Sequence record: ON645936.1
Length of the DNA: 64,000 nt
Source of the DNA: Escherichia phage N2
Reading direction: 5' to 3' (one strand)
The number at the start of each line of letters is the position of its first letter. Position 1 is the stretch's first letter. Under the pieces are notes generated by a model, which ran no database searches, was not told where the DNA came from, and was given only the letters and a program-made list of their open reading frames with translations. This document shows, one piece after another, positions 1 through 64,000 of this stretch. The position numbers and the translations under genes were made by a program.

Positions 1-2925
<2,925 letters not shown>

Positions 2926-2953
2926 TATTAAAGCATATTAAAGAGGATTAAAA

Positions 2954-4933
2954 ATGACTTTATTATCTCCGGGCATTGAGCTCAAAGAAACTACGGTTCA
3001 AAGCACTGTGGTTAATAACTCTACTGGTACAGCAGCTTTGGCCGGTAAATTCCAGTGGGGTCCTGCTTTTCAGATCAAACAGGTTACAAATGAAGTAGAT
3101 TTAGTTAATACTTTTGGTCAACCTACAGCTGAAACTGCTGATTATTTTATGTCTGCAATGAATTTCTTACAATATGGAAATGATTTGCGAGTTGTGCGTG
3201 CTGTCGATAGAGATACCGCTAAAAACTCATCTCCGATTGCTGGTAATATTGAATACACTATTTCTACCCCAGGTAGTAACTACGCGGTTGGAGATAAAAT
3301 CACAGTTAAGTATGTTTCAGAAGACATTGAAACGGAAGGTAAAATTACCGAAGTAGATGCTGATGGAAAAATTAAGAAAATTAATATTCCTACCGCAAAA
3401 ATTATCGCTAAAGCGAAAGAAGTCGGTGAATATCCAGCATTAGGTTCTAACTGGACCGCGGAAATTTCTTCGTCTTCCTCTGGTTTAGCTGCAGTAATAA
3501 CTCTTGGAAAAATTATTACTGATTCTGGTATTTTATTAGCTGAGATTGAAAATGCTGAAGCTGCTATGACAGCAGTTGAATTTCAAACAAATCTCGAAAA
3601 ATATGGAATTCCAGGAGTAGTAGCTCTTTATCCAGGCGAGTTGGGCGATAAAATCGAAATCGAAATCGTATCTAAAGCTGACTACGCAAAAGGAGCTTCT
3701 GCATTACTCCCAATTTATCCAGGTGGCGGAACACGCGCATCTACTGCTAAGGCAGTGTTTGGATATGGACCACAAACTGATTCACAATATGCTATTATAG
3801 TTCGCCGTAATGATGCTATTGTTCAAAGTATTGTTCTTTCAACAAAGCGTGGTGAAAAAGACATTTATGACAGTAACATCTATATTGATGACTTTTTCGC
3901 AAAAGGCGGTTCAGAATATATTTTCGCAACTGCACAAAACTGGCCAGAAGGCTTCTCCGGAATTTTAACTCTGTCTGGTGGATTATCATCAAATGCTGAA
4001 GTAACAGCAGGAGATTTGATGGAAGCCTGGGACTTCTTTGCTGACCGTGAATCTGTTGACGTTCAGTTGTTTATTGCGGGTTCTTGCGCCGGCGAATCTT
4101 TAGAAACAGCATCTACTGTCCAAAAACACGTCGTTTCAATTGGGGATGCTCGCCAAGATTGCTTAGTATTGTGCTCACCACCGCGTGAAACTGTAGTTGG
4201 AATTCCTGTAACTCGTGCTGTTGATAACTTAGTCAATTGGAGAACTGCAGCAGGTTCATACACCGATAATAACTTTAATATCAGTTCAACCTACGCAGCA
4301 ATTGATGGTAACTACAAGTATCAGTATGACAAATATAATGATGTGAATCGTTGGGTTCCATTAGCAGCTGATATTGCCGGTTTATGTGCAAGAACCGATA
4401 ACGTTTCTCAGACTTGGATGTCTCCAGCTGGTTATAATCGCGGCCAGATTCTTAACGTTATTAAACTTGCTATTGAAACTCGCCAGGCGCAGCGCGATCG
4501 TTTATACCAAGAAGCTATCAACCCGGTAACCGGTACAGGTGGTGATGGTTACGTATTGTATGGTGATAAAACAGCTACTTCTGTTCCTTCTCCATTTGAT
4601 CGTATTAACGTTCGTCGTCTGTTTAATATGCTGAAAACGAATATCGGACGTAGTTCAAAATATCGTTTGTTCGAATTAAACAACGCGTTTACTCGTTCAT
4701 CATTCCGCACAGAAACTGCCCAATACTTACAGGGAATTAAAGCTCTCGGTGGAATTTATGAATATCGTGTAGTTTGCGATACAACAAATAACACTCCGTC
4801 AGTAATTGATAGAAATGAGTTTGTTGCAACATTCTACATCCAACCGGCTCGTAGTATAAATTATATCCAACTTAATTTCGTCGCAACTGCTACTGGTGCA
4901 GATTTCGATGAGTTAACTGGTCTTGCAGGTTAA
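2954..4933 (+). CDS. 18: tail sheath protein gp18
   Basis: 659-aa ORF matching T4 gp18 length and N-terminus; preceded by TATAAATA late promoter. Confidence 0.95.
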   Translation: MTLLSPGIELKETTVQSTVVNNSTGTAALAGKFQWGPAFQIKQVTNEVDLVNTFGQPTAETADYFMSAMNFLQYGNDLRVVRAVDRDTAKNSSPIAGNIEYTISTPGSNYAVGDKITVKYVSEDIETEGKITEVDADGKIKKINIPTAKIIAKAKEVGEYPALGSNWTAEISSSSSGLAAVITLGKIITDSGILLAEIENAEAAMTAVEFQTNLEKYGIPGVVALYPGELGDKIEIEIVSKADYAKGASALLPIYPGGGTRASTAKAVFGYGPQTDSQYAIIVRRNDAIVQSIVLSTKRGEKDIYDSNIYIDDFFAKGGSEYIFATAQNWPEGFSGILTLSGGLSSNAEVTAGDLMEAWDFFADRESVDVQLFIAGSCAGESLETASTVQKHVVSIGDARQDCLVLCSPPRETVVGIPVTRAVDNLVNWRTAAGSYTDNNFNISSTYAAIDGNYKYQYDKYNDVNRWVPLAADIAGLCARTDNVSQTWMSPAGYNRGQILNVIKLAIETRQAQRDRLYQEAINPVTGTGGDGYVLYGDKTATSVPSPFDRINVRRLFNMLKTNIGRSSKYRLFELNNAFTRSSFRTETAQYLQGIKALGGIYEYRVVCDTTNNTPSVIDRNEFVATFYIQPARSINYIQLNFVATATGADFDELTGLAG

Positions 4934-4945
4934 TTGATTGATTGT

Positions 4946-4959
4946 GGGGCTTCGGCCCC
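4946..4959 (+). terminator. GC hairpin with UUCG tetraloop after gene 18
   Basis: GGGGC-UUCG-GCCCC; weak U tract, so may be a stability element rather than a terminator. Confidence 0.45.
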
Positions 4960-4976
4960 TATTCTCGAGGAAACAA

Positions 4977-5582
4977 GTGATTATTTCTAAGTTTGTTACA
5001 ATAAAACCAAGAAATCATTCAAAAATGTGGTCGACAATTCTAGGATATAAAGTATCATATCATGATACAGTATCTGTTCCAATAGAATTAATGCCAAAGA
5101 ATAGTAATAAAATAGTTGACGCTAAATGTGATTTGTGCGGTATTAAATTTAGTAGAAGCATTCAGCTTTTAAATAGAACACCTACACATGCATGTAGAAA
5201 ATGTAGCATTAAACAAGTTGCTATTAAAAATTCGGAAGTTCAATCCGGAATAAGCAGACCATGGCAAAGAGGCGATAAACACCCTCGATGGACTGGTAAA
5301 AGAAAAGAGTTTGCATTATATGCTAGTAGAGTTCATTCTATAACTAAGTCAGCTAAAATAAGAAAAATTTGGTCAAAATGGCCGAATGCTGATAAAATAG
5401 GAGTGTGCGGTGTAGAAGGTGCTTACCAACTCGATCATAAAGTATCTATCAAATATGGATTTGATAATTTAATTCCGCCGGAAATTATAGCAAGCGTAAA
5501 AAATTTAGAAATAATCACTTGGGAATCTAACCGAGAAAAGTCAAAAAGAAATAGCGTAGATCTTTGGGATTTACTAGAATGA
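4977..5582 (+). CDS. HNH-family homing endonuclease-like protein inserted between genes 18 and 19 (start uncertain: GTG 4977 with GAGGA SD, or ATG 5025)
   Basis: C-terminal HNH-like motif (..YQLDHKVSIKYGFDN..NLEIITWESNREK) plus Cys pairs CDLCG / HACRKC; absent from this position in T4 as I recall it. Confidence 0.7.
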   Translation: MIISKFVTIKPRNHSKMWSTILGYKVSYHDTVSVPIELMPKNSNKIVDAKCDLCGIKFSRSIQLLNRTPTHACRKCSIKQVAIKNSEVQSGISRPWQRGDKHPRWTGKRKEFALYASRVHSITKSAKIRKIWSKWPNADKIGVCGVEGAYQLDHKVSIKYGFDNLIPPEIIASVKNLEIITWESNREKSKRNSVDLWDLLE

Positions 5583-5589
5583 TTCTAAA

Positions 5590-5607
5590 GGCCTGTTTCG
5601 GCAGGCC
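5590..5607 (+). terminator. hairpin after the HNH gene
   Basis: GGCCTG-TTTCGG-CAGGCC. Confidence 0.4.
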
Positions 5608-5608
5608 A

Positions 5609-5616
5609 TATAAATA
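5609..5616 (+). promoter_or_regulatory. late promoter TATAAATA immediately after hairpin
   Basis: Exact octamer. Confidence 0.6.
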
Positions 5617-5667
5617 CACTATATCCTTAATTCTTTAATTCTATATGCCCTAGGTTAAACATAGGGA

Positions 5668-5675
5668 TATAAATA
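5668..5675 (+). promoter_or_regulatory. late promoter TATAAATA (gene 19)
   Basis: Exact octamer 15 nt upstream of gene 19 ATG. Confidence 0.75.
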
Positions 5676-5689
5676 CTACAGAGGCTAAT

Positions 5690-6181
5690 ATGTTTGTAGA
5701 TGATGTAACACGAGCGTTTGAATCTGGTGATTTTGCTCGACCTAACTTATTCCAAGTAGAAATTTCTTATCTTGGACAAAATTTTACGTTTCAATGTAAA
5801 GCCACTGCTTTACCAGCTGGTATTGTAGAAAAAATTCCAGTCGGATTTATGAACCGTAAAATTAACGTAGCAGGCGATCGTACATTCGATGACTGGACTG
5901 TTACAGTAATGAACGATGAGGCACATGATGCTCGCCAGAAGTTCGTTGATTGGCAAAGCATTGCTGCGGGACAAGGAAACGAAATTACTGGTGGAAAACC
6001 TGCAGAGTATAAAAAGAGCGCTATCGTTCGTCAATATGCTCGTGACGCTAAAACAGTAACAAAAGAAATTGAAATTAAAGGTCTGTGGCCTACTAACGTG
6101 GGTGAACTTCAATTAGATTGGGATTCAAACAATGAAATCCAAACATTTGAAGTAACTCTTGCTCTCGATTATTGGGAATAA
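5690..6181 (+). CDS. 19: tail tube protein gp19
   Basis: 163-aa ORF, T4 gp19-like; late promoter and SD upstream. Confidence 0.95.
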   Translation: MFVDDVTRAFESGDFARPNLFQVEISYLGQNFTFQCKATALPAGIVEKIPVGFMNRKINVAGDRTFDDWTVTVMNDEAHDARQKFVDWQSIAAGQGNEITGGKPAEYKKSAIVRQYARDAKTVTKEIEIKGLWPTNVGELQLDWDSNNEIQTFEVTLALDYWE

Positions 6182-6213
6182 AATGAATGGGGAGAAATCC
6201 CCATCCTGCTTAA

Positions 6214-7838
<1,625 letters not shown>

Positions 7839-7839
<1 letters not shown>

Positions 7840-8087
7840 TGGAAGGTTTAATTGAAGCTATTAAATCAAACGACCTCGTAGCCGCTCGTAAATTCTTTGC
7901 TGAAGCCATGGCTGCAAGAACGATTGATTTAATTAAAGAAGAAAAAATCGCTATCGCTCGTAATTTCTTAATCGAAGGTGAAGAACCTGATGATGAGGAT
8001 GATGAAGACGAGGATGATGACGAAGATAGCGATGATAAAGACGACAAAAAAGACAAAGACTCTGACGAAGACGAGGATGATGAATAA
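7839..8087 (+). CDS. 67: prohead core protein gp67 with acidic D/E-rich tail
   Basis: 82-aa ORF; ATGA overlap with gene 20 stop; synteny. Confidence 0.85.
7981..8087 (+). repeat. low-complexity GAT/GAA-rich tract encoding the acidic tail of gp67
   Basis: [32 protein letters not shown]. Confidence 0.6.
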
Positions 8088-8512
8088 TGCTTCTGATCCC
8101 TGAAACTCATGAATTAGTTCTCGAGAATGTCGAAGCACTTATTCCTGAAGCACAGGGTCGCTTTGACGAATTGTCTTCTGCTTTAAATAAAGACGATATA
8201 AATACAATTGTCGAGAATATGCTTGATGATGAAACTGATTTAGCAATTGCATTAGCTTCTATTAATGAAGATATGCCGCTAAATGAATTCATCGTTAAAC
8301 ATGTTTCTGCTCGTGGTGAAATTACACGTACTAAAGACCGCAAGACGCGTGAACGTAATGCATTTCAAACCACCGGGCTGTCTAAAGCAAAACGTAGACA
8401 AATTGCTCGCAAAGCTACCAAAACGAAGATTGCCAATCCAGCAGGTCAATCTCGTGCTCAGCGTAAGCGTAAAAAAGCTCTTAAACGCCGTAAAGCATTA
8501 GGATTAAGCTAA
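8087..8512 (+). CDS. 68: prohead core protein gp68
   Basis: 141-aa ORF; start overlaps gene 67 stop; synteny. Confidence 0.85.
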
Positions 8513-9150
8513 TGAATGAACCCCAATTACTAATTGAAACTTGGGGTCAACCTGGCGAAATTATTGATGGTGTGCCAATGCTTGAATCCCACGATGGAAA
8601 AGACTTAGGTTTAAAACCTGGTTTATACATCGAAGGAATATTCATGCAAGCGGAAGTCGTCAATAGAAATAAACGTCTTTATCCAAAACGCATATTAGAA
8701 AAAGCGGTAAAAGACTATATCAATGAGCAAGTTTTAACTAAACAAGCTCTCGGAGAATTAAATCATCCTCCACGCGCTAATGTTGACCCGATGCAAGCCG
8801 CTATCATTATAGAAGATATGTGGTGGAAAGGAAATGACGTATACGGACGAGCTCGTGTTATTGAAGGTGACCACGGTCCTGGAGATAAATTAGCAGCTAA
8901 TATTCGTGCCGGATGGATTCCAGGAGTTTCTTCTCGTGGATTAGGTTCATTGACTGACACAAATAAAGGTTATCGTATCGTAAACGAAGGATTCAAATTA
9001 ACTGTAGGTGTTGATGCAGTATGGGGTCCAAGTGCTCCAGATGCATGGGTAACTCCTAAGGAAATTACCGAATCACAGACGGCGGAAGCCGATACAAGTG
9101 CCGATGACGCCTATATGGCTCTCGCAGAGGCCATGAAAAAAGCGTTATAA
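8512..9150 (+). CDS. 21: prohead core scaffold protein and protease gp21
   Basis: 212-aa ORF matching T4 gp21 length and position. Confidence 0.93.
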   Translation: MNEPQLLIETWGQPGEIIDGVPMLESHDGKDLGLKPGLYIEGIFMQAEVVNRNKRLYPKRILEKAVKDYINEQVLTKQALGELNHPPRANVDPMQAAIIIEDMWWKGNDVYGRARVIEGDHGPGDKLAANIRAGWIPGVSSRGLGSLTDTNKGYRIVNEGFKLTVGVDAVWGPSAPDAWVTPKEITESQTAEADTSADDAYMALAEAMKKAL

Positions 9151-9153
9151 ATA
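9146..9153 (+). promoter_or_regulatory. late promoter TATAAATA (gene 22)
   Basis: Exact octamer. Confidence 0.7.
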
Positions 9154-9180
9154 TTATTATCTAAACAACAGGACTACAAA

Positions 9181-9990
9181 ATGCTTAAAGAACAACTGAT
9201 TGCCGAAGCGCAGAAAATTGATGCTTCCGTTGCTCTTGATAGTATTTTCGAATCAGTTAATATTTCTCCGGAAGCAAAAGAAACTTTCGGCACTGTATTC
9301 GAAGCTACCGTCAAGCAGCACGCCGTTAAATTAGCTGAATCTCATATCGCTAAAATTGCTGAAAAAGCAGAAGAAGAAGTAGAAAAAAATAAAGAAGAAG
9401 CCGAAGAAAAAGCTGAGAAGAAAATCGCTGAGCAAGCTTCTAAATTCATTGACCATCTTGCAAAAGAATGGCTCGCTGAAAATAAATTAGCAGTTGATAA
9501 AGGCATCAAAGCCGAACTGTTTGAATCCATGCTTGGTGGATTAAAAGAGCTCTTTGTTGAACACAACGTTGTTGTTCCAGAAGAATCAGTTGATATTGTA
9601 GCTGAAATGGAAGAAGAGCTGCAAGAACATAAAGAAGAATCAGCTCGTCTGTTCGAAGAACTCAGCATGCGCGACGCATATATCAATTATGTGCAGCGTG
9701 AAGTGGCATTGAGCGAAAGTACTAAAGATCTGACTGAGTCTCAAAAAGAAAAAGTCTCTGCTCTGGTCGAAGGTATGGATTATTCAGATGAATTCTCAAG
9801 TAAATTGAGTGCCATCGTAGAAATGGTGAAGAAGTCTAATAAAGATGAAAGCACTATTACTGAGGGTATAAATACTCCTGATACTGAAGCAGCCGGACTG
9901 AATTTCGTCACTGAAGCTGTAGAAGATAAAGCTGCACCTGGTGCAGAAGATATTGTAAGTGTATATGCGAAAGTCGCATCTCGTTTCTAA
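9181..9990 (+). CDS. 22: prohead core scaffold protein gp22
   Basis: 269-aa acidic coiled-coil-like protein; late promoter upstream; synteny. Confidence 0.93.
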   Translation: MLKEQLIAEAQKIDASVALDSIFESVNISPEAKETFGTVFEATVKQHAVKLAESHIAKIAEKAEEEVEKNKEEAEEKAEKKIAEQASKFIDHLAKEWLAENKLAVDKGIKAELFESMLGGLKELFVEHNVVVPEESVDIVAEMEEELQEHKEESARLFEELSMRDAYINYVQREVALSESTKDLTESQKEKVSALVEGMDYSDEFSSKLSAIVEMVKKSNKDESTITEGINTPDTEAAGLNFVTEAVEDKAAPGAEDIVSVYAKVASRF

Positions 9991-10008
9991 TTTTAAAGGT
10001 TAACACAA

Positions 10009-11574
10009 ATGACTATCAAAACTAAAGCTGAACTTTTGAACAAATGGAAGCCATTACTGGAAGGTGAAGGCCTGCCGGAAATCGCTAATAGCAAGCAGGC
10101 TATTATCGCTAAAATCTTCGAAAACCAGGAAAAAGATTTCGAAGTATCCCCTGAATATAAAGACGAGAAAATCGCTCAGGCATTTGGTTCTTTCTTGACC
10201 GAAGCTGAAATTGGTGGTGACCACGGTTATAATGCTACCAACATCGCTGCAGGTCAGACTTCTGGCGCAGTAACTCAGATTGGCCCAGCTGTTATGGGTA
10301 TGGTACGTCGTGCCATTCCTAACCTGATTGCTTTCGATATTTGCGGTGTTCAGCCGATGAACAGCCCGACTGGCCAGGTATTCGCACTGCGTGCAGTATA
10401 CGGTAAAGACCCGGTCGCTTCTGGTGCTAAAGAAGCATTCCACCCAATGTATGGTCCAGATGCAATGTTCTCTGGTCAGGGTGCTGCTAAGAAATTCACA
10501 GCTCTGGCTGCTAGCACACAAACCGTTGTAGGTGATATCTATACTCACTTCTTCCAGGACACTGGTACTGTGTATCTGCAAGCTTCCGCTGTAGTAACAA
10601 TCGATCCTAGTGCTAGTGATGCAGCTAAATTAGATGCTGAAATTAAGAAACAAATGGAAGCTGGTGCACTGGTAGAAATCGCTGAAGGTATGGCTACTTC
10701 TATTGCTGAACTTCAGGAAGGTTTCAATGGTTCTACCGATAACCCATGGAATGAAATGGGCTTCCGTATCGATAAACAAGTTATCGAAGCTAAATCTCGC
10801 CAGCTGAAAGCTGCTTACTCTATCGAATTAGCACAAGACCTCCGCGCTGTTCACGGTATGGATGCTGATGCTGAACTGTCTGGCATTCTGGCTACAGAAA
10901 TTATGCTGGAAATCAACCGTGAAGTTGTTGATTGGATTAACTACTCCGCTCAGGTTGGTAAATCTGGTATGACCCTGACTCCAGGTTCTAAAGCTGGTGT
11001 ATTTGACTTCCAGGATCCGATTGATATTCGTGGTGCTCGCTGGGCGGGTGAATCCTTTAAAGCTCTGTTGTTCCAGATTGACAAAGAAGCAGTTGAAATT
11101 GCTCGTCAGACCGGTCGTGGTGAAGGTAACTTCATTATCGCTTCCCGTAACGTAGTTAACGTTCTGGCTTCAGTTGATACCGGCATTTCTTATGCTGCAC
11201 AAGGTCTGGCTACCGGCTTTAACACTGATACTACCAAGTCAGTATTTGCTGGTGTTCTGGGTGGTAAATACCGTGTATATATCGACCAGTATGCTAAACA
11301 GGATTATTTCACTGTAGGTTATAAAGGTCCGAACGAAATGGATGCTGGTATTTACTATGCTCCATATGTAGCTCTGACTCCGCTGCGTGGTTCCGATCCG
11401 AAGAACTTCCAACCAGTAATGGGATTCAAAACTCGTTACGGTATCGGTATCAACCCATTTGCAGAATCCGCTGCTCAGGCTCCGGCTTCTCGCATTCAAA
11501 GCGGTATGCCTTCTATTCTGAATAGCCTTGGTAAAAACGCTTACTTCCGCCGTGTATATGTTAAAGGTATCTAA
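10009..11574 (+). CDS. 23: major capsid protein gp23
   Basis: 521-aa ORF with T4 gp23-like sequence; strongly biased codon usage; followed by terminator hairpin. Confidence 0.97.
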   Translation: MTIKTKAELLNKWKPLLEGEGLPEIANSKQAIIAKIFENQEKDFEVSPEYKDEKIAQAFGSFLTEAEIGGDHGYNATNIAAGQTSGAVTQIGPAVMGMVRRAIPNLIAFDICGVQPMNSPTGQVFALRAVYGKDPVASGAKEAFHPMYGPDAMFSGQGAAKKFTALAASTQTVVGDIYTHFFQDTGTVYLQASAVVTIDPSASDAAKLDAEIKKQMEAGALVEIAEGMATSIAELQEGFNGSTDNPWNEMGFRIDKQVIEAKSRQLKAAYSIELAQDLRAVHGMDADAELSGILATEIMLEINREVVDWINYSAQVGKSGMTLTPGSKAGVFDFQDPIDIRGARWAGESFKALLFQIDKEAVEIARQTGRGEGNFIIASRNVVNVLASVDTGISYAAQGLATGFNTDTTKSVFAGVLGGKYRVYIDQYAKQDYFTVGYKGPNEMDAGIYYAPYVALTPLRGSDPKNFQPVMGFKTRYGIGINPFAESAAQAPASRIQSGMPSILNSLGKNAYFRRVYVKGI

Positions 11575-11588
11575 TCTTTGACGATTTA

Positions 11589-11612
11589 AGGGACCTTCGG
11601 GTCCCTTTAGTT
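11589..11612 (+). terminator. rho-independent terminator after gene 23
   Basis: AGGGACC-UUCG-GGUCCCU followed by T-rich run. Confidence 0.7.
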
Positions 11613-11622
11613 GTTTTTATGG

Positions 11623-11630
11623 TATAAATA
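11623..11630 (+). promoter_or_regulatory. late promoter TATAAATA (gene 24)
   Basis: Exact octamer after gene 23 terminator. Confidence 0.75.
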
Positions 11631-11657
11631 AATCATATAAACCAAAAGGAAAGCGCA

Positions 11658-12941
11658 ATGGCTAAAATCAACGAACTTCTGCGCGAGTCAACCACAACGA
11701 ATAGCAACTCAATCGGTCGCCCAAATCTCGTTGCTTTGACTCGCGCTACCACTAAATTAATATATTCCGACATTGTAGCAACACAAAGAACTAATCAACC
11801 TGTTGCTGCTTTTTATGGTATCAAATACCTTAACCCAGACAATGAATTTACATTTAAAACTGGTGCTACTTACGCTGGCGAAGCTGGGTACGTAGACCGA
11901 GAACAAATCACAGAATTAACAGAAGAGTCTAAATTAACTCTCAATAAAGGCGATTTATTCAAATATAATAATATCGTTTATAAAGTATTAGAAGATACAC
12001 CATTTGCTGATATTGAAGAAAGCGATTTAGAATTAGCTCTTCAGATTGCAATTGTTCTTTTAAAGGTTCGTCTATTTTCTGATGCAGCATCAACAAGCAA
12101 ATTTGAAAGCTCTGATAGCGAAATTGCGGATGCTAGATTCCAGATTAATAAATGGCAAACCGCAGTTAAATCTCGTAAACTTAAAACTGGCATTACAGTT
12201 GAATTAGCACAAGATTTAGAAGCAAATGGATTCGATGCTCCTAATTTCTTGGAAGATTTGCTTGCAACTGAAATGGCGGATGAAATCAATAAAGATATTC
12301 TGCAATCTTTGATTACAGTATCAAAACGCTATAAAGTTACAGGAATTACTGATACTGGATTCATTGATTTGAGTTATGCATCTGCACCTGAAGCTGGTCG
12401 TTCATTATACCGAATGGTGTGTGAAATGGTTTCGCATATCCAAAAAGAATCAACTTATACTGCAACGTTCTGTGTTGCTTCAGCTCGTGCCGCTGCGATT
12501 CTTGCTGCATCAGGTTGGTTAAAACATAAACCAGAAGATGATAAATATCTTTCACAAAATGCCTATGGGTTCTTAGCTAATGGTTTACCGCTTTATTGCG
12601 ATACTAACAGCCCATTAGATTATGTAATCGTTGGCGTAGTAGAAAATATTGGTGAAAAAGAAATTGTCGGATCAATTTTCTATGCTCCGTATACAGAAGG
12701 TCTTGACTTAGATGACCCTGAACATGTAGGTGCATTTAAAGTTGTAGTTGATCCAGAAAGCTTACAACCATCTATCGGTTTATTGGTTAGATATGCTTTA
12801 TCTGCAAATCCTTACACTGTAGCAAAAGATGAAAAAGAAGCAAGAATAATTGATGGTGGAGACATGGATAAAATGGCGGGTCGTTCAGATTTGTCTGTTT
12901 TATTAGGTGTTAAATTACCAAAAATTATCGTTGATGAATAA
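11658..12941 (+). CDS. 24: capsid vertex protein gp24
   Basis: 427-aa ORF; gp23 paralog position; late promoter upstream. Confidence 0.93.
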   Translation: MAKINELLRESTTTNSNSIGRPNLVALTRATTKLIYSDIVATQRTNQPVAAFYGIKYLNPDNEFTFKTGATYAGEAGYVDREQITELTEESKLTLNKGDLFKYNNIVYKVLEDTPFADIEESDLELALQIAIVLLKVRLFSDAASTSKFESSDSEIADARFQINKWQTAVKSRKLKTGITVELAQDLEANGFDAPNFLEDLLATEMADEINKDILQSLITVSKRYKVTGITDTGFIDLSYASAPEAGRSLYRMVCEMVSHIQKESTYTATFCVASARAAAILAASGWLKHKPEDDKYLSQNAYGFLANGLPLYCDTNSPLDYVIVGVVENIGEKEIVGSIFYAPYTEGLDLDDPEHVGAFKVVVDPESLQPSIGLLVRYALSANPYTVAKDEKEARIIDGGDMDKMAGRSDLSVLLGVKLPKIIVDE

Positions 12942-12944
12942 AAC

Positions 12945-12968
12945 AAAGGGACCAAAAGGTCCCTTTTT
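12945..12968. terminator. bidirectional terminator between gene 24 and rnlB
   Basis: AAAGGGACC-AAAA-GGUCCCUUUUU, A/T runs on both sides. Confidence 0.7.
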
Positions 12969-12970
12969 AT

Positions 12971-13975
12971 TTAACTTACCAATTCAATCCAAGCCGGACG
13001 AAGTACATCTTGTACCATTTTAACTAATTCCTTTTTAATCAAAGAAGGATTATCCGCTTGAGTTAGAGTAATACCTTCACGAGAAGTTTCTTCCAAAATA
13101 TCTTGAACAGTTAGCCCCATCACCTTTCCAAAATCTTTTGGACCAATTTCGCCAATTTTAGAAATAACATTATTTACTCGGTTCAGTGTAACGTAGCAAG
13201 CTAAAATTCCCAGCAATTTATTATCAGCTTCTGACAACTCAACTTTAGCTTTAATAGGCTTATCAGACTTTTTCTTTTCGCTAAATTTAGAGTTCTTGCA
13301 TTTAATAGCGACACGATTGCCATTAGGCATCCAAGAAGGATAACAAGGTTTCAATACATATCCTTCAGCAGTAAATACTTCGCCTTTTGCTTCGGCATTC
13401 CAAACGCATTTATTTGCATCAACTAATCCAGCATGGTCTACTGTAAAATTATAATCCTGGACGACAGAATCTAAATCATTTGGCAATTTAATAAGTTCTT
13501 CAAATTTACCACGACCCAAAAGTGGAGCCATTTTAAATTTGAATGTATTACAGAATGATTCCATCATATAATCATCGACATAAGTCACATCACCACTTTC
13601 TGTAGTAACAATAATGTCAAATACATAAAAATCTTTATCACCATAATCGACATTCTTCTGAATGCCAGGTCCAGCGAATTCGCCGAAGACTTGATAAGAT
13701 ACAACTGCCGAAGTTTCCATAATATCTTGTACTGCTTTAATGGAATCAGCGTAATTCTTTAGAATAATTTCATACCCAAAGAAATCTTCAGCAGGAAGAA
13801 TCGGTCCAGTACGTTTAGCACAAGTTGCTTTATCGCGTTCAATAATCAGTGAGAAATTTGTGCCATGAATCTTTTCACGAGCTACCCATTCGCCGCCAGT
13901 CAATCCTAAACTGTAAAGTTTTTCAATGAACTTAGAATTGTAATGATTTTCAAGACTGCTATACTTTTTAAACAT
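12971..13975 (-). CDS. rnlB: RNA ligase 2 (Rnl2)
   Basis: 334-aa ORF; nucleotidyltransferase motif I KIHGTN; T4 rnlB position after gene 24. Confidence 0.93.
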
Positions 13976-13984
13976 AATTAATCC

Positions 13985-14263
13985 TCAAAATGTAATTTCT
14001 AACCAATCACCATCACGCTGATCACTATTGACTTTAAAGCTAAATCCTTCTTTTCTCAGCCAATCACCAATTTCTTCAGTAATCAATTTATCGCGAGCAG
14101 TGCAATAATAACTAAAATATGTTTTACCTTGCTCAGCTGCTTTATTAGCAAGTTCCGAAAAATCTTTAATAAAACACTCTAGTTTAAACTGTTTACTTTT
14201 AAGTGCTTTTTCGCGTAATTGATTAGCGAAAGATTCATTTTCATAAAAATCATACTGTTCCAT
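13985..14263 (-). CDS. hypothetical protein (T4 24.2 position)
   Basis: 92-aa ORF, tight packing with neighbours. Confidence 0.6.
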   Translation of the reverse strand: MEQYDFYENESFANQLREKALKSKQFKLECFIKDFSELANKAAEQGKTYFSYYCTARDKLITEEIGDWLRKEGFSFKVNSDQRDGDWLEITF

Positions 14264-14465
14264 TTTTCACCTTTTTATTAATATGTCTTTTTCTATAGAC
14301 AACTTTTTCTCGAGTCTCAAATTTATTCTTAGCAGTCATAGCTCGAGCCCATAATACAGCCACTTCCTTTGCCTGTAAGTTCAATTCACGAGCAATTTCA
14401 ATGAATGACTTTCCAGACTCATGGAGTGTAAACACCACAACCTCAGTTCTCATAATCAATCTCAT
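14250..14465 (-). CDS. hypothetical protein (T4 24.3 position)
   Basis: 71-aa ORF overlapping start of downstream ORF. Confidence 0.55.
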   Translation of the reverse strand: MRLIMRTEVVVFTLHESGKSFIEIARELNLQAKEVAVLWARAMTAKNKFETREKVVYRKRHINKKVKNGTV

Positions 14466-14553
14466 GTTATCGAGTTAATGCCATTATATACAACGTTTTC
14501 TGATTGTGTTTTGCGTGCTTTCAAAATGAAGAAAGGGGCCGAAGCCCCTAAGA

Positions 14554-15684
14554 TTATGGATAGGTATAGATGATACCAGTTTCTAAAGCAGTTTTATGAA
14601 TGATGTATCCATTACGCGATTCTTGGACATCAACTTCTGGATAATCTTTCATCATCTTCTGGAGAGTGTAACGATGCAGGTAGTATTTACTATCTGGATC
14701 GTCAGTTTTCCAATCTTTACCTTCTTCAGTCATTTTTTGGATTTCATCCATAACCCACCAACCGCACCAGATGTAAGCTGAAGTACGATGTGGAAGAGGA
14801 TGGACATAAGGCAATTCACCTTCTGGTTCTGGAGCAACTTTATCAGTTACCTGAACTTGACCTGTTGCTGTAATAGTTTTGCTATCATAATCAGCAGCAG
14901 TAACAGTTGCAGTAACTTCAATAGTTTGACTTCCAATAGATGAGGTATCAACTGTATATACATTAGTTGACCCTTCTACAGGAGAAGAATCTTTCTTCCA
15001 CGAGTAAGTAATTTGTGCTTCTTCTGGAGCACCCGTAACATTAGCCGTAAATGTAGCCGAAGCATCTTTCTGAACGTTAATAGAAGGAGGAGTCAATGTA
15101 ACCTGTGGATTCATTGTCTTCTTATTAACCGTTAATGACACTTCATTAGAAGTAACGCTTAGTGCATCATAATCTGTCGCGGTTACTTGAGCTATACACT
15201 TGATTTTTTTAACTCCGCTTGTGGTAGGAGTGTAATTGAATGTAGCGCTAGTTGCTTCGTCCACAGGAGAATCATCTACATACCACTGATACGTAGCAGA
15301 TGCTCCATCAGGTTGAGAAGCTAAGGCAGCAGTAAATTGAACTGGGGTTCCGATTACTCCAGCGTCAGGGTTATCAGGAGTTACAGCCAATGTAGTTGAC
15401 TGAGTTTTATTTTTAACTGTGATAGTTGTTGTCGCTTCAGCCGTTTCCGGGCCTCCTTCAGAAAGTGTATTTGTTGCAACAACTTTAATTGTTTTTGTTC
15501 CAGCAGGTCCTTTTAATACATAATTAAAAGTTGCTTCAGCTCCATCTTGTGGAACATTATCTACGCTCCAAGCATATGTAATAGGTCCATCTCCAGTTTG
15601 ACCACTGGGTGTAGCAGTAAACTGCTGAGTCTGATCTATAACTCCAGTAGGTGTTTTAGGAGTTATATCAACTGTAAAAGTCAT
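14554..15684 (-). CDS. hoc: highly immunogenic outer capsid protein Hoc (Ig-like repeats)
   Basis: 376-aa ORF with T4 Hoc-like sequence. Confidence 0.95.
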   Translation of the reverse strand: MTFTVDITPKTPTGVIDQTQQFTATPSGQTGDGPITYAWSVDNVPQDGAEATFNYVLKGPAGTKTIKVVATNTLSEGGPETAEATTTITVKNKTQSTTLAVTPDNPDAGVIGTPVQFTAALASQPDGASATYQWYVDDSPVDEATSATFNYTPTTSGVKKIKCIAQVTATDYDALSVTSNEVSLTVNKKTMNPQVTLTPPSINVQKDASATFTANVTGAPEEAQITYSWKKDSSPVEGSTNVYTVDTSSIGSQTIEVTATVTAADYDSKTITATGQVQVTDKVAPEPEGELPYVHPLPHRTSAYIWCGWWVMDEIQKMTEEGKDWKTDDPDSKYYLHRYTLQKMMKDYPEVDVQESRNGYIIHKTALETGIIYTYP

Positions 15685-15693
15685 AAGTTATCC

Positions 15694-16374
15694 TTATTTT
15701 AATGTTACGAAAGAAGAATTGCGTGTTTCACGAATTAAAACTGATCCATCACGATTAATGTAATAAATTAAGCTAAATAAAGTTTGGTGTGCTGACGCGT
15801 GTTCAAAACTAGTTGGGTGAGATTTCCAATCCGGAGTTTCAGCTATCCATTGATAAATCCACCAAGGAACAGTGCAGAATCCTGGATTTTTTCCAATCAG
15901 CTGAAGATTCGGACTAAAGTTTTCCGGAAGAGTAAATACAGACGGCTTTTCAGATTCAATAATCTCAGCTACAGCCTGTTCAAATTTTTCTTCAACAAAA
16001 GGAGTATCTTCAATCAAAACATCGGTATTTTCGGGAATTTTATCCATTTCTACTACTTCAATTTTAATATCAGATTTAACCGGAGAATCAATCAGAAGTG
16101 CTGCTTCTGGATTGACTTCTTCATCGTCATATTTTAACCCCTCTGCGGCATCAGCAGCATCAATTAAGTCTTTAATAGATAACCCATCAGTCTCTGGCAT
16201 AGGTTCACTAGCGAGCTTCTGGAGGGCTTCTTCAATATCAGCAACGATATTATCAAAAGATTTATTCTTTTTGACCTTTATACCAAACTGTTCAGCGTAT
16301 TCAGCTAATTTAGCTTTAGCTTCTTTGTTATCATCAAGAGCCTTCAGCTCTGCAATATAATCTTTATCTATCAT
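15694..16374 (-). CDS. inh: inhibitor of prohead protease (Inh)-like acidic protein
   Basis: 226-aa ORF between hoc and uvsW as in T4. Confidence 0.75.
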   Translation of the reverse strand: MIDKDYIAELKALDDNKEAKAKLAEYAEQFGIKVKKNKSFDNIVADIEEALQKLASEPMPETDGLSIKDLIDAADAAEGLKYDDEEVNPEAALLIDSPVKSDIKIEVVEMDKIPENTDVLIEDTPFVEEKFEQAVAEIIESEKPSVFTLPENFSPNLQLIGKNPGFCTVPWWIYQWIAETPDWKSHPTSFEHASAHQTLFSLIYYINRDGSVLIRETRNSSFVTLK

Positions 16375-16387
16375 AATATTTCCTCAG

Positions 16388-16395
16388 TATAAATA
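16388..16395 (+). promoter_or_regulatory. late promoter TATAAATA (uvsW)
   Basis: Exact octamer 30 nt upstream of uvsW ATG. Confidence 0.7.
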
Positions 16396-16424
16396 TAGAT
16401 ATATTTATTACATGGTATTTAGAC

Positions 16425-17936
16425 ATGACTGACATTAAAGTACATTTTTATGATTTTAGTCACGTGAGAATTGATTGTGAAGAAAGTACATTTCATGAAC
16501 TCCGTGATTTCTTTAGCTTCGAAGCTGACGGGTATCGGTTTAATCCGAAGTACAGATATGGCAACTGGGATGGACGAATCCGTCTTTTAGATTATAATCG
16601 CCTTCTTCCGTTCGGATTAGTCGGGCAAATTAAAAAGTTCTGTGATAACTTTGGCTATAAAGCCTGGATTGACCCGCAAATTAACGAAAAAGAAGAATTA
16701 TCAAGAAAAGATTTTGATGAATGGCTTTCTAAATTAGAAATCTATTCAGGCAATAAAAGAATTGAACCGCATTGGTATCAAAAAGATGCAGTGTTCGAAG
16801 GATTAGTTAATCGTCGTAGAATTCTTAATCTTCCAACATCCGCAGGTAAATCCTTAATTCAAGCTTTGCTTGCACGTTATTATTTGGAAAATTATGAAGG
16901 TAAAATTCTTATCATTGTTCCAACAACTGCTCTGACAACTCAGATGGCTGATGACTTTGTTGACTATCGTTTATTCAGTCATGCAATGATAAAGAAAATC
17001 GGTGGTGGAGCATCAAAAGATGATAAATATAAAAATGATGCACCAGTCGTTGTTGGTACATGGCAAACTGTAGTTAAACAACCAAAAGAATGGTTCTCAC
17101 AGTTTGGAATGATGATGAATGATGAATGCCATCTTGCTACAGGAAAAAGTATTTCATCTATCATATCAGGTTTAAATAACTGCATGTTCAAATTTGGTTT
17201 GTCTGGTTCATTACGTGATGGCAAAGCCAATATCATGCAGTATGTTGGAATGTTTGGTGAAATATTTAAGCCAGTAACGACTTCTAAATTAATGGAAGAT
17301 GGACAAGTAACTGAGCTAAAAATTAATAGTATTTTTCTTCGCTATCCCGATGAGTTCACTACTAAATTAAAGGGAAAAACTTACCAAGAAGAAATAAAAA
17401 TTATTACTGGGCTCAGTAAAAGAAATAAATGGATCGCTAAATTAGCTATTAAGCTTGCGCAAAAAGATGAAAACGCTTTTGTCATGTTTAAACATGTATC
17501 GCATGGTAAAGCTATTTTCGATTTAATTAAAAATGAATACGATAAAGTTTATTACGTATCAGGGGAAGTTGATACCGAAACCCGCAACGTAATGAAAACC
17601 TTAGCTGAAAATGGTAAAGGAATAATTATAGTAGCGAGTTATGGTGTATTTTCTACTGGTATTTCAGTTAAAAATCTGCATCATGTTGTTTTAGCGCACG
17701 GCGTTAAATCAAAAATCATTGTATTACAAACAATCGGTCGTGTATTACGTAAGCATGGTTCTAAAACAGTCGCAACAGTCTGGGACCTCATAGATGATTG
17801 TGGCGTTAAGCCAAAATCTGCTAATACGAAAAAGAAATATGTCCATTTGAACTATCTTTTAAAACACGGCATTGATCGTATTCAGCGCTACGCAGATGAA
17901 AAATTTAATTACGTAATGAAAACAGTTAATTTATAA
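16425..17936 (+). CDS. uvsW: UvsW RNA-DNA and DNA-DNA helicase
   Basis: 503-aa ORF; helicase motifs PTSAGKS and DECH; late promoter upstream. Confidence 0.95.
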   Translation: MTDIKVHFYDFSHVRIDCEESTFHELRDFFSFEADGYRFNPKYRYGNWDGRIRLLDYNRLLPFGLVGQIKKFCDNFGYKAWIDPQINEKEELSRKDFDEWLSKLEIYSGNKRIEPHWYQKDAVFEGLVNRRRILNLPTSAGKSLIQALLARYYLENYEGKILIIVPTTALTTQMADDFVDYRLFSHAMIKKIGGGASKDDKYKNDAPVVVGTWQTVVKQPKEWFSQFGMMMNDECHLATGKSISSIISGLNNCMFKFGLSGSLRDGKANIMQYVGMFGEIFKPVTTSKLMEDGQVTELKINSIFLRYPDEFTTKLKGKTYQEEIKIITGLSKRNKWIAKLAIKLAQKDENAFVMFKHVSHGKAIFDLIKNEYDKVYYVSGEVDTETRNVMKTLAENGKGIIIVASYGVFSTGISVKNLHHVVLAHGVKSKIIVLQTIGRVLRKHGSKTVATVWDLIDDCGVKPKSANTKKKYVHLNYLLKHGIDRIQRYADEKFNYVMKTVNL

Positions 17937-17950
17937 GGGCTTCGGCCCTT
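17937..17950 (+). terminator. hairpin after uvsW
   Basis: GGGC-UUCG-GCCC followed by TTT. Confidence 0.45.
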
Positions 17951-18192
17951 TGGAGAAAAAGATGTTACTAGGATTTAAACAATTTCTTTATGAAGCTTCT
18001 ATTGATGAATTTATGGGTAAAATTGCCTCTTGCCAAACATTAGAAGGTCTAGAAGAACTTGAAGCTTATTATAAGAAAAGAGTTAAAGAAACTGAATTAA
18101 AAGATACTGATGACATCTCTGTCAGAGATGCTTTGGCAGGAAAAAGAGCTGAATTAGAAGATTCAGACGATGAAGTAGAAGAAAGCTTTTAA
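17950..18192 (+). CDS. uvsW.1: UvsW.1 small acidic protein
   Basis: 80-aa ORF directly after uvsW, preceded by hairpin. Confidence 0.7.
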   Translation: MEKKMLLGFKQFLYEASIDEFMGKIASCQTLEGLEELEAYYKKRVKETELKDTDDISVRDALAGKRAELEDSDDEVEESF

Positions 18193-18247
18193 ATTAAAAA
18201 AGGCCCAACCAAAAAGGAAGGGCCAAAACTATAGACTAAAGGTCACA

Positions 18248-18478
18248 CTATAGCAAAAGTTGAGTTTCATTTAATTGTTCTTCCGAACTTTCTGAAACTG
18301 GTAGTTCTTTAATGTAATTATAGCAAGGCCCAGGATGTACAGGACCTTTGTCTGTTTCAACAACCAATGCAGAATCGATTGGAGTTTTACAGACAACACA
18401 AATCTTATCTGACATGATTGTCTCCTTTTGAATATAGTAATATTTATAAACCCATTTTAATCCGCATTTCTTGTACAC
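18248..18478 (-). CDS. hypothetical protein (T4 uvsY.-2 position), Cys-containing
   Basis: 76-aa ORF. Confidence 0.55.
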   Translation of the reverse strand: MYKKCGLKWVYKYYYIQKETIMSDKICVVCKTPIDSALVVETDKGPVHPGPCYNYIKELPVSESSEEQLNETQLLL

Positions 18479-18538
18479 GGATTAAGCAAGCTTCCATCTC
18501 TGCTAATAGTCGAAATACTTCTTTATAATCTGTCATAT

Positions 18539-18766
18539 TTACCCCATATCTCTCATATGCATATCAATGCCCATATCTTTAGAATAAAAATATTCATCAA
18601 GATATCCGGCAAATTTTCCTTTAATATAAAGGACATCTTCACCACATGGGTGGTCGGCCAGGATACGAATATCCTGACGCTTAAGATTATACTTTTTCAT
18701 TAAGAATTGAATTTCCGTTTCAAATTCTTCTTCATAATTAAAAGCATCATCAATGCTATATCTCAT
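18539..18766 (-). CDS. hypothetical protein (T4 uvsY.-1 position)
   Basis: 75-aa ORF; start overlaps uvsY stop. Confidence 0.6.
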   Translation of the reverse strand: MRYSIDDAFNYEEEFETEIQFLMKKYNLKRQDIRILADHPCGEDVLYIKGKFAGYLDEYFYSKDMGIDMHMRDMG

Positions 18767-19179
18767 TATTTTCCAGCCTCAAATGCCCGCATGTCTTGAA
18801 TATGCTTAATAGCAAATCCTCGTGATTTGATAGCATCAAGAGCTCCGCTACAGAAATCTAATAAAATTCCCCAATACTGTAATGAAGTATCAACTTTTAA
18901 AACATCCTTATCAGCTGATAGAACTGTCTTCATTTCTGATTTCTCATAACGGTCCATACTAAATTCATCACCATCTCCTCGTCCCGAGTAGTAGTCTAAT
19001 CTAGCTTTAAGAGCAACTTTTTTCTGTGCGTCAATTCTAAGCATTTCCTTTTTAATACTTGAATGCTTATTGAGCCATTTACTATATAACATCACATTAT
19101 TAGCTGCTTCATACTGTAATTTAGTCGAATCTATAAACACATCTTTCTTCAATTCTTCTTGAAGATCTTCTAATTTCAT
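18766..19179 (-). CDS. uvsY: recombination mediator UvsY
   Basis: 137-aa ORF with T4 UvsY-like sequence; MotA-box middle promoter upstream. Confidence 0.95.
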   Translation of the reverse strand: MKLEDLQEELKKDVFIDSTKLQYEAANNVMLYSKWLNKHSSIKKEMLRIDAQKKVALKARLDYYSGRGDGDEFSMDRYEKSEMKTVLSADKDVLKVDTSLQYWGILLDFCSGALDAIKSRGFAIKHIQDMRAFEAGK

Positions 19180-19219
19180 ATTGTTCTCTATTCAATTGTT
19201 ATTGGATGGACTTAGATTC

Positions 19220-19247
19220 ATTATACCACGTTTACGCGTGAAGCATT
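19220..19247 (-). promoter_or_regulatory. middle promoter: MotA box AATGCTTCA plus -10 TATAAT (uvsY)
   Basis: MotA-box consensus about 12 nt upstream of TATAAT on minus strand. Confidence 0.6.
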
Positions 19248-19644
19248 ATACTCTATTACTGGAAGCCAGTTGCAGTTTTATCTGCTCAATATCATCAGGG
19301 TTATCGATGACTGAAAAGCGTATTTCTACTATCAGAGTATAATCATCATAAACTGGTATTACATTAACTGCTAATTTATCAATACGCGGCTCATAGTTTC
19401 TTACTGCGCTTTCGATGTTACGCTCAACTGTATCAGCAGTAAGAGGAGTCATATTCTCAAAAAGCTGATCAGATAAATCGCATCCAAATTCTGGGTCAAA
19501 AGGTCTCGACCCTTTTCTGGTTGTAATAATTCCTAAAAGGCTATTTTTAATTGACCTTAATCCAAGAGATCTAGAAACATCTTTGTCCCAATCCATTTTC
19601 ATTTCTGGGTCAATGTCAGAATAAAGCTTATTAATATTTGCCAT
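19246..19644 (-). CDS. 25: baseplate wedge protein gp25
   Basis: 132-aa ORF, T4 gp25-like. Confidence 0.93.
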   Translation of the reverse strand: MANINKLYSDIDPEMKMDWDKDVSRSLGLRSIKNSLLGIITTRKGSRPFDPEFGCDLSDQLFENMTPLTADTVERNIESAVRNYEPRIDKLAVNVIPVYDDYTLIVEIRFSVIDNPDDIEQIKLQLASSNRV

Positions 19645-20270
19645 TACAATAGCTCAAAGAATTCTTTGAGTCCTCTTATTACATGAGCGTGAGATTTTCC
19701 ACACTCTGGACACTTAATTGGAACAGCCAAATACACAGTAGGCTTTAAAAGCATATCTTTTATAGCTACAATATCTGACTCTGTGATGATAGAATATAAA
19801 TCTTCCAACTCTTTTTCATTTAAGTCTTCAACTGGAATGCTTTCCCCGTTAGCATGAATCGTTTCTATGCATGATACTATCATGTGGGCTATATTTTTAT
19901 CATCAAAAATTTTAGGGTAATGGAACTTAATTTTAATGTCACCCAGTGTATACCAGAGGTCTTCTGGTGCATCTATTTGCGTATGTAATAGATTTATATG
20001 GGTTGGTATTTCAGTTCCACAGGTGCACTTCCAGGAGTTTTCGTGATTAACTTCTCCAAGAGAATGCGCCCATAAATGAATCAGCAGTAGTTCTGATTCT
20101 TGGCGGTTTAAATCTTTTGCATTTGTGCAGTCTTTGATTAGCTTTTTAACGATCTCTTCTACTGAACCGTTCTTTTTAGCAGTAATAAGTTCTAGATATT
20201 CTTTAAGAGTAAATGCGCGACAGTTGATTATTTTAGAACCAACTCTCACATCAAATTTGTATTCATACAT
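19644..20270 (-). CDS. 26: baseplate hub protein gp26
   Basis: 208-aa ORF; divergent from gene 51 across a shared late promoter. Confidence 0.88.
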
Positions 20271-20291
20271 ATTTAGCTCCTTTATTTATCA

Positions 20292-20299
20292 TATTTATA
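20292..20299 (-). promoter_or_regulatory. late promoter TATAAATA on minus strand (genes 26/25)
   Basis: Reverse complement of TATTTATA. Confidence 0.7.
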
Positions 20300-20303
20300 A
20301 ATA
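20296..20303 (+). promoter_or_regulatory. late promoter TATAAATA (gene 51)
   Basis: Part of palindromic TATTTATAAATA. Confidence 0.7.
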
Positions 20304-20320
20304 GAATAAAAGGAGCATCT

Positions 20321-21070
20321 ATGGCAAACATTATTCGTTGTAAATTACCAGATGGTGTTCATCGTTTTAAACCATTTACGGTAGAAGATTATCGAGATTT
20401 TTTGTTAGTTCGAAACGATATAGAACATCGGTCACCACAAGAACAAAAAGAAATAATTGCTGATTTAATTGCTGATTATTTTGGAGACTATCCGAAGACT
20501 TGGCAACCATTTATATTTTTACAGGTATTTGTAGGGTCAATAGGTAAAACTAAAGTACCGGTCATATTTGTATGTCCAAAATGTAAAAAAGAAAAGACAG
20601 TTCCATTTGAAATATATCAAAAAGAATTAAAGGAACCTGTTTTTGATGTAGCTAATGTTAAAATTAAATTAAAGTTTCCTTCTAAGTTTTATGAAAATAA
20701 AGCAAAGATGATTACTGAAAATATTCATTCTGTTCAAGTAGATGAAACATGGTATGATTGGAAGGAAATTAGTGAATCAAGTCAAATAGAACTTGTTGAT
20801 GCCATCGAGATAGAAACATTAGAAAAAATTCTCGATGCAATGAATCCTATTAATTTAACATTGCATATGTCCTGCTGTGATAAGTATGTAAAAAAATACA
20901 CTGATATAGTAGATGTGTTTAAGCTATTAGTTAACCCAGATGAGATATTTACTTTTTATCAAATTAATCACACACTCGTAAAAAGTAATTATAGCTTAAA
21001 TTCAATAATGAAAATGATTCCTGCCGAGCGCGGATTCGTATTAAAACTGATTGAGAAGGATAAACAATAA
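20321..21070 (+). CDS. 51: baseplate hub assembly catalyst gp51
   Basis: 249-aa ORF; synteny; late promoter upstream. Confidence 0.88.
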
Positions 21071-22245
21071 TGAGTATGTTGCAACGCCCAGGATATCCAA
21101 ATCTCAGCGTTAAATTATTTGATAGCTACGACGCTTGGAGTAATAATAGATTTGTTGAATTAGCTGCTACTATTACCACGTTAACTATGCGGGATTCTCT
21201 TTATGGCCGAAATGAAGGAATGCTGCAGTTTTATGATTCTAAAAACATCCATACAAAAATGGATGGAAATGAAATAATTCAGATTTCTGTAGCTAATGCA
21301 AACGATATTAATAATGTTAAAACAAGAATTTATGGATGTAAGCATTTTTCTGTGTCAGTAGATTCAAAGGGTGATAACATCATTGCTATTGAATTGGGAA
21401 CTATTCATTCCATAGAAAATCTTAAATTTGGTAGACCGTTTTTCCCTGATGCAGGTGAATCTATAAAGGAAATGCTTGGCGTCATTTATCAAGACCGTAC
21501 GCTATTGACTCCAGCGATAAATGCTATAAATGCTTATGTTCCTGATATTCCGTGGACTAGTACATTTGAAAACTATTTGTCGTATGTTAGAGAAGTTGCT
21601 CTAGCTGTAGGAAGTGACAAATTTGTATTTGTATGGCAAGACATCATGGGAGTTAACATGATGGACTATGACATGATGATAAATCAAGAACCATATCCAA
21701 TGATTGTCGGTGAGCCATCTTTAATAGGTCAATTCATCCAAGAATTAAAATATCCATTAGCATATGATTTCGTTTGGTTGACTAAATCGAATCCTCACAA
21801 ACGTGACCCAATGAAAAATGCTACTATCTATGCTCATTCATTTTTAGATTCTTCATTGCCAATGATTACTACAGGAAAGGGCGAAAACTCTATTGTAGTG
21901 TCAAGGTCAGGTGCTTATTCTGAAATGACTTATAGGAATGGATATGAAGAAGCTATTCGTCTTCAAACTATGGCGCAATACGATGGCTATGCTAAATGTT
22001 CTACTGTCGGTAATTTTAACTTGACACCTGGCGTTAAAATTATTTTTAATGATAGTAAAAACCAATTTAAAACAGAATTTTACGTTGATGAAGTTATTCA
22101 CGAATTATCCAATAATAATTCAGTAACTCATCTTTATATGTTCACTAATGCAACGAAACTGGAAACAATAGATCCAGTTAAGGTTAAAAATGAATTTAAA
22201 TCTGATACTACCACTGAAGAAAGTAGTTCTTCCAATAAGCAATAA
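21070..22245 (+). CDS. 27: baseplate hub protein gp27
   Basis: 391-aa ORF matching T4 gp27. Confidence 0.93.
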
Positions 22246-22723
22246 AGAAATTTCTATTCCTAAAATGGGTCTTAAACATTATAACATTTTAAAAGATGTT
22301 AAAGGACCCGATGAAAATTTAAAACTTTTGATCGATTCTATTTGTCCAAATTTATCACCGGCAGAAGTTGATTTCGTTTCTATTCATTTATTGGAATTTA
22401 ATGGAAAGATTAAATCTCGTAAAGAAATAGATGGTTATACTTATGACATTAATGATGTTTATGTATGCCAAAGATTGGAATTTCAATACCAAGGAAATAC
22501 ATTTTATTTTAGACCTCCTGGAAAATTTGAACAATTTTTAACGGTGAGCGATATGTTATCCAAATGCTTGCTTAAGGTCAATGATGAAGTTAAAGAAATT
22601 AATTTTCTTGAGATGCCAGCATTCGTTTTAAAATGGGCAAATGACATTTTTACAACTTTAGCAATTCCTGGCCCTAATGGTCCAATAACCGGAATTGGCA
22701 ATATTATTGGATTATTTGAATGA
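22190..22723 (+). CDS. 28: baseplate distal hub protein gp28
   Basis: 177-aa ORF overlapping 3' end of gene 27; synteny. Confidence 0.85.
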
Positions 22724-24492
22724 AAAAGCCACAAGAAATGCAAACGATGCGTAGAAAAGTTATTTCAGATAATAAACCAACACAGGAAGCGGCTAAATCC
22801 GCTTCTAACACTTTATCTGGACTTAACGATATATCTACGAAATTGGATGATGCTCAAGCTGCTTCTGAATTAATTGCTCAAACTGTCGAAGAAAAATCGA
22901 ATGAAATAATTGGAGCAATTGACAACGTAGAAAGCGCAGTGAGTGATACTACTGCCGGTTCTGAGTTAATTGCTGAAACTGTCGAAATTGGCAATAATAT
23001 TAATAAAGAAATCGGTGAATCACTCGGGAGCAAATTAGATAAATTAACAAGTTTACTAGAACAAAAAATTCAGACAGCTGGAATTCAACAGACGGGAACT
23101 AGTTTAGCTACGGTTGAAAGCGCTATTCCTGTTAAAGTTGTTGAGGATGATACAGCTGAATCTGTGGGTCCTTTATTACCGGCTCCTGAAGCAGTTAATA
23201 ATGATCCTGATGCTGATTTTTTCCCTACCCCTCAGCCAGTTGAACCTAAACAAGAATCGCCAGAAGAAAAACAGAAAAAAGACGCATTTAACTTAAAATT
23301 ATCTCAAGCTTTAGATAAATTAACGAAGACTGTTGATTTTGGATTTAAGAAATCTATTTCAATTACTGATAAAATATCAAGCATGCTATTTAAGTATACC
23401 GTCAGTGCTGCTATTGAAGCTGCTAAAATGACAGCAATGATATTGGCTGTTGTTGTCGGAATAGACCTGTTGATGGTTCATTTCAAATATTGGTCAGATA
23501 AATTTTCACAGGCTTGGGATTTGTTTAGTTCAAACTTTACTAAATTCTCTAGCGAAACCGGAACATGGGGTCCTTTATTACAGAGCATCTTTAGTTCTAT
23601 TGATGAAATTAAAAAATTCTGGGAAGAGGGAGATTGGGGTGGTTTGACGGTAGCTATTGTAGAAGGGCTTGGAAAGGTTCTTTATAATTTAGGTGAACTT
23701 ATTCAGCTTGGAATGGCTAAATTATCTGCGGCAATTCTTCGAGTTATTCCTGGTATGAAGGATACTGCTGATGAAGTAGAAGGAAGAGCACTAGAAAATT
23801 TCCAAAATACTACAAATGCTTCTCTTAGCAAAGAAGACCAAGAAAAAGTTGCAAATTATCAATATAAAAGAATGAATGGAGACCTTGGTCCGATAGCAAA
23901 AGGGTTAGACAAAATTGCGAACTGGAAAACTCGTGCATCTAACTGGATTCGTGGTGTTGATAATAAAGAAGCACTAACGACTGATGAAGAGAGAGCAGAG
24001 GAAGAAGAAAAATTAAAGCAACTTTCTCCGGAGGAAGCTAAAATTGCTTTAATGAAAGCTAATGAAGCTCGTGCTGCTATGAATCGTTTTGATCAATATG
24101 CCGATTCAGCTGACATGAGTAAAGATTCAACGGTTAAATCAGTTGAAGCTGCCTATGAAGACCTTAAAAAACGGATGGATGACCCGGATTTAAATAATTC
24201 ACCGGCAGTTAAAAAAGAACTTGCTGCTAGATTTTCTAAAATTGATGCTACTTATCAAGAGCTCAAGAAAAATCAGCCTAATGCCAAACCTGAAACTTCT
24301 GCTAAATCGCCAGAAGCAAAACAAGTCCAGGTTATTGAAAAGAACAAAGCACAGCAAGCTCCTGTTCAACAAGCATCTCCTTCGATCAATAATACTAATA
24401 ATGTTATTAAGAAAAATACTGTCGTTCATAATATGACACCCGTAACGAGCACGACTGCTCCTGGTGTATTTGATGCGACTGGAGTTAATTAA
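22720..24492 (+). CDS. 29: baseplate hub / tail length tape-measure protein gp29
   Basis: 590-aa ORF; synteny. Confidence 0.9.
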   Translation: MKKPQEMQTMRRKVISDNKPTQEAAKSASNTLSGLNDISTKLDDAQAASELIAQTVEEKSNEIIGAIDNVESAVSDTTAGSELIAETVEIGNNINKEIGESLGSKLDKLTSLLEQKIQTAGIQQTGTSLATVESAIPVKVVEDDTAESVGPLLPAPEAVNNDPDADFFPTPQPVEPKQESPEEKQKKDAFNLKLSQALDKLTKTVDFGFKKSISITDKISSMLFKYTVSAAIEAAKMTAMILAVVVGIDLLMVHFKYWSDKFSQAWDLFSSNFTKFSSETGTWGPLLQSIFSSIDEIKKFWEEGDWGGLTVAIVEGLGKVLYNLGELIQLGMAKLSAAILRVIPGMKDTADEVEGRALENFQNTTNASLSKEDQEKVANYQYKRMNGDLGPIAKGLDKIANWKTRASNWIRGVDNKEALTTDEERAEEEEKLKQLSPEEAKIALMKANEARAAMNRFDQYADSADMSKDSTVKSVEAAYEDLKKRMDDPDLNNSPAVKKELAARFSKIDATYQELKKNQPNAKPETSAKSPEAKQVQVIEKNKAQQAPVQQASPSINNTNNVIKKNTVVHNMTPVTSTTAPGVFDATGVN

Positions 24493-24500
24493 GGAATAAT

Positions 24501-25595
24501 ATGGCAATTGTTAAAGAAATAACTGCTGATTTAATTAAAAAGTCCGGTGAAAAAATTTCAGCCGGACAGAGTACTAAATCAGAAGTAGGAACTAAAACAT
24601 ACACTGCCCAGTTTCCAACTGGGCGTGCTAGTGGTAATGACACTACAGGGGACTTCCAGGTAACAGATCTATATAAGAATGGATTATTATTTACTGCATA
24701 CAATATGTCATCTAGGGATTCTGGAAGTCTTAGATCGATGAGATCTAACTACTCTTCTTCATCTTCGAGTATTTTACGTACGGCCAGAAACACTATCAGT
24801 AATACAGTATCAAAACTGTCAAATGGATTAATATCAGATAATAATTCAGGAACAATAAGTAAAGCCCCTGTCGCAAACATTCTTTTACCAAGATCTAAAT
24901 CTGATGTTGATACATCATCACATAGATTTAATGATGTTCAAGAAAGTCTTATCAGCAGAGGCGGAGGTACTGCTACTGGTGTGCTAAGTAATATTGCTTC
25001 AACTGCAGTATTTGGGGCACTGGAAAGTATAACGCAAGGTATAATGGCTGATAATAATGAACAGATTTATACGACAGCCAGAAGTATGTATGGCGGTGCT
25101 GAGAATAGAACTAAAGTGTTTACATGGGATTTGACGCCACGTTCAACAGAAGATTTAATGGCTATTATTAATATCTATCAATATTTTAACTATTTTTCTT
25201 ATGGTGAAACGGGTAAATCTCAATACGCTGCTGAAATAAAGGGGTATTTAGATGATTGGTATCGTTCTACTTTAATTGAACCTTTATCTCCGGAAGACGC
25301 AGCTAAAAATAAAACGCTATTTGAGAAAATGACATCGAGTTTAACTAACGTTCTAGTAGTTTCAAACCCGACAATTTGGATGGTGAAAAACTTTGGCGCA
25401 ACATCTAAGTTTGATGGAAAAACGGAAATATTTGGCCCATGCCAAATACAGAGCATCAGATTTGATAAAACACCTAATGGTAACTTTAACGGATTAGCTA
25501 TTGCTCCAAACCTCCCTAGTACATTTACTCTTGAGATTACTATGAGAGAAATTATCACGTTAAACCGTGCTTCTTTATATGCGGGGACTTTTTAA
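24501..25595 (+). CDS. 48: baseplate tail tube cap gp48
   Basis: 364-aa ORF; synteny. Confidence 0.9.
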   Translation: MAIVKEITADLIKKSGEKISAGQSTKSEVGTKTYTAQFPTGRASGNDTTGDFQVTDLYKNGLLFTAYNMSSRDSGSLRSMRSNYSSSSSSILRTARNTISNTVSKLSNGLISDNNSGTISKAPVANILLPRSKSDVDTSSHRFNDVQESLISRGGGTATGVLSNIASTAVFGALESITQGIMADNNEQIYTTARSMYGGAENRTKVFTWDLTPRSTEDLMAIINIYQYFNYFSYGETGKSQYAAEIKGYLDDWYRSTLIEPLSPEDAAKNKTLFEKMTSSLTNVLVVSNPTIWMVKNFGATSKFDGKTEIFGPCQIQSIRFDKTPNGNFNGLAIAPNLPSTFTLEITMREIITLNRASLYAGTF

Positions 25596-26560
25596 TGTAT
25601 TCTTTAGAGGAATTTAATAATCAAGCAATAAACGCAGATTTCCAACGTAATAATATGTTTAGCTGCGTTTTTGCGACAACTCCATCAACTAAAAGCTCTT
25701 CGTTGATAAGTTCAATTAGCAACTTTTCTTATAATAACTTGGGTCTAAATTCAGATTGGTTAGGATTGACTCAAGGCGATATTAATCAGGGAATTACAAC
25801 GCTAATTACTGCTGGCACACAAAAACTGATAAGAAAATCAGGGGTTAGTAAATATCTTATTGGTGCCATGAGTCAACGTACAGTTCAAAGTTTATTAGGC
25901 TCATTTACAGTTGGTACATATTTAATTGACTTCTTTAACATGGCATATAACTCATCTGGATTGATGATATACTCCGTAAAAATGCCAGAGAATAGATTAT
26001 CCTATGAAACTGACTGGAACTATAATTCTCCTAATATTCGTATAACTGGGAGAGAATTAGACCCTTTGGTTATTTCATTTAGAATGGATTCAGAGTCGTG
26101 TAATTATCGTGCAATGCAAGACTGGGTTAACGCTGTTCAAGACCCAGTAACTGGACTGCGTGCGTTGCCACAAGATGTCGAGGCAGACATTCAGGTTAAT
26201 CTTCATGCTCGTAATGGATTACCTCATACTGCAGTGATGTTCACCGGATGCATTCCAGTGTCAGTGAGCGCTCCTGAGTTATCATATGATGGAGATAACC
26301 AAATAACTACATTTGATGTTACTTTTGCGTATAGAGTCATGCAGGCTGGAGCAGTTGATAGACAAGCTGCGCTTGAGTGGCTTGAATCTGCTGCTATAAA
26401 TGGCATTCAAAGCGTTCTCGGAAATAGTGGAGGTGTTACTGGACTATCTAATTCGCTTTCACGACTTAGTAGATTAGGAGGAACTGCGGGAAGCATTTCA
26501 AACATTAATACTATGACGGGAATTGTCAATTCGCAAAGTAAAATATTAGGAGCAATATAA
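25595..26560 (+). CDS. 54: baseplate tail tube initiator gp54
   Basis: 321-aa ORF; gp19/gp48-like sequence; followed by bidirectional terminator. Confidence 0.9.
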   Translation: MYSLEEFNNQAINADFQRNNMFSCVFATTPSTKSSSLISSISNFSYNNLGLNSDWLGLTQGDINQGITTLITAGTQKLIRKSGVSKYLIGAMSQRTVQSLLGSFTVGTYLIDFFNMAYNSSGLMIYSVKMPENRLSYETDWNYNSPNIRITGRELDPLVISFRMDSESCNYRAMQDWVNAVQDPVTGLRALPQDVEADIQVNLHARNGLPHTAVMFTGCIPVSVSAPELSYDGDNQITTFDVTFAYRVMQAGAVDRQAALEWLESAAINGIQSVLGNSGGVTGLSNSLSRLSRLGGTAGSISNINTMTGIVNSQSKILGAI

Positions 26561-26564
26561 CAAT

Positions 26565-26590
26565 GGGGACCTTTCGGTCCCCATATTTTT
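26565..26590. terminator. bidirectional terminator between gene 54 and the minus-strand early block
   Basis: GGGGACC-UUUC-GGUCCCC followed by T-rich run. Confidence 0.65.
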
Positions 26591-26879
26591 ATTTACGGAA
26601 TGAAATAAAAGCAGCAACTGAAGCAACTAAACTGTCTTCAATATAAACTTCAATTTTTACCGGAGCTTCTGACTCAAATTTACCTGTTACTACACCTTGG
26701 AAAATGCTTTCAGTCTGCTCTGGCTTTGAAAAATTTTCAGAAGGAAAAATTCCGAACTTTTTATCTGTTCCAAAAATTTTGATAAATTCATCATAAACTG
26801 CTTCATTAAAAGCATTATCAGCAGGAATAACGCCTTCAACTACAAGTTCTTGACCTAAAAAGCGCAAAGAAGATTTCAT
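26589..26879 (-). CDS. hypothetical protein (alt.-3-like position)
   Basis: 96-aa ORF with GAGGA SD; early promoter upstream. Confidence 0.6.
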   Translation of the reverse strand: MKSSLRFLGQELVVEGVIPADNAFNEAVYDEFIKIFGTDKKFGIFPSENFSKPEQTESIFQGVVTGKFESEAPVKIEVYIEDSLVASVAAFISFRK

Positions 26880-26910
26880 TTTATGTTCCTCATGTTATGT
26901 CAGTAAATCT

Positions 26911-26940
26911 ACTATAACACAACACGAGGGACTTGTAAAC
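26911..26940 (-). promoter_or_regulatory. early promoter (-35 GTTTAC, 17-nt spacer, -10 TATAGT)
   Basis: Motifs on minus strand upstream of ORF 26589..26879. Confidence 0.55.
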
Positions 26941-27298
26941 TACATTTTGAACTTTTTAGTACGCGTAATAGGCATGCGTCGATTTTATACTGTTTCATTG
27001 TTTGAAGAGCAGTATCAAAAACCGCATTAATGACACCAATTGGATTTCCACCCAAGTTTTTAAGTTTAACTAATGATAGTTTCTCATTAACACCTATCAT
27101 TACGATATGCATCATTTTATCGCCTGGCTTAACGTTTTTATTTGTATCACCGCCAGAGGTGTATGTACAAAATCTAAATCCAGGAAGCACGCTTTCTTCG
27201 CCGGCTTGAATAGCAAAAATTTGAGGTATTTTATGCTTAGGATTTAAGTTAACAACCGGCGCCGAAGCGCCGTCAAATAATTCTGTAATAAGTTCCAT
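26912..27298 (-). CDS. paralog of the Alt N-terminal domain
   Basis: 128-aa ORF whose sequence parallels Alt residues 2-125 (MELITELFD..NLNPK.KIPQIF..C.YTSGGDTN..GDKMMHIV..MRQYKIDAC). Confidence 0.7.
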   Translation of the reverse strand: MELITELFDGASAPVVNLNPKHKIPQIFAIQAGEESVLPGFRFCTYTSGGDTNKNVKPGDKMMHIVMIGVNEKLSLVKLKNLGGNPIGVINAVFDTALQTMKQYKIDACLLRVLKSSKCSLQVPRVVL

Positions 27299-27301
27299 GA
27301 T

Positions 27302-29398
27302 TTATCCTTGAACGAACTTGTAAGGCATGTTTGTAATATCTATGCAAGACGCAATAATTCCGAGAGATGATTCTGCTTTCTGTTTAACATTTGATGAAAC
27401 AAATGATGCAAAGTCAACTCTGTCTTCTATTTCAATATCACCTGTCATTGCAACTACTTCGCCGGTTTCCATTAGACGGTCACCGTCATAAATTACTGAT
27501 TCGGTGAGTTCTTCCGTAGTCATAACTTCGGCTTGAATGAGTTTTGTATTATTAAATGTTATTCCGTCATTATTAGAAGCATCAGTTATTTTGTTAACTT
27601 TGACCATCAATCCGCGCGGTAGAATAACTTCAGCTTCTGATGCTATTCCGAGACTTCCTGGATATACAACATTAACTTTATGAGCTCCATCAATTGCCCA
27701 TCCTATTTGAACTTTAACATATTCAGGATTTTCTTTATACGCTCTTATTTCGCTTGGATTAATAGTTATTCCTTCTTCATTTTTATCAACCGTTAATTCA
27801 TTGCGAGCTTCTGGTTCTAAAAGACCGATACCAGCATGTGTAATTCCAAAACGTCCAAAAATGATAGGAGTTAAAGAAGTAGATACAAAATTTCTGAAAT
27901 AGAACACTTTATTTTTAACTAGTGCTTCGTATATAGGAGCAGTCATACTTTGAGCACGATAAACTGTAATGCCTTCTGGTATACGGTCACCATTTTCAAA
28001 GGCTGAATCTAAATTATTTATCGCAGATTCAATTTCTTTTTCACTCATTACCTCATATCGTTCTGGATTGTAGCGGCCTAAAAGAAGATTATTGATGTCA
28101 GTATATCCTGCTCCACAATACTCTCTAATGCCGCGCTTTTGTGATGGAGTATATTTAGAACCATCACGGGCAATAGTAATATCAATCATTGGACCTGCAC
28201 CAACTCCAGAAAAACTATAAATCATTCGTTTGAGGAATACAGTTTTTGCTGCGTTCCAGGAATTTTTAGTTATTTCTTCCCAGACTTCATCTGACTGTCC
28301 TTTGCGGGTTTTATTATGTGTATCAAGCCAATTATCTTTATATTCTTCAAAGAATTGATTAACAGCTGCTGCGTATTTCTCTAAACATTTTATTGAAGTA
28401 GTTGGTTCATTTTTGATCGCATTAAGAATTACATCTTTAATTTTTTCAGAAACCTCATCAACCTCACTTTTTGAAACGAATTTATAGTAATGGCGAAGTT
28501 CATTTGTAGTTCCTTCGGCAATAATTTTTGCTGCCTTAGTTTTAGAAGCTAATGAATTAATTCCAAGCTTCATTTCTTCTGCTTCGGGAATTAAAGGAGC
28601 GGTAGCAGGTTTATTAAAATTGGCTGCGGTAGATTCATACTTCTGGAATAATTCGCTTTCAAATCTAGAAGATTCTAATGATTGACTTTGTGCAATTGCT
28701 CTACGGGAAATTTTAACTTTAACGATTACAGCTTGGTCAGAACGTTTATCATTTTCTTGCGCAATAGATGCTGCAATTGCCTCATTTTTAGTTACTTGAG
28801 CTCCAGTATCTTTGTTGATATAAACATCGCCGACCTTCGATTCAACTTTAGTAAAGAGCTCGGTACTAATTTCCGGAACTCCTGGAATGTCTTCTAATGA
28901 TACATTTTTGCGATGTATAAGAATATATGCATACTTTTTATCGTAATCCCAGATTTCCTTAAGAAGGACGTATCTGCCACCTGAACGACTACGGATAAGT
29001 CTATCAGCAATAACTTGAATTTGTCGAGCTTGACCAGCAGTTTTAGACTTAAGAATACGAAGCATACAAGCATCAATTTTATACTGGCGCATCGTCTGCA
29101 TTGCAACAGTAAAAACTGAATTGATATAATTAATTGGGCTTGGACCGAGACCTTTTAATTTAGCAATTGAACCTTTAGCAGTTAATGTAAAAGGAACAAT
29201 ATGCATCATTTTATCGCCCATCTTTAAATCACGGTTAGTATCACCTCCAGATGTATAGGTACATAAACGAAAGCCCGGTTGTTCAATTGCATCATCAACA
29301 TGAACTGAAAAAATTTGTGGTATTTTCTTCTTTGGATTTAAGTTTGTAATCGGAAGAGTAGTATCTTCGTCAAATAATTCTGTAATAAGTTCCATCAT
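27302..29398 (-). CDS. alt: Alt ADP-ribosyltransferase (packaged into the head)
   Basis: 698-aa ORF, T4 Alt-like; TATAAATA late promoter upstream on minus strand. Confidence 0.9.
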   Translation of the reverse strand: MMELITELFDEDTTLPITNLNPKKKIPQIFSVHVDDAIEQPGFRLCTYTSGGDTNRDLKMGDKMMHIVPFTLTAKGSIAKLKGLGPSPINYINSVFTVAMQTMRQYKIDACMLRILKSKTAGQARQIQVIADRLIRSRSGGRYVLLKEIWDYDKKYAYILIHRKNVSLEDIPGVPEISTELFTKVESKVGDVYINKDTGAQVTKNEAIAASIAQENDKRSDQAVIVKVKISRRAIAQSQSLESSRFESELFQKYESTAANFNKPATAPLIPEAEEMKLGINSLASKTKAAKIIAEGTTNELRHYYKFVSKSEVDEVSEKIKDVILNAIKNEPTTSIKCLEKYAAAVNQFFEEYKDNWLDTHNKTRKGQSDEVWEEITKNSWNAAKTVFLKRMIYSFSGVGAGPMIDITIARDGSKYTPSQKRGIREYCGAGYTDINNLLLGRYNPERYEVMSEKEIESAINNLDSAFENGDRIPEGITVYRAQSMTAPIYEALVKNKVFYFRNFVSTSLTPIIFGRFGITHAGIGLLEPEARNELTVDKNEEGITINPSEIRAYKENPEYVKVQIGWAIDGAHKVNVVYPGSLGIASEAEVILPRGLMVKVNKITDASNNDGITFNNTKLIQAEVMTTEELTESVIYDGDRLMETGEVVAMTGDIEIEDRVDFASFVSSNVKQKAESSLGIIASCIDITNMPYKFVQG

Positions 29399-29418
29399 AT
29401 CCTCTCTAGTGTTTATTC

Positions 29419-29426
29419 TATTTATA
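29419..29426 (-). promoter_or_regulatory. late promoter TATAAATA on minus strand (alt)
   Basis: Reverse complement of TATTTATA about 20 nt upstream of alt ATG. Confidence 0.65.
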
Positions 29427-29447
29427 AAATTAAAGGCCTGAAGGCCT

Positions 29448-29636
29448 TTAATAATCTAGTGGTAAGAGAGTACGATATATTTCAAACTTTGGCCCTTTTT
29501 CATAGGCATCAAATGTTTCTGTGAATTTATTATAAGCATATGCATCTACAAATTCGAGAACGATTTGTGATACAGAAGTAGAAACATCTCCACCTTCTTT
29601 TTGAGCCACGACAATTGTTTCTAAGTAAGCTTTCAT
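29448..29636 (-). CDS. hypothetical small protein
   Basis: 62-aa ORF overlapping ligase gene stop. Confidence 0.5.
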   Translation of the reverse strand: MKAYLETIVVAQKEGGDVSTSVSQIVLEFVDAYAYNKFTETFDAYEKGPKFEIYRTLLPLDY

Positions 29637-31093
29637 AGACCAGTTACCTCATGAAAATCACCAAATACATCCTCGAATGTATTAGCTTTAGTTTTATCTT
29701 CACGTAAACGAATCGCAATCGGAAGAAATAATTTAACGTAATCAGTGCGGCCATCAGATTTTAACCAACCGTTGCATTCGCACTCTAGAATTTTTCCAAT
29801 ATAATAATTTTGGTTTTCCATAATGCGAGTACGGTCAAGTTCATGTGATTTTACACCAGCTTTATCTTTTAAGCCTGAACCTGCATTGACTTTAATTTTT
29901 CCACACTCTGATTCAAGAATAAATCCACCAGCTTTAGTAGGGTCTTTACGGTGAGGATAAATTCCTACAATTTTTAAATCAACATCAATTACTTCTTTAA
30001 ATTTATAGAGATTTTTTGAACGAGCATTTTCCCACAATCCATCTGTATTTTTGAGAATAATACCTTCAAGACCTTGGTCAATATACTTTTTATAAATTAC
30101 CTTAGCTTCATCTAGGTTATTTACTACTTGGTTTTCAATTAAAATTACTTTATCATATCCTGATGTCATTTGTTCTAGTTTAGAAAAACGTACATCATAT
30201 TTTAAACGAAACGTCGGAAGACCGTATATTTCTACTAACGGAACATAATCCCAGACCTGAAACTTCATGCATTTGGCTTCTTTTTCGGAAATGGTTCCTT
30301 TTAAGGATTTATTGGCGATTCCATTAGAAGCAGTACGAGATTCCGCTACTTCGGCGAATTCTTTAGCTTTGCTAATTTCAGGAGTGTCAAAAAGAAAATC
30401 TAGGCCTTCTGGTTCCTTTTCAACTTGCTCATGGTATACCAATTCGCCATCGATTAACACGCCTTCTGGATGAATCTGGCGGGCTTCAGCAGTCATTTTG
30501 ATTAACTCTTCCTTAAGAAGATCTAATCCTAGGTATTCATTGCCAGCTCGCGATAAAAGACGAACATCATCTAATTCATCACCTCGGACTTCAGCAAAAC
30601 ACCGAGCTCCATCTGCTTTTAACTGCGCAAAAGCTGGAAATTTGATATTCTTACTAATGCCTTTTTCATCATAAGAACTTGCAAGCATTTGAGGTTGTTC
30701 AGGAATTAAACCTGGCCAAACTTTGTTTGCAATAGATACTGAAGCACCGCATTCAAGGTCTCGCATCATAACTCGACGTAGTACTTCAACATCATCCTTT
30801 TTACCATCGGTGATATACCCAGTTAATTCCTCAATTGCTGCATTTCCAGTCAATTTCCGAGTAGCTAACGTAAATTCAATAAAGTCAAGCATATCGGTAA
30901 TGGTCAGCATTCCAAAACTCTGGGTAGCAATACCAGGCTTAGGCCATTTCTTGATATAATACTGTAACCCACGAGAATAAGTCAGACGATATACTCGTTT
31001 AAGCAATTCATTATCTTTATTCTTTTCAAGAATTGCTTGCTTCTGCTTAGTTGATCCAATAGATGCTATTTCATTCAGAATTTTAAGAATCAT
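29633..31093 (-). CDS. 30: ATP-dependent DNA ligase gp30
   Basis: 486-aa ORF; adenylation motif KADGAR; T4 DNA ligase-like N-terminus. Confidence 0.97.
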   Translation of the reverse strand: MILKILNEIASIGSTKQKQAILEKNKDNELLKRVYRLTYSRGLQYYIKKWPKPGIATQSFGMLTITDMLDFIEFTLATRKLTGNAAIEELTGYITDGKKDDVEVLRRVMMRDLECGASVSIANKVWPGLIPEQPQMLASSYDEKGISKNIKFPAFAQLKADGARCFAEVRGDELDDVRLLSRAGNEYLGLDLLKEELIKMTAEARQIHPEGVLIDGELVYHEQVEKEPEGLDFLFDTPEISKAKEFAEVAESRTASNGIANKSLKGTISEKEAKCMKFQVWDYVPLVEIYGLPTFRLKYDVRFSKLEQMTSGYDKVILIENQVVNNLDEAKVIYKKYIDQGLEGIILKNTDGLWENARSKNLYKFKEVIDVDLKIVGIYPHRKDPTKAGGFILESECGKIKVNAGSGLKDKAGVKSHELDRTRIMENQNYYIGKILECECNGWLKSDGRTDYVKLFLPIAIRLREDKTKANTFEDVFGDFHEVTGL

Positions 31094-31357
31094 TGCTCAT
31101 CCTTCAAAGTTTGGTTTACAGCTCTATTATAAATCAATTCATCATTAAGCTCAGGCAAAGACTTATGATATGTAGTTCTAACTTTATTTCCTTGCATCCA
31201 GTGCTTGACGTAAATGAAACCTTGCTCTACACATTTTTAAAAATTCGTTCGTCTTTTTGAGCTCGGAATTCTGGATTGCATCTAAAAAATTGATTTACGT
31301 GACCGTAATCACGTGTAGTATTACCTTCATTTTCATAAATAGTGTGAACGACAAACA

Positions 31358-32221
31358 TTAGAATGCTCCTTGGAAAATATTATCACCACTAGTAAATCTA
31401 TTAAAATACCCTGCATCACCAGGCTTAGTATAACTCCACGTATGGAATGGATTCATATGATACGGGTGTGTATAATATGGATTATATGGATGTGTATAAT
31501 ATGGATTATACGGATTAAATCCAGGAGTTCTCCAGGTAGTGTTCCAGCGAAAAGAATCGTTTTTAATCATCTTTTCAATTACATCTTTTATAGCTTTTTC
31601 ACTATCAAAACTTTCTTTATTTTCCTTTGGTGAAAAAAGCTTATTCTCTACATCGTTCCATGTATAAACTCGCTGAGCAGTTTTTGGAATACTGTCACGT
31701 TCCCCTCGAGCCATCCAATAAACTGGAACATTTAATATTTCACTCGCATGATCGCAGTGGTGAGCGAGATCGTCAATATAACAAATTACGTTATATTTCT
31801 CTTTTGCCTTTTTGAACAACTCTTCTTTTGAAGAATCATGGCCACACATCAGTACTTCTGAGAAGGCACCAGGAAAAAGAGCATTCAAATTAAATTGACG
31901 ATTCAGCAGAGCGTCAATAGAATCACCCAGTGCTGTAACAGCTACAAAATTATAATCTTCTTTTAATTTGTTAATTACACACAGAGCATCTTTATATGGA
32001 GACAAGTAACGAATAAAATCCGAACGATTGTATTTTTCAATTAACTTGACGCCAAGTTCTTCATCACAATTAAAAAGTTTACCAGGAGAAATAAATTTTT
32101 CATCTTGGATCATTTTTAAAATATGTTCCAACGGAAGATTATATTTCTGAGCAAAATAAGGAAGGCCTGATTGCCAGCTTAAGCATACTCCATCAATATC
32201 AGTTAAAATAGTAGGCTTCAT
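31358..32221 (-). CDS. 30.2: HAD-like hydrolase fold protein with C-terminal Tyr/Pro-rich tandem repeat (T4 30.2 position)
   Basis: 287-aa ORF; N-terminal DIDGV motif; NPYYTHPY repeated. Confidence 0.7.
   Translation of the reverse strand: MKPTILTDIDGVCLSWQSGLPYFAQKYNLPLEHILKMIQDEKFISPGKLFNCDEELGVKLIEKYNRSDFIRYLSPYKDALCVINKLKEDYNFVAVTALGDSIDALLNRQFNLNALFPGAFSEVLMCGHDSSKEELFKKAKEKYNVICYIDDLAHHCDHASEILNVPVYWMARGERDSIPKTAQRVYTWNDVENKLFSPKENKESFDSEKAIKDVIEKMIKNDSFRWNTTWRTPGFNPYNPYYTHPYNPYYTHPYHMNPFHTWSYTKPGDAGYFNRFTSGDNIFQGAF
31465..31515 (-). repeat. tandem duplication of a 24-bp unit inside the 30.2-like gene, encoding YNPYYTHP twice
   Basis: Direct repeat tgtgtataatatggattata(t/c)gga x2 on plus strand. 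Confidence 0.6.
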
Positions 32222-32682
32222 AGAGAGTCTCTTAATAGGTTTAACACATCAATAAATTCAGCTTCGGTTAGTATTGTATCATCTTTTGTTAGACCACTAG
32301 CCATGCTGTGCTTCAAAACTTTTCCTTTCGAGGCTTGTAATGCATCACGAAAACCCTTGTTTTGAATCGCTGCTTCAAAATATGCATTTGTGTATAATTC
32401 TTTCCACGCCGGAGAGTATCTTGAAAACGGAACTCCAAGCCAGAAGAGGGTCCCACGGTCCTGAGCTCTAGCATAAGACCTTCCAGCTTGTTGAGCGGCA
32501 AGCCCGGATAACCCAAATATACGACGTTGTTGTTCAACATTTTTCACCTTGCATCCTTGGAGGAATCCTTCAAGACCTCCAAATTGAATACCATCCATAA
32601 CGAAAGGCCATTGGGCGAAATTGCTTAATGCACATGATGGCCATCTAAAATTGCTTCTTATCTCTAGCTCAGACATTTTCAA
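32218..32682 (-). CDS. 30.3: NADAR (YbiA/DUF1768-like) domain protein (T4 30.3 position)
   Basis: 154-aa ORF with NADAR-like conserved pattern (LSNF..PF..DG..F...E.F.Q..K). Confidence 0.75.
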   Translation of the reverse strand: MKMSELEIRSNFRWPSCALSNFAQWPFVMDGIQFGGLEGFLQGCKVKNVEQQRRIFGLSGLAAQQAGRSYARAQDRGTLFWLGVPFSRYSPAWKELYTNAYFEAAIQNKGFRDALQASKGKVLKHSMASGLTKDDTILTEAEFIDVLNLLRDSL

Positions 32683-32875
32683 TACTTATAATTTCAACAT
32701 CAGCCCAATGACCATAGCAAGGAAGACGAAATTCAACTGGCCAGTTAGGGTCCTTTTCTAATATAATAGACTTAACTTGCGGTTCTTCGTGTTCATCAGT
32801 ATACGGACCTTTATACGTTACTTTATATGTGACCTTAATGTACTGAATTCCAAAAATCTTATTAATTATATTCAT
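32669..32875 (-). CDS. hypothetical protein
   Basis: 68-aa ORF in tightly packed early operon. Confidence 0.5.
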   Translation of the reverse strand: MNIINKIFGIQYIKVTYKVTYKGPYTDEHEEPQVKSIILEKDPNWPVEFRLPCYGHWADVEIISIENV

Positions 32876-33069
32876 ACTAATTCCTTTAATCCATAGATAG
32901 GAGATAATTCATCACCCATACGAAGGTCTTCATTTCCATCTACCCAAGAAACAATATAAGCCTCTTTTATTTGAATACCACTCCATTTAAATGGAGGTAG
33001 AACCTTAGAAATTAATCCAGGTATACCAACTCCCTTTAATTCAACAGTTTGACCTAAAAAGAATTTCAT
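32872..33069 (-). CDS. hypothetical protein
   Basis: 65-aa ORF; start/stop overlap with neighbours. Confidence 0.5.
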   Translation of the reverse strand: MKFFLGQTVELKGVGIPGLISKVLPPFKWSGIQIKEAYIVSWVDGNEDLRMGDELSPIYGLKELV

Positions 33070-33356
33070 TAAAACCTCATCTGAAACCCGTGTGATTTAA
33101 CATTACCGCCACCAATATCAGAAATGTTAATTTCACGCGCAATTGAAGGGTCAATATCAATTTCACGATTGAGTTTAGTGATAGCTAGGGTATCACGGCC
33201 ATTTACAGTACGGAACTCTAAAGGGCAGACTACATTAACGTAGTTTTTAATCGATTCACTGGTAGGCTGCAAATGAGCAGGAAGGTCTTTAGGTGCCTTT
33301 GAGAAAACCACTTCACAGAAATTTTTGCGGGTATCAAAATAAGTAGTCATAAACAT
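33069..33356 (-). CDS. hypothetical protein
   Basis: 95-aa ORF with SD. Confidence 0.55.
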   Translation of the reverse strand: MFMTTYFDTRKNFCEVVFSKAPKDLPAHLQPTSESIKNYVNVVCPLEFRTVNGRDTLAITKLNREIDIDPSIAREINISDIGGGNVKSHGFQMRF

Positions 33357-33397
33357 AATATTTTCCTCAATAGGGGGCCGAAGCCCCTCATTTTATT

Positions 33398-33775
33398 TTA
33401 AATATCAAATTCGTTAAGAACTACATCAAAGATTGCTTCAAGATGCTCAGGTTTAGCTCTATTACTCAGAATATGACGAATCCAAGTTTTAACCAGAAGC
33501 TTACGATTAACGCCATTCCAGCAAGGATGAGTCCCTAAATCGCGTTGACGAAAATCATCATCTAATGCGATTTTAAAAGAAGAACCTTCTTTCGTGATTG
33601 AAACCGTGATGCCATTTTCAAATCGCATATAAACGTAGTTAGGAGTCATATACTGTTCAATTTCGCATACTGATCCATTTTGATGTTTCCAAAGGCAGAT
33701 AGTATCAATAGAACCTGCAATACCATTAGAAACATATTTACGTTCAAAGTTGATGTAGTTCATTTTATTCTCCAA
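33398..33775 (-). CDS. hypothetical protein
   Basis: 125-aa ORF; early promoter and SD upstream. Confidence 0.55.
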   Translation of the reverse strand: MENKMNYINFERKYVSNGIAGSIDTICLWKHQNGSVCEIEQYMTPNYVYMRFENGITVSITKEGSSFKIALDDDFRQRDLGTHPCWNGVNRKLLVKTWIRHILSNRAKPEHLEAIFDVVLNEFDI

Positions 33776-33799
33776 GGTGTTTAATTGCGGTACAGGTAT

Positions 33800-33828
33800 A
33801 TAATATCATATCCTGTACCAAAGTAAAC
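33800..33828 (-). promoter_or_regulatory. early promoter (GTTTAC-N17-TATTAT)
   Basis: Upstream of ORF 33398..33775. Confidence 0.5.
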
Positions 33829-33830
33829 AA

Positions 33831-34163
33831 TTATTTTACTACTTTCCAATGCTGCATGTCAAGTTTACCAACTTTTTTCATCTTCTCAATTAAGCGTTCG
33901 GCACGTTGGCGAGCTGTAACATAATGCCATTCGCCTAATTCATTTTGTTCAATTTTTCCAACGATTACTGTATTCAATTCATAAATCCAACCAGTAAAGA
34001 AATTATGAACTTGGATTGCAAAGGTGAAATCTGTTCCCATACCTTCTGTTGTTTCTACTTCAATAATATCACCTTCAACTGCCATTAAGAACCACATAGT
34101 TTCATCATATTTACCATTGAAGCATTTAGTTTTAACTGTAGCGTTCAGATTAATCGTTTTCAT
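33831..34163 (-). CDS. hypothetical protein
   Basis: 110-aa ORF; early promoter and SD upstream. Confidence 0.55.
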   Translation of the reverse strand: MKTINLNATVKTKCFNGKYDETMWFLMAVEGDIIEVETTEGMGTDFTFAIQVHNFFTGWIYELNTVIVGKIEQNELGEWHYVTARQRAERLIEKMKKVGKLDMQHWKVVK

Positions 34164-34191
34164 TTTATTCTCCTTTGTTGGTGTAAGATAA

Positions 34192-34220
34192 TACTATCAC
34201 AAAGGAACCATACTGTAAAC
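34192..34220 (-). promoter_or_regulatory. early promoter (GTTTAC-N17-ATAGTA)
   Basis: Upstream of ORF 33831..34163. Confidence 0.5.
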
Positions 34221-34239
34221 AACTTTATGCAATCTTTGG

Positions 34240-34268
34240 AAAATAAAAAAGGACTCCCGAAGGAGTCC
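34240..34268 (-). terminator. rho-independent terminator on minus strand
   Basis: GGACUCC-UUCG-GGAGUCC followed by UUUUUUAUUUU. Confidence 0.65.
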
Positions 34269-34273
34269 TCAAC

Positions 34274-34450
34274 TTATGCTTTCTGCTTACCAAAACGAGA
34301 AGCATCATCTCGAAGAACCGCACGTGCTCGGCGCATGATCTTCTCAACAGTTTGATTGATACGAGAGTTCGACCCACGCTTGTAGCCAGCGCGTTTAGAA
34401 TCACCAACTTTCTTTTCAACTGCTTTCTTTGCTTTAGCTTGTTTTGCCAT
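34274..34450 (-). CDS. small lysine/arginine-rich basic protein
   Basis: ORF from MAKQAKAKK; followed by terminator hairpin. Confidence 0.5.
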   Translation of the reverse strand: MAKQAKAKKAVEKKVGDSKRAGYKRGSNSRINQTVEKIMRRARAVLRDDASRFGKQKA

Positions 34451-34569
34451 TATAAATTCTCTTTTAAATGAAAATGCAGGACTTATTGGCATTGCCTGCG
34501 CAAGCCCTCAAGGGGAACATAGGTTTTGAATATTTACCGACAGGATAACCATAAACCTCGTCAACATAA

Positions 34570-34818
34570 TTACTTCAGTGTTACCACAAAGTGACGAACT
34601 GCTTTTCGTGCAGCAGAAGCCAGAGGCTTAGCATATTTAAGTTCATCTTTTTCCTGAAGCTCAGCAGCTAATGCAGTTTGAGCAGGATTCAGATGTTTGA
34701 AATAACGCAGGATTTCAAGAGCTTCGGCTTCAACATCAATAGATGCGCCATAGTTTTCGTGACCATTATTCCATGCGTTTCGTTGCAGTTCAAGAGCGTG
34801 TTGTAATTGTTTAATCAT
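34570..34818 (-). CDS. rIII: rIII lysis inhibition accessory protein
   Basis: 82-aa ORF with T4 rIII-like sequence and position before gene 31. Confidence 0.88.
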   Translation of the reverse strand: MIKQLQHALELQRNAWNNGHENYGASIDVEAEALEILRYFKHLNPAQTALAAELQEKDELKYAKPLASAARKAVRHFVVTLK

Positions 34819-34965
34819 TTAAAAATTCTCGTTAGAGATTAAAACTCGGTAGTCACGTTCTTCTGAATTTCATCTTCTTTCGACAGATCTCTCAGTTGTA
34901 GACTACCACATAGAATTGTTCGGTTAACTTATTATTCCGACACCCAATTCATATTATTATTTATA

Positions 34966-35301
34966 TCACTTATAAAGACACGGAATAGCTTTATAGTGAC
35001 AGGTAACAAATTTTTGTTTAATTTCTTTTGGCTGCTTAAGACCCAGAGCTACAAAAGGATGTGGAACGTTTCGAATTTGACCAACTGGAAGAGAAGTCAA
35101 ATCACCAACTTCGCAGAAACCTTCAGGAACATCAGGACCAACAGAGTGAATTACACACAGTTCAGGAACTTCACCTTGAACACGTTTACCGATAATAAGT
35201 CCTGATTCTGTAACTTCTTCATCACCGGCTTGTGCAGGTTCAGAAACTAAAATAACATATTCACCGACAGCACGAATTGGTAGCTGTTGTACTTCAGACA
35301 T
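34966..35301 (-). CDS. 31: co-chaperonin gp31 (GroES analogue)
   Basis: 111-aa ORF with T4 gp31-like sequence. Confidence 0.95.
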
Positions 35302-35358
35302 CGTTTTTCCTTTTTTGTTAACAGATAAATTAATAATAACAAATAATTCTTAAAGCAT

Positions 35359-35667
35359 TTATTTACCAATAAATTGGAGCAAATGCTTAACTTTCATACC
35401 ATTAACAGAAATCAATTTGTCAATAGAAAAACCTCGCCAAGCGCCAAGTTCAACATCAAATACTGGAATCATATCCGTAGATTCTTTCCGAGTAGATTCA
35501 GTCAATTTACCAGTTTGCATGGTTGGCATAAAGTCTGCATCACGAGTACCTTTCATAGTACGAATAGTACCATCAGACTTTTCAAAAACTACGTTTGAAA
35601 CACCCATGGACAATTTAGTTTTCAAAATTTCACGAATTGCTACTTTCTGTTCAGTTGTCAATTTCAT
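35359..35667 (-). CDS. hypothetical protein (T4 31.1 position)
   Basis: 102-aa ORF. Confidence 0.6.
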   Translation of the reverse strand: MKLTTEQKVAIREILKTKLSMGVSNVVFEKSDGTIRTMKGTRDADFMPTMQTGKLTESTRKESTDMIPVFDVELGAWRGFSIDKLISVNGMKVKHLLQFIGK

Positions 35668-35904
35668 TTATTTACCTATTACAGTTTTAATATGGGTTGT
35701 TCCACGTTCTTTAAGAGTGGAAAGCAATTTTTGGCATTTTTCTAAATCAGATTTCCAACTATACGGTCTATCAATACAAACCCATTCTGACTTATAATAC
35801 TGCTTCCATTTAGAGAAAAAATATTTCTTATACTCTACAGCAAATGAAATGTTCTCGTTAGAATAAGAACTAATTGCTGTGAGTTGTACCAAACGAAATT
35901 TCAT
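35668..35904 (-). CDS. hypothetical protein (T4 31.2 position)
   Basis: 78-aa ORF. Confidence 0.55.
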   Translation of the reverse strand: MKFRLVQLTAISSYSNENISFAVEYKKYFFSKWKQYYKSEWVCIDRPYSWKSDLEKCQKLLSTLKERGTTHIKTVIGK

Positions 35905-36485
35905 TATTCACCACAGAATTCGTTGATATTTTCCCAGTTTAACTTATTCAAGTTTTTCTTAGGAACATTAAACACTTCAATACCTGCATTTCGCAGAATA
36001 TCATCCCAGCCAGGTTTATTTTTATCGTATGTTTCGCAATAAACTAGCTTTTTAATACCAGATTGAGCTATCGCTTTTGCGCAATCCGGACATGGAGAAA
36101 GTGTTACATACATAGTAGCACCTTCAATTGAAGAACCGTTTCGTGCAGCAAACAAAATTGCATTTAGTTCAGCATGAATTTCATTTTTAGACGACCATTC
36201 AGAGTGAGCGCTACGATGTTCTTTCGCCAAGACAAAACGATCAGTTGAACCAAATGATACGCATTCAGGCTTATGACCTTGAATGATAGTATGTTTAGGC
36301 TTATTCAACAACCAACCTTGCTCAGCAGCATAATCACAACAGTTCACACCCCCTGCGGGTGAACCATTATATCCGGTAGAAATAATACGTCCATTCTTTT
36401 CAATTACTGCTCCTACCTTCCAGGAGCAACATTTTGATTCCTGCGATACTAAATATGCAATTTGAAGTACTGTACTCGCTTTCAT
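35904..36485 (-). CDS. cd: dCMP deaminase
   Basis: 193-aa ORF; zinc-binding HAE / PCxxC deaminase motifs (TLSPCPDCAKAI). Confidence 0.95.
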   Translation of the reverse strand: MKASTVLQIAYLVSQESKCCSWKVGAVIEKNGRIISTGYNGSPAGGVNCCDYAAEQGWLLNKPKHTIIQGHKPECVSFGSTDRFVLAKEHRSAHSEWSSKNEIHAELNAILFAARNGSSIEGATMYVTLSPCPDCAKAIAQSGIKKLVYCETYDKNKPGWDDILRNAGIEVFNVPKKNLNKLNWENINEFCGE

Positions 36486-36820
36486 TTCATAATCACCAGA
36501 TAAGCAGATTTAGTAGTTTCAACACGATAAATTTCGTGACGAAGTTTAGTTATACTTTTAATAACAGAACTAATTATATTCTGCCCATCTTTAAAGCGGT
36601 TTTTCTTATCAATAAAAACTGCGCCAGTCATCTTTTTGTGAAGCTCAACTGGATACTTCGTCACAATAATAGCATCATACACAGAAGGATGAATACTATT
36701 CACCAGAGTGTCATTCATTAAAGTTATTCTAATGAACTGTGCTGTTTCAGAGTCAAGCGCTCTATGATCGCCAGTATCATTTTCAAGACAATTATCAATT
36801 ATATCAGTTAAATTCATCAT
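36482..36820 (-). CDS. hypothetical protein (cd.1 position)
   Basis: 112-aa ORF. Confidence 0.55.
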   Translation of the reverse strand: MMNLTDIIDNCLENDTGDHRALDSETAQFIRITLMNDTLVNSIHPSVYDAIIVTKYPVELHKKMTGAVFIDKKNRFKDGQNIISSVIKSITKLRHEIYRVETTKSAYLVIMK

Positions 36821-37053
36821 AGTACGCCATACACCCTTTGTGCTTCAACTAATCCATCAAAATCCAATTTGAGATGTGTTATTTGATCACCATCACCTGG
36901 ATTCACAATTACTAATACTGAACGAGGAGTTTCGGTAATAACACGAACCGATGTTTCAGGAAATCGTTCAGAAACCTTATTTACCAATTCCTGTGCAAAT
37001 AGTTTAACTTTTTCTTGGAATTCTTTAACAGTAATCGGTTTTTCACTTAGCAT
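36817..37053 (-). CDS. hypothetical protein
   Basis: 78-aa ORF. Confidence 0.55.
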   Translation of the reverse strand: MLSEKPITVKEFQEKVKLFAQELVNKVSERFPETSVRVITETPRSVLVIVNPGDGDQITHLKLDFDGLVEAQRVYGVL

Positions 37054-37574
37054 GTTGATCCCAGCTCCTTACTTTCAACGTTTTTAACTAATTTGACAGA
37101 AACTAATTCAGCATCTTGAGTAATCATTACCGGACCTTCTTCATACTCTTCAAGATATTCTAGAGCTTTCTTTTTAGCTTCTTCCTTCGTATCAGTTTGA
37201 GCATAGATATAAAACATACAACCAGTAATACCTACTACTTTCCACTTAATTTCTTTATCAGTTTTAATTTCAAATTTACTTACAGAATCATCTTTTTGAA
37301 CTTCTTCGAAAAAAGAATATTCTAGCATATAAGCAATTGAAAACAACGGGCTAACTTTATAGGATTCACCCATTACATCAACAGCTTTATACCAACAATC
37401 ATCAATTTCGCGTTTAATGCTAATAACATTTTTCGCAGGATCTATTTTTACTTTAAATGAATTTTCCCCAATAAACTGGGCAATTCGTTTATTAGCCCCG
37501 CAAGTTTCATTAAAAATATCTTTATATCCAGCTTTAAAGCGATAAACCTTATCTTCTTCAAACCATTCGCTCAT
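37047..37574 (-). CDS. hypothetical protein
   Basis: 175-aa ORF with SD; early promoter upstream. Confidence 0.6.
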   Translation of the reverse strand: MSEWFEEDKVYRFKAGYKDIFNETCGANKRIAQFIGENSFKVKIDPAKNVISIKREIDDCWYKAVDVMGESYKVSPLFSIAYMLEYSFFEEVQKDDSVSKFEIKTDKEIKWKVVGITGCMFYIYAQTDTKEEAKKKALEYLEEYEEGPVMITQDAELVSVKLVKNVESKELGSTC

Positions 37575-37603
37575 TTCAATTTCCTCATTTGTTTTGGTAG
37601 AGC

Positions 37604-37634
37604 TATAATATCACAACTCTACCGTAAAGTAAAC
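37604..37634 (-). promoter_or_regulatory. early promoter (GTTTAC-N17-ATATTAT)
   Basis: Upstream of ORF 37047..37574. Confidence 0.5.
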
Positions 37635-37636
37635 TG

Positions 37637-37912
37637 TTAAATTGCTTTGAATTCTGATGTCTGCGATTCAAAACGAATATCGCCTTTGATAACTAACTCA
37701 GCATCAAGACCGAATACGACAATGATATGCGCAGAACTTGGATACAGCGTAATGGCAATAGAATCCACCTGGTCTGGAAGCAAAGTGTTCAATACATGAG
37801 TCACTTGAGCATGAATTCGAAGCTCAGCTGCGTTATCAAGTTTTTCAAACATATTATTAGCGATAATTTGGCTAAACACTACTTCTACGATTTTAGAGTA
37901 AGTCGGAAACAT
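37637..37912 (-). CDS. hypothetical protein
   Basis: 91-aa ORF. Confidence 0.5.
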   Translation of the reverse strand: MFPTYSKIVEVVFSQIIANNMFEKLDNAAELRIHAQVTHVLNTLLPDQVDSIAITLYPSSAHIIVVFGLDAELVIKGDIRFESQTSEFKAI

Positions 37913-37976
37913 ATTTACCTCACATAATTTTCTTCAAGCCAATCAATAATAGACAAAGTTTCATGGTGCCAAGCCA

Positions 37977-39195
<1,219 letters not shown>

Positions 39196-39199
<4 letters not shown>

Positions 39200-39426
39200 T
39201 TATTTTTCTCAACCAATGATTGAATATAATCATGCAGGTCTTTAGATGCTTTACCCCACTTATTTTGGTATTCATTTTTAAGATTAGCACGTGATTGAGC
39301 TAATAAAACATCATTAGTTGGAGGTAAAGATTCTAATCGTTGAATCTGACGTCCATAAATCATTGCAGCCATCTCGGATTCATAAATCAATCCTTTGAGA
39401 TGTTCAAATTGATGCCATGAAATCAT
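39196..39426 (-). CDS. hypothetical protein
   Basis: 76-aa ORF. Confidence 0.5.
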
Positions 39427-39722
39427 TTACATTTATCCTCTTTTAGCTCTTGACGATAATAACATATCATAGTTTTTTGGTCATGTACATATCGTTTTAC
39501 ATCATTAAGCCAAATACGAAATTCCTGGGAATCTTCAAATGGCATACCGACCCAAGCTTTACCATCAATAACTTTAACTTGCCAAGATAGTTTAGCTTCA
39601 TCATATGACTTTATTTGCACAGGCCAATTAGGATGAACTGTTTCTTTCTTTACTTCTAGAGGCTTTGTCGAACAACCAACTAGAAGACCAATAGATAATA
39701 TTACTGCCGATAGTTTAATCAT
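39423..39722 (-). CDS. putative outer-membrane spanin lipoprotein (o-spanin, T4 pseT.2-like)
   Basis: Signal peptide with lipobox LLVGC at residues 13-17; adjacent to i-spanin candidate. Confidence 0.65.
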   Translation of the reverse strand: MIKLSAVILSIGLLVGCSTKPLEVKKETVHPNWPVQIKSYDEAKLSWQVKVIDGKAWVGMPFEDSQEFRIWLNDVKRYVHDQKTMICYYRQELKEDKCK

Positions 39723-40072
39723 TTAGAAAGGTCCTGGATGTCTTCTGCGAACTTGTTGAAGGAGTTGTTGATTTGTTTTTCAACCAATCCTGGCTTATGA
39801 GCCACCACATCCGCCTTCTTTGCGTCTTTGCGCAGTTTTTCATTTTCACGCTCAATAGCAGCAATTGCCTCACGATTTTTATTATTCATCGCATCAATAT
39901 AATTATACTGAATTCGCAAATTATCTAATGCTAAAGCGTTTTCATTGGCTGTTTTTGTAATTTCAGTAACCGATGTTTCTAATCTTTCTACCTTATTTTT
40001 TAAAATAATAGATGTTCCGCCAAATGCTATTACAAGTAATAGCAATCCAGCTGTAAAATTACTTACATGCAT
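39719..40072 (-). CDS. putative inner-membrane spanin (i-spanin, T4 pseT.3-like)
   Basis: N-terminal transmembrane segment GLLLLVIAFGGTSIIL followed by charged coiled-coil-like region; precedes lipoprotein gene. Confidence 0.65.
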   Translation of the reverse strand: MHVSNFTAGLLLLVIAFGGTSIILKNKVERLETSVTEITKTANENALALDNLRIQYNYIDAMNNKNREAIAAIERENEKLRKDAKKADVVAHKPGLVEKQINNSFNKFAEDIQDLSK

Positions 40073-40569
40073 AAAGTTTTAATAACCTCTACAATATCGT
40101 CTTGAGAAAGACCGTTAATTAAAATATGATGTTCAGCCGGAGATTTAGAAATTTTAAAGCATGCCTCAACATCTTCTGCCATATCTGATGCGCTACGATT
40201 TGGATTACTAATTCCAAGACGATGTTTTCCCGTCAAAGGATTAACGATGATGTAGCATTTACAATTATTGATATGAACATTAGGTTGAGTCTGATTAATG
40301 AACACATCACAATCATATTTCGCAAGCTGATTTTCTAAAAAGACTTTCATCTCCTCAACCGCATCAGGAAGCATATCACGGGCTTGCTCAAGACGACGAT
40401 TTCGATATTCTTTAATGGTCGTTTTCCGCTTGACTTGCTTAGCTAAATCTTTCTTAAGATCGGTGATATATCCAACTCGACGATTTCCTTTGAATACAGA
40501 AATCCCATCTGTAGTATCACCATATGCTTCAACGACCATTTCAGTAGTAATAAGCTGTAAATCCATCAT
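40063..40569 (-). CDS. alc: Alc-like protein (inhibitor of host transcription on cytosine DNA)
   Basis: 168-aa ORF between the pseT cluster and rnlA as in T4; early promoter immediately upstream. Confidence 0.7.
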   Translation of the reverse strand: MMDLQLITTEMVVEAYGDTTDGISVFKGNRRVGYITDLKKDLAKQVKRKTTIKEYRNRRLEQARDMLPDAVEEMKVFLENQLAKYDCDVFINQTQPNVHINNCKCYIIVNPLTGKHRLGISNPNRSASDMAEDVEACFKISKSPAEHHILINGLSQDDIVEVIKTLCM

Positions 40570-40597
40570 AAAGTCCTCATGTTATGTCAGTAAAATT

Positions 40598-40627
40598 ACT
40601 ATAACACAACACGAGGGACTTGTAAAC
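40598..40627 (-). promoter_or_regulatory. early promoter (-35 GTTTAC, -10 TATAGT) upstream of alc
   Basis: Near-identical copy of the 26911..26940 promoter. Confidence 0.55.
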
Positions 40628-40630
40628 AGC

Positions 40631-42218
<1,588 letters not shown>

Positions 42219-42226
42219 AATAAAAT

Positions 42227-42240
42227 GGGCCTTGCGGCCC
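42227..42240 (-). promoter_or_regulatory. hairpin bridging a distant SD (GGAG) to the denA start codon
   Basis: TAAGGAGU-GGGCC GCAA GGCCC-AUUUUAUU-AUG on minus strand. Confidence 0.45.
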
Positions 42241-42245
42241 ACTCC

Positions 42246-43424
42246 TTAAAAATATTTTTTAAAACTCATCATAACTTTATCATCAACATCATTATCAATC
42301 TGTGCTACAAGGTAAGATGACAGTTCTACTTCTTGTGGTGCAGATTGAACATTATCAGAATTAAGGTATTCACGAATCCAAGGATATGGATGTTTAACCG
42401 GAGCATCGGTAATTGGACATGGAAGACCACACTGTTTCATACGAGATACAGTTAAGTAATCAATAAAGCTCCACATGCTATTTGTATTTAATCCAGGAAC
42501 ATCGCCATCTTTAAATAAATGAACTGCCCAATCTTTTTCTTGGCGGTTAACTTCCATGAAAATATCAACTGCTTCTTGTTCACACTCTTGAGCAATTTTA
42601 ACCCATTCATCACCATCAGTACCGGATTGAAGTTGACGAATAATATATTGAGTGCCTTTAAGGTGAAGCTGCTCATCACGTGCAATGAACTTCATAATCT
42701 TGGCATTACCTTCCATGATTTCCATGTTCTTATGGAAGTTAAAGGTACATGCAAAAGATACATAAAAACGAATAGCTTCTAAGGCATTAATAACGTGCAA
42801 ACAGAGGTAAAGAGATTTCATTAGTGCTCGTTTAGCTTCGGCTTCTTGTTTAATAGCTCGATTTAAACGAAAAACAGCATCAGGAGATTCTTTAGCTAGT
42901 TCTGTAAATTCTTTAGCATTTTCCCATTCACGGGTTTTAGTCAGAACATCATCATAATAGCGACCGATAGATTCAGCACGTTTCATAATAGCTTTATCTA
43001 GTACAATCTCATCAAATACCTTCGATGGATCAGTATAAAGATTTCGCATGATATGAGTATATGAACGACTGTGAATAGTTTCACTAAAAGTCCATGTAGC
43101 AACCCATGTATCAAGGCTTGGGTCTGAAATTAATGACATAAGTACAGCAGACGGCGCACGACCTTGAATACTATCAAGTAATGATTGATACTTCAGATTA
43201 TTAGTAAAAATATTTTGTTGATACTGAGGAAGCTTATTAAACTGTGCAGCATCCATCATCAAGTTTACTTCTTCCGGACGCCAGAAAAACGAGAGCGAAC
43301 GTTCAATAAGTTCTTCAAATACTCGATGCCGTTGAATATCATAACGCGCAATACCAAGACCTGAACCAAAAAACATAGGTTCTTTTAAAACATCGACCTG
43401 TTTAGTATTAAAAACTGTACTCAT
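42246..43424 (-). CDS. nrdB: ribonucleotide reductase small subunit, uninterrupted
   Basis: 392-aa continuous ORF with di-iron/radical subunit character. Confidence 0.93.
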   Translation of the reverse strand: MSTVFNTKQVDVLKEPMFFGSGLGIARYDIQRHRVFEELIERSLSFFWRPEEVNLMMDAAQFNKLPQYQQNIFTNNLKYQSLLDSIQGRAPSAVLMSLISDPSLDTWVATWTFSETIHSRSYTHIMRNLYTDPSKVFDEIVLDKAIMKRAESIGRYYDDVLTKTREWENAKEFTELAKESPDAVFRLNRAIKQEAEAKRALMKSLYLCLHVINALEAIRFYVSFACTFNFHKNMEIMEGNAKIMKFIARDEQLHLKGTQYIIRQLQSGTDGDEWVKIAQECEQEAVDIFMEVNRQEKDWAVHLFKDGDVPGLNTNSMWSFIDYLTVSRMKQCGLPCPITDAPVKHPYPWIREYLNSDNVQSAPQEVELSSYLVAQIDNDVDDKVMMSFKKYF

Positions 43425-45016
43425 TATTTTGTCCTGTAAACTAAATTTCCACAGTCCCAGATTCTTCTAAGACCATTTGCATAACAATTTTCTACTTCAG
43501 TTATTGTATCATCATAATTTTTAAGCTTGTTTTTAAGCTTATGTTTCATATAGCTTGAGCGGTGAAATACCTCTCCTTTATCGACGTACCAATAACATGG
43601 CTCAGAGATATGACTAAATTCCATGACAGAGTCATAAACATTTGATAATGTACTGCACCATCTTCGATTGCCATAAGATAGACAATTAATTCCTTTTAAT
43701 AATTTTGAGGCTCCTCCTACAACACAAACCCCTAATTTTGAACACATCCTTAAAAGTTCATCACCTGAGCTATATCTAGATTTACCGATAGAAATAATTT
43801 GAACTAACTCATTATTGTAATAAAGTCCTTTATACGTATGAGCTCCTGAGCAAAATCCTTGAAGATGATTCTTATTAATAAATTCTTTTGCCTCATCCTT
43901 ATTAACAAACCGTGCTTTGCATTTTCGGGCTGGTATTCTTTCTGATAATCCTAATTTATGCTTTATAATGGATTTCCAGATCTCTCTTTTTGTATCATCA
44001 ATCCATTCATTTTCGAAGATGTGAAGTAATTGAATTCCTTGTGCTTCACACATCTCTGTCTTCATCAAATGATAAGTTTCTTTAATTTTATCTGTTTCCT
44101 TTGACCCGCTAGAATGCCAATAAATTCCATCGTATTCTATAGCCAATTTTTTCTCAGGAATGTAAATATCTAATTCATACGGAGGAATAATTTTTCTAGT
44201 TTCTACGCAATCAAATCCTAGATCTAAAATGAATTGCTCTATAGAACTTTGAGTATAATGAACGTCAATTAGTCCTTTGGATGAAAGAGCTCTATAAGCC
44301 GTCATCCGAGAACAATTTGCTAATTGTTGTAGTTCTTCTATAGAAATTTTGTAATTGATTTTATCTAGTATATCATGATTAATATGACCGTTATTTTTAA
44401 TAGATTTTCCTATAGATGAATATAACGATGCCTTATATTCTTCAGTCCAATTTAATTTAGTCTTCTTAGATTTTTCGCGAGATTTTCTAGAATGCAGAAT
44501 ATCAACTGATTTACCGTTTTCTATAACTTTTCTCGCTTCTTTCACACTTTCTAATTGTGAATTATGCGTTACCCCATATCGTTCAATTAAAGTTTTTCTA
44601 TTTTTATTTCTTGAAATTTTTTGATGAGTTGTTCCATATTTTTCTAAAGAATTTTTGTGTTGAAGTTCAGACAAATATTTTTTATATTTTTCTTTTCCGC
44701 CAAAATTTGTATCACGGCTTTGAATTCTCTTATCCGCGAAAAATATCCCTGCGCAGGATTTACTACATGTTGCTGGAAATACACGTTTCTTTGCTGTTTT
44801 CAGAGAAATGAAATTTCCACAAACTGCACATTTTAGATCGTTAATGTCAATGCCTTCCATAATTTGGAACACATTGAGCTTAAAATCTATTCCATCAGTT
44901 AGAAGAGCTTTATCTTCTTCTGTTAGTCTAGATTTAAGTTTTTCTTCTCCAAATGGAAGAAACTTTCCGTTTTTGTATATATTATCAAACATAGCGTTAT
45001 TCTTAGTTAACCACAT
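43424..45016 (-). CDS. multidomain putative homing endonuclease: Cys-pair zinc ribbon, Lys-rich linker, Vsr/DUF559-like PD-(D/E)xK motif, unknown C-terminal domain
   Basis: 530-aa ORF between nrdB and nrdA; motifs CAVCGN..CSKSCAG and YELDIYIPEKKLAIEYDGIYWHS. Confidence 0.6.
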   Translation of the reverse strand: MWLTKNNAMFDNIYKNGKFLPFGEEKLKSRLTEEDKALLTDGIDFKLNVFQIMEGIDINDLKCAVCGNFISLKTAKKRVFPATCSKSCAGIFFADKRIQSRDTNFGGKEKYKKYLSELQHKNSLEKYGTTHQKISRNKNRKTLIERYGVTHNSQLESVKEARKVIENGKSVDILHSRKSREKSKKTKLNWTEEYKASLYSSIGKSIKNNGHINHDILDKINYKISIEELQQLANCSRMTAYRALSSKGLIDVHYTQSSIEQFILDLGFDCVETRKIIPPYELDIYIPEKKLAIEYDGIYWHSSGSKETDKIKETYHLMKTEMCEAQGIQLLHIFENEWIDDTKREIWKSIIKHKLGLSERIPARKCKARFVNKDEAKEFINKNHLQGFCSGAHTYKGLYYNNELVQIISIGKSRYSSGDELLRMCSKLGVCVVGGASKLLKGINCLSYGNRRWCSTLSNVYDSVMEFSHISEPCYWYVDKGEVFHRSSYMKHKLKNKLKNYDDTITEVENCYANGLRRIWDCGNLVYRTK

Positions 45017-45032
45017 CCTTGTGGTAATTATA

Positions 45033-47297
45033 TCATAATTTACAGGATGAACAATCTTCAGCTTTTGGAGTTTCTATTTCGTAATCATCAGTACCGGAAC
45101 CGTCGCGGGTATTATGATAATAGAAATTTTTTCCGCCAAAATACCAAAAATACAAAAGGTCATCAATCATTATTGACATTGGAACCTTTCCTTTTGGAAA
45201 AATCTGCGGGTCATAATATGTATTCGCTGAAGCTGATTGACATACCCATTTCAACATAATAGCTACTTGCGTAAGATAAGGTTTATTACCTTTCTTAGCT
45301 AATTTCCACGTATAATCATAGAGGTCTATGTTATGCTCAATATTGGGCACGACTTGATTAAAGGAACCCTCTTTTGATTCTTTAACAGAGACTGGTCCAC
45401 GTGGAGGCTCGATACCGTTTGTACTGTTAGAAACTTGGGAAGATGACTCACATGGCATAAGTGCTGATAATGTGCTATTACGGATGCCAAAGAGCTTAAG
45501 GTCTTCCCGCAGCGACGACCAGTCACAAACGTATTTTGGAGCTGCGATTTGGTCAATCTTTTTATTGTACCAGTCGATAGGTAATTCGCCTCGAGACCAA
45601 CGAGTGTCTGAATAATATTCGCAAGGTCCTTTTTCTTTGGCGAGCTTAATGGATGCTTTAATGAGTCCATACTGTAATCTCTCAAATAGTTCATGTGTTA
45701 AATCGTTAGCATCTTCATAAGAAGCAAAGTTACTTGCCAGCCAAGCTGCATAGTTAGTAACACCTACACCGAGGTTACGACGCTTTTTAGCTTTTTCTGC
45801 TTCAGGAACTGGATATCCTTGGTAATCCAAAAGATTATCAAGAGCACGAACTTGAACTTCTGCCAATTCATTAATTTTATCTTGGTCTTGCCAATCGAAG
45901 TTATCTAATACAAATGCGCTAAGGGTACACAATCCAATTTCAGCATCAGGACTATTCACATCATTTGTTGGAATAGCAATTTCACAGCACAAGTTACTCT
46001 GACGAATAGGTGCCTTTTCACGAATAAACGGAGTATAGTTATTCGTATTATCAATGAACTGCACATAAATCCTTGCTGTTCCTGAACGTTCAGTCATGAG
46101 CAATTCAAATAGTTCACGGGCTTTAATACGCTTTTTGCGAATATTAGGGTCTTTTTCTGCGGCTTCATACAATTCACGGAAACGGTCTTGGTCTTTAAAA
46201 TAAGAATAATAAAGCTCGCCACCCATTTCGTGTGGACTGAACAAAGTAATGTAGTCGTTCTTTCCAAAACGTTCCATCATCAAATCATTCAGTTGAACGC
46301 CATAATCCATATGACGGATACGGTTTTCTTCTACGCCTTTGTTATTTTTCAAAACGAGAAGATTTTCAACTTCCAAATGCCAAATAGGATAATAAGCAGT
46401 AGCAGCGCCGCCACGAATTCCGCCTTGTGAACATGATTTAACAGCAGTCTGAAAATGTTTCCAAAAAGGAATAACGCCAGTATGACGCACTTCACCTGTG
46501 CCAATCTTAGAACCTTCGGCACGAATCATACCAACGTTAATACCAATTCCAGCGCGTTTGGAGATATATTCAACAATTGAAGCAGAAGCCTTATTGATAG
46601 ACTTCAGCGAATCACCTGCTTCAATAACAACGCATGAACTAAACTGTCGAGTTGGAGTACGACAACCAGCCATAATAGGAGTTGGCAATGAAATCTGTCG
46701 AGTAGATACTGCTTCATAAAAACGGATAACGTGTTTTAATCTATCAACAGGTTCATCTTGATGCAATGCCATTCCAATAGTCATAAATGCAAACTGTGGA
46801 GTTTCATAAATTTGACCAGTGGTTTTATCTTTAACGAGATATTTTTCTTTTAATTGCATCGCCCCGGAATAAGTAAATTCCATATCCCGCTCGTGCTTAA
46901 TTTTTGATTCTAAAAATGTAATTTCTTCTGCTGAATATTTTGACAATAATTCAGGGTCATATTTACCTTCATTTACACAGTAAGAAATATGGTCAATAAA
47001 TGAACGGGGCTCATACTGTCCGTACACGTGTTTACGAAGAGCAAACATTAAACAGCGTGCAGCTACGTATTGATAATCAGGCTCTTCAACTGAAATAGAA
47101 TTCGCAGCAGCCTTAATTACAATGGTTTGAATGTCATCAGTGGTCATTCCATCACGGAGATATGATTTAATATTTTCATATAATTCATAAGGATCTACTG
47201 ATGTTCCTTCAGCTGCCCAAGATAAAACTTTAATAATTTTTTGTGGGTCAAAGCTCTGAGAAACACCACTACTTTTGATAACATTAATTAATTGCAT
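45033..47297 (-). CDS. nrdA: ribonucleotide reductase large subunit
   Basis: 754-aa ORF from MQLINVIKSSG with GAGGA SD; the 29-codon upstream extension in the track is rejected. Confidence 0.95.
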   Translation of the reverse strand: MQLINVIKSSGVSQSFDPQKIIKVLSWAAEGTSVDPYELYENIKSYLRDGMTTDDIQTIVIKAAANSISVEEPDYQYVAARCLMFALRKHVYGQYEPRSFIDHISYCVNEGKYDPELLSKYSAEEITFLESKIKHERDMEFTYSGAMQLKEKYLVKDKTTGQIYETPQFAFMTIGMALHQDEPVDRLKHVIRFYEAVSTRQISLPTPIMAGCRTPTRQFSSCVVIEAGDSLKSINKASASIVEYISKRAGIGINVGMIRAEGSKIGTGEVRHTGVIPFWKHFQTAVKSCSQGGIRGGAATAYYPIWHLEVENLLVLKNNKGVEENRIRHMDYGVQLNDLMMERFGKNDYITLFSPHEMGGELYYSYFKDQDRFRELYEAAEKDPNIRKKRIKARELFELLMTERSGTARIYVQFIDNTNNYTPFIREKAPIRQSNLCCEIAIPTNDVNSPDAEIGLCTLSAFVLDNFDWQDQDKINELAEVQVRALDNLLDYQGYPVPEAEKAKKRRNLGVGVTNYAAWLASNFASYEDANDLTHELFERLQYGLIKASIKLAKEKGPCEYYSDTRWSRGELPIDWYNKKIDQIAAPKYVCDWSSLREDLKLFGIRNSTLSALMPCESSSQVSNSTNGIEPPRGPVSVKESKEGSFNQVVPNIEHNIDLYDYTWKLAKKGNKPYLTQVAIMLKWVCQSASANTYYDPQIFPKGKVPMSIMIDDLLYFWYFGGKNFYYHNTRDGSGTDDYEIETPKAEDCSSCKL

Positions 47298-47322
47298 AAG
47301 TCCTCTGTAGTAAGTTACCCCA

Positions 47323-47330
47323 TATAAATA
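47323..47330 (+). promoter_or_regulatory. late promoter TATAAATA driving the free-standing GIY-YIG endonuclease gene
   Basis: Exact octamer 23 nt upstream of ATG, followed by AGGAG SD. Confidence 0.7.
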
Positions 47331-47352
47331 TAATTTTATATAGGAGAATATA

Positions 47353-48084
47353 ATGAAATCTGGAATATATGCTATTATAAACACTAAAACTAATAAGCAC
47401 TATATAGGAAGTGCAATTAATTTTGAAGAACGATGGAAACGACACTTTAAAGATTTAGATAATGGAAATCATCATTCAATAAAGCTGCAGCGTTCTTATA
47501 ATAAGCATGGTAAAGATGCTTTCGTATGTAAAATCATAGAAGAACTTCCATACGAAAAATCTATCATTATTGAACGTGAAAATTATTGGATGCATGAATA
47601 TGACTCAAAGGAAAATGGGTATAATATAGCAGACGCATCGTTTGGGGATACCTTATCTCATCACCCAAGAAAGCAAGAAATCCTTAATAAAATTTCAAAT
47701 GCAATTAAAAATAATAATTCAAAATTATCACCAGAAGAACTTAAGCAAAAACATGGTAGACCTAGAGACATCAAAGGTAAAACTATAGAAGAACACTATG
47801 GGTTAGATCGTGCTATAGAAATAAGCAAAAAGTTCCAAGAAAGAAACGCTGCACTTAATATGAAAGGCATCAATAATCCATATTACGGACAGACGCATAC
47901 CAATGAAGTTAGAAAACGAATTTCTGACTCACAGAGAGGTAAAAAGAAACCCCATCTAAGAGTAAGTATAGATGGGGTAGAATATCCAACAATAGCAGAA
48001 GCTGTGCGTCAAACCGGAATAAGCAGAAAACTTATATCTAAAAGATGCGCTCTAGATTGCTGGGAATCATATTTATACTGCTAA
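47353..48084 (+). CDS. free-standing GIY-YIG homing endonuclease of the I-TevI family
   Basis: 243-aa ORF; N-terminal [46 protein letters not shown] closely parallels I-TevI catalytic domain; TATAAATA late promoter and AGGAG SD upstream. Confidence 0.85.
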
Positions 48085-48330
48085 AGTTCTACATTCGTCA
48101 TATTGTTTTTCCGTTAAAACAGTAATATCATAATAGCAATCAGAAGAAGTTTTAACTGTGGAAATTTTATTATCAAAATACTCACGAGTCATTTTATGAG
48201 TATAATATTTTTTGCCATAAATGATAATAGGCTGTTCTGGTCCTGGAACTTCTAACTCGCTTGGATTAGGAAGTGTAAAAAGAACGATACCAGAAGTATC
48301 TTTAAATCGTAAAATCATATATCCTCGCAA
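48073..48330 (-). CDS. hypothetical small protein downstream of td
   Basis: 85-aa ORF with GAGGA SD; 3' end overlaps the endonuclease ORF on opposite strand. Confidence 0.5.
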
Positions 48331-48341
48331 TTAAATTAAAA

Positions 48342-48653
48342 TTATACCGCCATTTTTCCTTTCAAGACACCGTGGGACTGATAATCTTTGAGAACGAAAT
48401 CTTTAGGCCTGAGTTTAAGAATGTATTCCAATTGTTCTTTAGTAGAAAGATAACGGAATTTATAAGGTAATCCGCCTATTACCAGTTCACAAAGCTCTTT
48501 AGATTCACGACGCAAAATTTCTTTACATTGTTCTACGTGATTCATATAGATATGAGTATTACCACCAGAAAATATCAAATCTCCTGGAATAAGATTACAC
48601 ATCTTAGCTACAATATGAACTAACGCAGCATATGATGCAATATTAAATGGAAG
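48342..48653 (-). CDS. td: thymidylate synthase, exon 2
   Basis: Encodes LPFNIASYA... ThyA C-terminal region; joins in frame to exon 1 after intron removal. Confidence 0.9.
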   Translation of the reverse strand, partial: LPFNIASYAALVHIVAKMCNLIPGDLIFSGGNTHIYMNHVEQCKEILRRESKELCELVIGGLPYKFRYLSTKEQLEYILKLRPKDFVLKDYQSHGVLKGKMAV

Positions 48654-48907
48654 CATTATGTTCAGATAAGGTCGTTAATCTTATCCCGGAATTATATCCA
48701 GCTGCATGTCACCATACAGATCAGACTATATCTCCATCTTGATGAAGCAAGATGTCTATCGTTTCGAGTCACTTGACCCTACTCCCCAAAGGGATAGTCG
48801 TTAGGCATTTAGTTCAAAAGAACATTTAGCACGGGATTGTCTACTAGAGAGGTTCCCCGTTTAGATAGATTACAAGTATAAGTCACCTTATACTCAGGCC
48901 TCAATTA
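48654..48907 (-). ncRNA. group I self-splicing intron in td, ORF-less (about 254 nt)
   Basis: Starts UAAUUGAGGCCUGAGUAUAAGGUGACUUAUACUUGUAAUCUAUCUAAACGGGGAACC after exon-1 ...CUUGGGU, ends ...CUGAACAUAAUG before exon 2, matching remembered T4 td intron ends. Confidence 0.85.
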
Positions 48908-49456
48908 ACCCAAGAACACGTCAACACTTCTTTGATACCACTGCAAATCCAAATAGCCATTACGCACATTAAACTGATAGAACATATGACAAGGCGGTAA
49001 TGCCATTTGCTTGAGTTCAGCTGGATTCCATGCAGAAACAACTTGACGTCTATCATTTGGCAGTTTTTTAATACGATCAATAACTTCTACAATTTGGTCT
49101 ACACCACCAAAATCACGCCACTGTTTTCCATAAATTGGACCAAGTTCACCACTATGATATCCTAAATCTTTTGCTTGATTTTCGTAATTTTCATCCCAGA
49201 CTGTTTTGCCTTGAATTAATGAATCGTGTTGAATTAATCGTAAATCATTGACATTTGTGCTTCCTGATAAAAACCAAAGTAGCTCAGCAATGCAAGCTTT
49301 CCAGGCGAGCTTCTTAGTTGTTACTGCAGGAAAACCTTTAGTTAAATCCCAGCGTAATTTAGTACCGAACAAAGCAATTGTTCCTGTGCCTGTTCGGTCA
49401 TCAGTTTCATAGCCATTTTCAAAAATGTCTTTAATTAAATCTTGGTATTGTTTCAT
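48908..49456 (-). CDS. td: thymidylate synthase, exon 1
   Basis: 183 codons ending ...QRSVDVFLG, followed by in-frame UAA at intron start. Confidence 0.9.
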
Positions 49457-49501
49457 TTAGTACCTTATATAAATTATAATACATTTTATGAAGCTAAATA
49501 A

Positions 49502-49864
49502 TCAATACGGTTTAGCATCAAATTTTCTTTCGATTTCAGGAGTGAAATATAATTCTTTACCACGTTTGGAAAAACGACCAATAATATGATAATTATTCTC
49601 ATCAAACGTGATATTGCCAATATCCATAGCTTTCAACCAAATATCGATATTTCTATCTAGTTTTATATCAAAATTCCAATACGGAGAACTATTACCGAAA
49701 ATACTGCAAGCGGATTCAGTGCAATAACTGCTGCTATAAATCTTGTCTTTGGGAACTACTAATTGATAGACGCCTTTAATAAACTGAGGACCCTGCCATT
49801 TTGGTTGTTTCGCGTCTTTTTCTAATAGAATAGGGTAATAATTAAAGTTCATATTTTCCGCCAC
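49502..49864 (-). CDS. hypothetical protein inserted between frd and td
   Basis: 120-aa ORF with no recognisable motifs. Confidence 0.6.
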   Translation of the reverse strand: MAENMNFNYYPILLEKDAKQPKWQGPQFIKGVYQLVVPKDKIYSSSYCTESACSIFGNSSPYWNFDIKLDRNIDIWLKAMDIGNITFDENNYHIIGRFSKRGKELYFTPEIERKFDAKPY

Positions 49865-49872
49865 GCGTTATT

Positions 49873-50699
<827 letters not shown>

Positions 50700-50709
50700 A
50701 TTATTTTCC

Positions 50710-50952
50710 TTAAACAGACTTTTTCACAATTTTCCAATCAGCTTTAAACTGTTCAACGTCAGAATGGTAAATCCAGAATCCTGCGCTTTCTCCATCCTCA
50801 TAAAGAGGGCATCCATCGCATTCATCTTCCCATCCCATATCACGTAAAAGTTGTTCAGCTTTTTCAACGAGTTCAGAATCTTTACCGATGATATTAAAAT
50901 ACCATTTACCTCTAACTTCTGAATCTTTGATGCTCTGGCGTTGTAATCTCAT
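50710..50952 (-). CDS. hypothetical protein
   Basis: 80-aa ORF; early promoter and GGAGAA SD upstream. Confidence 0.55.
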   Translation of the reverse strand: MRLQRQSIKDSEVRGKWYFNIIGKDSELVEKAEQLLRDMGWEDECDGCPLYEDGESAGFWIYHSDVEQFKADWKIVKKSV

Positions 50953-50978
50953 TTTATTCTCCTTAGTTGATAGGGTAA

Positions 50979-51007
50979 TAGTATCACACTACTACCCTGT
51001 TGTAAAC
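50979..51007 (-). promoter_or_regulatory. early promoter (GTTTAC-N17-ATACTAT)
   Basis: Upstream of ORF 50710..50952. Confidence 0.5.
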
Positions 51008-51387
51008 TACTTTTTGAAAGTTTTTCGCAAAAGTTCAATGATTTCATCTACATTGTTTTCGTCTACAATGCAGTGAATTTTTGTTACGCCAGAAATCTTG
51101 TCTTCGACTTCATCTTCTTCAGAAGTCGGTTCTTTATACTCACGAAAACAATGAAATTCGTCTTCGCAAATTTCTAAAAGTCTATCTTTGAGATAAAAAT
51201 GCTTTCCATTTGCACATTCAATGTGTTTTACTGCTTTGTATCCATTGGCGACTGAAACTTCTTTAACTTCAAACCATCCGCCATTATCTCGAATAGCTTT
51301 AACTATTGATGAATTAGAACGTGGACTATAATTAATAAATGTATCAATAAGTCTTGGAACAAGTTCATACTTTCTACCAGTATACAT
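51007..51387 (-). CDS. hypothetical protein
   Basis: 126-aa ORF with GAGGA SD. Confidence 0.55.
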   Translation of the reverse strand: MYTGRKYELVPRLIDTFINYSPRSNSSIVKAIRDNGGWFEVKEVSVANGYKAVKHIECANGKHFYLKDRLLEICEDEFHCFREYKEPTSEEDEVEDKISGVTKIHCIVDENNVDEIIELLRKTFKK

Positions 51388-51431
51388 TGCGTTTTCCTCA
51401 TTTTAATAGGGGCTTGATAGCCCCTTGATAA

Positions 51432-51659
51432 TTACTGCTCAATAAATCCTGTGTAAAATTCTACATCTTCAGCATCCATACCGTCACAATATTCATTAAC
51501 CATAAATTGTTTAAGACGATTTAAAGGACCTTCAATAACAACTGAAACATTGCAATTAGGATCATTTAGTGCGCTTATGATACGGAGTTCAGGATAACGA
51601 TTACAAATAATTTCTTCAATATATTCAAAATCAACAACATCAATATCAATTTTAGCCAT
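51432..51659 (-). CDS. hypothetical small acidic protein
   Basis: Start MAKIDIDVV with AGAGGA SD; longer track ORF rejected. Confidence 0.5.
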
Positions 51660-51763
51660 GTTATTTTCCTCTTTAATCATCATCAGCAGTATTGCCGATA
51701 GTTGTATAGTACCACAGTATGCTTTGGTTGTAAACCGTTTTGTGAAAAAATTTTTGAAATAAA

Positions 51764-51790
51764 AAAAGGGGACCTCTAGGGTCCCCAATT
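51764..51790 (-). terminator. terminator after gene 32
   Basis: GGGGACC-hairpin followed by U run on minus strand. Confidence 0.65.
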
Positions 51791-51808
51791 AATTAGTAAT
51801 ATAATCTA

Positions 51809-52717
51809 TTAAAGGTCATTCAAAAGGTCATCCAGGTCCGTGTCATCAGCACTAGATGAACTGCCAGAGCTTGAGCTCATAAAATCATCTTCAGTTTTTG
51901 TTTTGAAGTCATCAACATTGAATGCATCCAAATCATCAGCAACTTTATCAGCTTTCTTAGCGGCAGTTGCTGCGGCACCACCCATAGCAGCAGTTCCCAT
52001 AACTTGACTGAACTTAGTGCTCAGTTCTTCAAACGATTTGAATTTATCTTTAGAAGTCATTTCAGAAAGGTCAACCATTTGTTCGAACAGTTCTTTCTGG
52101 AAAGATTCATCATCAATGTTTGGAATCGCAGATTGATTCAGGAATTTAGATTCGTCGTAGTTACTAAAACCAGAAACTTGTTTAACTTTCAGTACAAAGT
52201 TAGCACCTTCCCACGGACAAGTTACATCAACCGGAGTTTCACCCATTTCAACATCAACTGCAATCATCGCGTTGATTTTATCCCAGATTTTCTTACCGAA
52301 ACGGTATTTAAATACTTTACCTTCGTTTTCTGGAGCAGCTGGGTCTTTTACTACAAGAATGTTAGCCCAGTAAGAAGTTTTACGTTTAACAAGACTGTAC
52401 TCTTTATTGTCAGTGTTGTACAGATCATTTTTACTGATGTACTGACATACTGGACAAGAATCGTAATCACCGTAGGTAGATGAGCATGTTTCGATATACC
52501 ATTTACCATTTTTCTTGAAACCGTGATTTACAAGAAGTGCGAATGGTGCTTGTTCATCATTTTTAGACGGAAGAAAACGAATTACTGCTTGACCGTTACC
52601 CGCATTATCGAGTTTCAGTTTCCACTCGCCTTTATCTTCAGAAGAAAAACCACCTTTATTTCCAGCCAGTTTAGCCATTTGCGCAGCGAGTTCAGCAGTA
52701 GATTTACGTTTAAACAT
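51809..52717 (-). CDS. 32: single-stranded DNA-binding protein gp32
   Basis: 302-aa ORF with T4 gp32-like sequence; AU-rich translational operator upstream. Confidence 0.97.
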
Positions 52718-52790
52718 TTTTATTTCCTTTTTAATTTAATTAACAGTTGGTGCTATGACGATGTATGACCTCATAGCTGGTCAGTGAGAT
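52718..52790 (-). promoter_or_regulatory. gene 32 translational operator region
   Basis: ...UUAAUUAAAUUAAAAAGGAAAUAAAAUG immediately upstream of gene 32 start. Confidence 0.6.
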
Positions 52791-52792
52791 AA

Positions 52793-52818
52793 TTATAATC
52801 TATTTATAATAAGCAATT
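52793..52818 (-). promoter_or_regulatory. promoter cluster upstream of gene 32: MotA box AATTGCTTA, -10 TATAAT and overlapping TATAAATA
   Basis: Motifs read on minus strand. Confidence 0.55.
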
Positions 52819-53470
52819 AATACTTGCAAGATTTCACAGTTTCAATGAAAACACTTTTAGCTTTCTGTGAATCAATATTTAAAATTTTTCTATAAGCCTT
52901 TAACTTTATAGAATAATTATTCCAGACTAAATTATCAGTCTGTTCATCATGTTTATCAATTATATTTAAAAACGAATCAAGCAAGATAAACGTCTCAAAC
53001 GAAATTATATTCGATTGAAGCAGTTTAAAAATATAACTTGATTGAACTTTTGGATTATACTCAAAGATTTCTTTAAAAGCAGAAACTTCAACTTTTTTAC
53101 TAAAATAATAAATGTTGCGAATATCTTCTTCAAACTTAAATTTAATTTGCTTTAAGCGTCCGATATATTCACGATAAAACACAAGTGCATCAGCGTCAGA
53201 GATGTCACCAATCCAAGCATCCTGGTTAGCAACAAGATTGCTTATAAAGATTAAAGCAAGTTCCTTTAATTTATATTTTTCTGATAACTTCTGGAAAAAA
53301 TACTTATCCCTTCGCTTTTGATAAGCGGCATCAGACACCCGCATGCACCAATTATACTTAATTACATCATACTTTCCATTCATATGTTGTTTTATCATTA
53401 AGTATAATTTATAAACTGATTTACCATCAATGTATCTTTCACCACCAGCAGGCATGCGGAGTTTAATCAT
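52817..53470 (-). CDS. 59: helicase loader gp59
   Basis: 217-aa ORF matching T4 gp59 length and position. Confidence 0.88.
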   Translation of the reverse strand: MIKLRMPAGGERYIDGKSVYKLYLMIKQHMNGKYDVIKYNWCMRVSDAAYQKRRDKYFFQKLSEKYKLKELALIFISNLVANQDAWIGDISDADALVFYREYIGRLKQIKFKFEEDIRNIYYFSKKVEVSAFKEIFEYNPKVQSSYIFKLLQSNIISFETFILLDSFLNIIDKHDEQTDNLVWNNYSIKLKAYRKILNIDSQKAKSVFIETVKSCKY

Positions 53471-53805
53471 AGTAGAAAATCTAATGTATTAGTTTTTTCA
53501 CAACGAACAACAGAAGGACGTAAAAGATTTTCGTCAATAGCTTCTGACTGAATTTTTTCAATTATACCCGAAGGAATAAATTTAGCAAATTGAGTTTCAG
53601 GAATAGAATTTTCTTCCAAGAATGCTGTTGTAGCTTCAAGATAACTCATTCCAAACTCTTCTACCATTTTTTCAATAATAAATCCATTTTCTTGACGGTC
53701 AAGAAGCTTTGCAATTTCATCCTTTTCTTTCTTAATTGAAAGTTCTTTTTCTGAAAGACCGGTCTCATCGACTGGACGAATATCATTTAGAGAAAACTGT
53801 GTCAT
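53467..53805 (-). CDS. 33: late transcription co-activator gp33
   Basis: 112 aa from MTQFSL; between 59 and dsbA. Confidence 0.8.
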   Translation of the reverse strand: MTQFSLNDIRPVDETGLSEKELSIKKEKDEIAKLLDRQENGFIIEKMVEEFGMSYLEATTAFLEENSIPETQFAKFIPSGIIEKIQSEAIDENLLRPSVVRCEKTNTLDFLL

Positions 53806-54052
53806 AAAGTTCAACTACCTCTTCAGTTTCAGCTTCAAACACATCACGGTTATCTTTATGATACAAAGCTAAAAGACGATTAAACATCTTACCATCAACA
53901 CCAAGTTCATCTTTAGCACGAATTCGAATATCTTTAATCAATTCATTATAACCGGAAATTTTCAGTTTATGATCAGATGCTTCTTTAATAAATTTAGCTA
54001 AGTCTTCGCCATGGATAGCTTCATCAAATTCAACCATTTCTTTTTTAGCCAT
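53783..54052 (-). CDS. dsbA: dsDNA-binding protein DsbA
   Basis: 89-aa ORF at the T4 dsbA position. Confidence 0.8.
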   Translation of the reverse strand: MAKKEMVEFDEAIHGEDLAKFIKEASDHKLKISGYNELIKDIRIRAKDELGVDGKMFNRLLALYHKDNRDVFEAETEEVVELYDTVFSK

Positions 54053-54060
54053 TATTCACC

Positions 54061-54978
54061 TCAAAATTCATTAATGCTATTAGTTAATTTAGAAAGACCC
54101 GCTTTTACAAAATATGAATAAATTTTGCCACGCGGTGGTAATTTATATGAATTATAGTAATTCACAATGTTTGAAGCAATATTATCAGGAATATAATCAA
54201 AATCAATTAGAACTAAATTTTCTTTATATCGATTATATTCAGATTCAGTGAGAAGCACTTTAGCTTGCTCACGGTCATTAGCGATAGCTTCAACAATAGA
54301 GGTTTTCATTGAAGGAGTTCGTTCACCTTCAACTCTGGTAAACCAAAAGTCAGATCGTACTTTAACTGAAGCAACGTTATCCTTTTTATCACCCTTAAGA
54401 ATTTTAGTCATACAGTCAATTTCAGCAGAACCGCTTTTAATTTTAACCCATTTCTTATGCATCGGTGACCATTGCTTAACATTTGGATACTTGTGAAGTT
54501 GAGTAAAGTCACCATCCGATGAAATGATTAAAATCTTGTGTCCTTCTAAAGAGAACTTTTTAACAAGAACAGCGATATGGTCATCTGCTTCATACTTATC
54601 AATATCCATAACAGTGTATGGCATATAAGCTTTCAATTCATCTATAACTTTATGACTGGATTCAAAATAACCTTCCCAGTCCCAAGTAGATTCTTCTCGT
54701 GCTTTTCCACGGTTTTTCTTATAGTAATAAGCAAAATCACGACGCCAATATCCTGATTTTGCGTTATCGATACACAGTACAATTTTAGTGTATCCAAGAG
54801 TTTTTGCTTTTTTGACATTAAACTTAATTGAGTTCAATATCAAATGACGAACCATTGATAAATTAATTTTTTCTTTATCTGGAAAGTTTACTAAAGCAGT
54901 TGAAAGCGCAATCTGACTAAAGTCAATTAAGCAAATTCCTTCTTTGTAATCTTCATCCAGCATCATTTCTAAATCCAT
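54061..54978 (-). CDS. rnh: RNase H (5'-3' exonuclease / flap endonuclease)
   Basis: 305 aa from MDLEMMLDEDY. Confidence 0.9.
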   Translation of the reverse strand: MDLEMMLDEDYKEGICLIDFSQIALSTALVNFPDKEKINLSMVRHLILNSIKFNVKKAKTLGYTKIVLCIDNAKSGYWRRDFAYYYKKNRGKAREESTWDWEGYFESSHKVIDELKAYMPYTVMDIDKYEADDHIAVLVKKFSLEGHKILIISSDGDFTQLHKYPNVKQWSPMHKKWVKIKSGSAEIDCMTKILKGDKKDNVASVKVRSDFWFTRVEGERTPSMKTSIVEAIANDREQAKVLLTESEYNRYKENLVLIDFDYIPDNIASNIVNYYNSYKLPPRGKIYSYFVKAGLSKLTNSINEF

Positions 54979-55040
54979 ATGAACCTCGTTCAATTAGTGA
55001 GATTTCTATTATATACCATCCAAATCTTAAAGTAAACAAG

Positions 55041-55048
55041 TATAAATA
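55041..55048 (+). promoter_or_regulatory. late promoter TATAAATA (gene 34)
   Basis: Exact octamer upstream of gene 34. Confidence 0.75.
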
Positions 55049-55082
55049 CTTATTATTGAAAACACAATAGGAGCCCGGGAGA

Positions 55083-58000
55083 ATGGCCGAGATTAAAAGA
55101 AAGTTCAGAGCAGAAGACGGTCTGGACGCAGGTGGCGATAAAATAATCAACGTAGCTTTAGCTGATCGTACCGTAGGAACTGACGGTGTCAACGTTGATT
55201 ACTTAATTCAAGAAAACACAGTTCAACAATACGATCCAACTCGTGGATATTTAAAAGATTTTGTAATCATTTATGATAACCGCTTTTGGGCTGCTATAAA
55301 TGATATTCCAAAACCAGCAGGAGCTTTTAATAGCGTACGTTGGAGATCATTACGTACTGATGCTAATTGGACAACTGTTTCATCAGGACCTTATCAATTA
55401 AAGTCAGGCGAATCAATTTCAGTTGATACTGCAGCCGGTAATGACATTACATTTACTTTGCCATCTTCTCCAATTGATGGAGATACTATCGTTCTCCAAG
55501 ACATTGGAGGAAAACCTGGTGTTAACCAAGTTTTAATTACAGCTCCGGTGCAAAGCATTGTAAATTTTAGAGGTCAGCAAGTACGATCAGTACTAATGAC
55601 TCATCCAAAATCACAGATAGTTTTAATTTTTAGTAATCGTCTGTGGCAAATGTACGTTGCTGATTATAGCAGAGAAGCTGCAATTGTAACACCGGCAAGT
55701 CTTTATCAGGCGCAATCTAACGATTTTATCGTGCGTAGATTTACTTCCGCTGCGCCGATTAATATTAAACTTCCGAGATTTGCTAATCATGGCGATATTA
55801 TTAATTTCGTCGATTTAGATAAACTAAATCCGCTTTATCATACAATTGTTACTACATACGATGAAACGACTTCAATACAAGAAGTTGGAACTCATTCCAT
55901 TGAAGGCCGTACAACAATTGACGGTTTCTTGATGTTTGATGATAATGAGAAATTGTGGAGATTGTTTGACGGGGATAGTAAAGCACGTTTACGTATTATA
56001 ACAACTAATTCAAATATTCGTCCAAATGAAGAAGTCATGGTATTTGGAGCGAATAACGGAACAACCCAAACAATTGAACTTCAACTTCCAACCGATATTT
56101 CCATTGGTGATACTGTTAAAATTTCCATGAATTACATGAGAAAAGACCAAACAGTTAAAATCAAAGCTGCCGGTGAAGATAAAATTGCTTCTTCAGTTCA
56201 ATTGTTGCAATTCCCAAAACGTTCAGAGTATCCGCCTGAAGCTGAATGGGTGACTGTTCAAGAATTAGTTTTTAACGGCGAAACTAATTATGTTCCAGTT
56301 TTAGAGCTTGCTTATATAGAAGATTCTGACGGAAAATACTGGGTTGTACAACAAAACGTTCCAACCGTAGAAAGAGTTGATTCTTTAAATGATTCTACTA
56401 GAGCAAGATTAGGCGTGATTGCTTTAGCTACACAAGCTCAAGCTAATGTCGATTTAGAAAATTCTCCACAAAAAGAATTAGCAATTACTCCAGAAACATT
56501 AGCTAACCGTACTGCTACAGAAACTCGTAGAGGTATCGCAAGAATAGCAACCACTGCTCAAGTGAATCAGAACACTACATTCTCTTTTGCTGATGATATT
56601 ATCATCACTCCTAAAAAGCTGAATGAAAGAACTGCTACAGAAACTCGTAGAGGTGTTGCTGAAATTGCTACGCAACAGGAAACTAATGCAGGTACTGATG
56701 ATACTACAATCATCACTCCTAAAAAGCTTCAAGCTCGACAAGGTTCTGAATCATTATCTGGTATTGTAACCTTTGTATCTACCGCAGGAGCTACTCCAGC
56801 TTCTAGTCGTGAATTAAATGGTACAAACGTTTATAATAAAAACACTAATAATTTAGTTGTTTCGCCTAAAGCTTTGGATCAGTATAAAGCTACTCCAACG
56901 CAACAAGGTGCAGTAATTTTAGCAGTTGAAAGTGAAGTAATTGCTGGACAAAGCCAAGAAGGATGGGCAAATGCGGTTGTAACGCCAGAAACGTTACATA
57001 AAAAGACATCAACTGATGCAAGAATTGGTTTAATTGAAATTGCTACGCAAAGTGAAGTTAATACAGGAACTGATTATACTCGTGCAGTCACTCCTAAAAC
57101 TTTAAATGACCGTAAAGCAACTGAAAGTTTAAGTGGTATAGCTGAAATTGCTACACAAGTTGAATTCGACGCAGGCGTCGACGATACTCGTATCTCTACA
57201 CCATTAAAAATTAAAACCAGATTTAATAGTACTGATCGTACTTCTGTTGTTGCTCTATCTGGATTAGTTGAATCAGGAACTCTCTGGGACCATTATACCC
57301 TTAATATTCTTGAAGCAAATGAGACACAACGTGGTACACTTCGTGTGGCTACGCAAGTTGAAGCTGCTGCAGGAACATTAGATAATGTTTTAATAACTCC
57401 TAAAAAGCTTTTAGGTACTAAATCTACTGAAGCACAGGAAGGTGTTATTAAAGTTGCAACTCAGTCTGAAACTGTAGTTGGAACGTCAGCAAATACTGCT
57501 GTATCTCCAAAAAATTTAAAATGGATTGTACAGAGTGAACCTACTTGGGCAGCTACTACTCTGGTAAGAGGTTTTGTTAAAACTTCATCTGGTTCAATTA
57601 CATTCGTTGGTAATGATACAGTTGGTTCAACACAGTCATTAGAATTATACGAGAAAAATAGCTATGCAGTATCACCATATGAATTAAACCGTGTATTAGC
57701 AAATTATTTGCCGTTAAAAGCAAAAGCCGTAGATAGTAATTTACTGGATGGTCTAGATTCATCTCAGTTCATTCGTAGGGATATTGCACAAACGGTTAAT
57801 GGTTCACTAACCTTAACCCAACAAACGAATCTGAGTGCCCCTCTTGTATCATCTAGTACTGCTACGTTTGGTGGATCAGTTTCAGCAAATAGTACACTAA
57901 CCATTTCTAATACTGATGGAACAGCAACTCGTCTGATTTTTGAGAAAGGACCTCAAACTGGAACGAACCCGGCTCAAACGATGACAGTCAGCGTGTGGGG

Positions 58001-58955
58001 GAATCAATTTAGTGGGGAATCAAACACAACACGTTCTACCGTATTTGAAGTTAGTGATGAAACATCTTATCACTTTTATTCTCAACGCGATAAAGATGGT
58101 AATATAGCATTTAGCATTAATGGTACTGTAATGCCAATAAATGTGAATGCTTTAGGTTCTTTGAACGCGAACGGCGTTGCAACATTCGGTAGTTCAGTTA
58201 CTGCTAATGGCGAATTTATCAGTAAATCGTCGAATGCTTTTAGAGCAATAAACGGTGATTATGGATTCTTTATTCGTAATGATGCTGCTAACACCTATTT
58301 TATGCTTACTGCATCTGGCGATCAGACTGGTGGATTTAATGGATTACGTCCATTATCAATTAATAATCAATCTGGTCAAGTAACGATTGGTGAAAGCTTA
58401 ATCATTGCCAAAGGTGCTACTATAACTTCAGGTGGTTTAACTGTCAACTCGAGAATTCGTTCTCAGGGTACTAAAACCGCTGATTTATACACCCGTGCAC
58501 CGACATCTGATACTGTAGGATTCTGGTCAATCGATATTAACGATTCAGCTACTTATAACCAATTCCCGGGTTATTTTAAAATGGTTGAAAAAACTAATGA
58601 AGTGACTGGACTTCCATACTTAGAACGTGGCGAAGAGGTTAAATCTCCTGGTACATTGACTCAGTTTGGTAACACACTCGATTCGCTTTACCAAGATTGG
58701 ATTACTTATCCAACGACCCCAGAAGCGCGCACCACTCGCTGGACACGTACATGGCAGAAAACCAAAAATTCTTGGTCAAGCTTTGTTCAGGTATTTGATG
58801 GAGGTAACCCTCCTCAGCCATCTGATATCGGTGCTTTACCATCTGATAATGCTACAATGGGGAATCTTACTATTCGTGATTTCTTACGAATTGGTAATGT
58901 TCGCATTGTTCCTGACCCAGTGAATAAATCTGTTAAATTTGAATGGGTTGAATAA
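55083..58955 (+). CDS. 34: long tail fibre proximal subunit gp34
   Basis: 1290-aa ORF with internal repeats; late promoter upstream. Confidence 0.95.
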   Translation: MAEIKRKFRAEDGLDAGGDKIINVALADRTVGTDGVNVDYLIQENTVQQYDPTRGYLKDFVIIYDNRFWAAINDIPKPAGAFNSVRWRSLRTDANWTTVSSGPYQLKSGESISVDTAAGNDITFTLPSSPIDGDTIVLQDIGGKPGVNQVLITAPVQSIVNFRGQQVRSVLMTHPKSQIVLIFSNRLWQMYVADYSREAAIVTPASLYQAQSNDFIVRRFTSAAPINIKLPRFANHGDIINFVDLDKLNPLYHTIVTTYDETTSIQEVGTHSIEGRTTIDGFLMFDDNEKLWRLFDGDSKARLRIITTNSNIRPNEEVMVFGANNGTTQTIELQLPTDISIGDTVKISMNYMRKDQTVKIKAAGEDKIASSVQLLQFPKRSEYPPEAEWVTVQELVFNGETNYVPVLELAYIEDSDGKYWVVQQNVPTVERVDSLNDSTRARLGVIALATQAQANVDLENSPQKELAITPETLANRTATETRRGIARIATTAQVNQNTTFSFADDIIITPKKLNERTATETRRGVAEIATQQETNAGTDDTTIITPKKLQARQGSESLSGIVTFVSTAGATPASSRELNGTNVYNKNTNNLVVSPKALDQYKATPTQQGAVILAVESEVIAGQSQEGWANAVVTPETLHKKTSTDARIGLIEIATQSEVNTGTDYTRAVTPKTLNDRKATESLSGIAEIATQVEFDAGVDDTRISTPLKIKTRFNSTDRTSVVALSGLVESGTLWDHYTLNILEANETQRGTLRVATQVEAAAGTLDNVLITPKKLLGTKSTEAQEGVIKVATQSETVVGTSANTAVSPKNLKWIVQSEPTWAATTLVRGFVKTSSGSITFVGNDTVGSTQSLELYEKNSYAVSPYELNRVLANYLPLKAKAVDSNLLDGLDSSQFIRRDIAQTVNGSLTLTQQTNLSAPLVSSSTATFGGSVSANSTLTISNTDGTATRLIFEKGPQTGTNPAQTMTVSVWGNQFSGESNTTRSTVFEVSDETSYHFYSQRDKDGNIAFSINGTVMPINVNALGSLNANGVATFGSSVTANGEFISKSSNAFRAINGDYGFFIRNDAANTYFMLTASGDQTGGFNGLRPLSINNQSGQVTIGESLIIAKGATITSGGLTVNSRIRSQGTKTADLYTRAPTSDTVGFWSIDINDSATYNQFPGYFKMVEKTNEVTGLPYLERGEEVKSPGTLTQFGNTLDSLYQDWITYPTTPEARTTRWTRTWQKTKNSWSSFVQVFDGGNPPQPSDIGALPSDNATMGNLTIRDFLRIGNVRIVPDPVNKSVKFEWVE

Positions 58956-58963
58956 GAGGTATT

Positions 58964-60079
58964 ATGGAAAAATTTATGGCAGAGTTTGGACAAGGATATG
59001 TCCAAACGCCATTTTTATCGGAAAGCAATTCAGTAAGATACAAAATAAGCATAGCGGGTTCTTGCCCGCTTTCTACAGCAGGACCATACGTTAAATTTCA
59101 GGATAATCCTATCGGAAGTCAAACATTTAGCGCAGGACTTCATTTAAGAGTTTTTGACCCTTCTACAGGAGCATTAGTTGATAGTAAGTCATATGCTTTT
59201 TCGACTTCAAATGATACTACATCAGCTGCTTTTGTTAGTTTCATGAATTCTTTTTCAAACAACAGACTTGTTGCTATATTAACCAGCGGAAAGGTTAATT
59301 TTCCTCCTGAGGTAGTATCTTGGCTAAGAGCCGCGGGAACGTCTGCTTTTCCATCTGATTCTATATTGTCAAGATTTGACGTATCATATGCTGCTTTTTA
59401 CACTTCTTCTAAAAGAGCTATTGCATTAGAGCATGTTAAACTGAGCAACAGAAAAAGCACAGATGACTATCAAACTATTTTAGATGTGGTGTTTGACAGT
59501 TTAGAAGACGTTGGAGCTACCGGCTTTCCAAGAAGAACGTATGAAAGCGTTGAGCAATTTATGTCAGCGGTTGGTGGAACTAATAACGAAATTGCGCGAT
59601 TGCCAACTTCAGCTGCCATAAGTAAATTATCTGATTATAATTTAATTCCTGGTGATGTTCTTTATCTTAAAACACAGCTATACGCCGATGCTGATTTACT
59701 TGCGCTTGGAACCACAAATATATCTATCCGTTTTTATAATGCATCAAATGGATATATTTCTTCAACACAAGCTGAGTTTACCGGGCAAGCTGGGTCTTGG
59801 GAATTAAAAGAAGATTATGTAGTTGTTCCAGAAAACGCTGTGGGATTTACGATATATGCACAAAGAACTGCACAAGCTGGCCAAGGTGGCATGAGAAATT
59901 TAAGCTTTTCTGAAGTATCAAGAAACGGCGGTATTTCAAAACCTGCTGAATTTGGCGTCAATGGTATTCGTGTTAATTATATCTGTGAATCTGCTTCACC
60001 TCCGGATATAATGGTACTTCCTACACAAGCATCGTCTAAAACTGGTAAAGTGTTTGGGCAAGAATTTAGAGAAGTATAA
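58964..60079 (+). CDS. 35: long tail fibre hinge connector gp35
   Basis: 371-aa ORF; synteny. Confidence 0.9.
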   Translation: MEKFMAEFGQGYVQTPFLSESNSVRYKISIAGSCPLSTAGPYVKFQDNPIGSQTFSAGLHLRVFDPSTGALVDSKSYAFSTSNDTTSAAFVSFMNSFSNNRLVAILTSGKVNFPPEVVSWLRAAGTSAFPSDSILSRFDVSYAAFYTSSKRAIALEHVKLSNRKSTDDYQTILDVVFDSLEDVGATGFPRRTYESVEQFMSAVGGTNNEIARLPTSAAISKLSDYNLIPGDVLYLKTQLYADADLLALGTTNISIRFYNASNGYISSTQAEFTGQAGSWELKEDYVVVPENAVGFTIYAQRTAQAGQGGMRNLSFSEVSRNGGISKPAEFGVNGIRVNYICESASPPDIMVLPTQASSKTGKVFGQEFREV

Positions 60080-60084
60080 ATTGA

Positions 60085-60107
60085 GGGAGCCTTCGGGTTC
60101 CCTTTTT
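60085..60107 (+). terminator. terminator after gene 35
   Basis: GGGAGCC-UUCG-GGUUCCC followed by TTTTT. Confidence 0.65.
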
Positions 60108-60110
60108 CTT

Positions 60111-60118
60111 TATAAATA
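60111..60118 (+). promoter_or_regulatory. late promoter TATAAATA (gene 36)
   Basis: Exact octamer after gene 35 terminator. Confidence 0.75.
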
Positions 60119-60141
60119 CTATTAAAATAAAGGGGCATACA

Positions 60142-60807
60142 ATGGCTGATTTAAAAGTAGGTTCAACAACTGGAGGCTCTGTCATTTGGCATCAAGGAAA
60201 TTTTCCATTGAATCCAGCCGGTGACGATGTACTCTATAAATCATTTAAAATATATTCAGAATATAATAAACCACAAGCTGCTGATAACGATTTCGTTTCT
60301 AAAGCTAATGGTGGTACTTATGCGTCAAAGGTAACATTTAACGGCGGCGTGCAAATACCATATGCTATAAACAATACAAACCAAAGCGGTATTTATCCTG
60401 GCAATGGTGATGCTGCTACTTTTGATACAGCAAATATTGATATTGTTTCATGGTATGGTATTGGTTTTAAATCATCACAGGGTTCAGCAGCCAGAACTGT
60501 AGTAATCAATACACGTAATGGTGATATTAGTACAAAAGGTGTTGTATCCGCTGCAGGTCAAGTAAGAAGTGATATGCCGACGCCAATTGCAGCGAATGAC
60601 CTTACTAGAAAGGACTATGTTGATGGAGCAATAAATACTGTTACGGCAAATGCGAACTCTAGGGTGTTGCGTTCTGGTGACACTATGATTGGTAATTTAA
60701 CCGCACCAAACTTTTTCTCGCAGAATCCTGCATCTCAACCTTCTCACGTTCCACGATTTGACCAAATCGTAATTAAGGATTCTGTTCAAGATTTCGGCTA
60801 TTATTAA
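60142..60807 (+). CDS. 36: long tail fibre distal connector gp36
   Basis: 221-aa ORF; late promoter upstream. Confidence 0.9.
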
Positions 60808-60815
60808 GAGGACTT

Positions 60816-63800
60816 ATGGCTACTTTAAAACAAATACAATTTAAAAGAAGCAAAACCGCAGGTGCACGTCCTGCTGCTTCAGTATTAGCCGAAGGTGAAT
60901 TGGCTATAAACTTAAAAGATAGAACAATTTTTACTAAAGATGATACAGGAAATATCATTGACTTAAGCATTTCTGCTGGTGGTAATATCAGTGGAAATAT
61001 CACTCAAACCGGAGATTATACACAGACTGGAAAATTTAATTTAATTGGTCCGCAAATTGTAGCAAGCGGTGGATATATTGAGTTTAATTATCGTACGACT
61101 GGAAGCGGCTCGTGGTCTGGTCAACACGCTGCAAAAGCTCCAATTTTTGTAGATTTGAGCTCCGCTCTTTCCACATCTGAATATAATCCTATAATTAAAC
61201 AGCGCTTTAAAGATGGAACTTTTTCTGTTGGTACGTTAGTAAATGAAGGAAGTTTTAAGATTCATTATATCAATGAATCGGGAACTTCAAAATACTGGAC
61301 ATTTCGTAGAGATGGTGGATTTGTTGTTGATACAGGAAGTTTGACAGTATCAGATGGTAATATTTCTGCATCAGGCAATATTAACTCGGCAACTGGATTT
61401 GTTTCTGCACCACGCGTCAATACAAAAAATATTAACTTGAGTTCTAAAACCTTTATCACGAATAATGACGCGGGTTATGACATTGTTTCTTTACCTACCT
61501 GGGTTTATAACCCACCGGCCGATGGTTCCGACAATACTACAAATGGATTGAACTATTTGCGTAAATTACGTGCATCAAGTGCAGCAAGTATTTTCCATGA
61601 AATTGCCGATTGCCGAAAAGGTAAGCCACAAGAAATTTCTTGGTGGACAGGCGTAGGCCCGGAATCTTTCCTATGGGCGTTTGATATCTCCGGTCGTATT
61701 ACTGCAGGTAAATCTATTTCAGTAGGTCTTCCTGATAACGGTGCAAATGGACGTTATCCTTTAGATTCTGCCATTTCTATCGGTATTGCAATTGGTGATA
61801 ATGACACCGGTATTAAATGGGTCCGCGATGGCGTTTATGACCTGATGGCTAACGGTATTTCATCCGCTACCATTTTGAACAACGGTATTAATAGTACTAA
61901 AAAATTGATGGTTGGTTATAGCCGCGATTCTGGTACTACTTGGGATTACCCAAATAACAACCAAGCAATGTTTACTGCGCGTACCGATGTTGATGGTAAT
62001 AATAACGGCGATGGTCAGACTCATATCGGTTATAACAGTAATTCTAAAATGTATCACTATTTCCGTGGCACGGGTCGTATGTCTGTTAGCATGGGCGATG
62101 GACTTCTTGTTGAGCCAGGTATTTTAGATATTAAAACTGGGTCTAATAGAGTTGCTATTAGAGCAGATGGTACATTTGACTCAACTCAACGTATTTCAAT
62201 GCGTACGGGCTTGTTTTTAAATGGTGATGATAATACCAATGCTTTGTCATTTAAAGCTCCTTCCGGTGTAGATGGTACCAAAACTATTAACTGGGATGCA
62301 GGCACTCGTAACGGACAGAATAAAAATACTGTTTCAATTAAAGCATGGGGTAATGCCTTTAACTCAGTTCCCGGTATTAGAGAAACTGTATTTGAAGTAT
62401 ATGATTCACAAGGTTATTATTTTTATTCACAACGCCAGCGCCCAGAAGGTTCTGAAACTGTTGGGCCCGTTGTAACCCAGTTCAATGGACCAGTTAATGC
62501 TAACGGCTCTATTAGCACTGCAGGAAATCTTAAAGTTGATGGTTTAAGCACTTTAAACGGTAATGTTACAATGAAGAACGGCTTGTTTGTCCAAGGTGGT
62601 TCTTCTATTACCGGACAAGTAAAAATTGGTGGAACAGCTGATGCATTAAGAATTTGGAATGCCGAATACGGTGCTATTTTCCGTCGCTCAGAAACAGCAT
62701 TACATATTATCCCGACTCCTAAAGATGCTGGTGAAAGTGGTGGAATAAGTAATCTCCGCCCATTAAGTATTAGTCTTAATAATGGTATGGTACAAATGCG
62801 TCATTCGGTTACATTAGGCGACGATGGATTAGGCGGCAATATGGTTACTATTGATAATGATAGTAAACTTGTTGTGATAACTTCTAATACCAGATTAAGC
62901 CCTAATTTCCGCATGCAAATAGGCCACTCGTCTTATATTGATGTTGAATGCACTAACTCTGTTCGCCCGGCAGGTGCTGGTTCGTTTGCTTCACAGAATA
63001 ACGAAAATGTTCGTGCACCGTTCTATATGAATATCGACCGTGGTGATAATAGTACTTATATTCCAATTTTGAAGCAACGTTACGTTCAAGGAGATAGTAC
63101 TTATTCTATTGGCACCTTAATTTCTCAAGGAGACTTCCGCGTACATTATCACCAGGGCACTAGTACTACCGGAACTGATATAAGTTGGGAATTCCGTCGT
63201 ACTGGTGACTTCCGCACACCTGGTAAAATTATTGCCGGTGCTGCTACTCTTGGCACTGATGGCAATATTACGGGTGGTTCTGGTAACTTTGCTAACTTAA
63301 ACAGTACAATTGAATCACTTAAAACTGATATTGTTTCAAGTTATCCTATTGGAGCTCCAATTCCATGGCCAACGGATACTCCTCCTGACGGTTACGCTAT
63401 TATGGAAGGTCAGACTTTTGATAAGTCTGCATATCCAAAGCTAGCTGTTGCATATCCTAGCGGTGTTATTCCAGATATGCGCGGGCAGACTATCAAGGGT
63501 AAACCAAGCGGTCGTGATGTTTTGAGCGCAGAAGCAGATGGTGTTAAGGCTCATAGCCATAGTGCATCTGCTTCAAATACTGACTTAGGCACTAAAACCA
63601 CATCAAGCTTTGACTATGGTACGAAGAACACTAATAGTACTGGTGCTCACACTCACTCTGTAAGTGGTACAACAAGTGCTGCTGGTAACCACGCTCATCA
63701 CTTAGGTCTACTATTAGTTATCGGCGATGATGCTTTGTACGGTTATACAACCATTGGTAACAGTCTACCTAGAACACTTGACTGGCTTGACAAAGAGACA

Positions 63801-63890
63801 ATAAGTTCCCTAACACTAACACAACTGGTAACCATACACACACATGGTCTGGTACTACAAGCGGTGCTGGTGACCATTCCCACTCTGTAG
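60816..63890 (+). CDS. 37: long tail fibre distal subunit gp37; reading frame breaks near 63791-63812 and the His-box tip continues in another frame to the window end
   Basis: 1024-aa ORF; remaining HxH-box sequence ..[58 protein letters not shown] is read in the frame of codon 63791. Confidence 0.85.
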
Positions 63891-64000
63891 GTATTGGTGC
63901 TCATACCCACACGGTAGCGATTGGTTCGCATGGTCATACTATCACTGTAAATAGTACAGGTAATACAGAAAACACGGTTAAAAACATTGCTTTTAACTAT

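Follow-up and report, generated by a model that had tools for sequence, protein, structure and literature searches.

The window analyzed here is a stretch of 64,000 nucleotides from Escherichia phage N2 (ON645936.1), and its ORF listing gives a single ORF of 530 amino acids (aa) at the nrdA-nrdB junction. The initial annotation had pointed to a large ORF separating the two genes; this ORF is real, at 43424..45016, and its strand is corrected here to minus. The features of the locus are the following.

45033..47297, minus strand: nrdA, the upstream flank, intact, 754 codons
45017..45032, minus strand: 16-nucleotide (nt) spacer from the nrdA stop to the initial ATG of the hef ORF; the homology with the empty-site and T4 junctions breaks off inside it
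45002..45010, minus strand: TTAACTAAG, 9 nt left over from the nrdA-nrdB spacer of empty sites, just upstream of Met9, from comparison with the empty junctions of RB14 and AV119
43424..45016, minus strand: hef, maximal ORF, 530 codons plus stop, from the ORF listing, identity with U5 Hef, and PHROG 3339
43424..44992, minus strand: hef, probable true coding sequence from Met9, 522 aa, from homolog starts, tblastn, pLDDT, and annotations
42246..43424, minus strand: nrdB, the downstream flank, intron-less here

The nrdB ATG shares one base with the hef stop codon TAA, and the nrdB Shine-Dalgarno sequence AGGA lies within the final hef codons. The GC content of hef (31.1%) is lower than that of its neighbours (32 to 38%), and the window holds no second copy of the gene. 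As for expression signals, a sigma-70 scan around hef gave no enrichment (10 sites versus 10.2 expected), no terminators were found in the hef scan, and no late-promoter consensus was found for hef. The coding strand from 45400 to 43380 contains neither TATAAATA nor a MotA box, not even its TGCTT core. T4, in contrast to the hef cassette with no coding-strand TGCTT, has the MotA-box-like AATGCTTTA upstream of nrdB, inside nrdB.1.

The nearest distinct homologs, P0002, P0003, P0004, and P0010 (75, 73, 65, and 50% identity), have the N terminus MFDNI..., which equals Met9 of the ORF, encoded by the ATG at window position 44992. Since these closest distinct homologs all begin in this way, the Hef product is probably a protein of 522 aa starting at Met9, not the 530-aa maximal ORF. 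In tblastn, the alignments of phiR1-RT and Acj9 start at Hef query residue 9; residues 1 to 6 have a pLDDT of <50 in the predicted structure; and Met9 is also the start chosen in the LH2 and F26 annotations. The U5 record differs in its annotated start, which lies 14 codons further upstream and yields 544 aa; it needs an ATG at a codon that reads AAG in the window.

The protein is identical to U5 Hef (ABI48935.1, annotated as "homing endonuclease") at 527 of 530 residues (99.4% over all 530 aa), the three substitutions being A89S, R177K, and S417T. At the nucleotide level the two genes are 99.6% identical, and both flanks fall below the gene's own similarity (95.8% for the 3′ end of nrdA and 86.5% for nrdB exon 1), a pattern that fits recent horizontal spread of hef itself. 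The two loci agree in the order nrdA-hef-nrdB and in the stop/start overlap with nrdB, but nrdB of U5 has the I-TevIII intron. PHROG 3339, "homing endonuclease," matches the ORF at an E value of 3e-151, and the database holds >2,600 Hef homologs at an E value of ≤1e-5, so that the motifs quoted in the initial annotation are beyond chance. The ORF is, with high confidence, hef ("homing endonuclease-like function"), which T4-like phages carry as a free-standing homing endonuclease gene. U5 Hef has been described as a free-standing homing endonuclease that replaces mobE (Sandegren, Nord & Sjoberg 2005, NAR 33:6203), and it is reported to be an active, site-specific enzyme cutting near its own gene, with preferential inheritance in mixed infections. 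Hef-type enzymes were later assigned to the Vsr-like EDxHD family of I-Bth0305I (Taylor et al. 2011). Earlier reading of the window was right to place a homing endonuclease gene in the mobE slot but wrong to call it far larger than, and architecturally distinct from, hef-type genes, as the ORF is hef. The gene, its locus, and its nuclease class are already known, and the finding is ordinary; a further copy of a published homing gene at a published locus matters little.

Homology to T4 ends at window position 45019 and restarts at 43425, so that the hef cassette takes the exact place of the 682 bp that hold mobE and nrdB.1. The comparative genomics of the junction that had been proposed as a check revealed three states, empty, mobE, and hef, at one junction with conserved flanks. 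Sixty records were taken at even steps among the 661 records matching the flanks (800-nt probe); in about 31 of these the junction was empty (a span of 835 to 836 bp), and in about 11 it held an insert of mobE size. The nrdA-nrdB junction is empty in most relatives, and hef is sporadic: just 16 phage records encode a Hef at least 99% identical, versus the 661 with matching junction flanks. The gene is shared by about 15 other sequenced phages of the T4-like group, and the ORF is full-length and intact in all of the approximately 16 carriers. Yersinia phage phiR1-RT and Acinetobacter phage Acj9 also have orthologs between nrdA and nrdB (65% and 50% identity, respectively), and phage RPN226 has a 43% paralog elsewhere in its genome, flanked by the capsid vertex gene and the major capsid gene. 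The family is multicopy, since 1,041 copies were found in 420 phage records. MobE of T4 also occupies the nrdA-nrdB slot and targets the 5′ part of nrdB, but it is an unrelated 141-aa HNH protein. A 144-aa GIY-YIG ORF beside nrdB was considered as a seg-type homing gene and rejected because it has the position of denA (endonuclease II) and an equal length.

Hef is built from a zinc-ribbon-like motif, YG repeats, and a helix-turn-helix (HTH)-like segment, followed by a Vsr-like nuclease and a C-terminal Mom-like GNAT domain, with the following positions.

44753..44830, minus strand: zinc-ribbon-like motif CxxC...CxxxC (C63, C66, C84, and C88), from Cys conservation and a weak Pfam match
44561..44704, minus strand: helical "YG" repeats (FGG / EKYGTTHQ / ERYGVTHN, period of about 20 aa), a DUF7487-type region, from sequence reading
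44279..44353, minus strand: HTH-like segment, aa 222 to 246, ISIEELQQLANCSRMTAYRALSSKG
43952..44266, minus strand: Vsr-like nuclease domain of the EDxHD family, aa 251 to 355
43427..43951, minus strand: C-terminal Mom-like GNAT-fold domain, aa 356 to 530, the best-conserved part of the family

Both N-terminal motifs named in the initial annotation are present. The paired cysteines (C63/C66 and C84/C88) are kept in 80 to 81 of 85 homologs and give a weak match to Pfam Zn_ribbon_TFIIB (E = 0.22), and the repeats EKYGTTHQ and ERYGVTHN lie at aa 125 to 132 and aa 145 to 152. The number of YG repeats differs among relatives, the conserved residues of the region being G106, G128, Y147, and G148; the Pfam DUF7487 model scores 16.6 bits on Hef here, below its cut-off, and 31.3 bits on the relative P0011. 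Pfam searches with the isolated N- and C-terminal halves yielded only subthreshold noise (RPAP2_Rtr1, Zn_ribbon_TFIIB, and DUF7487), and an NCBIfam scan of Hef gave no match. The variable N-terminal part, with its zinc ribbon, YG repeats, and HTH, presumably gives target specificity.

The suggested resemblance of YELDIYIPEKKLAIEYDGIYWHS (aa 280 to 302) to a Vsr/DUF559 PD-(D/E)xK core was a correct guess, and one already published (Taylor et al. 2011). A Vsr-like nuclease fold is present in Hef. In hmmsearch against the PDB, the domain profile matched I-Bth0305I (3r3p) at an E value of 1.9e-5, and PADLOC HEase matched the Hef nuclease at 3.7e-5; the single Hef sequence reached only 0.029 against I-Bth0305I. 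Predicted active-site residues are D283, E294, D296, H301, H316, and K319, among which D283, E294, H301, and H316 would form the nuclease active site. All 85 of the sequences compared keep D283 and H301, which align with the positions mutated in 3r3p (D196A and H213A), D283 corresponding to the metal-binding Asp (D196; Vsr D51) and H301 to the general-base His (H213; Vsr H69). Where the motif has its first Glu (E170; Vsr E25), both this protein and U5 Hef have Q256, versus Glu in 75 of the 85 relatives. At the last Asp (D222; Vsr D97) the profile alignment places the invariant H316, D309 (60/85) being the alternative under other gapping. Judged by this alignment, the active site is not a textbook EDxHD, because Q256 replaces the Glu and H316 the final Asp; U5 Hef, which is reported to be active, carries the same residues.

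I-Bth0305I, the prototype of the EDxHD/Vsr-like homing endonucleases, is intron encoded and 266 aa long, with the nuclease domain at its end, whereas Hef is free-standing and twice that length, with another N-terminal region and an added C-terminal Mom-like domain. E. coli Vsr (1cw0) differs from Hef in being a repair enzyme that nicks specifically at mismatches and that has a zinc site of its own and Trp residues that intercalate. DUF559 proteins (3hrl) were also compared; the DUF559 model scored 16.0 bits on Hef versus a gathering cut-off of 20.6, and MTES_1575 scored 22.0 versus 38.2. No Pfam HNH model matched Hef at an E value of ≤1, and the label "HNH endonuclease" that PHROG 559 offers for Hef is supported by neither fold nor motif.

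The less familiar point of the case is the Mom-like resemblance of the Hef tail. The C-terminal domain has a GNAT fold whose nearest solved structure is Mom, and hhalign relates the two at an E value of 9.6e-6 (83% probability). The sequence identity to Mu Mom is only about 19 to 20%. An HMM of the Hef domain scored at best 12 to 18 bits on Mom proteins, versus ≤9.3 for shuffled copies, most of the scores being lower (median, 6.9). The Pfam Mom model (PF25680) has no match on Hef here; on relatives it gives 16 to 27 bits against a cut-off of 27.1, which only P0112 attains. BLASTP of the domain against Mu Mom was insignificant (E = 2.5). The relationship to Mom is detectable by profiles and structure, unlike by pairwise BLASTP.

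Five of the seven Mom catalytic residues are kept in Hef, namely, H58 (H384), R111 (R423), S124 (S437), R151 (R452), and Y159 (Y461), each in 83 to 85 of the 85 sequences, and two are changed, Y59 to L385 and D149 to N450 (Asn in 74/85 and Asp in 11). Mom of phage Mu requires R111, S124, and R151, and R111 is peculiar to Mom within the GNAT superfamily. Mu Mom (PDB 8bv8) is a stand-alone, Gly-tRNA-dependent DNA adenine aminoacyltransferase of about 240 aa; Hef is not known to have a modification activity. The highly conserved Mom-like domain of Hef presumably has a target-independent role, in general DNA handling or binding, dimerisation, or possibly catalysis. We tentatively consider, as a possibility on the less likely side, that the Hef family is bifunctional and that the C-terminal domain is a putative acyl- or aminoacyltransferase on DNA, which might mark, protect, or process DNA in homing.

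The 5′ part of nrdB was compared between 8 hef+ and 8 hef− genomes, and two clusters of hef-linked variants were found.

43398..43404, minus strand: hef-linked nrdB cluster 1, nt 21 to 27, N8K and P9Q, in 8/8 hef+ versus 0/8 hef− genomes
43176..43218, minus strand: hef-linked nrdB cluster 2, nt 207, 244, 246, and 249, from the same comparison

Cluster 1 is fixed in the hef+ genomes. Cluster 2 is synonymous throughout, with changes at codons L82-L83, adjoining the codon of D84, which we take to be the counterpart of the Asp that ligates iron in E. coli R2. A 66-nt nrdB probe gave a bimodal distribution of identities, in which the 17 of 808 records at ≥95% are the hef+ phages plus AV119/AV120 and all others are at ≤90.9%; AV119 is an empty-junction recombinant bearing only the distal hef-type cluster. 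The nrdB interval between the clusters is shuffled among hef+ phages, and Manna is T4-like there. The synonymous cluster at codons 82-83 is a candidate Hef immunity or target region, and the phages may protect themselves by nrdB divergence, codons 82-83 and possibly codons 8-9 marking the resistant allele. The variants could also be plain hitch-hiking, the detailed comparison comprising 8 versus 8 genomes. MobE immunity was rejected as their cause, since MobE nicks nrdB at codon 42, away from codons 7-9 and 69-83, where the hef-linked variants lie.

In the homing mechanism that we propose, Hef would act when a related phage that lacks hef infects the same cell: it would cut that phage's nrdB in the 5′ part, the hef+ genome would then serve as the repair template, and hef and its flanks would be copied into the nrdA-nrdB junction.

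A different reading takes the Mom-like domain as the starting point. Iyer et al. (2021, Viruses 13:63) described jumbo-phage proteins in which, as in Hef, an REase-fold nuclease is joined to a Mom-family GNAT domain, and read these fusions as restriction plus protection; Hef is unmentioned in that review. Applied to Hef, the proposal would make it a restriction-modification-like conflict module, in which the Mom-like domain modifies the phage's own adenines, the nuclease degrades DNA of the host or of competitors that lacks the modification, and homing is a by-product. The strong conservation of the C-terminal domain and its five retained Mom residues, including the essential R111, S124, and R151 with the Mom-specific R111, speak for such a module, but we regard it as unlikely. 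U5 Hef is reported to act as a homing enzyme with a specific cleavage site close to hef itself. Orthologs at nrdA-nrdB across three genera, paralogs by other conserved genes, and multiple copies per genome form the signature of a selfish element, and the private nrdB allele of hef+ genomes, with its clustered synonymous changes, suggests that sequence rather than modification provides the protection. Moreover, Hef has Leu in place of Mom Y59, and 74 of 85 sequences have Asn in place of D149. T-even phage DNA is, besides, already hypermodified.

That hef is instead a decaying or domesticated homing gene, no longer cutting and kept only for the nrdB translation signals inside it, is very improbable. 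Q256 in place of the family's conserved Glu, the Shine-Dalgarno sequence in the last hef codons with the stop/start overlap, and the failure to find a promoter of its own would agree with decay; against it, the ORF is intact in its carriers, differs by 3 aa from U5 Hef, which has Q256 too and is reported to be active, retains all the remaining predicted catalytic residues, and is better conserved than its flanks. The initial suggestion of a different or novel homing endonuclease family, distinct from mobE and hef, has practically no chance of being right, for although the curated Pfam and NCBIfam models stay below threshold and a naive domain scan looks "unknown," a named, published Hef is 99.4% identical at the equal locus, the ORF belongs to PHROG 3339, and the Hef family had been placed in the EDxHD/Vsr-like lineage in 2011.

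The case illustrates how a protein already described may pass for new in curated domain libraries. For specialists, nrdB codons 82-83 offer a concrete candidate for a Hef resistance or target site. The Mom-like tail with most Mom catalytic residues is now testable, the use of Gly-tRNA by Mom being known, and a bifunctional Hef, if true, would connect the literatures on Hef/EDxHD homing and on Mom "momylation" and REase fusions, which do not yet cite each other.

A single long ORF was confirmed between nrdA and nrdB, where the initial annotation had placed one. The features of the locus are as follows.

43424..45016, minus strand: maximal hef ORF, a single long ORF of 530 aa
45033..47297, minus strand: nrdA, the upstream flank of hef, intact in the window
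42246..43424, minus strand: nrdB, the downstream flank of hef, intron-less

The window is a segment of a Tequatrovirus (T4-like) genome; for the 10 kb around hef the best phage record gave 96% coverage and 96% identity, and no single record gave a full match. All of the motifs previously quoted for the ORF were found, namely, the cysteine pairs C63/C66 and C84/C88, EKYGTTHQ (aa 125-132), ERYGVTHN (aa 145-152), and YELDIYIPEKKLAIEYDGIYWHS (aa 280-302). When 50,697 phage records were searched by tblastn, a product at least 99% identical was present in 16, including AY262133 (phage U5), in which the gene lies between nrdA and nrdB and is annotated as "hef: Hef, homing endonuclease." The window protein differs from U5 Hef at 3 of 530 positions (A89S, R177K, and S417T), and it matches PHROG 3339 ("homing endonuclease") end to end (E = 3e-151). 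Thus, by sequence identity, the ORF is hef. Hef was reportedly first described by Sandegren, Nord, and Sjoberg in 2005. The name is short for "homing endonuclease-like function," and the available literature describes the U5 protein as a unique endonuclease in the place of mobE that has endonuclease activity, cuts near its own locus, and cleaves nrdB. The earlier proposal of a homing nuclease therefore holds for a Vsr-type enzyme but not for a new family, since 527 of the 530 residues are those of U5 Hef; nor is the ORF unlike the hef-type genes that replace mobE in relatives, being itself that named U5 gene at the same locus. A hef gene at the nrdA-nrdB junction is already known.

The nrdB ATG and the hef TAA stop codon overlap by one base, and the nrdB Shine-Dalgarno sequence lies within the final hef codons. 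At the other end of the gene, the U5 record places the start of hef 14 codons before that of the window ORF; the ATG used there results from a Glu-to-Asp change in the nrdA frame, which overlaps hef, and the window has AAG at this position. All four of the nearest distinct homologs (75, 73, 65, and 50% identity) open with MFDNI..., corresponding to Met9 of the ORF, and residue 9 is the first to be aligned by tblastn with phiR1-RT and Acj9. In an AlphaFold2 model, for which 85 homologs were used (mean pLDDT, 94.1), residues 1 to 6 have a pLDDT below 50. We infer that the hef product is a 522-aa protein starting at 44992 (Met9). Directly upstream of Met9 is TTAACTAAG, and the identical nine bases precede nrdB in empty-junction phages, suggesting that hef reuses the old nrdB leader.

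Homology to T4 stops at window position 45019, 14 nt beyond the nrdA stop, and restarts at 43425, the base just ahead of the nrdB ATG, so hef stands exactly in place of the 682 bp of T4 that carry mobE and nrdB.1. An 800-nt two-flank probe matched 661 records, 60 of which were sampled at even steps down the ranking; about 31 of these junctions were empty (835- to 836-bp span), and about 11 contained an insert of mobE size. DNA identity of the window to U5 is 99.6% in hef, 95.8% at the nrdA 3′ end, and 86.5% in nrdB exon 1. Judged from these values, the hef cassette is younger than its flanking DNA. It also has the lowest GC content among the local genes (31.1%). The nrdA-nrdB junction also holds an ortholog of hef in Yersinia phage phiR1-RT (Tegunavirus; 65%) and in Acinetobacter phage Acj9 (Twarogvirinae; 50%). 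Phage RPN226 has a 43% paralog elsewhere, on the opposite strand and flanked by the capsid vertex and major capsid genes. The family is large, with over 2,600 protein hits in the database (E ≤ 1e-5), and multicopy (1,041 copies across 420 phage records). A short hairpin-forming sequence was seen in the nrdA-nrdB spacer of empty junctions, TGACTCATGGACGAGTCA in RB14 (locus L004, about 590..607) and its one-base variant TGACTCACGGACGAGTCA in AV119 (locus L020, about 2240..2260); no hairpin of this type is present in the hef cassette.

Scanning of the hef region revealed no enrichment of sigma-70 promoters and no terminator, and neither a MotA box nor a late-promoter consensus was found within or upstream of hef. 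The MotA box core, TGCTT, is absent from the coding strand of hef and the final 370 nt of nrdA (window 43380..45400). In contrast, T4 (locus L003, 6700..7420) carries the MotA-box-like AATGCTTTA upstream of nrdB, within nrdB.1. Thus, nrdB of hef-carrying phages may depend on read-through transcription. Transcripts covering hef and nrdB probably begin upstream of nrdA.

A full-length I-TevI homolog (47353..48084, plus strand), antisense to all of its neighbors, lies between nrdA and the DUF5496/nrdA.2 homolog, in the slot of T4 nrdA.1; its 243-aa product is 46% identical to T4 I-TevI and contains GIY-YIG, NUMOD3, and I-TevI DNA-binding domains. No ORF is present in the window's td group I intron (48702..48917, minus strand; Rfam Intron_gpI, 72.6 bits), and its pairing with a free-standing I-TevI-like gene resembles a system of collaborative homing or trans-homing. 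A comparable opposite-strand endonuclease gene adjoins nrdA in phiR1-RT. Whereas the window nrdB is intron-less, nrdB is split in all seven other hef-carrying phages examined (U5, LH2, FL12, Manna, ESh36, Lv5cm, and F26), most of which carry, behind exon 1, an ORF of the I-TevIII-like or HNH type; identity between the window and U5 drops to 62 to 77% in the 200-nt stretch that precedes the intron insertion site. The annotations of FL12, Manna, and F26 (loci L009, L010, and L013, 1-1184) divide nrdA in two: a homing or HNH endonuclease gene interrupts it about 990 nt short of the 3′ end. This arrangement is reminiscent of Aeromonas phage Aeh1, whose nrdA is split, and differs from the intact window gene. 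The 144-aa GIY-YIG ORF adjoining nrdB (41808..42242, minus strand) has the position and length of T4 denA (endonuclease II), and its candidacy as an extra seg-type homing gene was rejected on these grounds.

Eight genomes with hef were compared with eight lacking it (six with an empty junction and two with mobE) over the 3′-terminal 500 nt of nrdA and the 5′-terminal 670 nt of nrdB. No fixed hef-linked difference was found in the nrdA segment, and those in nrdB fall into two clusters.

nrdB nt 21-27: cluster 1, N8K and P9Q
nrdB nt 207, 244, 246, and 249: cluster 2, all synonymous, with CTT-TTG -> TTA-CTT (codons L82-L83, adjacent to that for D84)

D84 presumably corresponds to the iron-ligand Asp of E. 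coli R2. Between the clusters, nrdB is shuffled among hef-carrying phages, with Manna being T4-like there. A 66-nt probe for the distal cluster matched 808 records, 17 of them at 95% or above and all others at or below 90.9%; the 17 are hef-carrying phages plus AV119 and AV120. Both of the latter have an empty junction and hef-type nrdB from about nt 201; in AV119 (L020, 2236..2964), nt 1-200 are of the empty-site type. These two phages appear, from their sequences, to hold a resistant nrdB allele without the endonuclease gene, and a break near nrdB nt 200-250 followed by a short repair tract would yield exactly the AV119 pattern. The mapped MobE nicks are at nrdB codon 42, in a different part of the gene from the hef-linked clusters. 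Given the linkage, the AV119 recombinant, and the location of the MobE nicks, we propose the distal cluster as a candidate Hef resistance or target region. At codon 42, the MobE nick site in T2, the window has Arg (CGT; 43295..43310 are codons 40-43). The MobE paper gives Arg or Lys for phages carrying mobE and Lys (AAG) for those without it, and the window phage may thus resist MobE as well.

The C-terminal part of Hef (aa 356-530) resembles Mom, a Gly-tRNA-dependent DNA aminoacyltransferase (2026 Mom paper). Profile-profile comparison with 40 Mom sequences gave an E value of 9.6e-6 (probability, 83%); the Pfam Mom model places several Hef relatives at or near its cutoff and gives no match to the window Hef itself. 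With an HMM of the Hef C terminus, the best real Moms scored 12 to 18 bits, versus a maximum of 9.3 bits for shuffled copies, and most scored lower (median, 6.9 bits). The essential residues of Mom are R111, S124, and R151, and H58, Y59, and Y159 are important (2026 Mom paper); R111 is a Mom-specific residue in the GNAT superfamily. In the Mom alignment, H384, R423, S437, R452, and Y461 are retained in 83 to 85 of 85 Hef-family sequences, but the family has Leu at the Mom Y59 position and mostly Asn at that of D149. The Mom-like domain is the best-conserved part of the family, which argues for a generic function rather than target-specific recognition.

Mom-nuclease fusion as such is not new, since Iyer et al. 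2021 noted jumbo phages with Mom domains fused to REase-fold nucleases, read as restriction plus self-protection. Hef is absent from that account, as nucleases and homing are from the 2026 Mom paper; the accessible literature appears to discuss neither the link between this fusion and Hef, a protein characterized experimentally, nor how far the fusion's catalytic residues are intact. A sequence-based resistance region in nrdB would weigh against the need for a protective modification. Catalytic activity of the Mom-like domain in Hef-type enzymes is a testable possibility.

Follow-up and report, generated by a model that had tools for sequence, protein, structure and literature searches.

In the 64,000-nt stretch of Escherichia phage N2 DNA analysed here (ON645936.1; the window), nrdB has no intron and adjoins a large nuclease gene. 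The initial annotation took this pair for the configuration expected of a phage that excludes or targets intron-containing or otherwise variant nrdB alleles of its relatives, which raises the question of whether the two features belong together. It is highly probable that they do not: the nuclease is Hef, a known selfish homing endonuclease, nrdB is intron-less since recombination split hef from the intron that travels with it, and the locus is an ordinary one. As first stated, the finding matters little, as it rediscovers Hef and treats the commonest state of nrdB as special.

In the ORF map, nrdB was one unbroken ORF of 392 codons (392 aa) on the minus strand, the product of which matched Pfam PF00268 (Ribonuc_red_sm) with E = 1e-36. 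The alignment showed that it is colinear with the joined exons 1 and 2 of the T4, SG1, and LH2 nrdB genes; the two exons lie 598, 420, and 591 nt apart in these phages, respectively, and 0 nt apart in the window, where the two blocks abut. In T4, exon 1 ends with ...TTTGCGT and exon 2 opens with GTACCTTT, and the window reads ...TTTGCAT/GTACCTTT at the same place (slash, exon junction), encoding F-A-C-T-F. The T4-type nrdB group I intron, whose ribozyme lies between nt 676 and 677, is therefore missing from the contiguous exons of the window, and the empty site falls between window positions 42749 and 42748. This site was placed by direct junction comparison, an ORF-based boundary search being uninformative. 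No intron was found in the window nrdB by Rfam at E <= 0.1 in a scan that detected the td intron, and RF00028 was absent from it in searches that detected the 300-nt SP21535 and 309-nt CJY920 nrdB introns. Thus, the ORF map, the exon alignment, and Rfam agree with the continuous intron-less ORF that had been annotated, and careful alignment with the T4 exons, which located the empty site, revealed no intron-like insertion.

The 392 codons of the window, as compared to the 388 of T4, are nothing special: the intron-less nrdB genes of GEP001 and RB32 are likewise 1179 nt long, and T4 nrdB is shortened by two 6-nt deletions, both within a patch of divergent sequence (nt ~525-590). At nt 675 (window 42750), G was present in 7/7 intron-containing alleles and A in 4/4 intron-less alleles, and the window has A.

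The annotation of the adjacent ORF as a nuclease gene also held, its 530-aa product having a Vsr-like core. This product was identical to Hef of phage U5 (AY262133, ABI48935) at 527/530 residues (99.4%) over the full length, with 99.6% identity between the genes at the DNA level, and it matched PHROG 3339 'homing endonuclease' with E = 3e-151. Judged by its sequence, the ORF is hef, a homing endonuclease gene of the selfish, free-standing kind, carried here by a T4-like phage (Tequatrovirus), and the Hef system has been described before (Sandegren, Nord and Sjoberg, Nucleic Acids Res 2005; referred to in PMC2988022 and PMC2790892). The gene begins with a conserved ATG with an AAGG Shine-Dalgarno sequence, and its stop codon overlaps the nrdB ATG (TAATG). 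In U5, hef occupies the same nrdA-nrdB slot with the same overlap, whereas its annotated start is 14 codons earlier, at an ATG where the window has AAG, and the nrdB 5' haplotype of U5 departs from that of the window from nt ~41 onward. According to the ORF map and the T4 and U5 annotations, hef fills the nrdA-nrdB spacer in place of T4 mobE and nrdB.1, the insertion extending from 7 nt past the nrdA stop up to the nrdB ATG. The intact nrdA upstream of it equals T4 nrdA in length and has the Pfam ATP-cone, RNR all-alpha, and RNR barrel domains. A scan of positions 42100-45300 gave 16 promoter-like sites against 15.2 expected, i.e. the chance level, and no terminator-like sites.

Features of the nrdA-hef-nrdB region, with window coordinates and the basis of each assignment
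Feature	Window position	Strand	Basis
nrdB, class Ia ribonucleotide reductase small subunit	42246..43424	-	ORF, Pfam PF00268, exon colinearity
nrdB nt 289-773, spanning the empty intron site	42652..43136	-	25/27 informative sites of recipient type
Empty T4-type nrdB group I intron site, GCAT/GTACC	42748..42749	-	Junction comparison, intron boundaries of six relatives
Recombination junction interval, nrdB nt 274-288	43137..43151	-	Maximum chi-square, alignment
nrdB nt 1-273, hef-linked haplotype	43152..43424	-	40/40 informative sites of donor type
Polymorphic patch immediately 5' to the conserved FFWRPEE codons, nrdB nt 114-135	43290..43311	-	Alignment
hef, free-standing homing endonuclease gene, 530 aa	43424..45016	-	U5 Hef identity, PHROG 3339, junctions
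Hef C-terminal domain with GNAT fold, probably of the Mom family, aa ~357-530	43427..43948	-	
Hef Vsr-like (EDxHD family) nuclease core, aa 254-354	43955..44257	-	Residue counterparts in I-Bth0305I
Hef zinc ribbon, aa ~60-92 (C63, C66, C84, C88)	44741..44839	-	Cys conservation, family profile
nrdA stop codon (45033-45035) and left hef insertion boundary, TGATATAATT/ACCACAAGGATG	45025..45035	-	Alignment with hef-less GEP001 and RB32
nrdA, ribonucleotide reductase large subunit, 754 aa (MQLINV...), intact	45033..47297	-	ORF, Pfam, T4 length
nrdA 3' patch of GEP001/U5 type, immediately upstream of hef	45057..45158	-	Informative sites q2243-2344, mismatch table, alignment

Across all 16 hef+ records, which represent 14 phages, DNA identity within hef was never below 99.4%, compared with 68% for the next best relative. 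Mismatches among the hef carriers numbered 0-2 per 100 nt within hef and up to 18 per 100 nt in nrdA and nrdB on either side, reaching 42 per 100 nt in a divergent exon-1 patch of U5. A near-identical hef in genomes with differing flanks is the signature of a mobile element. Homing endonucleases of this kind cause marker exclusion and are preferentially inherited.

Among 912 nrdB-matching records, the nrdB intron was present in 129 (~14%) and hef in 16. An intron-less nrdB is the default, majority state of T4-like phages and not part of a hef configuration. Every one of the 16 GenBank hef+ records had the intron, as did Logan contig L011; this association is inflated by common ancestry among the 14 phages. 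Therefore, an intron-less nrdB beside the nuclease is not the expected configuration that it had been taken for; it is a rare uncoupled state, seen also in Logan contig L010, which is hef+ and intron-less like the window. The hef carriers have the same intron at the same site every time, with nested ORF deletions and lengths of 1083, about 590, 420, 309, and 300 nt. The 1083-nt form belongs to U5 and contains a long I-TevIII ORF (220 aa counted from the first ATG), while the window nrdB has no such insert. Trans or collaborative homing is defined by a non-mobile intron within ~2 kb of an endonuclease gene, and this arrangement exists in all 16 GenBank hef+ records and L011, with no such intron in the window nrdB. 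A group I intron was considered as the interruption of nrdA in L010 and L011 and was rejected, with no Rfam match at E <= 0.01.

The nrdB haplotypes indicate how the uncoupling came about. The first 273 nt of the window nrdB were identical to those of the hef+ phages LH2 and CJY920 and of contigs L010 and L011, and differed by about 15% from hef-less GEP001, mainly at synonymous sites; none of the hef-less records matched the window nrdB above 95.7%. Identity with LH2 and CJY920 continued through nt 288, and nt 289-773 were those of intron-less GEP001 but for two private SNPs and nt 309. When LH2 was used as donor and GEP001 as recipient, both parental types having been picked after seeing the data, the informative sites were divided 40/0 (donor/recipient) up to nt 273 and 6/27 thereafter, with a maximum chi-square of 51.9 that was reached in 0/20,000 permutations. 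The breakpoint between the hef-linked haplotype and the intron-less-lineage haplotype thus lies between the informative sites nt 273 and 289. In L010, the junction lies elsewhere, at nt 652-674: this contig has the haplotype of intron+ L011 as far as nt 651 and leaves it just 2-24 nt ahead of the intron site. Since the two junctions differ, hef and the intron have been uncoupled at least twice.

These haplotypes also bear on precise excision, by which a hef+ intron+ ancestor would have lost the intron by exact deletion (e.g. through spliced RNA or cDNA) with the exons otherwise unchanged. The exon junction is indeed exact and in frame. However, the flanking exons are unlike all sampled hef+ intron+ alleles, and ~485 nt match an intron-less allele, including the -2 marker at nt 675. 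Because excision alone leaves the flanks unaltered, we regard this route as extremely improbable.

The region is mosaic beyond nrdB as well. The nrdA 3' patch differs from hef+ LH2, CJY920, SG1, and SP21535 at 13-15 sites, and the outer flanks are hef+-like, nrdA q1001-2228 resembling SG1 and nrdB nt 1008, 1119, and 1173 resembling LH2, with GEP001-like sequence confined to the inner patches. CJY920 has a GEP001-like patch of its own (nt ~300-590) and retains the intron. Recombination rates are very high in T-even phages. The nrdA-hef-nrdB region is a mosaic on all sides, and the junction could stem from ordinary recombination unrelated to Hef.

The proposal that the nuclease targets relatives stood in part. 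The nrdB region is a target: U5 Hef, 99.4% identical to the window protein, cleaves nrdB, like MobE (PMC2988022, a review of T4 mobile elements), and cuts close to its own locus (PMC3322345), the target being described in these secondary papers as 'cleaves nrdB' and 'close to its locus'. The proposed aim at intron-containing alleles or at the empty site was unsupported, and nothing suggests that Hef acts at the intron site. The near-invariant hef-linked block ends within nt 274-288, which leaves about 390 nt between it and the downstream site, and the sequence spanning the site is of the ordinary intron-less lineage and is shared with hef-less GEP001. The analogous MobE nicks at nt 122-126, i.e. 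at the polymorphic codon 42, rather than at the intron site (PMC2790892), the nick lying inside the nt 114-135 patch; this codon is CGT (Arg) in the window and AAG (Lys) in hef-less GEP001.

It could still be argued that the nuclease works together with the intron-less nrdB as one functional unit directed at intron-containing or variant alleles or at the empty site, with the phage's own allele protected or adapted. Hef does target the nrdB of relatives, and the hef-linked 5' end of nrdB, including the MobE nick patch, is strongly diverged from hef-less alleles, which could reflect target-site immunity. Nevertheless, the presence of the intron in every other GenBank hef carrier implies that an intron-less allele is not required for hef, and the known users of the intron-site region are intron-encoded enzymes of the I-TevIII type, not Hef. 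Together with the position of the junction and the origin of the DNA at the site, these facts make a functional unit very improbable.

Like Hef, T4 MobE is a free-standing endonuclease in the nrdA-nrdB slot that targets the nrdB of relatives (PMC2790892). With MobE, the downstream intron is co-inherited only if the conversion tract reaches it (trans homing with a defunct I-TevIII; Wilson and Edgell 2009, PMC2790892). The mobE+ I-TevIII- recombinants obtained in the laboratory, which have their junctions in the 5' region of nrdB, are the counterpart of the window genotype, and co-conversion declines with distance from the break (PMC2790892). MobE is, however, an HNH nicking enzyme of 141 aa that shares neither sequence nor fold with the 530-aa Vsr-like Hef; inheritance of the intron may depend on Hef in the same way. 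The window and L010 represent natural cases of a homing endonuclease gene parted from its hitch-hiking intron, at two different junctions, and with the 1083-to-300-nt decay series they constitute a field counterpart of the laboratory MobE/I-TevIII trans-homing model.

Based on these observations, the separation of hef from the intron by recombination would have proceeded as described below. U5-type Hef would cut nrdB close to its own locus, as reported for the U5 protein, which differs from that of the window at 3/530 residues. Following the established homing pathway, Hef would break a hef-less genome in a mixed infection, and repair of the break off the hef+ genome would copy hef along with a variable nrdA/nrdB flank. 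The T4-type intron, 676 nt downstream, would normally hitch-hike with hef, as the database pattern implies. The junction at nt 274-288 separates hef and the linked 5' end of nrdB from the intron-less-allele segment over the intron site, and it may have formed in either of two ways. In the first, the allele that hef entered by homing was intron-less, and conversion ended short of the intron site, which would resemble the mobE+ I-TevIII- progeny of T4 x T2 crosses. In the second, the ancestor was hef+ and intron+, and an internal nrdB patch including the intron was overwritten from an intron-less co-infecting phage. The GEP001-like inner patches within hef+-like outer flanks fit the second at least as well as the first. 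Under both alternatives, the intron-less state would be a by-product of recombination and not a functional partner of the nuclease.

The intron-less nrdB of the window might instead be ancestral, if hef first entered an nrdB gene that had no intron, and the intron reached the remaining hef+ phages later through I-TevIII homing with exon co-conversion. The I-TevIII ORF of U5 makes active intron homing into hef+ genomes plausible, and T/A/A at nt 289/294/295 as well as the nrdA 3' patch are common to U5 and the window. On the other hand, the L010 haplotype, which is that of an intron+ allele almost to the site, looks like loss or uncoupling, and the nested decay from 1083 through ~590 and 420 to 309/300 nt speaks for long residence rather than recent gain. 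An ancestral state is thus very improbable, and separation by recombination remains the preferred reading.

The nuclease core of Hef is homologous to that of the EDxHD prototype I-Bth0305I (PDB 3r3p; PMC3239194), with the catalytic Asp and His kept. Hef E259, D283, D296, and H301 correspond to I-Bth0305I E170, D196, N208, and H213, respectively, and Hef D309 is probably the counterpart of D222. Hef thus has the Vsr-like fold with the E...D...H...D catalytic residues, and the I-Bth0305I paper counts phage Hef-type enzymes in the EDxHD family (PMC3239194). Their settings differ: I-Bth0305I is an intron-encoded protein of 266 aa with a C-terminal nuclease and N-terminal NUMOD motifs that cuts at the intron insertion site, whereas Hef is free-standing and has a central nuclease, preceded by a zinc ribbon and DUF7487 repeats and followed by a Mom-family domain.

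This conserved C-terminal domain has the Mom-type GNAT fold (PDB 8bv8; PF25680) and can probably be placed among the DNA-modifying GNAT enzymes related to Mom of phage Mu. Mom itself is a Gly-tRNA-dependent adenine N6 DNA-modifying enzyme (PMC13219725). The assignment was based on fold searches, Pfam matches on relatives, and a weak hhalign match between the Hef family profile and Mu Mom (E = 0.05-0.07). The Pfam Mom model was matched by 8/34 aligned Hef homologs (best 3e-5) and was precomputed on about 11 of the 120 Hef homologs listed. The window Hef gave no match to PF25680 at E <= 1, phmmer with Mu Mom gave none against the 120 listed homologs, and Mom was not among the PDB sequences matched by the Hef family profile at E <= 10. 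Counterparts of Mom H58, R111, R151, and Y159 are conserved in the domain, R111 corresponding to Hef R423 (120/121 family members) and R151 to R452 (121/121). The residues essential in Mom are R111, S124, D149, and R151 (PMC13219725). Mom D149 corresponds to N450 in the window Hef, the family having 95 Asn and 26 Asp at this position (n = 121), and S124 aligns, with uncertainty, to V433, with the invariant S437 of a GGAS motif 4 residues on.

The Mom-REase fusions of jumbo phages share the architecture of Hef, a REase-fold nuclease with Mom (Iyer et al. 2021, PMC7824862), and our literature search found no paper connecting Hef with Mom. Mom modifies DNA; there is no report of Hef doing so. It is conceivable, though we consider it doubtful, that the near-invariant Mom domain is an active DNA-base modifier or a base-flipping reader, in which case the domain and the Vsr-like nuclease would together form a 'cut or mark' homing element in a single chain. 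Such a predicted mark could shield the carrier's own nrdB target, with incoming unmarked genomes being cut. Hef reportedly also cuts the DNA of hef-carrying phages in vitro, which would be explained by a protective mark. If the Mom domain is active, Hef would combine homing endonuclease activity with chemical marking of DNA and would be an experimentally tractable representative of nuclease-Mom fusions, which have so far been predicted only computationally. At the other end of the protein, the four Cys residues of the zinc ribbon were invariant in 34 homologs, and the Hef family profile matched zinc fingers of the FCS/YacG type.

The source of the window is a T4-like phage (Tequatrovirus), and the region is matched by about 1000 phage records, the best of which are Escherichia, Salmonella and Shigella Tequatroviruses with 96-98% identity. 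The nrdB locus lies within a nucleotide-metabolism cluster transcribed from the - strand in T4 order (frd, td, nrdA.2-like gene, nrdA, 530-aa ORF, nrdB, denA, rnlA, alc, and pseT). The initial annotation described nrdB as one continuous 392-codon ORF without an intron, and this was confirmed by the ORF itself, exon colinearity, and Rfam. When aligned with nrdB of T4, SG1, and LH2, window nrdB corresponded to two colinear blocks, which are directly joined in the window and are separated by 598 nt, 420 nt, and 591 nt, respectively, in these phages. T4 exon 1 ends with ...TTTGCGT and exon 2 starts with GTACCTTT, while the window reads ...TTTGCAT directly followed by GTACCTTT; therefore, alignment with the T4 exons, the check proposed earlier, placed the empty insertion site at nrdB nt 676/677. 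No intron-like insertion was found in nrdB by alignment or by Rfam, and the same Rfam scans detected the window td intron as well as nrdB introns lacking an ORF in two relatives.

Hef ('homing endonuclease-like function') reportedly entered the literature in 2005, when Sandegren, Nord and Sjoberg presented it as a homing endonuclease that is free-standing and takes the place of mobE. The nuclease gene noted beside nrdB was borne out: its 530-aa product is identical to U5 Hef (GenBank AY262133) at 527 of 530 residues, and the gene occupies the same position in U5. Hef-type enzymes have been assigned to the Vsr-like EDxHD family in the I-Bth0305I paper (PMC3239194). This identity and the published descriptions together indicate, at the level of sequence, that the window nuclease is Hef, which is already known and characterised. 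The DNA identity of hef is at least 99.4% across all 16 carrier records (14 phages), and the closest relative beyond these carriers is in Yersinia phages (68%). Mismatches between the window and every carrier number 0-2 per 100 nt within hef; the flanking nrdA and nrdB of hef carriers have as many as 18, and the divergent U5 exon-1 patch as many as 42. The insertion starts 7 nt past the nrdA stop and the hef stop codon overlaps the nrdB ATG; hef therefore takes the place of the short spacer of hef-less phages.

An intron-less nrdB adjoining a nuclease gene had been regarded as the configuration expected of a phage that excludes or targets intron-containing or otherwise variant nrdB alleles of relatives. 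Of 912 nrdB-matching records, 129 carried the nrdB intron, which makes an intron-less nrdB the norm. Among hef carriers, however, the situation was reversed, as 16 of 16 records match window hef together with nrdB in two pieces, an association inflated by the shared ancestry of the carriers. The expectation was thus contradicted, and a functional link between the intron-less nrdB and the nuclease is not supported. The intron boundaries were examined closely in six relatives, namely five hef carriers and T4, in which mobE takes the place of hef. All six share the same group I intron at the same nrdB site, and the copies differ by nested deletions of the ORF; with the public-assembly contig L011, the hef-carrier series (SG1, LH2, CJY920, U5, SP21535, and L011) comprises introns of 1083, ~590, 420, 309, and 300 nt, and the ORF-less ribozymes at its short end score over the Rfam threshold. 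This series provides a snapshot of endonuclease-gene decay within a persisting intron. Trans homing of a defunct I-TevIII intron by MobE has been demonstrated experimentally at the nrdB locus (PMC2790892). By analogy, the co-occurrence of hef and the intron is consistent with trans homing, and we infer that inheritance of the intron may depend on the Hef enzyme.

Features of the window and nrdB introns of relatives
Feature	Position or length	Strand	Remark
nrdB	42246-43424	-	single 392-codon ORF; RNR small-subunit family match
Empty nrdB intron insertion site	42749/42748	-	junction comparison
Junction of hef-linked block with intron-less-lineage segment	nrdB nt 274-288 = 43137-43151	-	informative sites
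Polymorphic nrdB patch	nt 114-135 = 43290-43311	-	alignment; includes MobE nicking position
Hef zinc ribbon	aa ~60-92		four Cys, all invariant
Hef DUF7487 repeats	aa ~94-210		helical
Hef HTH	aa ~222-246		weak match
Putative Hef GNAT domain, phage Mu Mom family	aa ~357-530 = 43427-43948	-	fold search, Pfam, profile alignment
Free-standing GIY-YIG gene	47353-48084	+	between nrdA and nrdA.2-like gene
td exon 2	48342-48653	-
td group I intron	48654-48907	-	254 nt; Rfam RF00028, 72.6 bits
td exon 1	48908-49456	-
nrdB intron, U5	1083 nt		220-aa ORF, long I-TevIII ORF
nrdB intron, T4	598 nt		truncated I-TevIII, 97 aa
nrdB intron, LH2	591 nt		truncated I-TevIII, 87 aa
nrdB intron, SG1	420 nt		without I-TevIII ORF
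nrdB intron, CJY920	309 nt		without ORF
nrdB intron, SP21535	300 nt		without ORF

Per-base identity and informative sites were evaluated with LH2 (hef+) and GEP001 (a hef-less, intron-less relative) as parental types, and the resulting mosaic across nrdA-hef-nrdB was clean. The nrdA 3' end directly upstream of hef is of the GEP001 type (13/13 informative sites), the stretch from the hef/nrdB junction to nrdB nt 273 is of the donor (LH2) type (40/40), and nt 289 to ~745, spanning the empty site, is of the recipient (GEP001) type (25/27). The maximum chi-square of 51.9 was reached in none of 20,000 permutations. Window nrdB does not differ from LH2 and CJY920 through nt 288, and equals GEP001 at nt 310-773 except for two private SNPs. 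Since every hef-less match to window nrdB has at most 95.7% identity, the nt 1-273 haplotype has been found only together with hef. Nucleotide 675 (-2 from the intron site) is G in 7 of 7 intron-containing alleles and A in 4 of 4 intron-less alleles including the window; judged from these markers, the DNA spanning the empty site derives from an intron-less lineage. Precise intron excision was ruled out, since the exon flanks across the site are GEP001-like and include the A at nt 675. Recombination parted hef from the intron that usually hitch-hikes with it and so produced the intron-less nrdB.

A look-up of the identical Hef protein in public assemblies gave two contigs, L010 and L011. In L011, hef is accompanied by a 592-nt nrdB intron, whereas in L010 it is followed by an uninterrupted 392-aa nrdB, which has the L011 haplotype to nt 651, then carries the A of intron-less alleles at nt 675 and is GEP001-like further downstream. 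The L010 junction (nrdB nt 652-674) is unlike that of the window, and hef and the intron were therefore uncoupled at least twice. The outer flanks of the window resemble hef+ phages (nrdA q1001-2228 is SG1-like; nrdB nt 1008, 1119, and 1173 are LH2-like), and GEP001-like sequence is limited to inner patches. Two histories fit: hef arrived by homing in a recipient that was mosaic and intron-less, the conversion tract being short, or an internal nrdB patch including the intron was overwritten in a hef+ intron+ ancestor. All genomes examined are mosaic across this region, and the junction may stem from ordinary recombination.

Just upstream of the intron, nrdB exon 1 of T4 and U5 (nt ~515-600) carries a patch that diverges from the window by 34-42% and is absent from other intron-containing phages; its small in-frame deletions account for their 388 or 391 codons (versus 392). 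This patch was probably acquired long ago by co-conversion with a distant intron donor.

MobE nicks hef-less/mobE-less nrdB at nt 122-126, codon 42 (PMC2790892). The strongest divergence between hef-linked and hef-less nrdB alleles is at nt 114-135, and codon 42 is Arg (CGT) in the window versus Lys (AAG) in hef-less phages. Several distinct versions of this patch among the compared phages suggest that a shared endonuclease target has come under selection repeatedly. The divergence may or may not reflect immunity to one of the two enzymes, MobE or Hef.

The AlphaFold2 model of Hef (34 homologs) was confident (mean pLDDT 89). For the putative GNAT domain, the best PDB match by Foldseek was Mom (8bv8, E = 3.5e-6). 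Of the 34 aligned homologs, 8 are hit by the Pfam Mom model, which is already annotated on about 11 further ones, and this GNAT/Mom-type region is the most conserved part of Hef. By profile alignment, Mom H58, R111, R151, and Y159 map to Hef H384, R423, R452, and Y461, conserved in 119, 120, 121, and 120 of 121 family members, respectively. Mom D149 corresponds to N450 (Asn 95/121, Asp 26/121), and S124 has no clear counterpart, with the invariant S437 close by. Mom uses Gly-tRNA to modify double-stranded DNA at adenine N6 (PMC13219725). Jumbo-phage Mom domains, as noted computationally, are mostly fused to REase-fold nucleases, and Iyer et al. 2021 (PMC7824862) proposed that modification serves self-protection and the nuclease serves attack. 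No link between characterised Hef and Mom was found in the literature searched. The predicted Mom-family assignment is a lead rather than a result; the value added here, the natural uncoupling series and this domain, is modest.

The window td intron lacks the entire I-TevI ORF, with 12 nt in place of T4 td gene nt 634-1408. None of the 40 best-ranked phage records had the identical deletion in one piece; the ORF-less td introns of MLP2, Shinka, and 101112UKE3-1 are similar and about 66 nt longer. About 570 nt from this intron, a GIY-YIG gene oriented against all of its neighbours replaces T4 nrdA.1, its 3' end overlapping a convergent DUF5496 gene by 12 nt. Its 243-aa product aligns end to end with I-TevI at 46% identity, and the alignment covers the NUMOD3 motif and the I-TevI DNA-binding domain. 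A free-standing GIY-YIG gene near an ORF-less td intron resembles 'collaborative homing', although the link is non-exclusive, as LH2 has both the GIY-YIG gene and an intron-borne I-TevI.

In L010 (2205-3130) and L011 (~730-1670), a ~920-nt insertion splits nrdA into 477-aa and 329-aa ORFs, and 'alpha subunit (x2)' annotations hint at a split nrdA in FL12, FL23, FL44, F26, and Manna. Within the insertion lies a gene for a 236-aa protein carrying an I-HmuI NUMOD-like domain, and Rfam (E <= 0.01) found no group I intron there. These nrdA genes could be genes-in-pieces like nrdA of Aeromonas phage Aeh1, or could contain an undetected intron. Window nrdA is intact.

Follow-up and report, generated by a model that had tools for sequence, protein, structure and literature searches.

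A free-standing GIY-YIG endonuclease gene of the I-TevI lineage in the place of nrdA.1 next to td in Escherichia phage N2

Among GIY-YIG homing endonucleases, I-TevI is the reference enzyme; it also serves as a scaffold for genome-editing nucleases. A free-standing relative of an intron-borne enzyme was reportedly described by Bonocora and Shub in 2009: gene 5.3 of phage T3 is said to be a free-standing homologue of the intron-borne endonuclease gene and to adjoin the gene in which related phages have the intron, and its product and I-TslI of phage PhiI reportedly share one cleavage position in the DNA polymerase gene. I-BmoI is not known to have a Zn finger and carries NUMOD3-type repeats. 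This enzyme, from the thyA intron of Bacillus mojavensis, belongs to the I-TevI type of GIY-YIG enzymes (PMC12774661). The free-standing GIY-YIG genes of T4, the seg genes, are patchily distributed among close relatives and occupy intergenic slots (PMC2988022). The I-TevI gene has an operator that resembles the homing site and overlaps the late promoter; cleavage there is about 100 times less efficient, a difference put down to the absence of a CXXXG in the right place (PMC2988022).

The gene described here lies in a 64,000-nucleotide stretch of DNA of Escherichia phage N2 (ON645936.1), which was analysed as a whole and is referred to as the window, and is an uncharacterised member of this known kind of element. 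Our literature search found no paper on its protein, and on a free-standing endonuclease at the td/nrdA locus it yielded only a brief reference to an "I-TevI-like" gene of Acinetobacter phages 133 and Ac42. We consider it rather probable that the gene is intact and mobile, a free-standing member of the I-TevI lineage of homing endonuclease genes, which sits in the nrdA.1 slot and is predicted to target nrdA.1.

The gene, its neighbours and its product

The intact endonuclease ORF extends from 47353 to 48084 on the plus strand and encodes 243 amino acids followed by a stop codon; it is recognised by TIGR01453, phrog_314, Pfam and PDB matches as well as by BLASTP, and evolves with a dN/dS of 0.04-0.09. 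On its left, and divergent from it, lies nrdA (45033..47297, minus strand), the left homology arm of the mechanism proposed below. A NrdA protein of 754 amino acids is obtained by starting the long ORF at Met30, with the ATG at 47297-47295 on the minus strand. Position 47298 is therefore the first base past the nrdA start codon, so that the interval of interest in the earlier, sequence-only reading consists of leader plus ORF. On its right lies nrdA.2 (48073..48318, minus strand), the right homology arm, identified by Pfam DUF5496 at 1e-52; its last six codons are the antisense of the 3' end of the endonuclease gene, and the C-terminus of the window NrdA.2 is unlike that of RB27 NrdA.2. The neighbours nrdA, nrdA.2, td, frd and gene 32 are all encoded on the minus strand, and the ORF map agrees with the sequence-only reading in placing the endonuclease gene outside td and on the plus strand against these neighbours. 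Its free-standing position between nrdA and td likewise stands, but not as a simple insertion, since the gene replaces nrdA.1, which is found nowhere in the whole window. The distance of 400 bp previously given between gene and td intron has to be corrected to 570 bp, counted from the ORF end and with nrdA.2 in between. The automatic label "intron-associated endonuclease 1" can also be corrected, as the gene lies outside any intron.

From sequence comparison, the protein is an intact GIY-YIG homing endonuclease of I-TevI architecture, for which cleavage is predicted. It matches TIGR01453 ("group I intron endonuclease") with 128.5 bits against a cut-off of 56.05, and phrog_314, the PHROG that also contains T4 I-TevI, at 3.6e-42. 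Among the Pfam profiles, GIY-YIG (PF01541) was found at 7e-15 and NUMOD3 at 2e-6, and I-TevI_DNA-bd (PF20987) at 2e-4 with 21.4 bits, under its cut-off of 27. In BLASTP the protein is collinear with full-length I-TevI at 46% identity (243 versus 245 aa). The GIY-YIG catalytic domain (aa 1-98; 47353..47646, plus strand) shares 68% identity with the solved structures 1MK0/1LN0 (E = 1e-39), and its AF2 model, with a pLDDT of 91-97 across residues 1-90, superimposes on 1MK0 in Foldseek with a TM of 0.98 and an rmsd of 0.6 A. The assignment to the I-TevI family, made earlier from the letters alone, is thus confirmed by BLASTP, Pfam and the 1MK0/1LN0 matches, and the fold is recovered by profile searches and by AF2/Foldseek alike. 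Residues Y17, G19, R27, H31, H40, E76 and N91 are invariant among 45 homologues and Y6 is also present, the whole GIY-YIG catalytic Tyr/Arg/His/Glu/Asn set being kept.

The catalytic domain is followed by a linker (aa 99-170; 47647..47862, plus strand) with helices predicted by AF2 at residues 107-123, 127-134 and 145-168. No Cys4 Zn finger was found in it: there is no CxC...CxxC, and in the alignments to 1I3J and I-TevI the Cys positions of I-TevI align to residues other than Cys. The corresponding profile (PF22635) is present in the intronic clade and missing from the window protein and its clade. The DNA-binding region (47863..48081, plus strand) comprises a NUMOD3 minor-groove helix (aa 171-194) and a helix-turn-helix (aa 201-243), and matches the solved DNA-binding domain of I-TevI, 1I3J, by sequence (E = 3e-7) and in Foldseek (1.7e-4). 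The C-terminal half is therefore diverged and free of a Zn finger, as had been noted, but it appears still homologous to the NUMOD3 helix and helix-turn-helix of I-TevI and not an unrelated domain. A target site different from that of I-TevI, which this divergence had suggested, is retained as a prediction. The gene is not a known seg gene: tblastn (E <= 1e-5) retrieved no T4 seg orthologue, with one matching place in each of the T4 records listed, which in complete T4 genomes is I-TevI, and no seg gene between td and nrdA is given in Table 1 of PMC2988022.

A cassette in the place of nrdA.1

The limits of the element were derived from alignments of eight carriers with seven non-carriers. Homology stops at ...GCATAAGTCCTC (47305) and restarts at ATTCGTCATATTG (48093), which delimits a cassette of 787 bp (47306..48092, with its gene on the plus strand) where non-carriers have instead about 300 bp holding nrdA.1. 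These boundaries show where homology starts, not the position of a cut. Cassette and nrdA.1 alternate between near-identical flanks in Tequatrovirus, Jiaodavirus and Roskildevirus, forming three filled/empty pairs, and the replacement has the same kind of boundaries in all three genera. The Roskildevirus pair is L022 with the cassette versus Cronus with nrdA.1, and the Jiaodavirus pair KpV477 with the cassette versus KP185, in which nrdA is 98.4% and td 96.4% identical. The absence of nrdA.1 (DUF4326) from some T4-like genomes is explained by the cassette. Acinetobacter phages have more distant free-standing relatives of the gene alongside nrdA.1.

Between the window and KpV477 we obtained a dS of 0.47 for the endonuclease gene and of 2.4 for nrdA, td being saturated and not computable. 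The copy in Ozark is 99% identical, with td falling to 50-90% identity, and the megablast match to Klebsiella phages is limited to the cassette. The presence/absence pattern between near-identical flanks, together with an endonuclease dS far under that of the flanks, points to a recent horizontal spread: the cassette crossed genera much more recently than the flanks diverged. The low dN/dS shows that the endonuclease gene is under strong purifying selection. It was found in only 7 of about 520 Tequatrovirus records, which suggests a weak drive in this genus, and its lineage occurs in none of 53 nrdA.1 loci from IMG/VR. The alignments of eight carriers with seven non-carriers contained no carrier-linked SNPs outside the cassette, which were sought as a sign of target immunity, nor any other carrier-linked differences in nrdA, nrdA.2 or td. 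Co-conversion tracts were looked for in pairwise identity profiles, in which the region, and td above all, is too mosaic for them to be read.

The leader and the predicted target

Both expression signals proposed by the sequence-only reading are found upstream of the ORF. The first is a T4-type late promoter box, TATAAATA (47323..47330, plus strand), located by motif match. Of 10 convergent homologues, those of Acinetobacter phages included, 9 have it 28-40 nt upstream of the ATG; the window contains 19 matches to it versus 8.9 expected, with the plus-strand boxes concentrated in the first 17 kb. The second is a Shine-Dalgarno sequence, AGGAG (47342..47346, plus strand), which lies 6 nt upstream of the ATG and is kept in KpV477. 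Counts of sigma-70 promoters and terminators around the gene were no higher than chance.

The leader also contains an 11-mer, TTACCCCATAT (47315..47325, plus strand), a predicted operator or target mimic, which is antisense to the conserved I-W-G-N codons of NrdA.1 and has the same orientation as in nrdA.1. It is present in 9/9 enterobacterial-lineage copies, at three positions relative to the promoter, and has been kept even though the proteins share only 54-57% identity between groups; the leaders of nine other relatives have none. A leader variant, TTACCCCACAT, is in turn the antisense of the codons of the M-W-G-N allele, ATGTGGGGTAA. In nrdA.1 itself the 11-mer is matched at 11/11 positions in Aes508 and at 10/11 or better in 18 IMG/VR loci, always at the same codons, and a scan of 276 kb of nrdA.1 loci that allowed up to one mismatch gave 21 hits, 18 of them on the I-W-G-N site. 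The nrdA.1 sites of Jiaodavirus and Roskildevirus match at 9/11 and that of Tequatrovirus, TTTTGGGGAAA, at just 8/11. Exact copies at 18539 and 44569 of the window are located within minus-strand ORFs and were set aside as chance occurrences. The intronic leaders of T4 and Aes508 have a motif of their own in common, CTGCCYTTTAATA.

Since the 11-mer is antisense to I-W-G-N, and since the operator of I-TevI mimics its homing site, we predict nrdA.1 as the target and binding of the enzyme to its own leader. By this motif and by analogy with I-TevI, the enzyme probably cuts nrdA.1. Alternatively, the 11-mer may be no more than an inert leftover of nrdA.1, or it may have another role in the leader. 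Homing into nrdA.1 might proceed as follows. Late in a mixed infection the enzyme would be made from the TATAAATA promoter, its C-terminal domain would bind the nrdA.1 sequence encoding T-(I/M/F)-W-G-N in a cassette-free co-infecting genome, and the tethered nuclease domain would cut a nearby CNNNG. On the sense strand of nrdA.1, most alleles have a CNNNG 24 nt 5' of the site (in RB27 with its G at -24), the spacing of I-TevI being 23-25 nt. This argument from spacing is weak, as CNNNG is common in the GC-richer nrdA.1 and rare in the AT-rich leaders; on the plus strand of RB27, no CNNNG in the I-TevI orientation was seen by eye at -23..-27 upstream of TTTCCCCAAAA. nrdA.1 would then be lost by resection, and repair off the carrier genome, with nrdA and nrdA.2/td as arms, would copy the cassette in. 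A carrier, having no nrdA.1, is proposed to be immune. The leader site has no CNNNG on the corresponding side and is predicted to be bound and left uncut, which would result in autorepression as shown for I-TevI. The leader motif hence offers a cheap and concrete prediction of both the homing target (the T-I/M-W-G-N codons of nrdA.1) and the autoregulatory site.

The td intron, competing readings and known systems

The td gene of the window contains a group I intron of 254 nt (48654..48907, minus strand), the sole Rfam intron hit (Intron_gpI, RF00028; 72.6 bits versus a gathering score of 50). As described previously, no reading frame is found inside it. Where the I-TevI intron has 774 nt it has a 12-nt hairpin loop, and a GTTCT at this place matches the end of the I-TevI ORF; on this weak resemblance, the ORF-less intron may have arisen from that of I-TevI by deletion. 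Of the eight Tequatrovirus carriers, the window and CJY920 have this intron, sutha, RPN226, LH2 and TB004 have the full I-TevI intron of 1016 nt, and ECO07P5 and Ozark have an intronless td. The same 254-nt intron is present in 236Ecol005PP (100%) and HMD-9 (99.3%), which have kept nrdA.1 and lack the endonuclease gene. Among the contexts examined, td is also intronless in Jiaodavirus KpV477, the Acinetobacter carriers and most metagenomic carriers. The suggestion of the sequence-only reading that the locus represents an intermediate of intron invasion, or collaborative homing with the ORF-less intron, is not upheld by this distribution, in which the gene accompanies each of the three td states and the intron is found in non-carriers as well. 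We regard the td intron as a neighbour that could be a co-converted passenger of the element but is neither a part nor a partner of it.

The same distribution bears on the possibility, in our opinion an unlikely one, that the enzyme is a free-standing isoschizomer that cleaves intronless td at the I-TevI site or close by and mobilises the ORF-less intron in trans. It would account for a td intron in six of the eight Tequatrovirus carriers, for an intron insertion site only 570 bp from the ORF end and for the position of all 20 subfamily contexts examined inside td or directly 3' of it, and trans homing by a neighbouring endonuclease is known for mobE and the nrdB intron (PMC2790892). However, the linkage to td is explained equally well by an nrdA.1 slot that adjoins td, as in Aes508, and the gene is found without the intron and the intron without the gene. 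Moreover, the intronless td genes of carriers and non-carriers are indistinguishable at the homing site (five scattered differing sites, none at the I-TevI site; one synonymous difference between ECO07P5 and KIT06 in 60 bp either side of the insertion site), so that carriers would cut themselves. The recognition residues of the helix-turn-helix are also unlike those of I-TevI, and the leader motif resembles nrdA.1 and not td, where its best matches (8/11, at +13..+23 and +30..+40 from the insertion site) are at chance level.

We find it improbable that the gene has been domesticated, its product acting as a DNA-binding protein or nuclease in late repression around nrdA/td or in the exclusion of competitors. 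The strong purifying selection, the conservation of slot, late promoter and leader motif and the rarity of the gene in Tequatrovirus would fit such a role, but its presence/absence polymorphism in three genera, its dS far under that of the flanks and the retention of all catalytic residues argue against it. We also give little credence to a mobile gene with its target elsewhere nearby, for example at the 5' end of nrdA with its ribosome-binding site or in the small ORF adjoining nrdA.1. The left boundary always abuts the nrdA ribosome-binding site, with GAGGACTTATGCAA common to Tequatrovirus and Jiaodavirus, and for the free-standing endonucleases of T4 the target is usually a conserved gene next to their own (PMC2988022, Table 1); yet the 5' sequence of nrdA is the same in carriers and non-carriers, and the leader has no motif that points to it. 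That an endonuclease gene was caught in the act of entering the td intron, or has just left it, is very improbable. The Zn-finger-less free-standing clade and the intronic Zn-finger clade of I-TevI are indeed sister groups, and both gene types lie a few hundred bp apart in sutha, LH2, RPN226, TB004 and L020. But at the DNA level the gene resembles that of I-TevI only in the catalytic half, at about 70% identity; the upstream sequences are not homologous and long identical tracts are missing, which rules against a recent exchange. In addition, the same slot is held across proteins diverged to 45-55% identity, and the ORF-less intron, which on the weak resemblance given above may have arisen by deletion, is shared with non-carriers.

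What survives of the evolutionary idea is that, by its sequence relationships, the gene represents a free-standing sister lineage of the I-TevI clade a few hundred bp from td. A bolder proposal, which we consider doubtful, is that the lineage in the nrdA.1 slot represents the ancestral home of I-TevI, and/or that the present enzyme still cuts td and mobilises ORF-less introns. The former would involve a shift of specificity from nrdA.1 to the active-site codons of td, the gain of a Zn finger and a move into the td intron. If either were true, the two genes would preserve in living phages the states before and after the best-studied mobile intron arose. The window protein is also a natural experiment. 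As a close paralogue whose linker is as long as that of I-TevI and lacks the Zn finger, and whose specificity is predicted to differ, it can help to ask what determines target specificity and cleavage distance and how intron endonucleases relate to their free-standing kin.

Of the known systems, I-BmoI differs in being intron-encoded and in targeting thymidylate synthase, and is far more distant, being unretrieved at E <= 1e-20. With T3 gene 5.3/I-TslI the locus shares a free-standing homologue of an intron-borne endonuclease which adjoins the intron-bearing gene of relatives, whereas here the evidence favours a target (nrdA.1) other than that of the intronic relative (td). Trans-homing systems (PMC2790892; PMC2988022) similarly have a free-standing endonuclease near an intron without a working endonuclease, but the window gene and the ORF-less td intron are not associated across genomes (two of eight carriers). 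Like SegA-G of T4, the gene is a free-standing, intergenic and patchily distributed GIY-YIG gene, which should spread as double-strand breaks are repaired in mixed infections; unlike them, it replaces nrdA.1, while the seg genes sit between intact genes. I-TevI, of which the gene is in turn the nearest free-standing kin, is the nearest characterised relative, with the identities given above over the full length and the catalytic domain, the same order of modules, a late-promoter box just upstream and a conserved GC-containing motif beside the promoter. In contrast to I-TevI, the window gene lies outside the intron and on the strand opposite to td, it encodes no Zn finger, its recognition helix differs from SSGLVTYRVKS of I-TevI, and the motif in its leader mimics nrdA.1 instead of the td homing site.

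A cassette in place of nrdA.1

The free-standing endonuclease gene is real and the sequence-only reading described it correctly: an ORF of 243 aa with GIY-YIG matches lies on the plus strand between nrdA and td (47353..48084), behind a late-promoter box, TATAAATA (47323-47330, plus strand), and an SD, AGGAG (47342-47346, plus strand), located 6 nt ahead of its ATG. All neighbouring genes are carried by the minus strand, namely nrdA (45033-47297; 754 aa when counted from the true start, Met30 of the long ORF), nrdA.2 (48073-48318, encoding a DUF5496 protein) and td (exons 48342-48653 and 48908-49456, interrupted by a 254-nt intron).

When eight carriers of the gene (the window, ECO07P5, CJY920, TB004, sutha, RPN226, LH2 and Ozark) were aligned with seven non-carriers (RB27, RB3, T4, KIT06, ESh25, 236Ecol005PP and HMD-9), homology between the groups ended at 47305, right past the nrdA ribosome-binding site, and restarted at 48093, close to the nrdA.2 3' end. 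The interval comprises 787 bp in carriers, and in non-carriers about 300 bp with nrdA.1, encoding a DUF4326 protein. No position elsewhere in nrdA, nrdA.2 or td separated the eight carriers from the seven non-carriers, and nrdA.1 is absent from the entire 64-kb window. Rather than a plain insertion, the gene is a replacement of nrdA.1. Filled and empty versions of the locus were also found in Roskildevirus, where the cassette of a metagenomic contig (L022), compared with Erwinia phage Cronus, spans the interval between the nrdA start and the td stop and displaces an nrdA.1 homologue and one further small gene, and in Jiaodavirus, where that of KpV477 displaces nrdA.1 and a 68-aa ORF relative to KP185 (identity 98.4% in nrdA and 96.4% in td). 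None of the 53 nrdA.1 loci from IMG/VR held this endonuclease lineage. The allelism at the nrdA.1 slot in three genera is new and testable.

The dN/dS of the gene is 0.04-0.09. Between the window and KpV477 its dS is 0.47, compared with up to 2.4 for nrdA and saturation for td, and by megablast only the cassette matches 18 Klebsiella phage records. Tequatrovirus copies are 97-99% identical, though td in those backgrounds falls to 50-90% identity, and the gene occurs in only 8 records (7 phages) among about 520 Tequatrovirus-type records of the phage collection. Judged from these comparisons, the gene appears to be functional and mobile.

Further features were seen around the cassette. A second TATAAATA, also present in KpV477, lies on the minus strand within the last endonuclease codons, at the nrdA.2 stop (48070-48077); an active box here would give late antisense transcripts running across the endonuclease gene towards nrdA. 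A 530-aa ORF (43424-45016, minus strand), of which CJY920 has a near-identical version (96-100%), separates nrdA from the next gene downstream, whose counterpart in related phages is nrdB; T4 has mobE in that slot. This ORF matches phrog_3339 'homing endonuclease' (3e-151) and, weakly, Pfam MTES_1575/DUF559 nucleases, and is probably a Hef-type endonuclease. Such an endonuclease reportedly takes the place of mobE (Sandegren 2005, cited in PMC2790892). Finally, an ORF of ~236 aa interrupts nrdA, leaving it as two ORFs, in RPN226 (L008, 1-3098; labelled HNH endonuclease), 236Ecol005PP (L011, 1-2645; labelled putative mobile endonuclease) and the relative locus L020 (765-3919), a split similar to that in Aeromonas phage Aeh1.

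The td intron and the I-TevI homing site

As had been noted, the td intron of the window contains no ORF within its 254 nt; from end to end it fits the Rfam group I intron model (72.6 bits, gathering score 50). Its distance from the end of the endonuclease ORF is 570 bp, with nrdA.2 in between, rather than the 400 bp first given. A partnership of the gene with this intron is not supported: td is intronless in the carriers ECO07P5 and Ozark, has the full 1016-nt I-TevI intron in sutha, RPN226, LH2 and TB004, and has the 254-nt ORF-less intron in the window and CJY920, and the window's intron is also found in 236Ecol005PP (100%) and HMD-9 (99.3%), both with nrdA.1 and without the cassette. In intronless td, the I-TevI homing sites of carrier ECO07P5 and non-carrier KIT06 differ by one synonymous base.

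ORF-less or degenerate td introns of various sizes occur in 36 records (examples are MLP2, Shinka and HP3; FL18, vB_EcoM_112, G28 and F1; BYEP01, CE1 and PD112) with at least four size classes among them (254 nt, ~250-265 nt, ~320 nt and ~445 nt), which speaks for I-TevI having decayed several times independently. In the window's intron, 774 nt of the T4 intron are replaced by a 12-nt hairpin loop, and it may be a deletion derivative of a T4-type intron because GTTCT within this loop also occurs at the end of the I-TevI ORF, a weak resemblance. At the homing site td reads TTCTTGGGT with an intron and TTTCTTGGT or TTTCTCGGC in most intronless alleles, all synonymous; these changes follow intron presence, which would fit a constraint from P1 pairing. 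At the exon junction (window 48908-48920 / 48641-48653, loci L001-L015), most intronless alleles read GTTTTTCTTGGT or CTCGGC, Ozark being an exception, and those with an intron GTTTTCTTGGGT. Over the same loci, td (window 48342-49456) shows patchy identity of 50-100% in 60-bp windows, compared with 85-100% in the adjoining nrdA, and this patchiness in Tequatrovirus suggests repeated allele exchange near the homing site.

Leader motif and predicted target

The nine copies of the enterobacterial lineage have leaders that do not align with each other, yet all nine contain TTA(C/T)CCCA(T/C)AT. This 11-mer overlaps the TATAAATA box in four copies, lies 5 nt upstream of the box in three and sits between SD and ATG in two; the box is found 28-40 nt ahead of the ATG in 9/10 convergent copies, including those of Acinetobacter phages. 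In nine relatives outside this lineage the 11-mer was absent from 200 nt of leader, allowing up to 2 mismatches. Its reverse complement, ATATGGGGTAA, is exactly the I-W-G-N codons of a conserved NrdA.1 motif (Aes508-type nrdA.1), and the variant TTACCCCACAT corresponds in antisense to ATGTGGGGTAA, the M-W-G-N codons of an allele in many enterobacterial phages. The match is longer (T-I-W-G-N) in the leaders of L020, L022 and L028, and the element is oriented as nrdA.1 is in non-carriers. Across 276 kb of nrdA.1 loci, these codons account for 4/4 exact and 14/17 one-mismatch matches. Two more exact copies of TTACCCCATAT in the window (18539-18549 and 44569-44579, plus strand), within minus-strand ORFs, are taken as chance, though three copies in 64 kb exceed expectation.

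The operator of I-TevI is similar to the td homing site, lies across part of the enzyme's late promoter and is bound but poorly cut, which has been ascribed to the absence of a properly spaced CXXXG (PMC2988022). The intronic I-TevI leaders of T4 and Aes508 share an operator-like motif, CTGCCYTTTAATA, and this known operator type is therefore conserved across genera; CTGCC(C/T)TTTAATA was seen beside the late promoter in Aes508 (L019, ~2930-3000) and T4 (L013, ~3460-3500). By analogy, for the free-standing lineage we predict that the homing target is the T-(I/M/F)-W-G-N site of nrdA.1 and that the leader 11-mer is an operator copy of it. In most enterobacterial nrdA.1 alleles the sense strand has a CNNNG whose G lies 24 nt 5' of the site, close to the 23-25 nt of I-TevI, and no CNNNG was found on the corresponding side in the leaders; this supports the nrdA.1 target weakly, because CNNNG occurs often in nrdA.1 and seldom in AT-rich leaders of any kind. 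The 11-mer matches nrdA.1 at 8/11 positions in Tequatrovirus and at 9/11 in Jiaodavirus and Roskildevirus, and the poorer match could accompany the gene's rarity in Tequatrovirus, or the predicted target could be wrong. The candidate target named by the leader motif is itself new and testable.

The endonuclease and its relatives

Pfam matches of the protein comprise GIY-YIG (7e-15) and NUMOD3 (2e-6), with I-TevI_DNA-bd slightly under threshold; NCBIfam TIGR01453 'group I intron endonuclease' scores 128.5 bits (cut-off 56), and the top PHROG is phrog_314, the family holding T4 I-TevI. It is collinear with I-TevI end to end (46% identity, BLASTP) and matches the structures of the catalytic domain (1MK0/1LN0, E = 1e-39, 68% identity) and the DNA-binding domain (1I3J, 3e-7). 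All catalytic residues are present, Y17, R27, H31, H40, E76 and N91 being invariant among 45 aligned homologues, and a GIY-YIG fold is seen in an AF2 model (mean pLDDT 87), whose superposition on 1MK0 has a TM of 0.98. The reported lack of the Zn finger holds, non-cysteines facing all four of its cysteines; the model places helices at this position, followed by the NUMOD3 helix and a helix-turn-helix.

A database search (E <= 1e-20) returned 68 homologues, and 20 genomic contexts were read. The gene lies on the opposite strand between nrdA and td, 3' of td and mostly abutting it, in the window, KpV477 and eight relative loci (L020-L023, L025, L028-L030), likewise in Acinetobacter phages AbTZA1, Meroveus and AB1I1M-1; it is directly 3' of td on the same strand in L024 and L027, and within a split td in T4/RB3, Aes508, L026 and the second L020 copy. 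Every relative read is therefore td-linked. Since nrdA.1 usually adjoins td (in Aes508 it is directly 3' of it), 'next to td' and 'in the nrdA.1 slot' are inseparable by position alone. The family-wide home beside td is new and testable too. In an NJ tree the intronic proteins with a Zn finger form one clade and the free-standing ones without it form others.

A literature search found no publication describing this gene; a genome paper calls a gene of Acinetobacter phages 133 and Ac42 'I-TevI-like'. The GenBank labels of the present gene are 'homing endonuclease', 'GIY-YIG nuclease family protein' and the incorrect 'intron-associated endonuclease 1'. In each T4 record listed, tblastn gave one matching place, which in complete T4 genomes is I-TevI, so none of the T4 seg genes is its orthologue. 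With the Seg endonucleases of T4 it would share intronless homing, but by sequence it is a paralogue of I-TevI, from which it differs in lacking both the Zn finger and residence in an intron. Gene 5.3 of phage T3, paired with I-TslI, is likewise a free-standing homologue of an intron endonuclease beside the intron's host gene; in contrast to that pair, the present evidence indicates a target unlike that of the intronic relative.

Follow-up and report, generated by a model that had tools for sequence, protein, structure and literature searches.

The td intron and its endonuclease I-TevI are the reference system for intron homing, and the td locus of Escherichia phage N2 raises the question of what divides the gene in this genome and how the dividing element came to be without an endonuclease. 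We analyzed a window of 64,000 nt from this phage (ON645936.1), a mosaic Tequatrovirus sequence with no exact match among deposited genomes, the nearest of which share ~96% identity with it; a tRNA scan of the window found no tRNA genes. Both td and its intron are encoded on the minus strand, where the gene order is frd, a 120-aa ORF, td exon 1, the intron, td exon 2, an nrdA.2-like gene, and nrdA (Table 1). An earlier inspection of the locus (referred to here as the sequence-only reading) had noted that an in-frame UAA and an AUG split td into two pseudo-ORFs. This is what six-frame ORF calling returned, with one piece of 183 aa (48905..49456) and another of 104 aa (48342..48656), since the intron opens with the UAA and closes with the AUG.

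Table 1. Features of the td locus in the 64,000-nt window
Feature	Coordinates	Strand	Basis
frd	49873..50454	minus	
120-aa ORF, unannotated	49502..49864	minus	
td exon 1, 183 codons, 3' end ...UUC UUG GGU	48908..49456	minus	ORF; Pfam Thymidylat_synt profile positions 1-175, 218 bits; T4 exon 1 alignment, 549 nt
td intron, 254 nt, ORF-less group I, subgroup IA2-like with P7.1/P7.2 and P9.1/P9.2	48654..48907	minus	Rfam RF00028; T4 alignment; helix count
P1, exon CUUGGGU (48914..48908) with guide GCCUGAG (intron nt 9-15, 48899..48893)	48893..48914	minus	Helix count; partial in MFE fold
71-nt exact block, intron nt 43-113 (P3 end, P4, P5, P6, P6a, J6/7, P7 start)	48795..48865	minus	100% identity to the L167/236Ecol005PP nrdD intron type
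Mini-P6a hairpin GUUC-UUUU-GAAC, intron nt 85-96	48812..48823	minus	T4 alignment; MFE fold; L167-type nrdD identity
td exon 2, 103 codons and stop, 5' end CUU CCA UUU = LPF	48342..48653	minus	Pfam profile positions 176-266, 82.5 bits; T4 exon 2 alignment, 312 nt
Free-standing GIY-YIG homing-endonuclease gene outside the intron, 243 aa	47353..48084	plus	Pfam, BLASTP, PHROG
TATAAATA (47323-47330) and GGAG (47343-47346), upstream of the endonuclease ATG	47323..47346	plus	Sequence read

The last nucleotide of exon 1 is 48908 (...CUUGGGU). The intron begins at 48907 with UAAUUGAGGCCUGAGUAUAAGG, its opening also being read as UAAUUGAGGCCUGAG on the minus strand of the window, and it closes with ...CUGAACAUAAUG at 48654, where exon 2 follows with CUUCCAUUU (LPFNIASYA). 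The sequence-only reading had drawn the exon boundaries at these same places, and both the sequence and the alignment to T4 bear them out (reference NC_000866, with an exon 1 of 549 nt, an intron of 1017 nt [1016/1017], and an exon 2 of 312 nt). The insertion site, between GGU (Gly183) and CUN (Leu184), is the T4 junction. The exon pieces meet seamlessly at positions 175/176 of the Pfam Thymidylat_synt profile, and joining them gives the 286-aa thymidylate synthase that had been predicted, with 271/286 residues (94%) identical to T4 Td.

The claim that td is split by a 254-nt ORF-less group I intron at 48654-48907 proved exact. In the covariance-model search that had been proposed for it, the Rfam group I intron model RF00028 matched 48702..48917 (minus strand) over its full positions 1-253 with 72.6 bits (E value of 1.7e-16), above the gathering score of 50; this is the one group I intron in the window at the Rfam gathering threshold and the sole Rfam match. 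We wrote out the secondary structure as helices P1, P2, P3, P4, P5, P6, P6a, P7 (the pseudoknot), P7.1, P7.2, P8, P9, P9.1, and P9.2, and the region folds with the predicted splice sites, all helices from P1 to P9.2 being intact. When the 73 proposed pairs were followed through nine natural variants, 98.3% of the cells were paired and none of the 14 helices was broken, whereas sliding the 3' partners by 1 to 3 columns as a control left only 29 to 43% of the cells paired. P3, P4, P5, P6, P7, and P8 were each 98 to 100% paired across the nine variants, and P1 kept 7/7 pairs in 9/9 of them, two of these pairs showing one-sided changes. Seven pairs, in P6a, P8, and P9.2, changed on both sides among the variants; the 5-bp P7 was invariant and is thus uninformative on covariation. 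The minimum-free-energy fold recovered P2 to P6a, P7.1, P7.2, P8, P9, and P9.1, as well as part of P1, but not P9.2.

The 5' splice site lies at a U.G pair in P1, U(-1).G9, and the 3' splice site follows the terminal G of ...AUAAUG. Every td allele with an intron keeps UUC-UUG/UUA-GGU before the splice site, which is what P1 requires, while close intronless alleles (those of ECO07P5, KIT06, AR1, and RB27) have UUU-CUU-GGY instead. Candidate P10 positions, intron nt 6 and exon +3, occurred in the mixed combinations G/U, U/A, G/A, and U/U. No homing-endonuclease ORF was found inside the window td intron, where a 12-nt hairpin occupies the place of I-TevI, and a mechanical 31-aa TTG ORF is all that the intron contains by way of sense ORFs of 30 aa or more. 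Judging from these sequence features, we infer that the window td intron is a functional self-splicing intron. After transcription, the td RNA would fold into P1 to P9.2; exogenous GTP would attack 3' of the U in the P1 U.G pair; and the freed exon 1 would then attack after the terminal G, so that GGU is joined to CUU and the full-length enzyme is restored. Translation of unspliced td RNA would stop at the first intron codon, UAA.

An alignment to the T4 td intron had also been suggested, together with the claim that the intron ends match those of T4. The alignment places the window intron at the canonical insertion site and shows homology throughout the core: intron nt 1-84 are identical to T4 (84/84), and the last 157 nt contain 7 differences (150/157, 95.5%), so that 241 of the 254 nt align with the same 7 differences. 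About 776 nt of the T4 intron, including I-TevI, are absent, and in their place is a 13-nt segment with the 12-nt P6a hairpin. The sequence-only reading had described this as the replacement of the endonuclease loop by a short hairpin. That description holds literally, the hairpin being identical to the P6a of an nrdD intron and apparently not a deletion scar, as set out below.

The loss of I-TevI from a td intron is not peculiar to phage N2. Among 273 phage records that match the td intron, a shortened form was present in 36. The same 254-nt intron occurs in Escherichia phage 236Ecol005PP (100% identity), HMD-9 (99.3%), and CJY920 (97.5%), in records annotated merely with two "thymidylate synthase" CDSs and with the intron unmarked. 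All three are viable phages that were isolated independently, which supports the integrity of the intron. The window td intron is thus not new as a kind, public genomes already containing this allele. Other ORF-less td introns are fairly common, with at least seven further short forms of 250 to 445 nt in T4-like phages. Within Tequatrovirus, the short introns are 254 nt long in the window, 236Ecol005PP, CJY920, and GRNsp7, 262 nt in CE1 and PD112, 263 nt in BYEP01, and 320 nt in MLP2 and HP3; elsewhere, their lengths are 250 nt in SEA1 (Gelderlandvirus), 315 nt in Klebsiella EI (Marfavirus), and 445 nt in FL18 (Mosigvirus). The introns of CE1, PD112, and BYEP01 retain the T4-type 8-bp P6a stem with a 4-nt loop, and in those of MLP2, FL18, and Klebsiella EI, parts of the I-TevI ORF remain. 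The Klebsiella EI deletion fused two GGAAT repeats, one close to the beginning of this ORF and one close to its end. Natural degeneration of T-even intron endonucleases was reportedly described by Sandegren and Sjoberg in 2004 (JBC).

To place the window hairpin among its relatives, we scanned viral and metagenome sequences for the P6 motif CCCGUGCUAAAU-N(8-30)-UAAAUGCC, which returned 62 viral and 97 metagenome stretches with 110 distinct inserts. A stem of at least 4 bp could be formed from the insert's own ends in 100 of the 110, compared with 2.6% of shuffled inserts, so that introns of this large phage family, when free of an ORF, normally have a short hairpin at P6a. The inserts use 59 different outer stems, and the matches are mostly related introns of other genes than td; a core-pattern scan of IMG/VR for td introns returned a single locus. 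Among the 110 distinct inserts, the window hairpin was found only in L167, at an nrdD-type locus. The intron there interrupts nrdD (the anaerobic ribonucleotide reductase gene, "sunY"), as its 3' exon encodes the NrdD C terminus, and it carries an endonuclease ORF downstream of the core.

Since nrdD of phage N2 lies outside the window, the comparison was made with nrdD introns of other phages. The longest exact block between the window td intron and the L167-type nrdD intron is 71 nt, includes the hairpin, and gives way to abrupt divergence on both flanks. The P4-P5 part of this block is td typical and unlike the T4 nrdD intron. The L167-type nrdD intron matches at least 45 phage records at 100% identity; the variant is found in L167, 236Ecol005PP, GRNsp7, CE1, and at least 40 others. 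In 236Ecol005PP, it shares one genome, as putative donor, with a td intron identical to that of the window, the putative recipient; CJY920 and HMD-9 carry the td allele with no L167-type nrdD intron detected, one matching place being listed per record. It also occurs beside an I-TevI-containing td intron, for example in vB_EcoM_G2285, a pairing that is presumably the parental configuration. This nrdD intron and an I-TevI-containing td intron agree exactly on both sides of P6a, over arms of 42 nt and 17 nt. The T4 nrdD intron is of another type, 75% identical to that of L167, with the P6a hairpin CAGC-AGUA-GCUG. This second hairpin, too, is found in td: the GRNsp7 td intron carries it within a 28-nt exact block and is 99 to 100% identical to the window intron outside the hairpin. 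Laboratory recombination between the td and sunY introns, and domain shuffling with it, is said to have been described by Bryk and Belfort (Nature 1990).

We have two td hairpins that each match, at 12/12 nt, the P6a of a different nrdD intron type. Chance is not a credible source of two such matches, and ectopic recombination or gene conversion between paralogous introns is the most economical reading. Our main reading, to which we give a probability of roughly 80%, is that phage N2 carries a functional self-splicing but nonautonomous T-even td intron whose I-TevI loop was most likely lost to recombination with nrdD. The P6a loop bearing I-TevI would have been removed when td underwent ectopic (nonallelic) recombination or gene conversion with its paralogue, the nrdD intron, which shares the 42-nt and 17-nt arms around P6a and would have donated its own 12-nt hairpin. 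Having no endonuclease gene, the resulting intron would be unable to home by itself. The record frequencies favor a transfer from nrdD to td, since the L167-type and T4-type hairpins are found in at least 45 and in 24 records in an nrdD context and in about 4 and 1 records in a td context, respectively. The td-typical P4-P5 within the 71-nt block, on the other hand, implies at least one transfer from td to nrdD at some time and would allow the reverse direction for the block itself. We lean, with less confidence, toward a wider proposal, namely, that homing endonucleases are purged not only by decay and deletion but also when paralogous introns of the same genome undergo gene conversion, that this has happened at least twice and with two nrdD types, and that it leaves behind a clean minimal intron still able to spread between genera.

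The boundaries, fold, covariation, exon join, and nrdD identity of the intron can be read directly from the sequences, while its splicing activity, the recombination event, and the direction of that event are reconstructions, against which other accounts of the locus have to be weighed. One of these accounts is that I-TevI was lost by a plain internal deletion and that subsequent drift left a hairpin by chance, with no other intron involved. Such deletions have clearly occurred in the td introns of CE1, PD112, BYEP01, MLP2, FL18, and Klebsiella EI. The window hairpin, however, is without the 5' strand of the T4 P6a (UGUAGGAC), so that one deletion from T4 would be insufficient to produce it, and drift would have had to arrive at a 12/12 match to one nrdD hairpin here and to that of the other nrdD type in the second variant. 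We rejected a simple deletion as the origin of the window P6a because the hairpin cannot be derived from that of T4 and matches nrdD exactly; the account as a whole is effectively refuted by these matches. Even less credible is a dead intron, with td reduced to a pseudogene in two fragments and the phage relying on the host thyA. The GenBank records do list the halves of td as separate "thymidylate synthase" CDSs, but there is no RBS upstream of the AUG at the intron end, both exons are full length, in frame, and 94% identical to T4 Td, and the UUC-UUG/UUA-GGU that P1 requires is kept in all intron-bearing alleles where intronless ones have UUU-CUU-GGY. Moreover, no helix is disrupted, the changes relative to T4 being compensatory or wobble.

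Considerably more plausible than either of these, though still improbable in our view, is that the 254-nt form is an ancestral ORF-less td intron that predates I-TevI, with the L167-type nrdD intron having received its P4-P6 block from td. Group I introns are thought to have been ORF-less ancestrally and to have been invaded by ORFs later, followed by "core creep" (PMC3073962). The td-typical P4-P5 of the 71-nt block, which differs from that of the T4 nrdD intron, would fit this order of events, and a GUUC/GAAC stem is also found in the Gelderlandvirus SEA1, where td exon identity is only 67%. What speaks against it is that I-TevI-containing and ORF-less cores are 95 to 100% identical while their exons differ by up to 33%; near-identical cores in divergent exons suggest a recent exchange and not a deep split. 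In addition, the td form is rare (~4 records) and the nrdD form common (at least 45), the GRNsp7 hairpin shows the same imbalance (1 td record versus 24 nrdD records), and in the GRNsp7 case, the presumed donor has nrdD-specific flanks. We thus retain loss of the I-TevI loop to nrdD recombination as the preferred reading.

Comparison with more distant phages bears on how the intron travels. In SEA1 and Klebsiella EI, td exon identity to the window is only 67% (47 to 48% at third codon positions), while the intron cores are 90 to 98% identical, and one P8 variant is common to td introns of different P6a types. Similar cores in divergent exons, together with the shared P8 variant, suggest that the intron moves between lineages and recombines. 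As SEA1 shows, this movement would include the mini-P6a form: its td intron has the P6a GUUC-GAAA-GAAC, a hairpin for which we found no counterpart in an nrdD intron in the phage collection. The phrase "recent transfer of old introns" in the title of Sandegren and Sjoberg (2004) suggests such movement.

A potential source of mobility lies close to the intron. The window contains an intact GIY-YIG gene on the plus strand between the nrdA.2-like gene and nrdA, within a 787-bp endonuclease cassette (47306..48092) that stands in place of nrdA.1 and of the nrdA.2 3' end. Its 243-aa product matches the Pfam models GIY-YIG (PF01541; 55.5 bits, cutoff of 22.6) and NUMOD3 (PF07460; 28 bits, cutoff of 20.4) as well as the homing endonuclease family phrog_314 (E value of 3.6e-42). 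In BLASTP, it aligns with I-TevI over the full length at 111/242 identities (46%), and we counted ~68% identity in the catalytic domain from that alignment. No zinc-finger cysteines were present in the 243-aa protein where the CKC...CSKC of I-TevI aligns, and PF20987, the DNA-binding domain of I-TevI, scored 21.4 bits, below its cutoff of 27. The TATAAATA motif upstream of the gene corresponds to the T4 late-promoter consensus, a promoter function being assumed from the motif.

As an addition to the main explanation, the enzyme could mobilize the ORF-less intron in trans, either because a break that it makes in a genome lacking the gene, once repaired from the N2 genome, leads to co-conversion of the nearby intron or, in collaborative homing, because it cleaves the insertion site. 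This would be compatible with an intact gene that encodes GIY-YIG and NUMOD3 domains with 46% identity to I-TevI, has a late-promoter motif and an RBS, and lies only 570 bp from the intron. There is a precedent in the nonmobile T4 nrdB intron, which undergoes trans homing via the adjacent MobE in a proximity-dependent manner (PMC2790892). The distribution of the gene, however, offers little encouragement, as all three td states occur among the 10 carriers tabulated: td is intronless in ECO07P5, Ozark, KP179, and Nispero, contains the full I-TevI-containing intron in sutha, RPN226, LH2, and TB004, and contains the ORF-less intron in CJY920 and the window. We accordingly rejected an obligate link between the GIY-YIG gene and the td intron. 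The same td allele is also found without the gene in 236Ecol005PP. As for collaborative homing, the intronless td of the carrier ECO07P5 equals that of the noncarrier KIT06 at 84/85 nt around the insertion site, which means that an enzyme with its target there would also cleave the genome that encodes it. Cleavage of the td insertion site by the 243-aa enzyme is thus unlikely on these alignments, while the intron might hitchhike if repair of a break close by led to its co-conversion. Overall, we regard mobilization in trans as unlikely, if slightly less so than an ancestral ORF-less origin.

For genome annotation, these results mean that td is split into two "thymidylate synthase" CDSs, with the intron unmarked, in N2 and in dozens of deposited T4-like genomes. 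For the biology of homing, the natural td alleles show several independent routes of endonuclease loss, one of them an apparent overwrite by an nrdD hairpin. Such an overwrite would be evidence from natural phages that introns exchange domains and that the homing-endonuclease life cycle has an exit that does not pass through decay. If gene conversion indeed acts in this way, conserved catalytic cores would serve as recombination substrates through which peripheral domains are shuffled and endonuclease genes are purged. The window td intron leaves unchanged what is understood of the workings of group I introns, and what goes beyond expectation is only the apparent replacement of P6a by the hairpin of the sister nrdD intron, for which the two independent variants are evidence. 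For RNA engineering, which now uses laboratory deletions, the 254-nt intron would represent a naturally selected minimal td ribozyme.

Among the known systems, the T4 td intron is the closest, having the same host gene, insertion site, P1 guide, P2 to P5, P7 to P9.2, and terminal G as the window intron. It encodes I-TevI in its P6a loop, whereas the window intron is without the I-TevI ORF, promoter, and operator; its P6a has an 8-bp stem (UGUAGGAC/GUUCUACA), whereas that of the window is a 4-bp stem with a UUUU loop. Relative to T4, the window intron also has U-A for A-U in P8, U-G for C-G in P9, and A-U for G-U in P9.2. With the L167-type nrdD intron, it has P4, P5, P6, P6a, and J6/7 in common, including the hairpin GUUCUUUUGAAC, but that intron resides in a different host gene, differs in P1, P2, P7.1, P7.2, and P8, is ~78% identical overall, and carries an I-TevII-like endonuclease ORF downstream of the core where the window intron has no ORF. 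The other short td introns occupy the same site and have also lost the endonuclease, through microhomology deletions that left the T4-type stem or ORF fragments behind; in GRNsp7, P6a was exchanged for the T4-type nrdD hairpin and not, as in the window, for that of the L167 type. Trans homing of nrdB by MobE and collaborative homing involve, like the window, an ORF-less intron with a free-standing endonuclease within recombination distance (PMC2790892, PMC2988022), but in the window system, gene and intron do not consistently occur together, and the enzyme probably has its target elsewhere than at the insertion site. Finally, the laboratory td deletion introns of ~250 to 270 nt share the core of the window intron, their ORF loop having been removed and P6a being short. 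Td introns with a shortened P6a fold and self-splice and are standard active laboratory ribozymes (PMC2729099), and the deletion introns are in use as ribozymes, riboswitch introns, and circularization scaffolds (PMC2729099, PMC8565351). These were engineered, whereas the window intron is natural and carries the hairpin of an nrdD intron.

Over its final 30 nt (48908..48937, minus strand), td exon 1 carries eight clustered synonymous differences from T4, which has CAACGCUCAGUAGAUGUU where the window has CAAAGAAGUGUUGACGUG, with switches of codon family from CGC to AGA and from UCA to AGU. To judge from the alleles compared, the codons before the splice site follow the presence of the intron: UUC-UUG/UUA-GGU precedes it in all 16 intron-bearing td alleles (48908..48919 in the window and its equivalents), and UUU-CUU-GGY is found in 4/4 closely related intronless alleles (ECO07P5, KIT06, AR1, and RB27), while the intronless td of Ozark has UUC-UUG-GGA at the same position. 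This synonymous-codon signature is consistent with a pairing requirement of P1, the helix joining the exon 1 end to the intron guide, together with co-conversion. The exon 1 end variant is partly common to 236Ecol005PP, Ozark, TB004, and Klebsiella EI, and this partial sharing suggests that the td exon ends are mosaic.

The synonymous cluster coincides exactly with the cleavage region of I-TevI, the homing endonuclease of the T4 td intron, and the CNNNG cleavage motif is still present there as CAAAG. At the other end of the gene (48342..48400, minus strand), the last ~50 nt are just ~57% identical to T4, and the C terminus reads ...KDYQSHGVLKGKMAV in the window versus ...NNYVSHPPIKGKMAV in T4; MLP2 has the same C terminus as the window. 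This divergent patch adjoins the side of the gene facing nrdA.2 and the endonuclease cassette.

That cassette contains a free-standing paralogue of I-TevI, which lacks the zinc finger of I-TevI itself, lies between nrdA and nrdA.2 on the strand opposite to both, and is also equipped with a ribosome-binding site. Among Escherichia/Shigella T4-like phages, only ~8 have the paralogue; many Klebsiella Jiaodavirus genomes contain it at ~90% nucleotide identity. The distance between the paralogue and I-TevI itself is ~1.5 kb in sutha, RPN226, LH2, and TB004.

Features near td in the window
Feature	Position	Strand	Remark
I-TevI paralogue, free-standing, 243 aa	47353..48084	+	46% identical to I-TevI
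Paralogue cassette	47306..48092		replaces nrdA.1
Late-promoter-like motif TATAAATA	47323-47330		belongs to paralogue gene
120-aa ORF, function unassigned, phrog_1928	49502..49864	-	between frd and td

An extensive group I intron family in phages has an exactly conserved P4/P6 core signature, the 20-nt motif CCCGUGCUAAAU...UAAAUGCC, for which we collected 159 stretches with 110 different P6a hairpins from viral and metagenome contigs (loci L021-L179). Several contigs contain clusters of two to four such introns: four within 1.5 kb in L059, three in L035, and two each in L031, L079, L096, and L151. The window (1..64000), which by coordinate offset corresponds roughly to T4 95-159 kb, lacks tRNA genes and has the td intron as its sole group I intron. 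Its nrdB region gave no sign of an intron, and it does not include nrdD.

In 236Ecol005PP, the I-TevII-like endonuclease of the nrdD intron appears broken, since it is annotated as two adjacent coding sequences (positions 2476-3247 of locus L184, spanning 40000-50000). An HNH "mobile endonuclease" gene splits nrdA in 236Ecol005PP and RPN226 (positions 4133-6277 of L001 and 80-3248 of L007); nrdA of the window is intact. Finally, frd and td overlap directly in T4 but are separated in the window by the 120-aa ORF, which has no Pfam match and for which comparable optional ORFs are found in AR1, RB27, KIT06, ECO07P5, and MLP2.

Follow-up and report, generated by a model that had tools for sequence, protein, structure and literature searches.

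In phage T4, the dihydrofolate reductase gene frd (145109..145690 in NC_000866) and the thymidylate synthase gene td, which starts at 145112, share a 4-nt ATGA overlap, as the original prediction on this locus had stated. In other T-even phages the corresponding interval holds a gene that already carries the name td.1 in the GenBank records of T2H (AY262132) and T6 (AY262134), and that is listed at this position under the label "hypothetical protein" in T2, RB27, RB32, RB51, AR1, and other phages. The open reading frame (ORF) considered here, which lies in a 64,000-nucleotide stretch of Escherichia phage N2 (ON645936.1; hereafter the window), is the same gene, in the same position and strand and at 95-100% amino acid identity. 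Its presence between frd and td was confirmed at 49502-49864 on the minus strand, the strand having been omitted from the prediction, and T4 was found to be without td.1. Compared with T2, T6, and Sf22, the window version carries one extra codon (SSSYCTES vs. SSCFTES), and no other difference from known td.1 was found. Megablast recovered the whole frd-td.1-td segment from 355 phage records at ≥95% identity, and tblastn recovered the protein from ~362 records at ≥90% identity, including those of T2, RB27, RB32, RB51, and AR1. The gene is thus already catalogued, and the ORF itself adds no new element; what can be added concerns its family, its possible origin, and its possible role.

Layout of the junction

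Alignment of the window with T4 reveals 420 bp of extra sequence, bounded by perfect copies of the 9-bp direct repeat TAAATGAAA and containing td.1 and short spacers alone (Table 1). The window keeps the T4-type end of frd (VYK-TGA) and an ATGAAA in the same register as in the translationally coupled T4 pair. However, in the window that ATG opens only a 2-codon mini-ORF, and td begins 420 bp further on with its own Shine-Dalgarno (SD) sequence.

Table 1. Coordinates of features at the frd-td.1-td junction of the window
Feature	Position	Strand	Description
td.1 CDS	49502..49852	minus	116 aa (MNFNYY...) plus TGA stop at 49504-49502; PHROG 1928 family, type A
Longer reading of the td.1 ORF	49502..49864	minus	120 aa from GTG (ORF listing)
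Alternative GTG start and SD-like GGCGGA	49853..49864	minus	GTG 49864-49862; GGCGGA 49862-49857
frd (dihydrofolate reductase), upstream neighbor of td.1	49873..50454	minus	95% identical to T4 Frd
td exon 1 (thymidylate synthase), downstream neighbor of td.1	48905..49456	minus	97% identical to T4 Td exon 1; listed ORF extends a few bases into the intron
frd stop region	49868..49879	minus	TGA 49875-49873 overlapped by mini-ORF ATG AAA TAA (49876-49868)
Left copy of 9-bp repeat TAAATGAAA	49879-49871	minus	spans the frd stop codon
Right copy of 9-bp repeat TAAATGAAA	49451..49459	minus	spans the td start codon (ATG 49456-49454)
td.1-td spacer, 45 nt	49457..49501	minus	promoter-like element TTGATT..TATTAT/TATAAT; SD-like AAGG (49466-49463) for td

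Two starts are available to td.1. The ATG, which is the start annotated in relatives (HZ_ZJUN4, T2H), is preceded at a distance of 4 nt by GGCGGA, a weak SD-like sequence, while no SD-like sequence stands upstream of the GTG. The 116-aa reading is more likely than the 120-aa one. The GTG aligns with the ATG start of a metagenomic homolog (locus L019), and the leader between the two starts is homologous to the N-terminal extension of that protein (VAENMNFNYY in the window, MVKNVNFNYY in L019). On the other side of the gene, sigma-70-like hexamers and the AAGG before td are predicted in the spacer, and the record of phage Lutter has a predicted promoter annotated in the same interval. This spacer is unique in the window, not a repeated cassette, and its counterpart in phage OLB35 is shorter by 32 nt, at just 13 nt. 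A MotA-box middle-promoter pattern was considered for the spacer and set aside, as it is not enriched above chance in the window.

Family membership, coding evidence and neighboring homing elements

The protein matches PHROG 1928, a family of "unknown function," with an E-value of 1.3e-33 (residues 8-116 against profile positions 2-125 of 126), and a family profile built for the present work returns it at 4e-33 as the sole member within the window. The conserved motifs of the family, a QxKW loop, an (H/K)GxY strand, and a GRFxKxG...F hairpin, are all present (Q16, K18, W19, G27, Y29, G92, R93, F94, K96, G98, and F103), with W19, G92, K96, and G98 invariant across 48 family sequences. The family is restricted to T4-like phages, and every member maps between frd and td, on the strand of these genes, as td.1 does directly downstream of frd and upstream of td. 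It is also small, with just 45 clusters at 50% identity recovered by an exhaustive profile search of 1.84 billion proteins. The earlier statement that the ORF has no recognizable motifs stands as far as domain collections are concerned: Pfam returned zero families for td.1 at E-values up to 10 and none for the 48 family members, and no NCBIfam or PADLOC family was matched by td.1. Literature searches on td.1 or the frd-td junction yielded nothing relevant and no expression data. The long repeat proteins P0042, P0043, and P0052, which also matched the profile, consist of Ig-repeat or low-complexity sequence and were discarded as artifacts. Most database records label the td.1 homolog a "hypothetical protein," but two call it a "putative homing endonuclease" and one a "glucose-1-phosphate adenylyltransferase," and nothing in the analysis supports either of these functional labels.

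td.1 is a genuine protein-coding accessory gene of T-even phages. Pairwise comparison (Nei-Gojobori) of the window allele with those of T2, T2H, Sf22, HZ_ZJUN4, and OLB35 gave dN/dS ratios of 0.01-0.05 at dS values of up to ~1. Erratic codon usage, which had been named as speaking against the gene, was not seen; scored with a log-odds model trained on nrdA, td, frd, gene 32, and gene 59, the td.1 frame reaches +0.24 bits/codon, at the edge of the 0.24-0.48 range of known genes, while the other five frames score from -0.39 to -0.71. The gene is full length in ~360 records, the window protein is 100% identical to a cluster of 154 member sequences, and homologs extend down to ~30% identity with the invariant residues kept. 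A chance open frame in intergenic DNA could be argued from the weak SD sequence and the lack of a known domain, but it is practically excluded as an explanation: the dN/dS ratios and the codon bias of the coding frame already count as its refutation, and the distant homologs with their invariant residues and the confidently predicted fold (see below) oppose it as well.

Another reading, proposed in the original prediction, is that the ORF represents cargo or what is left of a homing event. A decayed piece of a free-standing endonuclease, such as its DNA-binding half, would be one example, and DNA brought in by I-TevI-driven co-conversion another. Its setting and the "putative homing endonuclease" label of the two records lend this reading some appeal, as the junction is ~550 bp from the td intron site and 1.4 kb from a free-standing I-TevI-like GIY-YIG gene. 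However, td.1 is not adjacent to any homing endonuclease gene, its nearest such elements being that GIY-YIG gene and the td intron, which is here without an ORF. Pfam searches found no GIY-YIG, HNH, or LAGLIDADG catalytic module and no NUMOD, IENR, or I-TevI-type DNA-binding module in td.1 or in the 48 family members (E-values up to 10 for td.1), whereas the GIY-YIG ORF, used as a positive control, matched GIY-YIG, NUMOD3, and I-TevI_DNA-bd. The structural matches of td.1 likewise include no nuclease. Moreover, the gene is full length and under strong purifying selection with no signs of decay, family members occupy the same place in phages that have no endonuclease nearby, and td.1 accompanies an intronless td in T2, an intron with I-TevI in RB3, and an ORF-less intron in the window, and is thus not tied to the intron. 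A homing origin is therefore very improbable, and the notion of a remnant in particular finds no support in an intact ORF, without a nuclease or NUMOD domain, whose family is native to the frd-td interval in many genera.

The mobile elements themselves deserve brief description. The free-standing ORF (47353-48084, plus strand), which combines GIY-YIG, NUMOD3, and I-TevI-type DNA-binding regions and is 46% identical to T4 I-TevI, lies antisense between nrdA and a DUF5496 gene (48073-48330); it is an I-TevI paralog outside an intron that lost its own ORF. That group I intron (48657-48917, minus strand; ~250 nt; Rfam RF00028, 72.6 bits) interrupts td without an endonuclease ORF, and in relatives such as RPN226 and RB3 I-TevI sits inside the td intron. 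The window region 47250-48950 finds a single-piece match in only one phage record (CJY920).

Junction alleles, tandem paralogs and the origin of td.1

Within Tequatrovirus the frd-td junction is a three-allele site, of which the textbook T4 overlap is the minority state. In counts of database records, duplicates included, td.1 is the commonest allele (~362 records), followed by an allele with a different ORF, x (~135 records), and the exact T4-type junction is the rarest, with ~35 Tequatrovirus records (T4, RB59, vB_EcoM_112, HY03, and others); the last also occurs in 24 Dhakavirus-like records. Comparison of frd-td junctions, which the original prediction had called for, thus upholds the T4 overlap and the absence of td.1 from it but not the description of the ORF as extra; framing the gene as extra relative to T4 is misleading, as T4 is the atypical one. 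The x allele came to light in a spread sample of frd/td matches, with ~587 bp between the matched ends. ORF x encodes 68 aa (PHROG 9550), is unrelated to td.1, and overlaps frd at its start (ATGA) and td at its stop (TAATG); examples are at 457-663 of L024 (phage Shinka), 5670-5879 of L018, 3173-3379 of L005 (phage CIP9), and 2201-2407 of L026. It is ~70-82% identical across genera whose Frd proteins are <50% identical, which is unusual conservation for a small protein and leaves a tree of so short a protein uninformative. One submitter labeled it DUF4858, for which Pfam gives no match. In Shigella phage SH7 an unannotated 203-nt frd-td gap (L025 1156-1358) holds a degraded x (residues 16-68, 79% identity).

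Beyond Tequatrovirus, homologs of td.1 at 30-48% identity directly follow frd in Kanagawavirus CIP9, Jiaodavirus KPN6, Gelderlandvirus Melville, Moonvirus Merlin, Marfavirus Potts1, and Edwardsiella phage PEi26, and family members do so at the metagenomic loci L011, L013, L018, L019, and L020. In most such phages this gene (type A) is followed by a second ORF of similar length that is its paralog (type B), with the same QKKW, HGxY, and GRFxKxG motifs and an insert of ~20 aa; A and B align in hhalign with 99.3% probability, and the type B proteins match PHROG 1928 at 1e-33 to 1e-40. The A-B tandem is found in Kanagawa-, Gelderland-, Moon-, and Marfavirus-like phages, and in the Kanagawa- and Marfavirus-like ones x then precedes td. 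In most genera the stop and start codons of family members overlap those of their neighbors, and such overlaps along the A-B-x block suggest co-translation. The phages with an A-B pair (for example CIP9, Melville, Merlin, and Potts1) share with the window the family, its motifs (QxKW, HGxY, and GRFxKxG), the interval, and the strand. However, they carry two copies, B with its insert, in genes that overlap their neighbors, together with x in the Kanagawa- and Marfavirus-like ones, whereas the window has A alone, preceded by a 20-nt leader and separated from td by a promoter-like spacer of 45 nt. No type B paralog was seen in any Tequatrovirus record, and A and x did not occur together in Tequatrovirus among the 60 junction spans sampled. 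The work thus defines a small phage-only family, with tandem paralogs fixed between two nucleotide-metabolism genes.

Several variants of the locus also occur. A profile scan of the fetched loci found no td.1 family member in T4, IME08, PhAPEC2, VR20, Acinetobacter phage 133, JSE, or Shinka. In Krischvirus JSE an 89-aa ORF between frd and td (L017 2476-2745) proved to be unrelated and not a PHROG 1928 member, and in Acinetobacter phage 133 (L016) the order is reversed, td preceding frd, and a homing endonuclease separates the two. The td.1 homolog of Klebsiella phage phi1_146043 (L022 2269-2611) is split over two frames by an apparent frameshift. A 195-aa database protein, P0014, ends in the last 38 residues of a Jiaodavirus td.1 homolog, its N-terminal part being unrelated and without a Pfam match.

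How td.1 came to reside in Tequatrovirus may be approached through trees and through the junction sequence. In bootstrapped neighbor-joining trees (8-11 taxa, short proteins), Frd groups CIP9 with L018 and L019 at 99% bootstrap, and Td groups CIP9 with L018 at 97%, the window lying outside both groups. The td.1 tree instead unites the window with L018 and L019 at 99% and excludes CIP9. In keeping with this, window td.1 is 62% identical to that of L018, an uncultured Kanagawavirus-like phage, and 62-66% to those of L018 and L019, while its Frd is merely 48% identical. The genera closest by Frd identity, Dhakavirus (83%), Gaprivervirus (63%), and Mosigvirus (58%), all have the ATGA overlap, with Frd ending VYK-stop. 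The stop/start context in the window, TATAAATGAAA, is that of the frd/td overlap in T4, Mosigvirus, and Gaprivervirus, the Dhakavirus version being TACAAATGAAA. Three features of the window junction resemble scars: the ATGAAA-TAA that overlaps the frd stop stands in the register of the td start of overlap-type phages; 7 nt past it, the leader TGGCGGAAAAT shows homology to the tail of frd and the N-terminal extension of td.1 in L018 and L019; and the td-proximal part of the spacer (GGTACTAA / GGTACTAAATG) resembles the 3' end of ORF x in relatives, a likeness that rests on ~10 nt.

Taken together, the conflict of the td.1 tree with those of Frd and Td, the overlap in the sister genera, and the scars favor lateral import of td.1 into Tequatrovirus from a Kanagawavirus-like phage, which on this comparative evidence is probable, if far from assured; of the suggestion that the ORF is cargo, lateral arrival is the part that finds support. 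The model proposes that the T-even ancestor would have had the frd/td overlap, as Dhaka-, Gapriver-, and Mosigvirus still do, and that a Tequatrovirus lineage may have imported td.1 through recombination within the conserved frd and td sequences on either side, possibly as a whole A-B-x block that was trimmed afterwards. The import would have left a vestigial ATGAAA start after frd and given td its own SD sequence and promoter-like spacer, and T4 would either have kept the older overlap or lost the insert again. If so, the junction would illustrate cleanly how T4-like genera exchange genes at a conserved site. Phage OLB35 (L021), labeled Mosigvirus, shows that the frd-td.1-td segment moves between coliphages, as its frd is Tequatrovirus-like and its td.1, set between different spacers, is 91% identical. 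In the same phage (L021 1440-1540, an UNVERIFIED record) an extra A in the frd tail removes the stop, and the Frd frame runs on for 11 codons across the td.1 leader into the td.1 start.

Counting against import is the age of the family in the same interval of outgroup genera. Vertical descent from a Tevenvirinae ancestor with a frd-A-B-(x)-td block, the overlaps of T4, Dhaka-, Gapriver-, and Mosigvirus being secondary deletions, is a less probable account that nevertheless carries appreciable weight. Such deletions could have arisen by slippage or illegitimate recombination between the TAAATGAAA copies, and the resulting junction possibly spread among co-infecting coliphages. At least six other genera carry the family in the same interval, recombination of the perfect 9-bp repeat flanking the 420-bp difference yields exactly the T4 junction, the three single-gene Tequatrovirus alleles look like differential loss from one block, and td.1 alleles are old within coliphages (dS ~1 vs. 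OLB35). However, this account meets a td.1 tree that is incongruent with Frd and Td at 97-99% bootstrap, requires three to four independent losses or a spreading junction, all yielding the same ATGA overlap, and sits poorly with a Tequatrovirus in which neither type B nor, among the 60 sampled spans, A plus x is seen. The repeat itself, examined as a target-site duplication, is present at both ends of the extra segment, but it is made from the frd stop and td start contexts and is equally a deletion substrate, fitting a microhomology deletion in T4 equally well; no mobility gene (transposase, integrase, or endonuclease) lies within the segment. A simple T4-specific deletion as the sole explanation was dropped, as Dhaka-, Gapriver-, and Mosigvirus share the overlap and the td.1 tree is incongruent.

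Predicted fold and possible roles of Td.1

Td.1 is a protein of ~13 kDa that is mildly basic, with a pI of 8.5 (family median 8.7) and a net charge of only ~+2. AlphaFold, supplied with the 48-sequence alignment, returned a confident model (pLDDT 92, pTM 0.84) with strands b1 (6-12), b2 (27-34), and b3 (63-65), a helix (69-77), and b4/b5 (81-83, 87-97, 100-105), and this b1-b2-b3-helix-b4-b5 succession is that of an OB fold in the order of its elements alone. Compared with OB-fold nucleic-acid-binding domains (SSB/RPA, HIN, S1, and the RecO N-terminal domain), the order of elements fits; however, no significant superposition of the model on known OB folds was obtained. A profile search of solved structures in the PDB gave noise only and no sequence link, and its best match, to TagH, fell from an E-value of 0.0017 to 0.11 with a deeper profile, lay inside an ABC ATPase domain, and was judged spurious. 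In the model the conserved residues map to the b1-b2 loop, the start of b2, and the b4-b5 hairpin, and in OB folds the b1-b2 loop, b2, and the b4-b5 hairpin border the ligand face.

It is tentatively suggested from this model that Td.1 could be a small binding protein with an OB-fold-like beta-barrel, co-produced with Frd and Td and serving the thymidylate/folate module as a dispensable accessory; its QxKW loop, (H/K)GxY strand, and GRFxKxG hairpin would form one ligand-binding face for single-stranded nucleic acid or a partner protein. However, T4-like genomes are broadly syntenic, so that adjacency to frd and td argues only weakly for a shared role, and T4 and three genera manage without td.1. 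A more ambitious version, in which Td.1 and type B would be a structurally novel OB-like pair that couples dihydrofolate reductase (DHFR) and thymidylate synthase (TS) physically or by regulation, perhaps as an adaptor in a dNTP-synthesis complex or an RNA-binding regulator of the frd-td operon, is decidedly improbable. That T4 lost or never gained the module would explain the absence of study, and should Td.1 prove to act on the DHFR/TS module, the lack of td.1 in T4 would account for this component having been missed.

Comparable in standing to the binding-protein suggestion, and likewise doubtful, is a role for Td.1 in host takeover or counter-defense, the frd-td position then being an accident of T4-like synteny. 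The gene is small, dispensable, patchy, and laterally exchanged, with several alleles at one site, a pattern typical of phage accessory and anti-defense genes, and the protein has no enzyme-like motifs. However, neither PADLOC nor the literature searches returned a link to a defense system, the stop/start overlaps with frd and td across distant genera suggest co-expression, and the tandem paralogs have been kept over long periods. A minor observation concerns the extra codon of the window allele: the SSSYCTES/SSCFTES length difference (window 49714-49731, residues ~40-46) falls in the single low-confidence loop of the Td.1 model.
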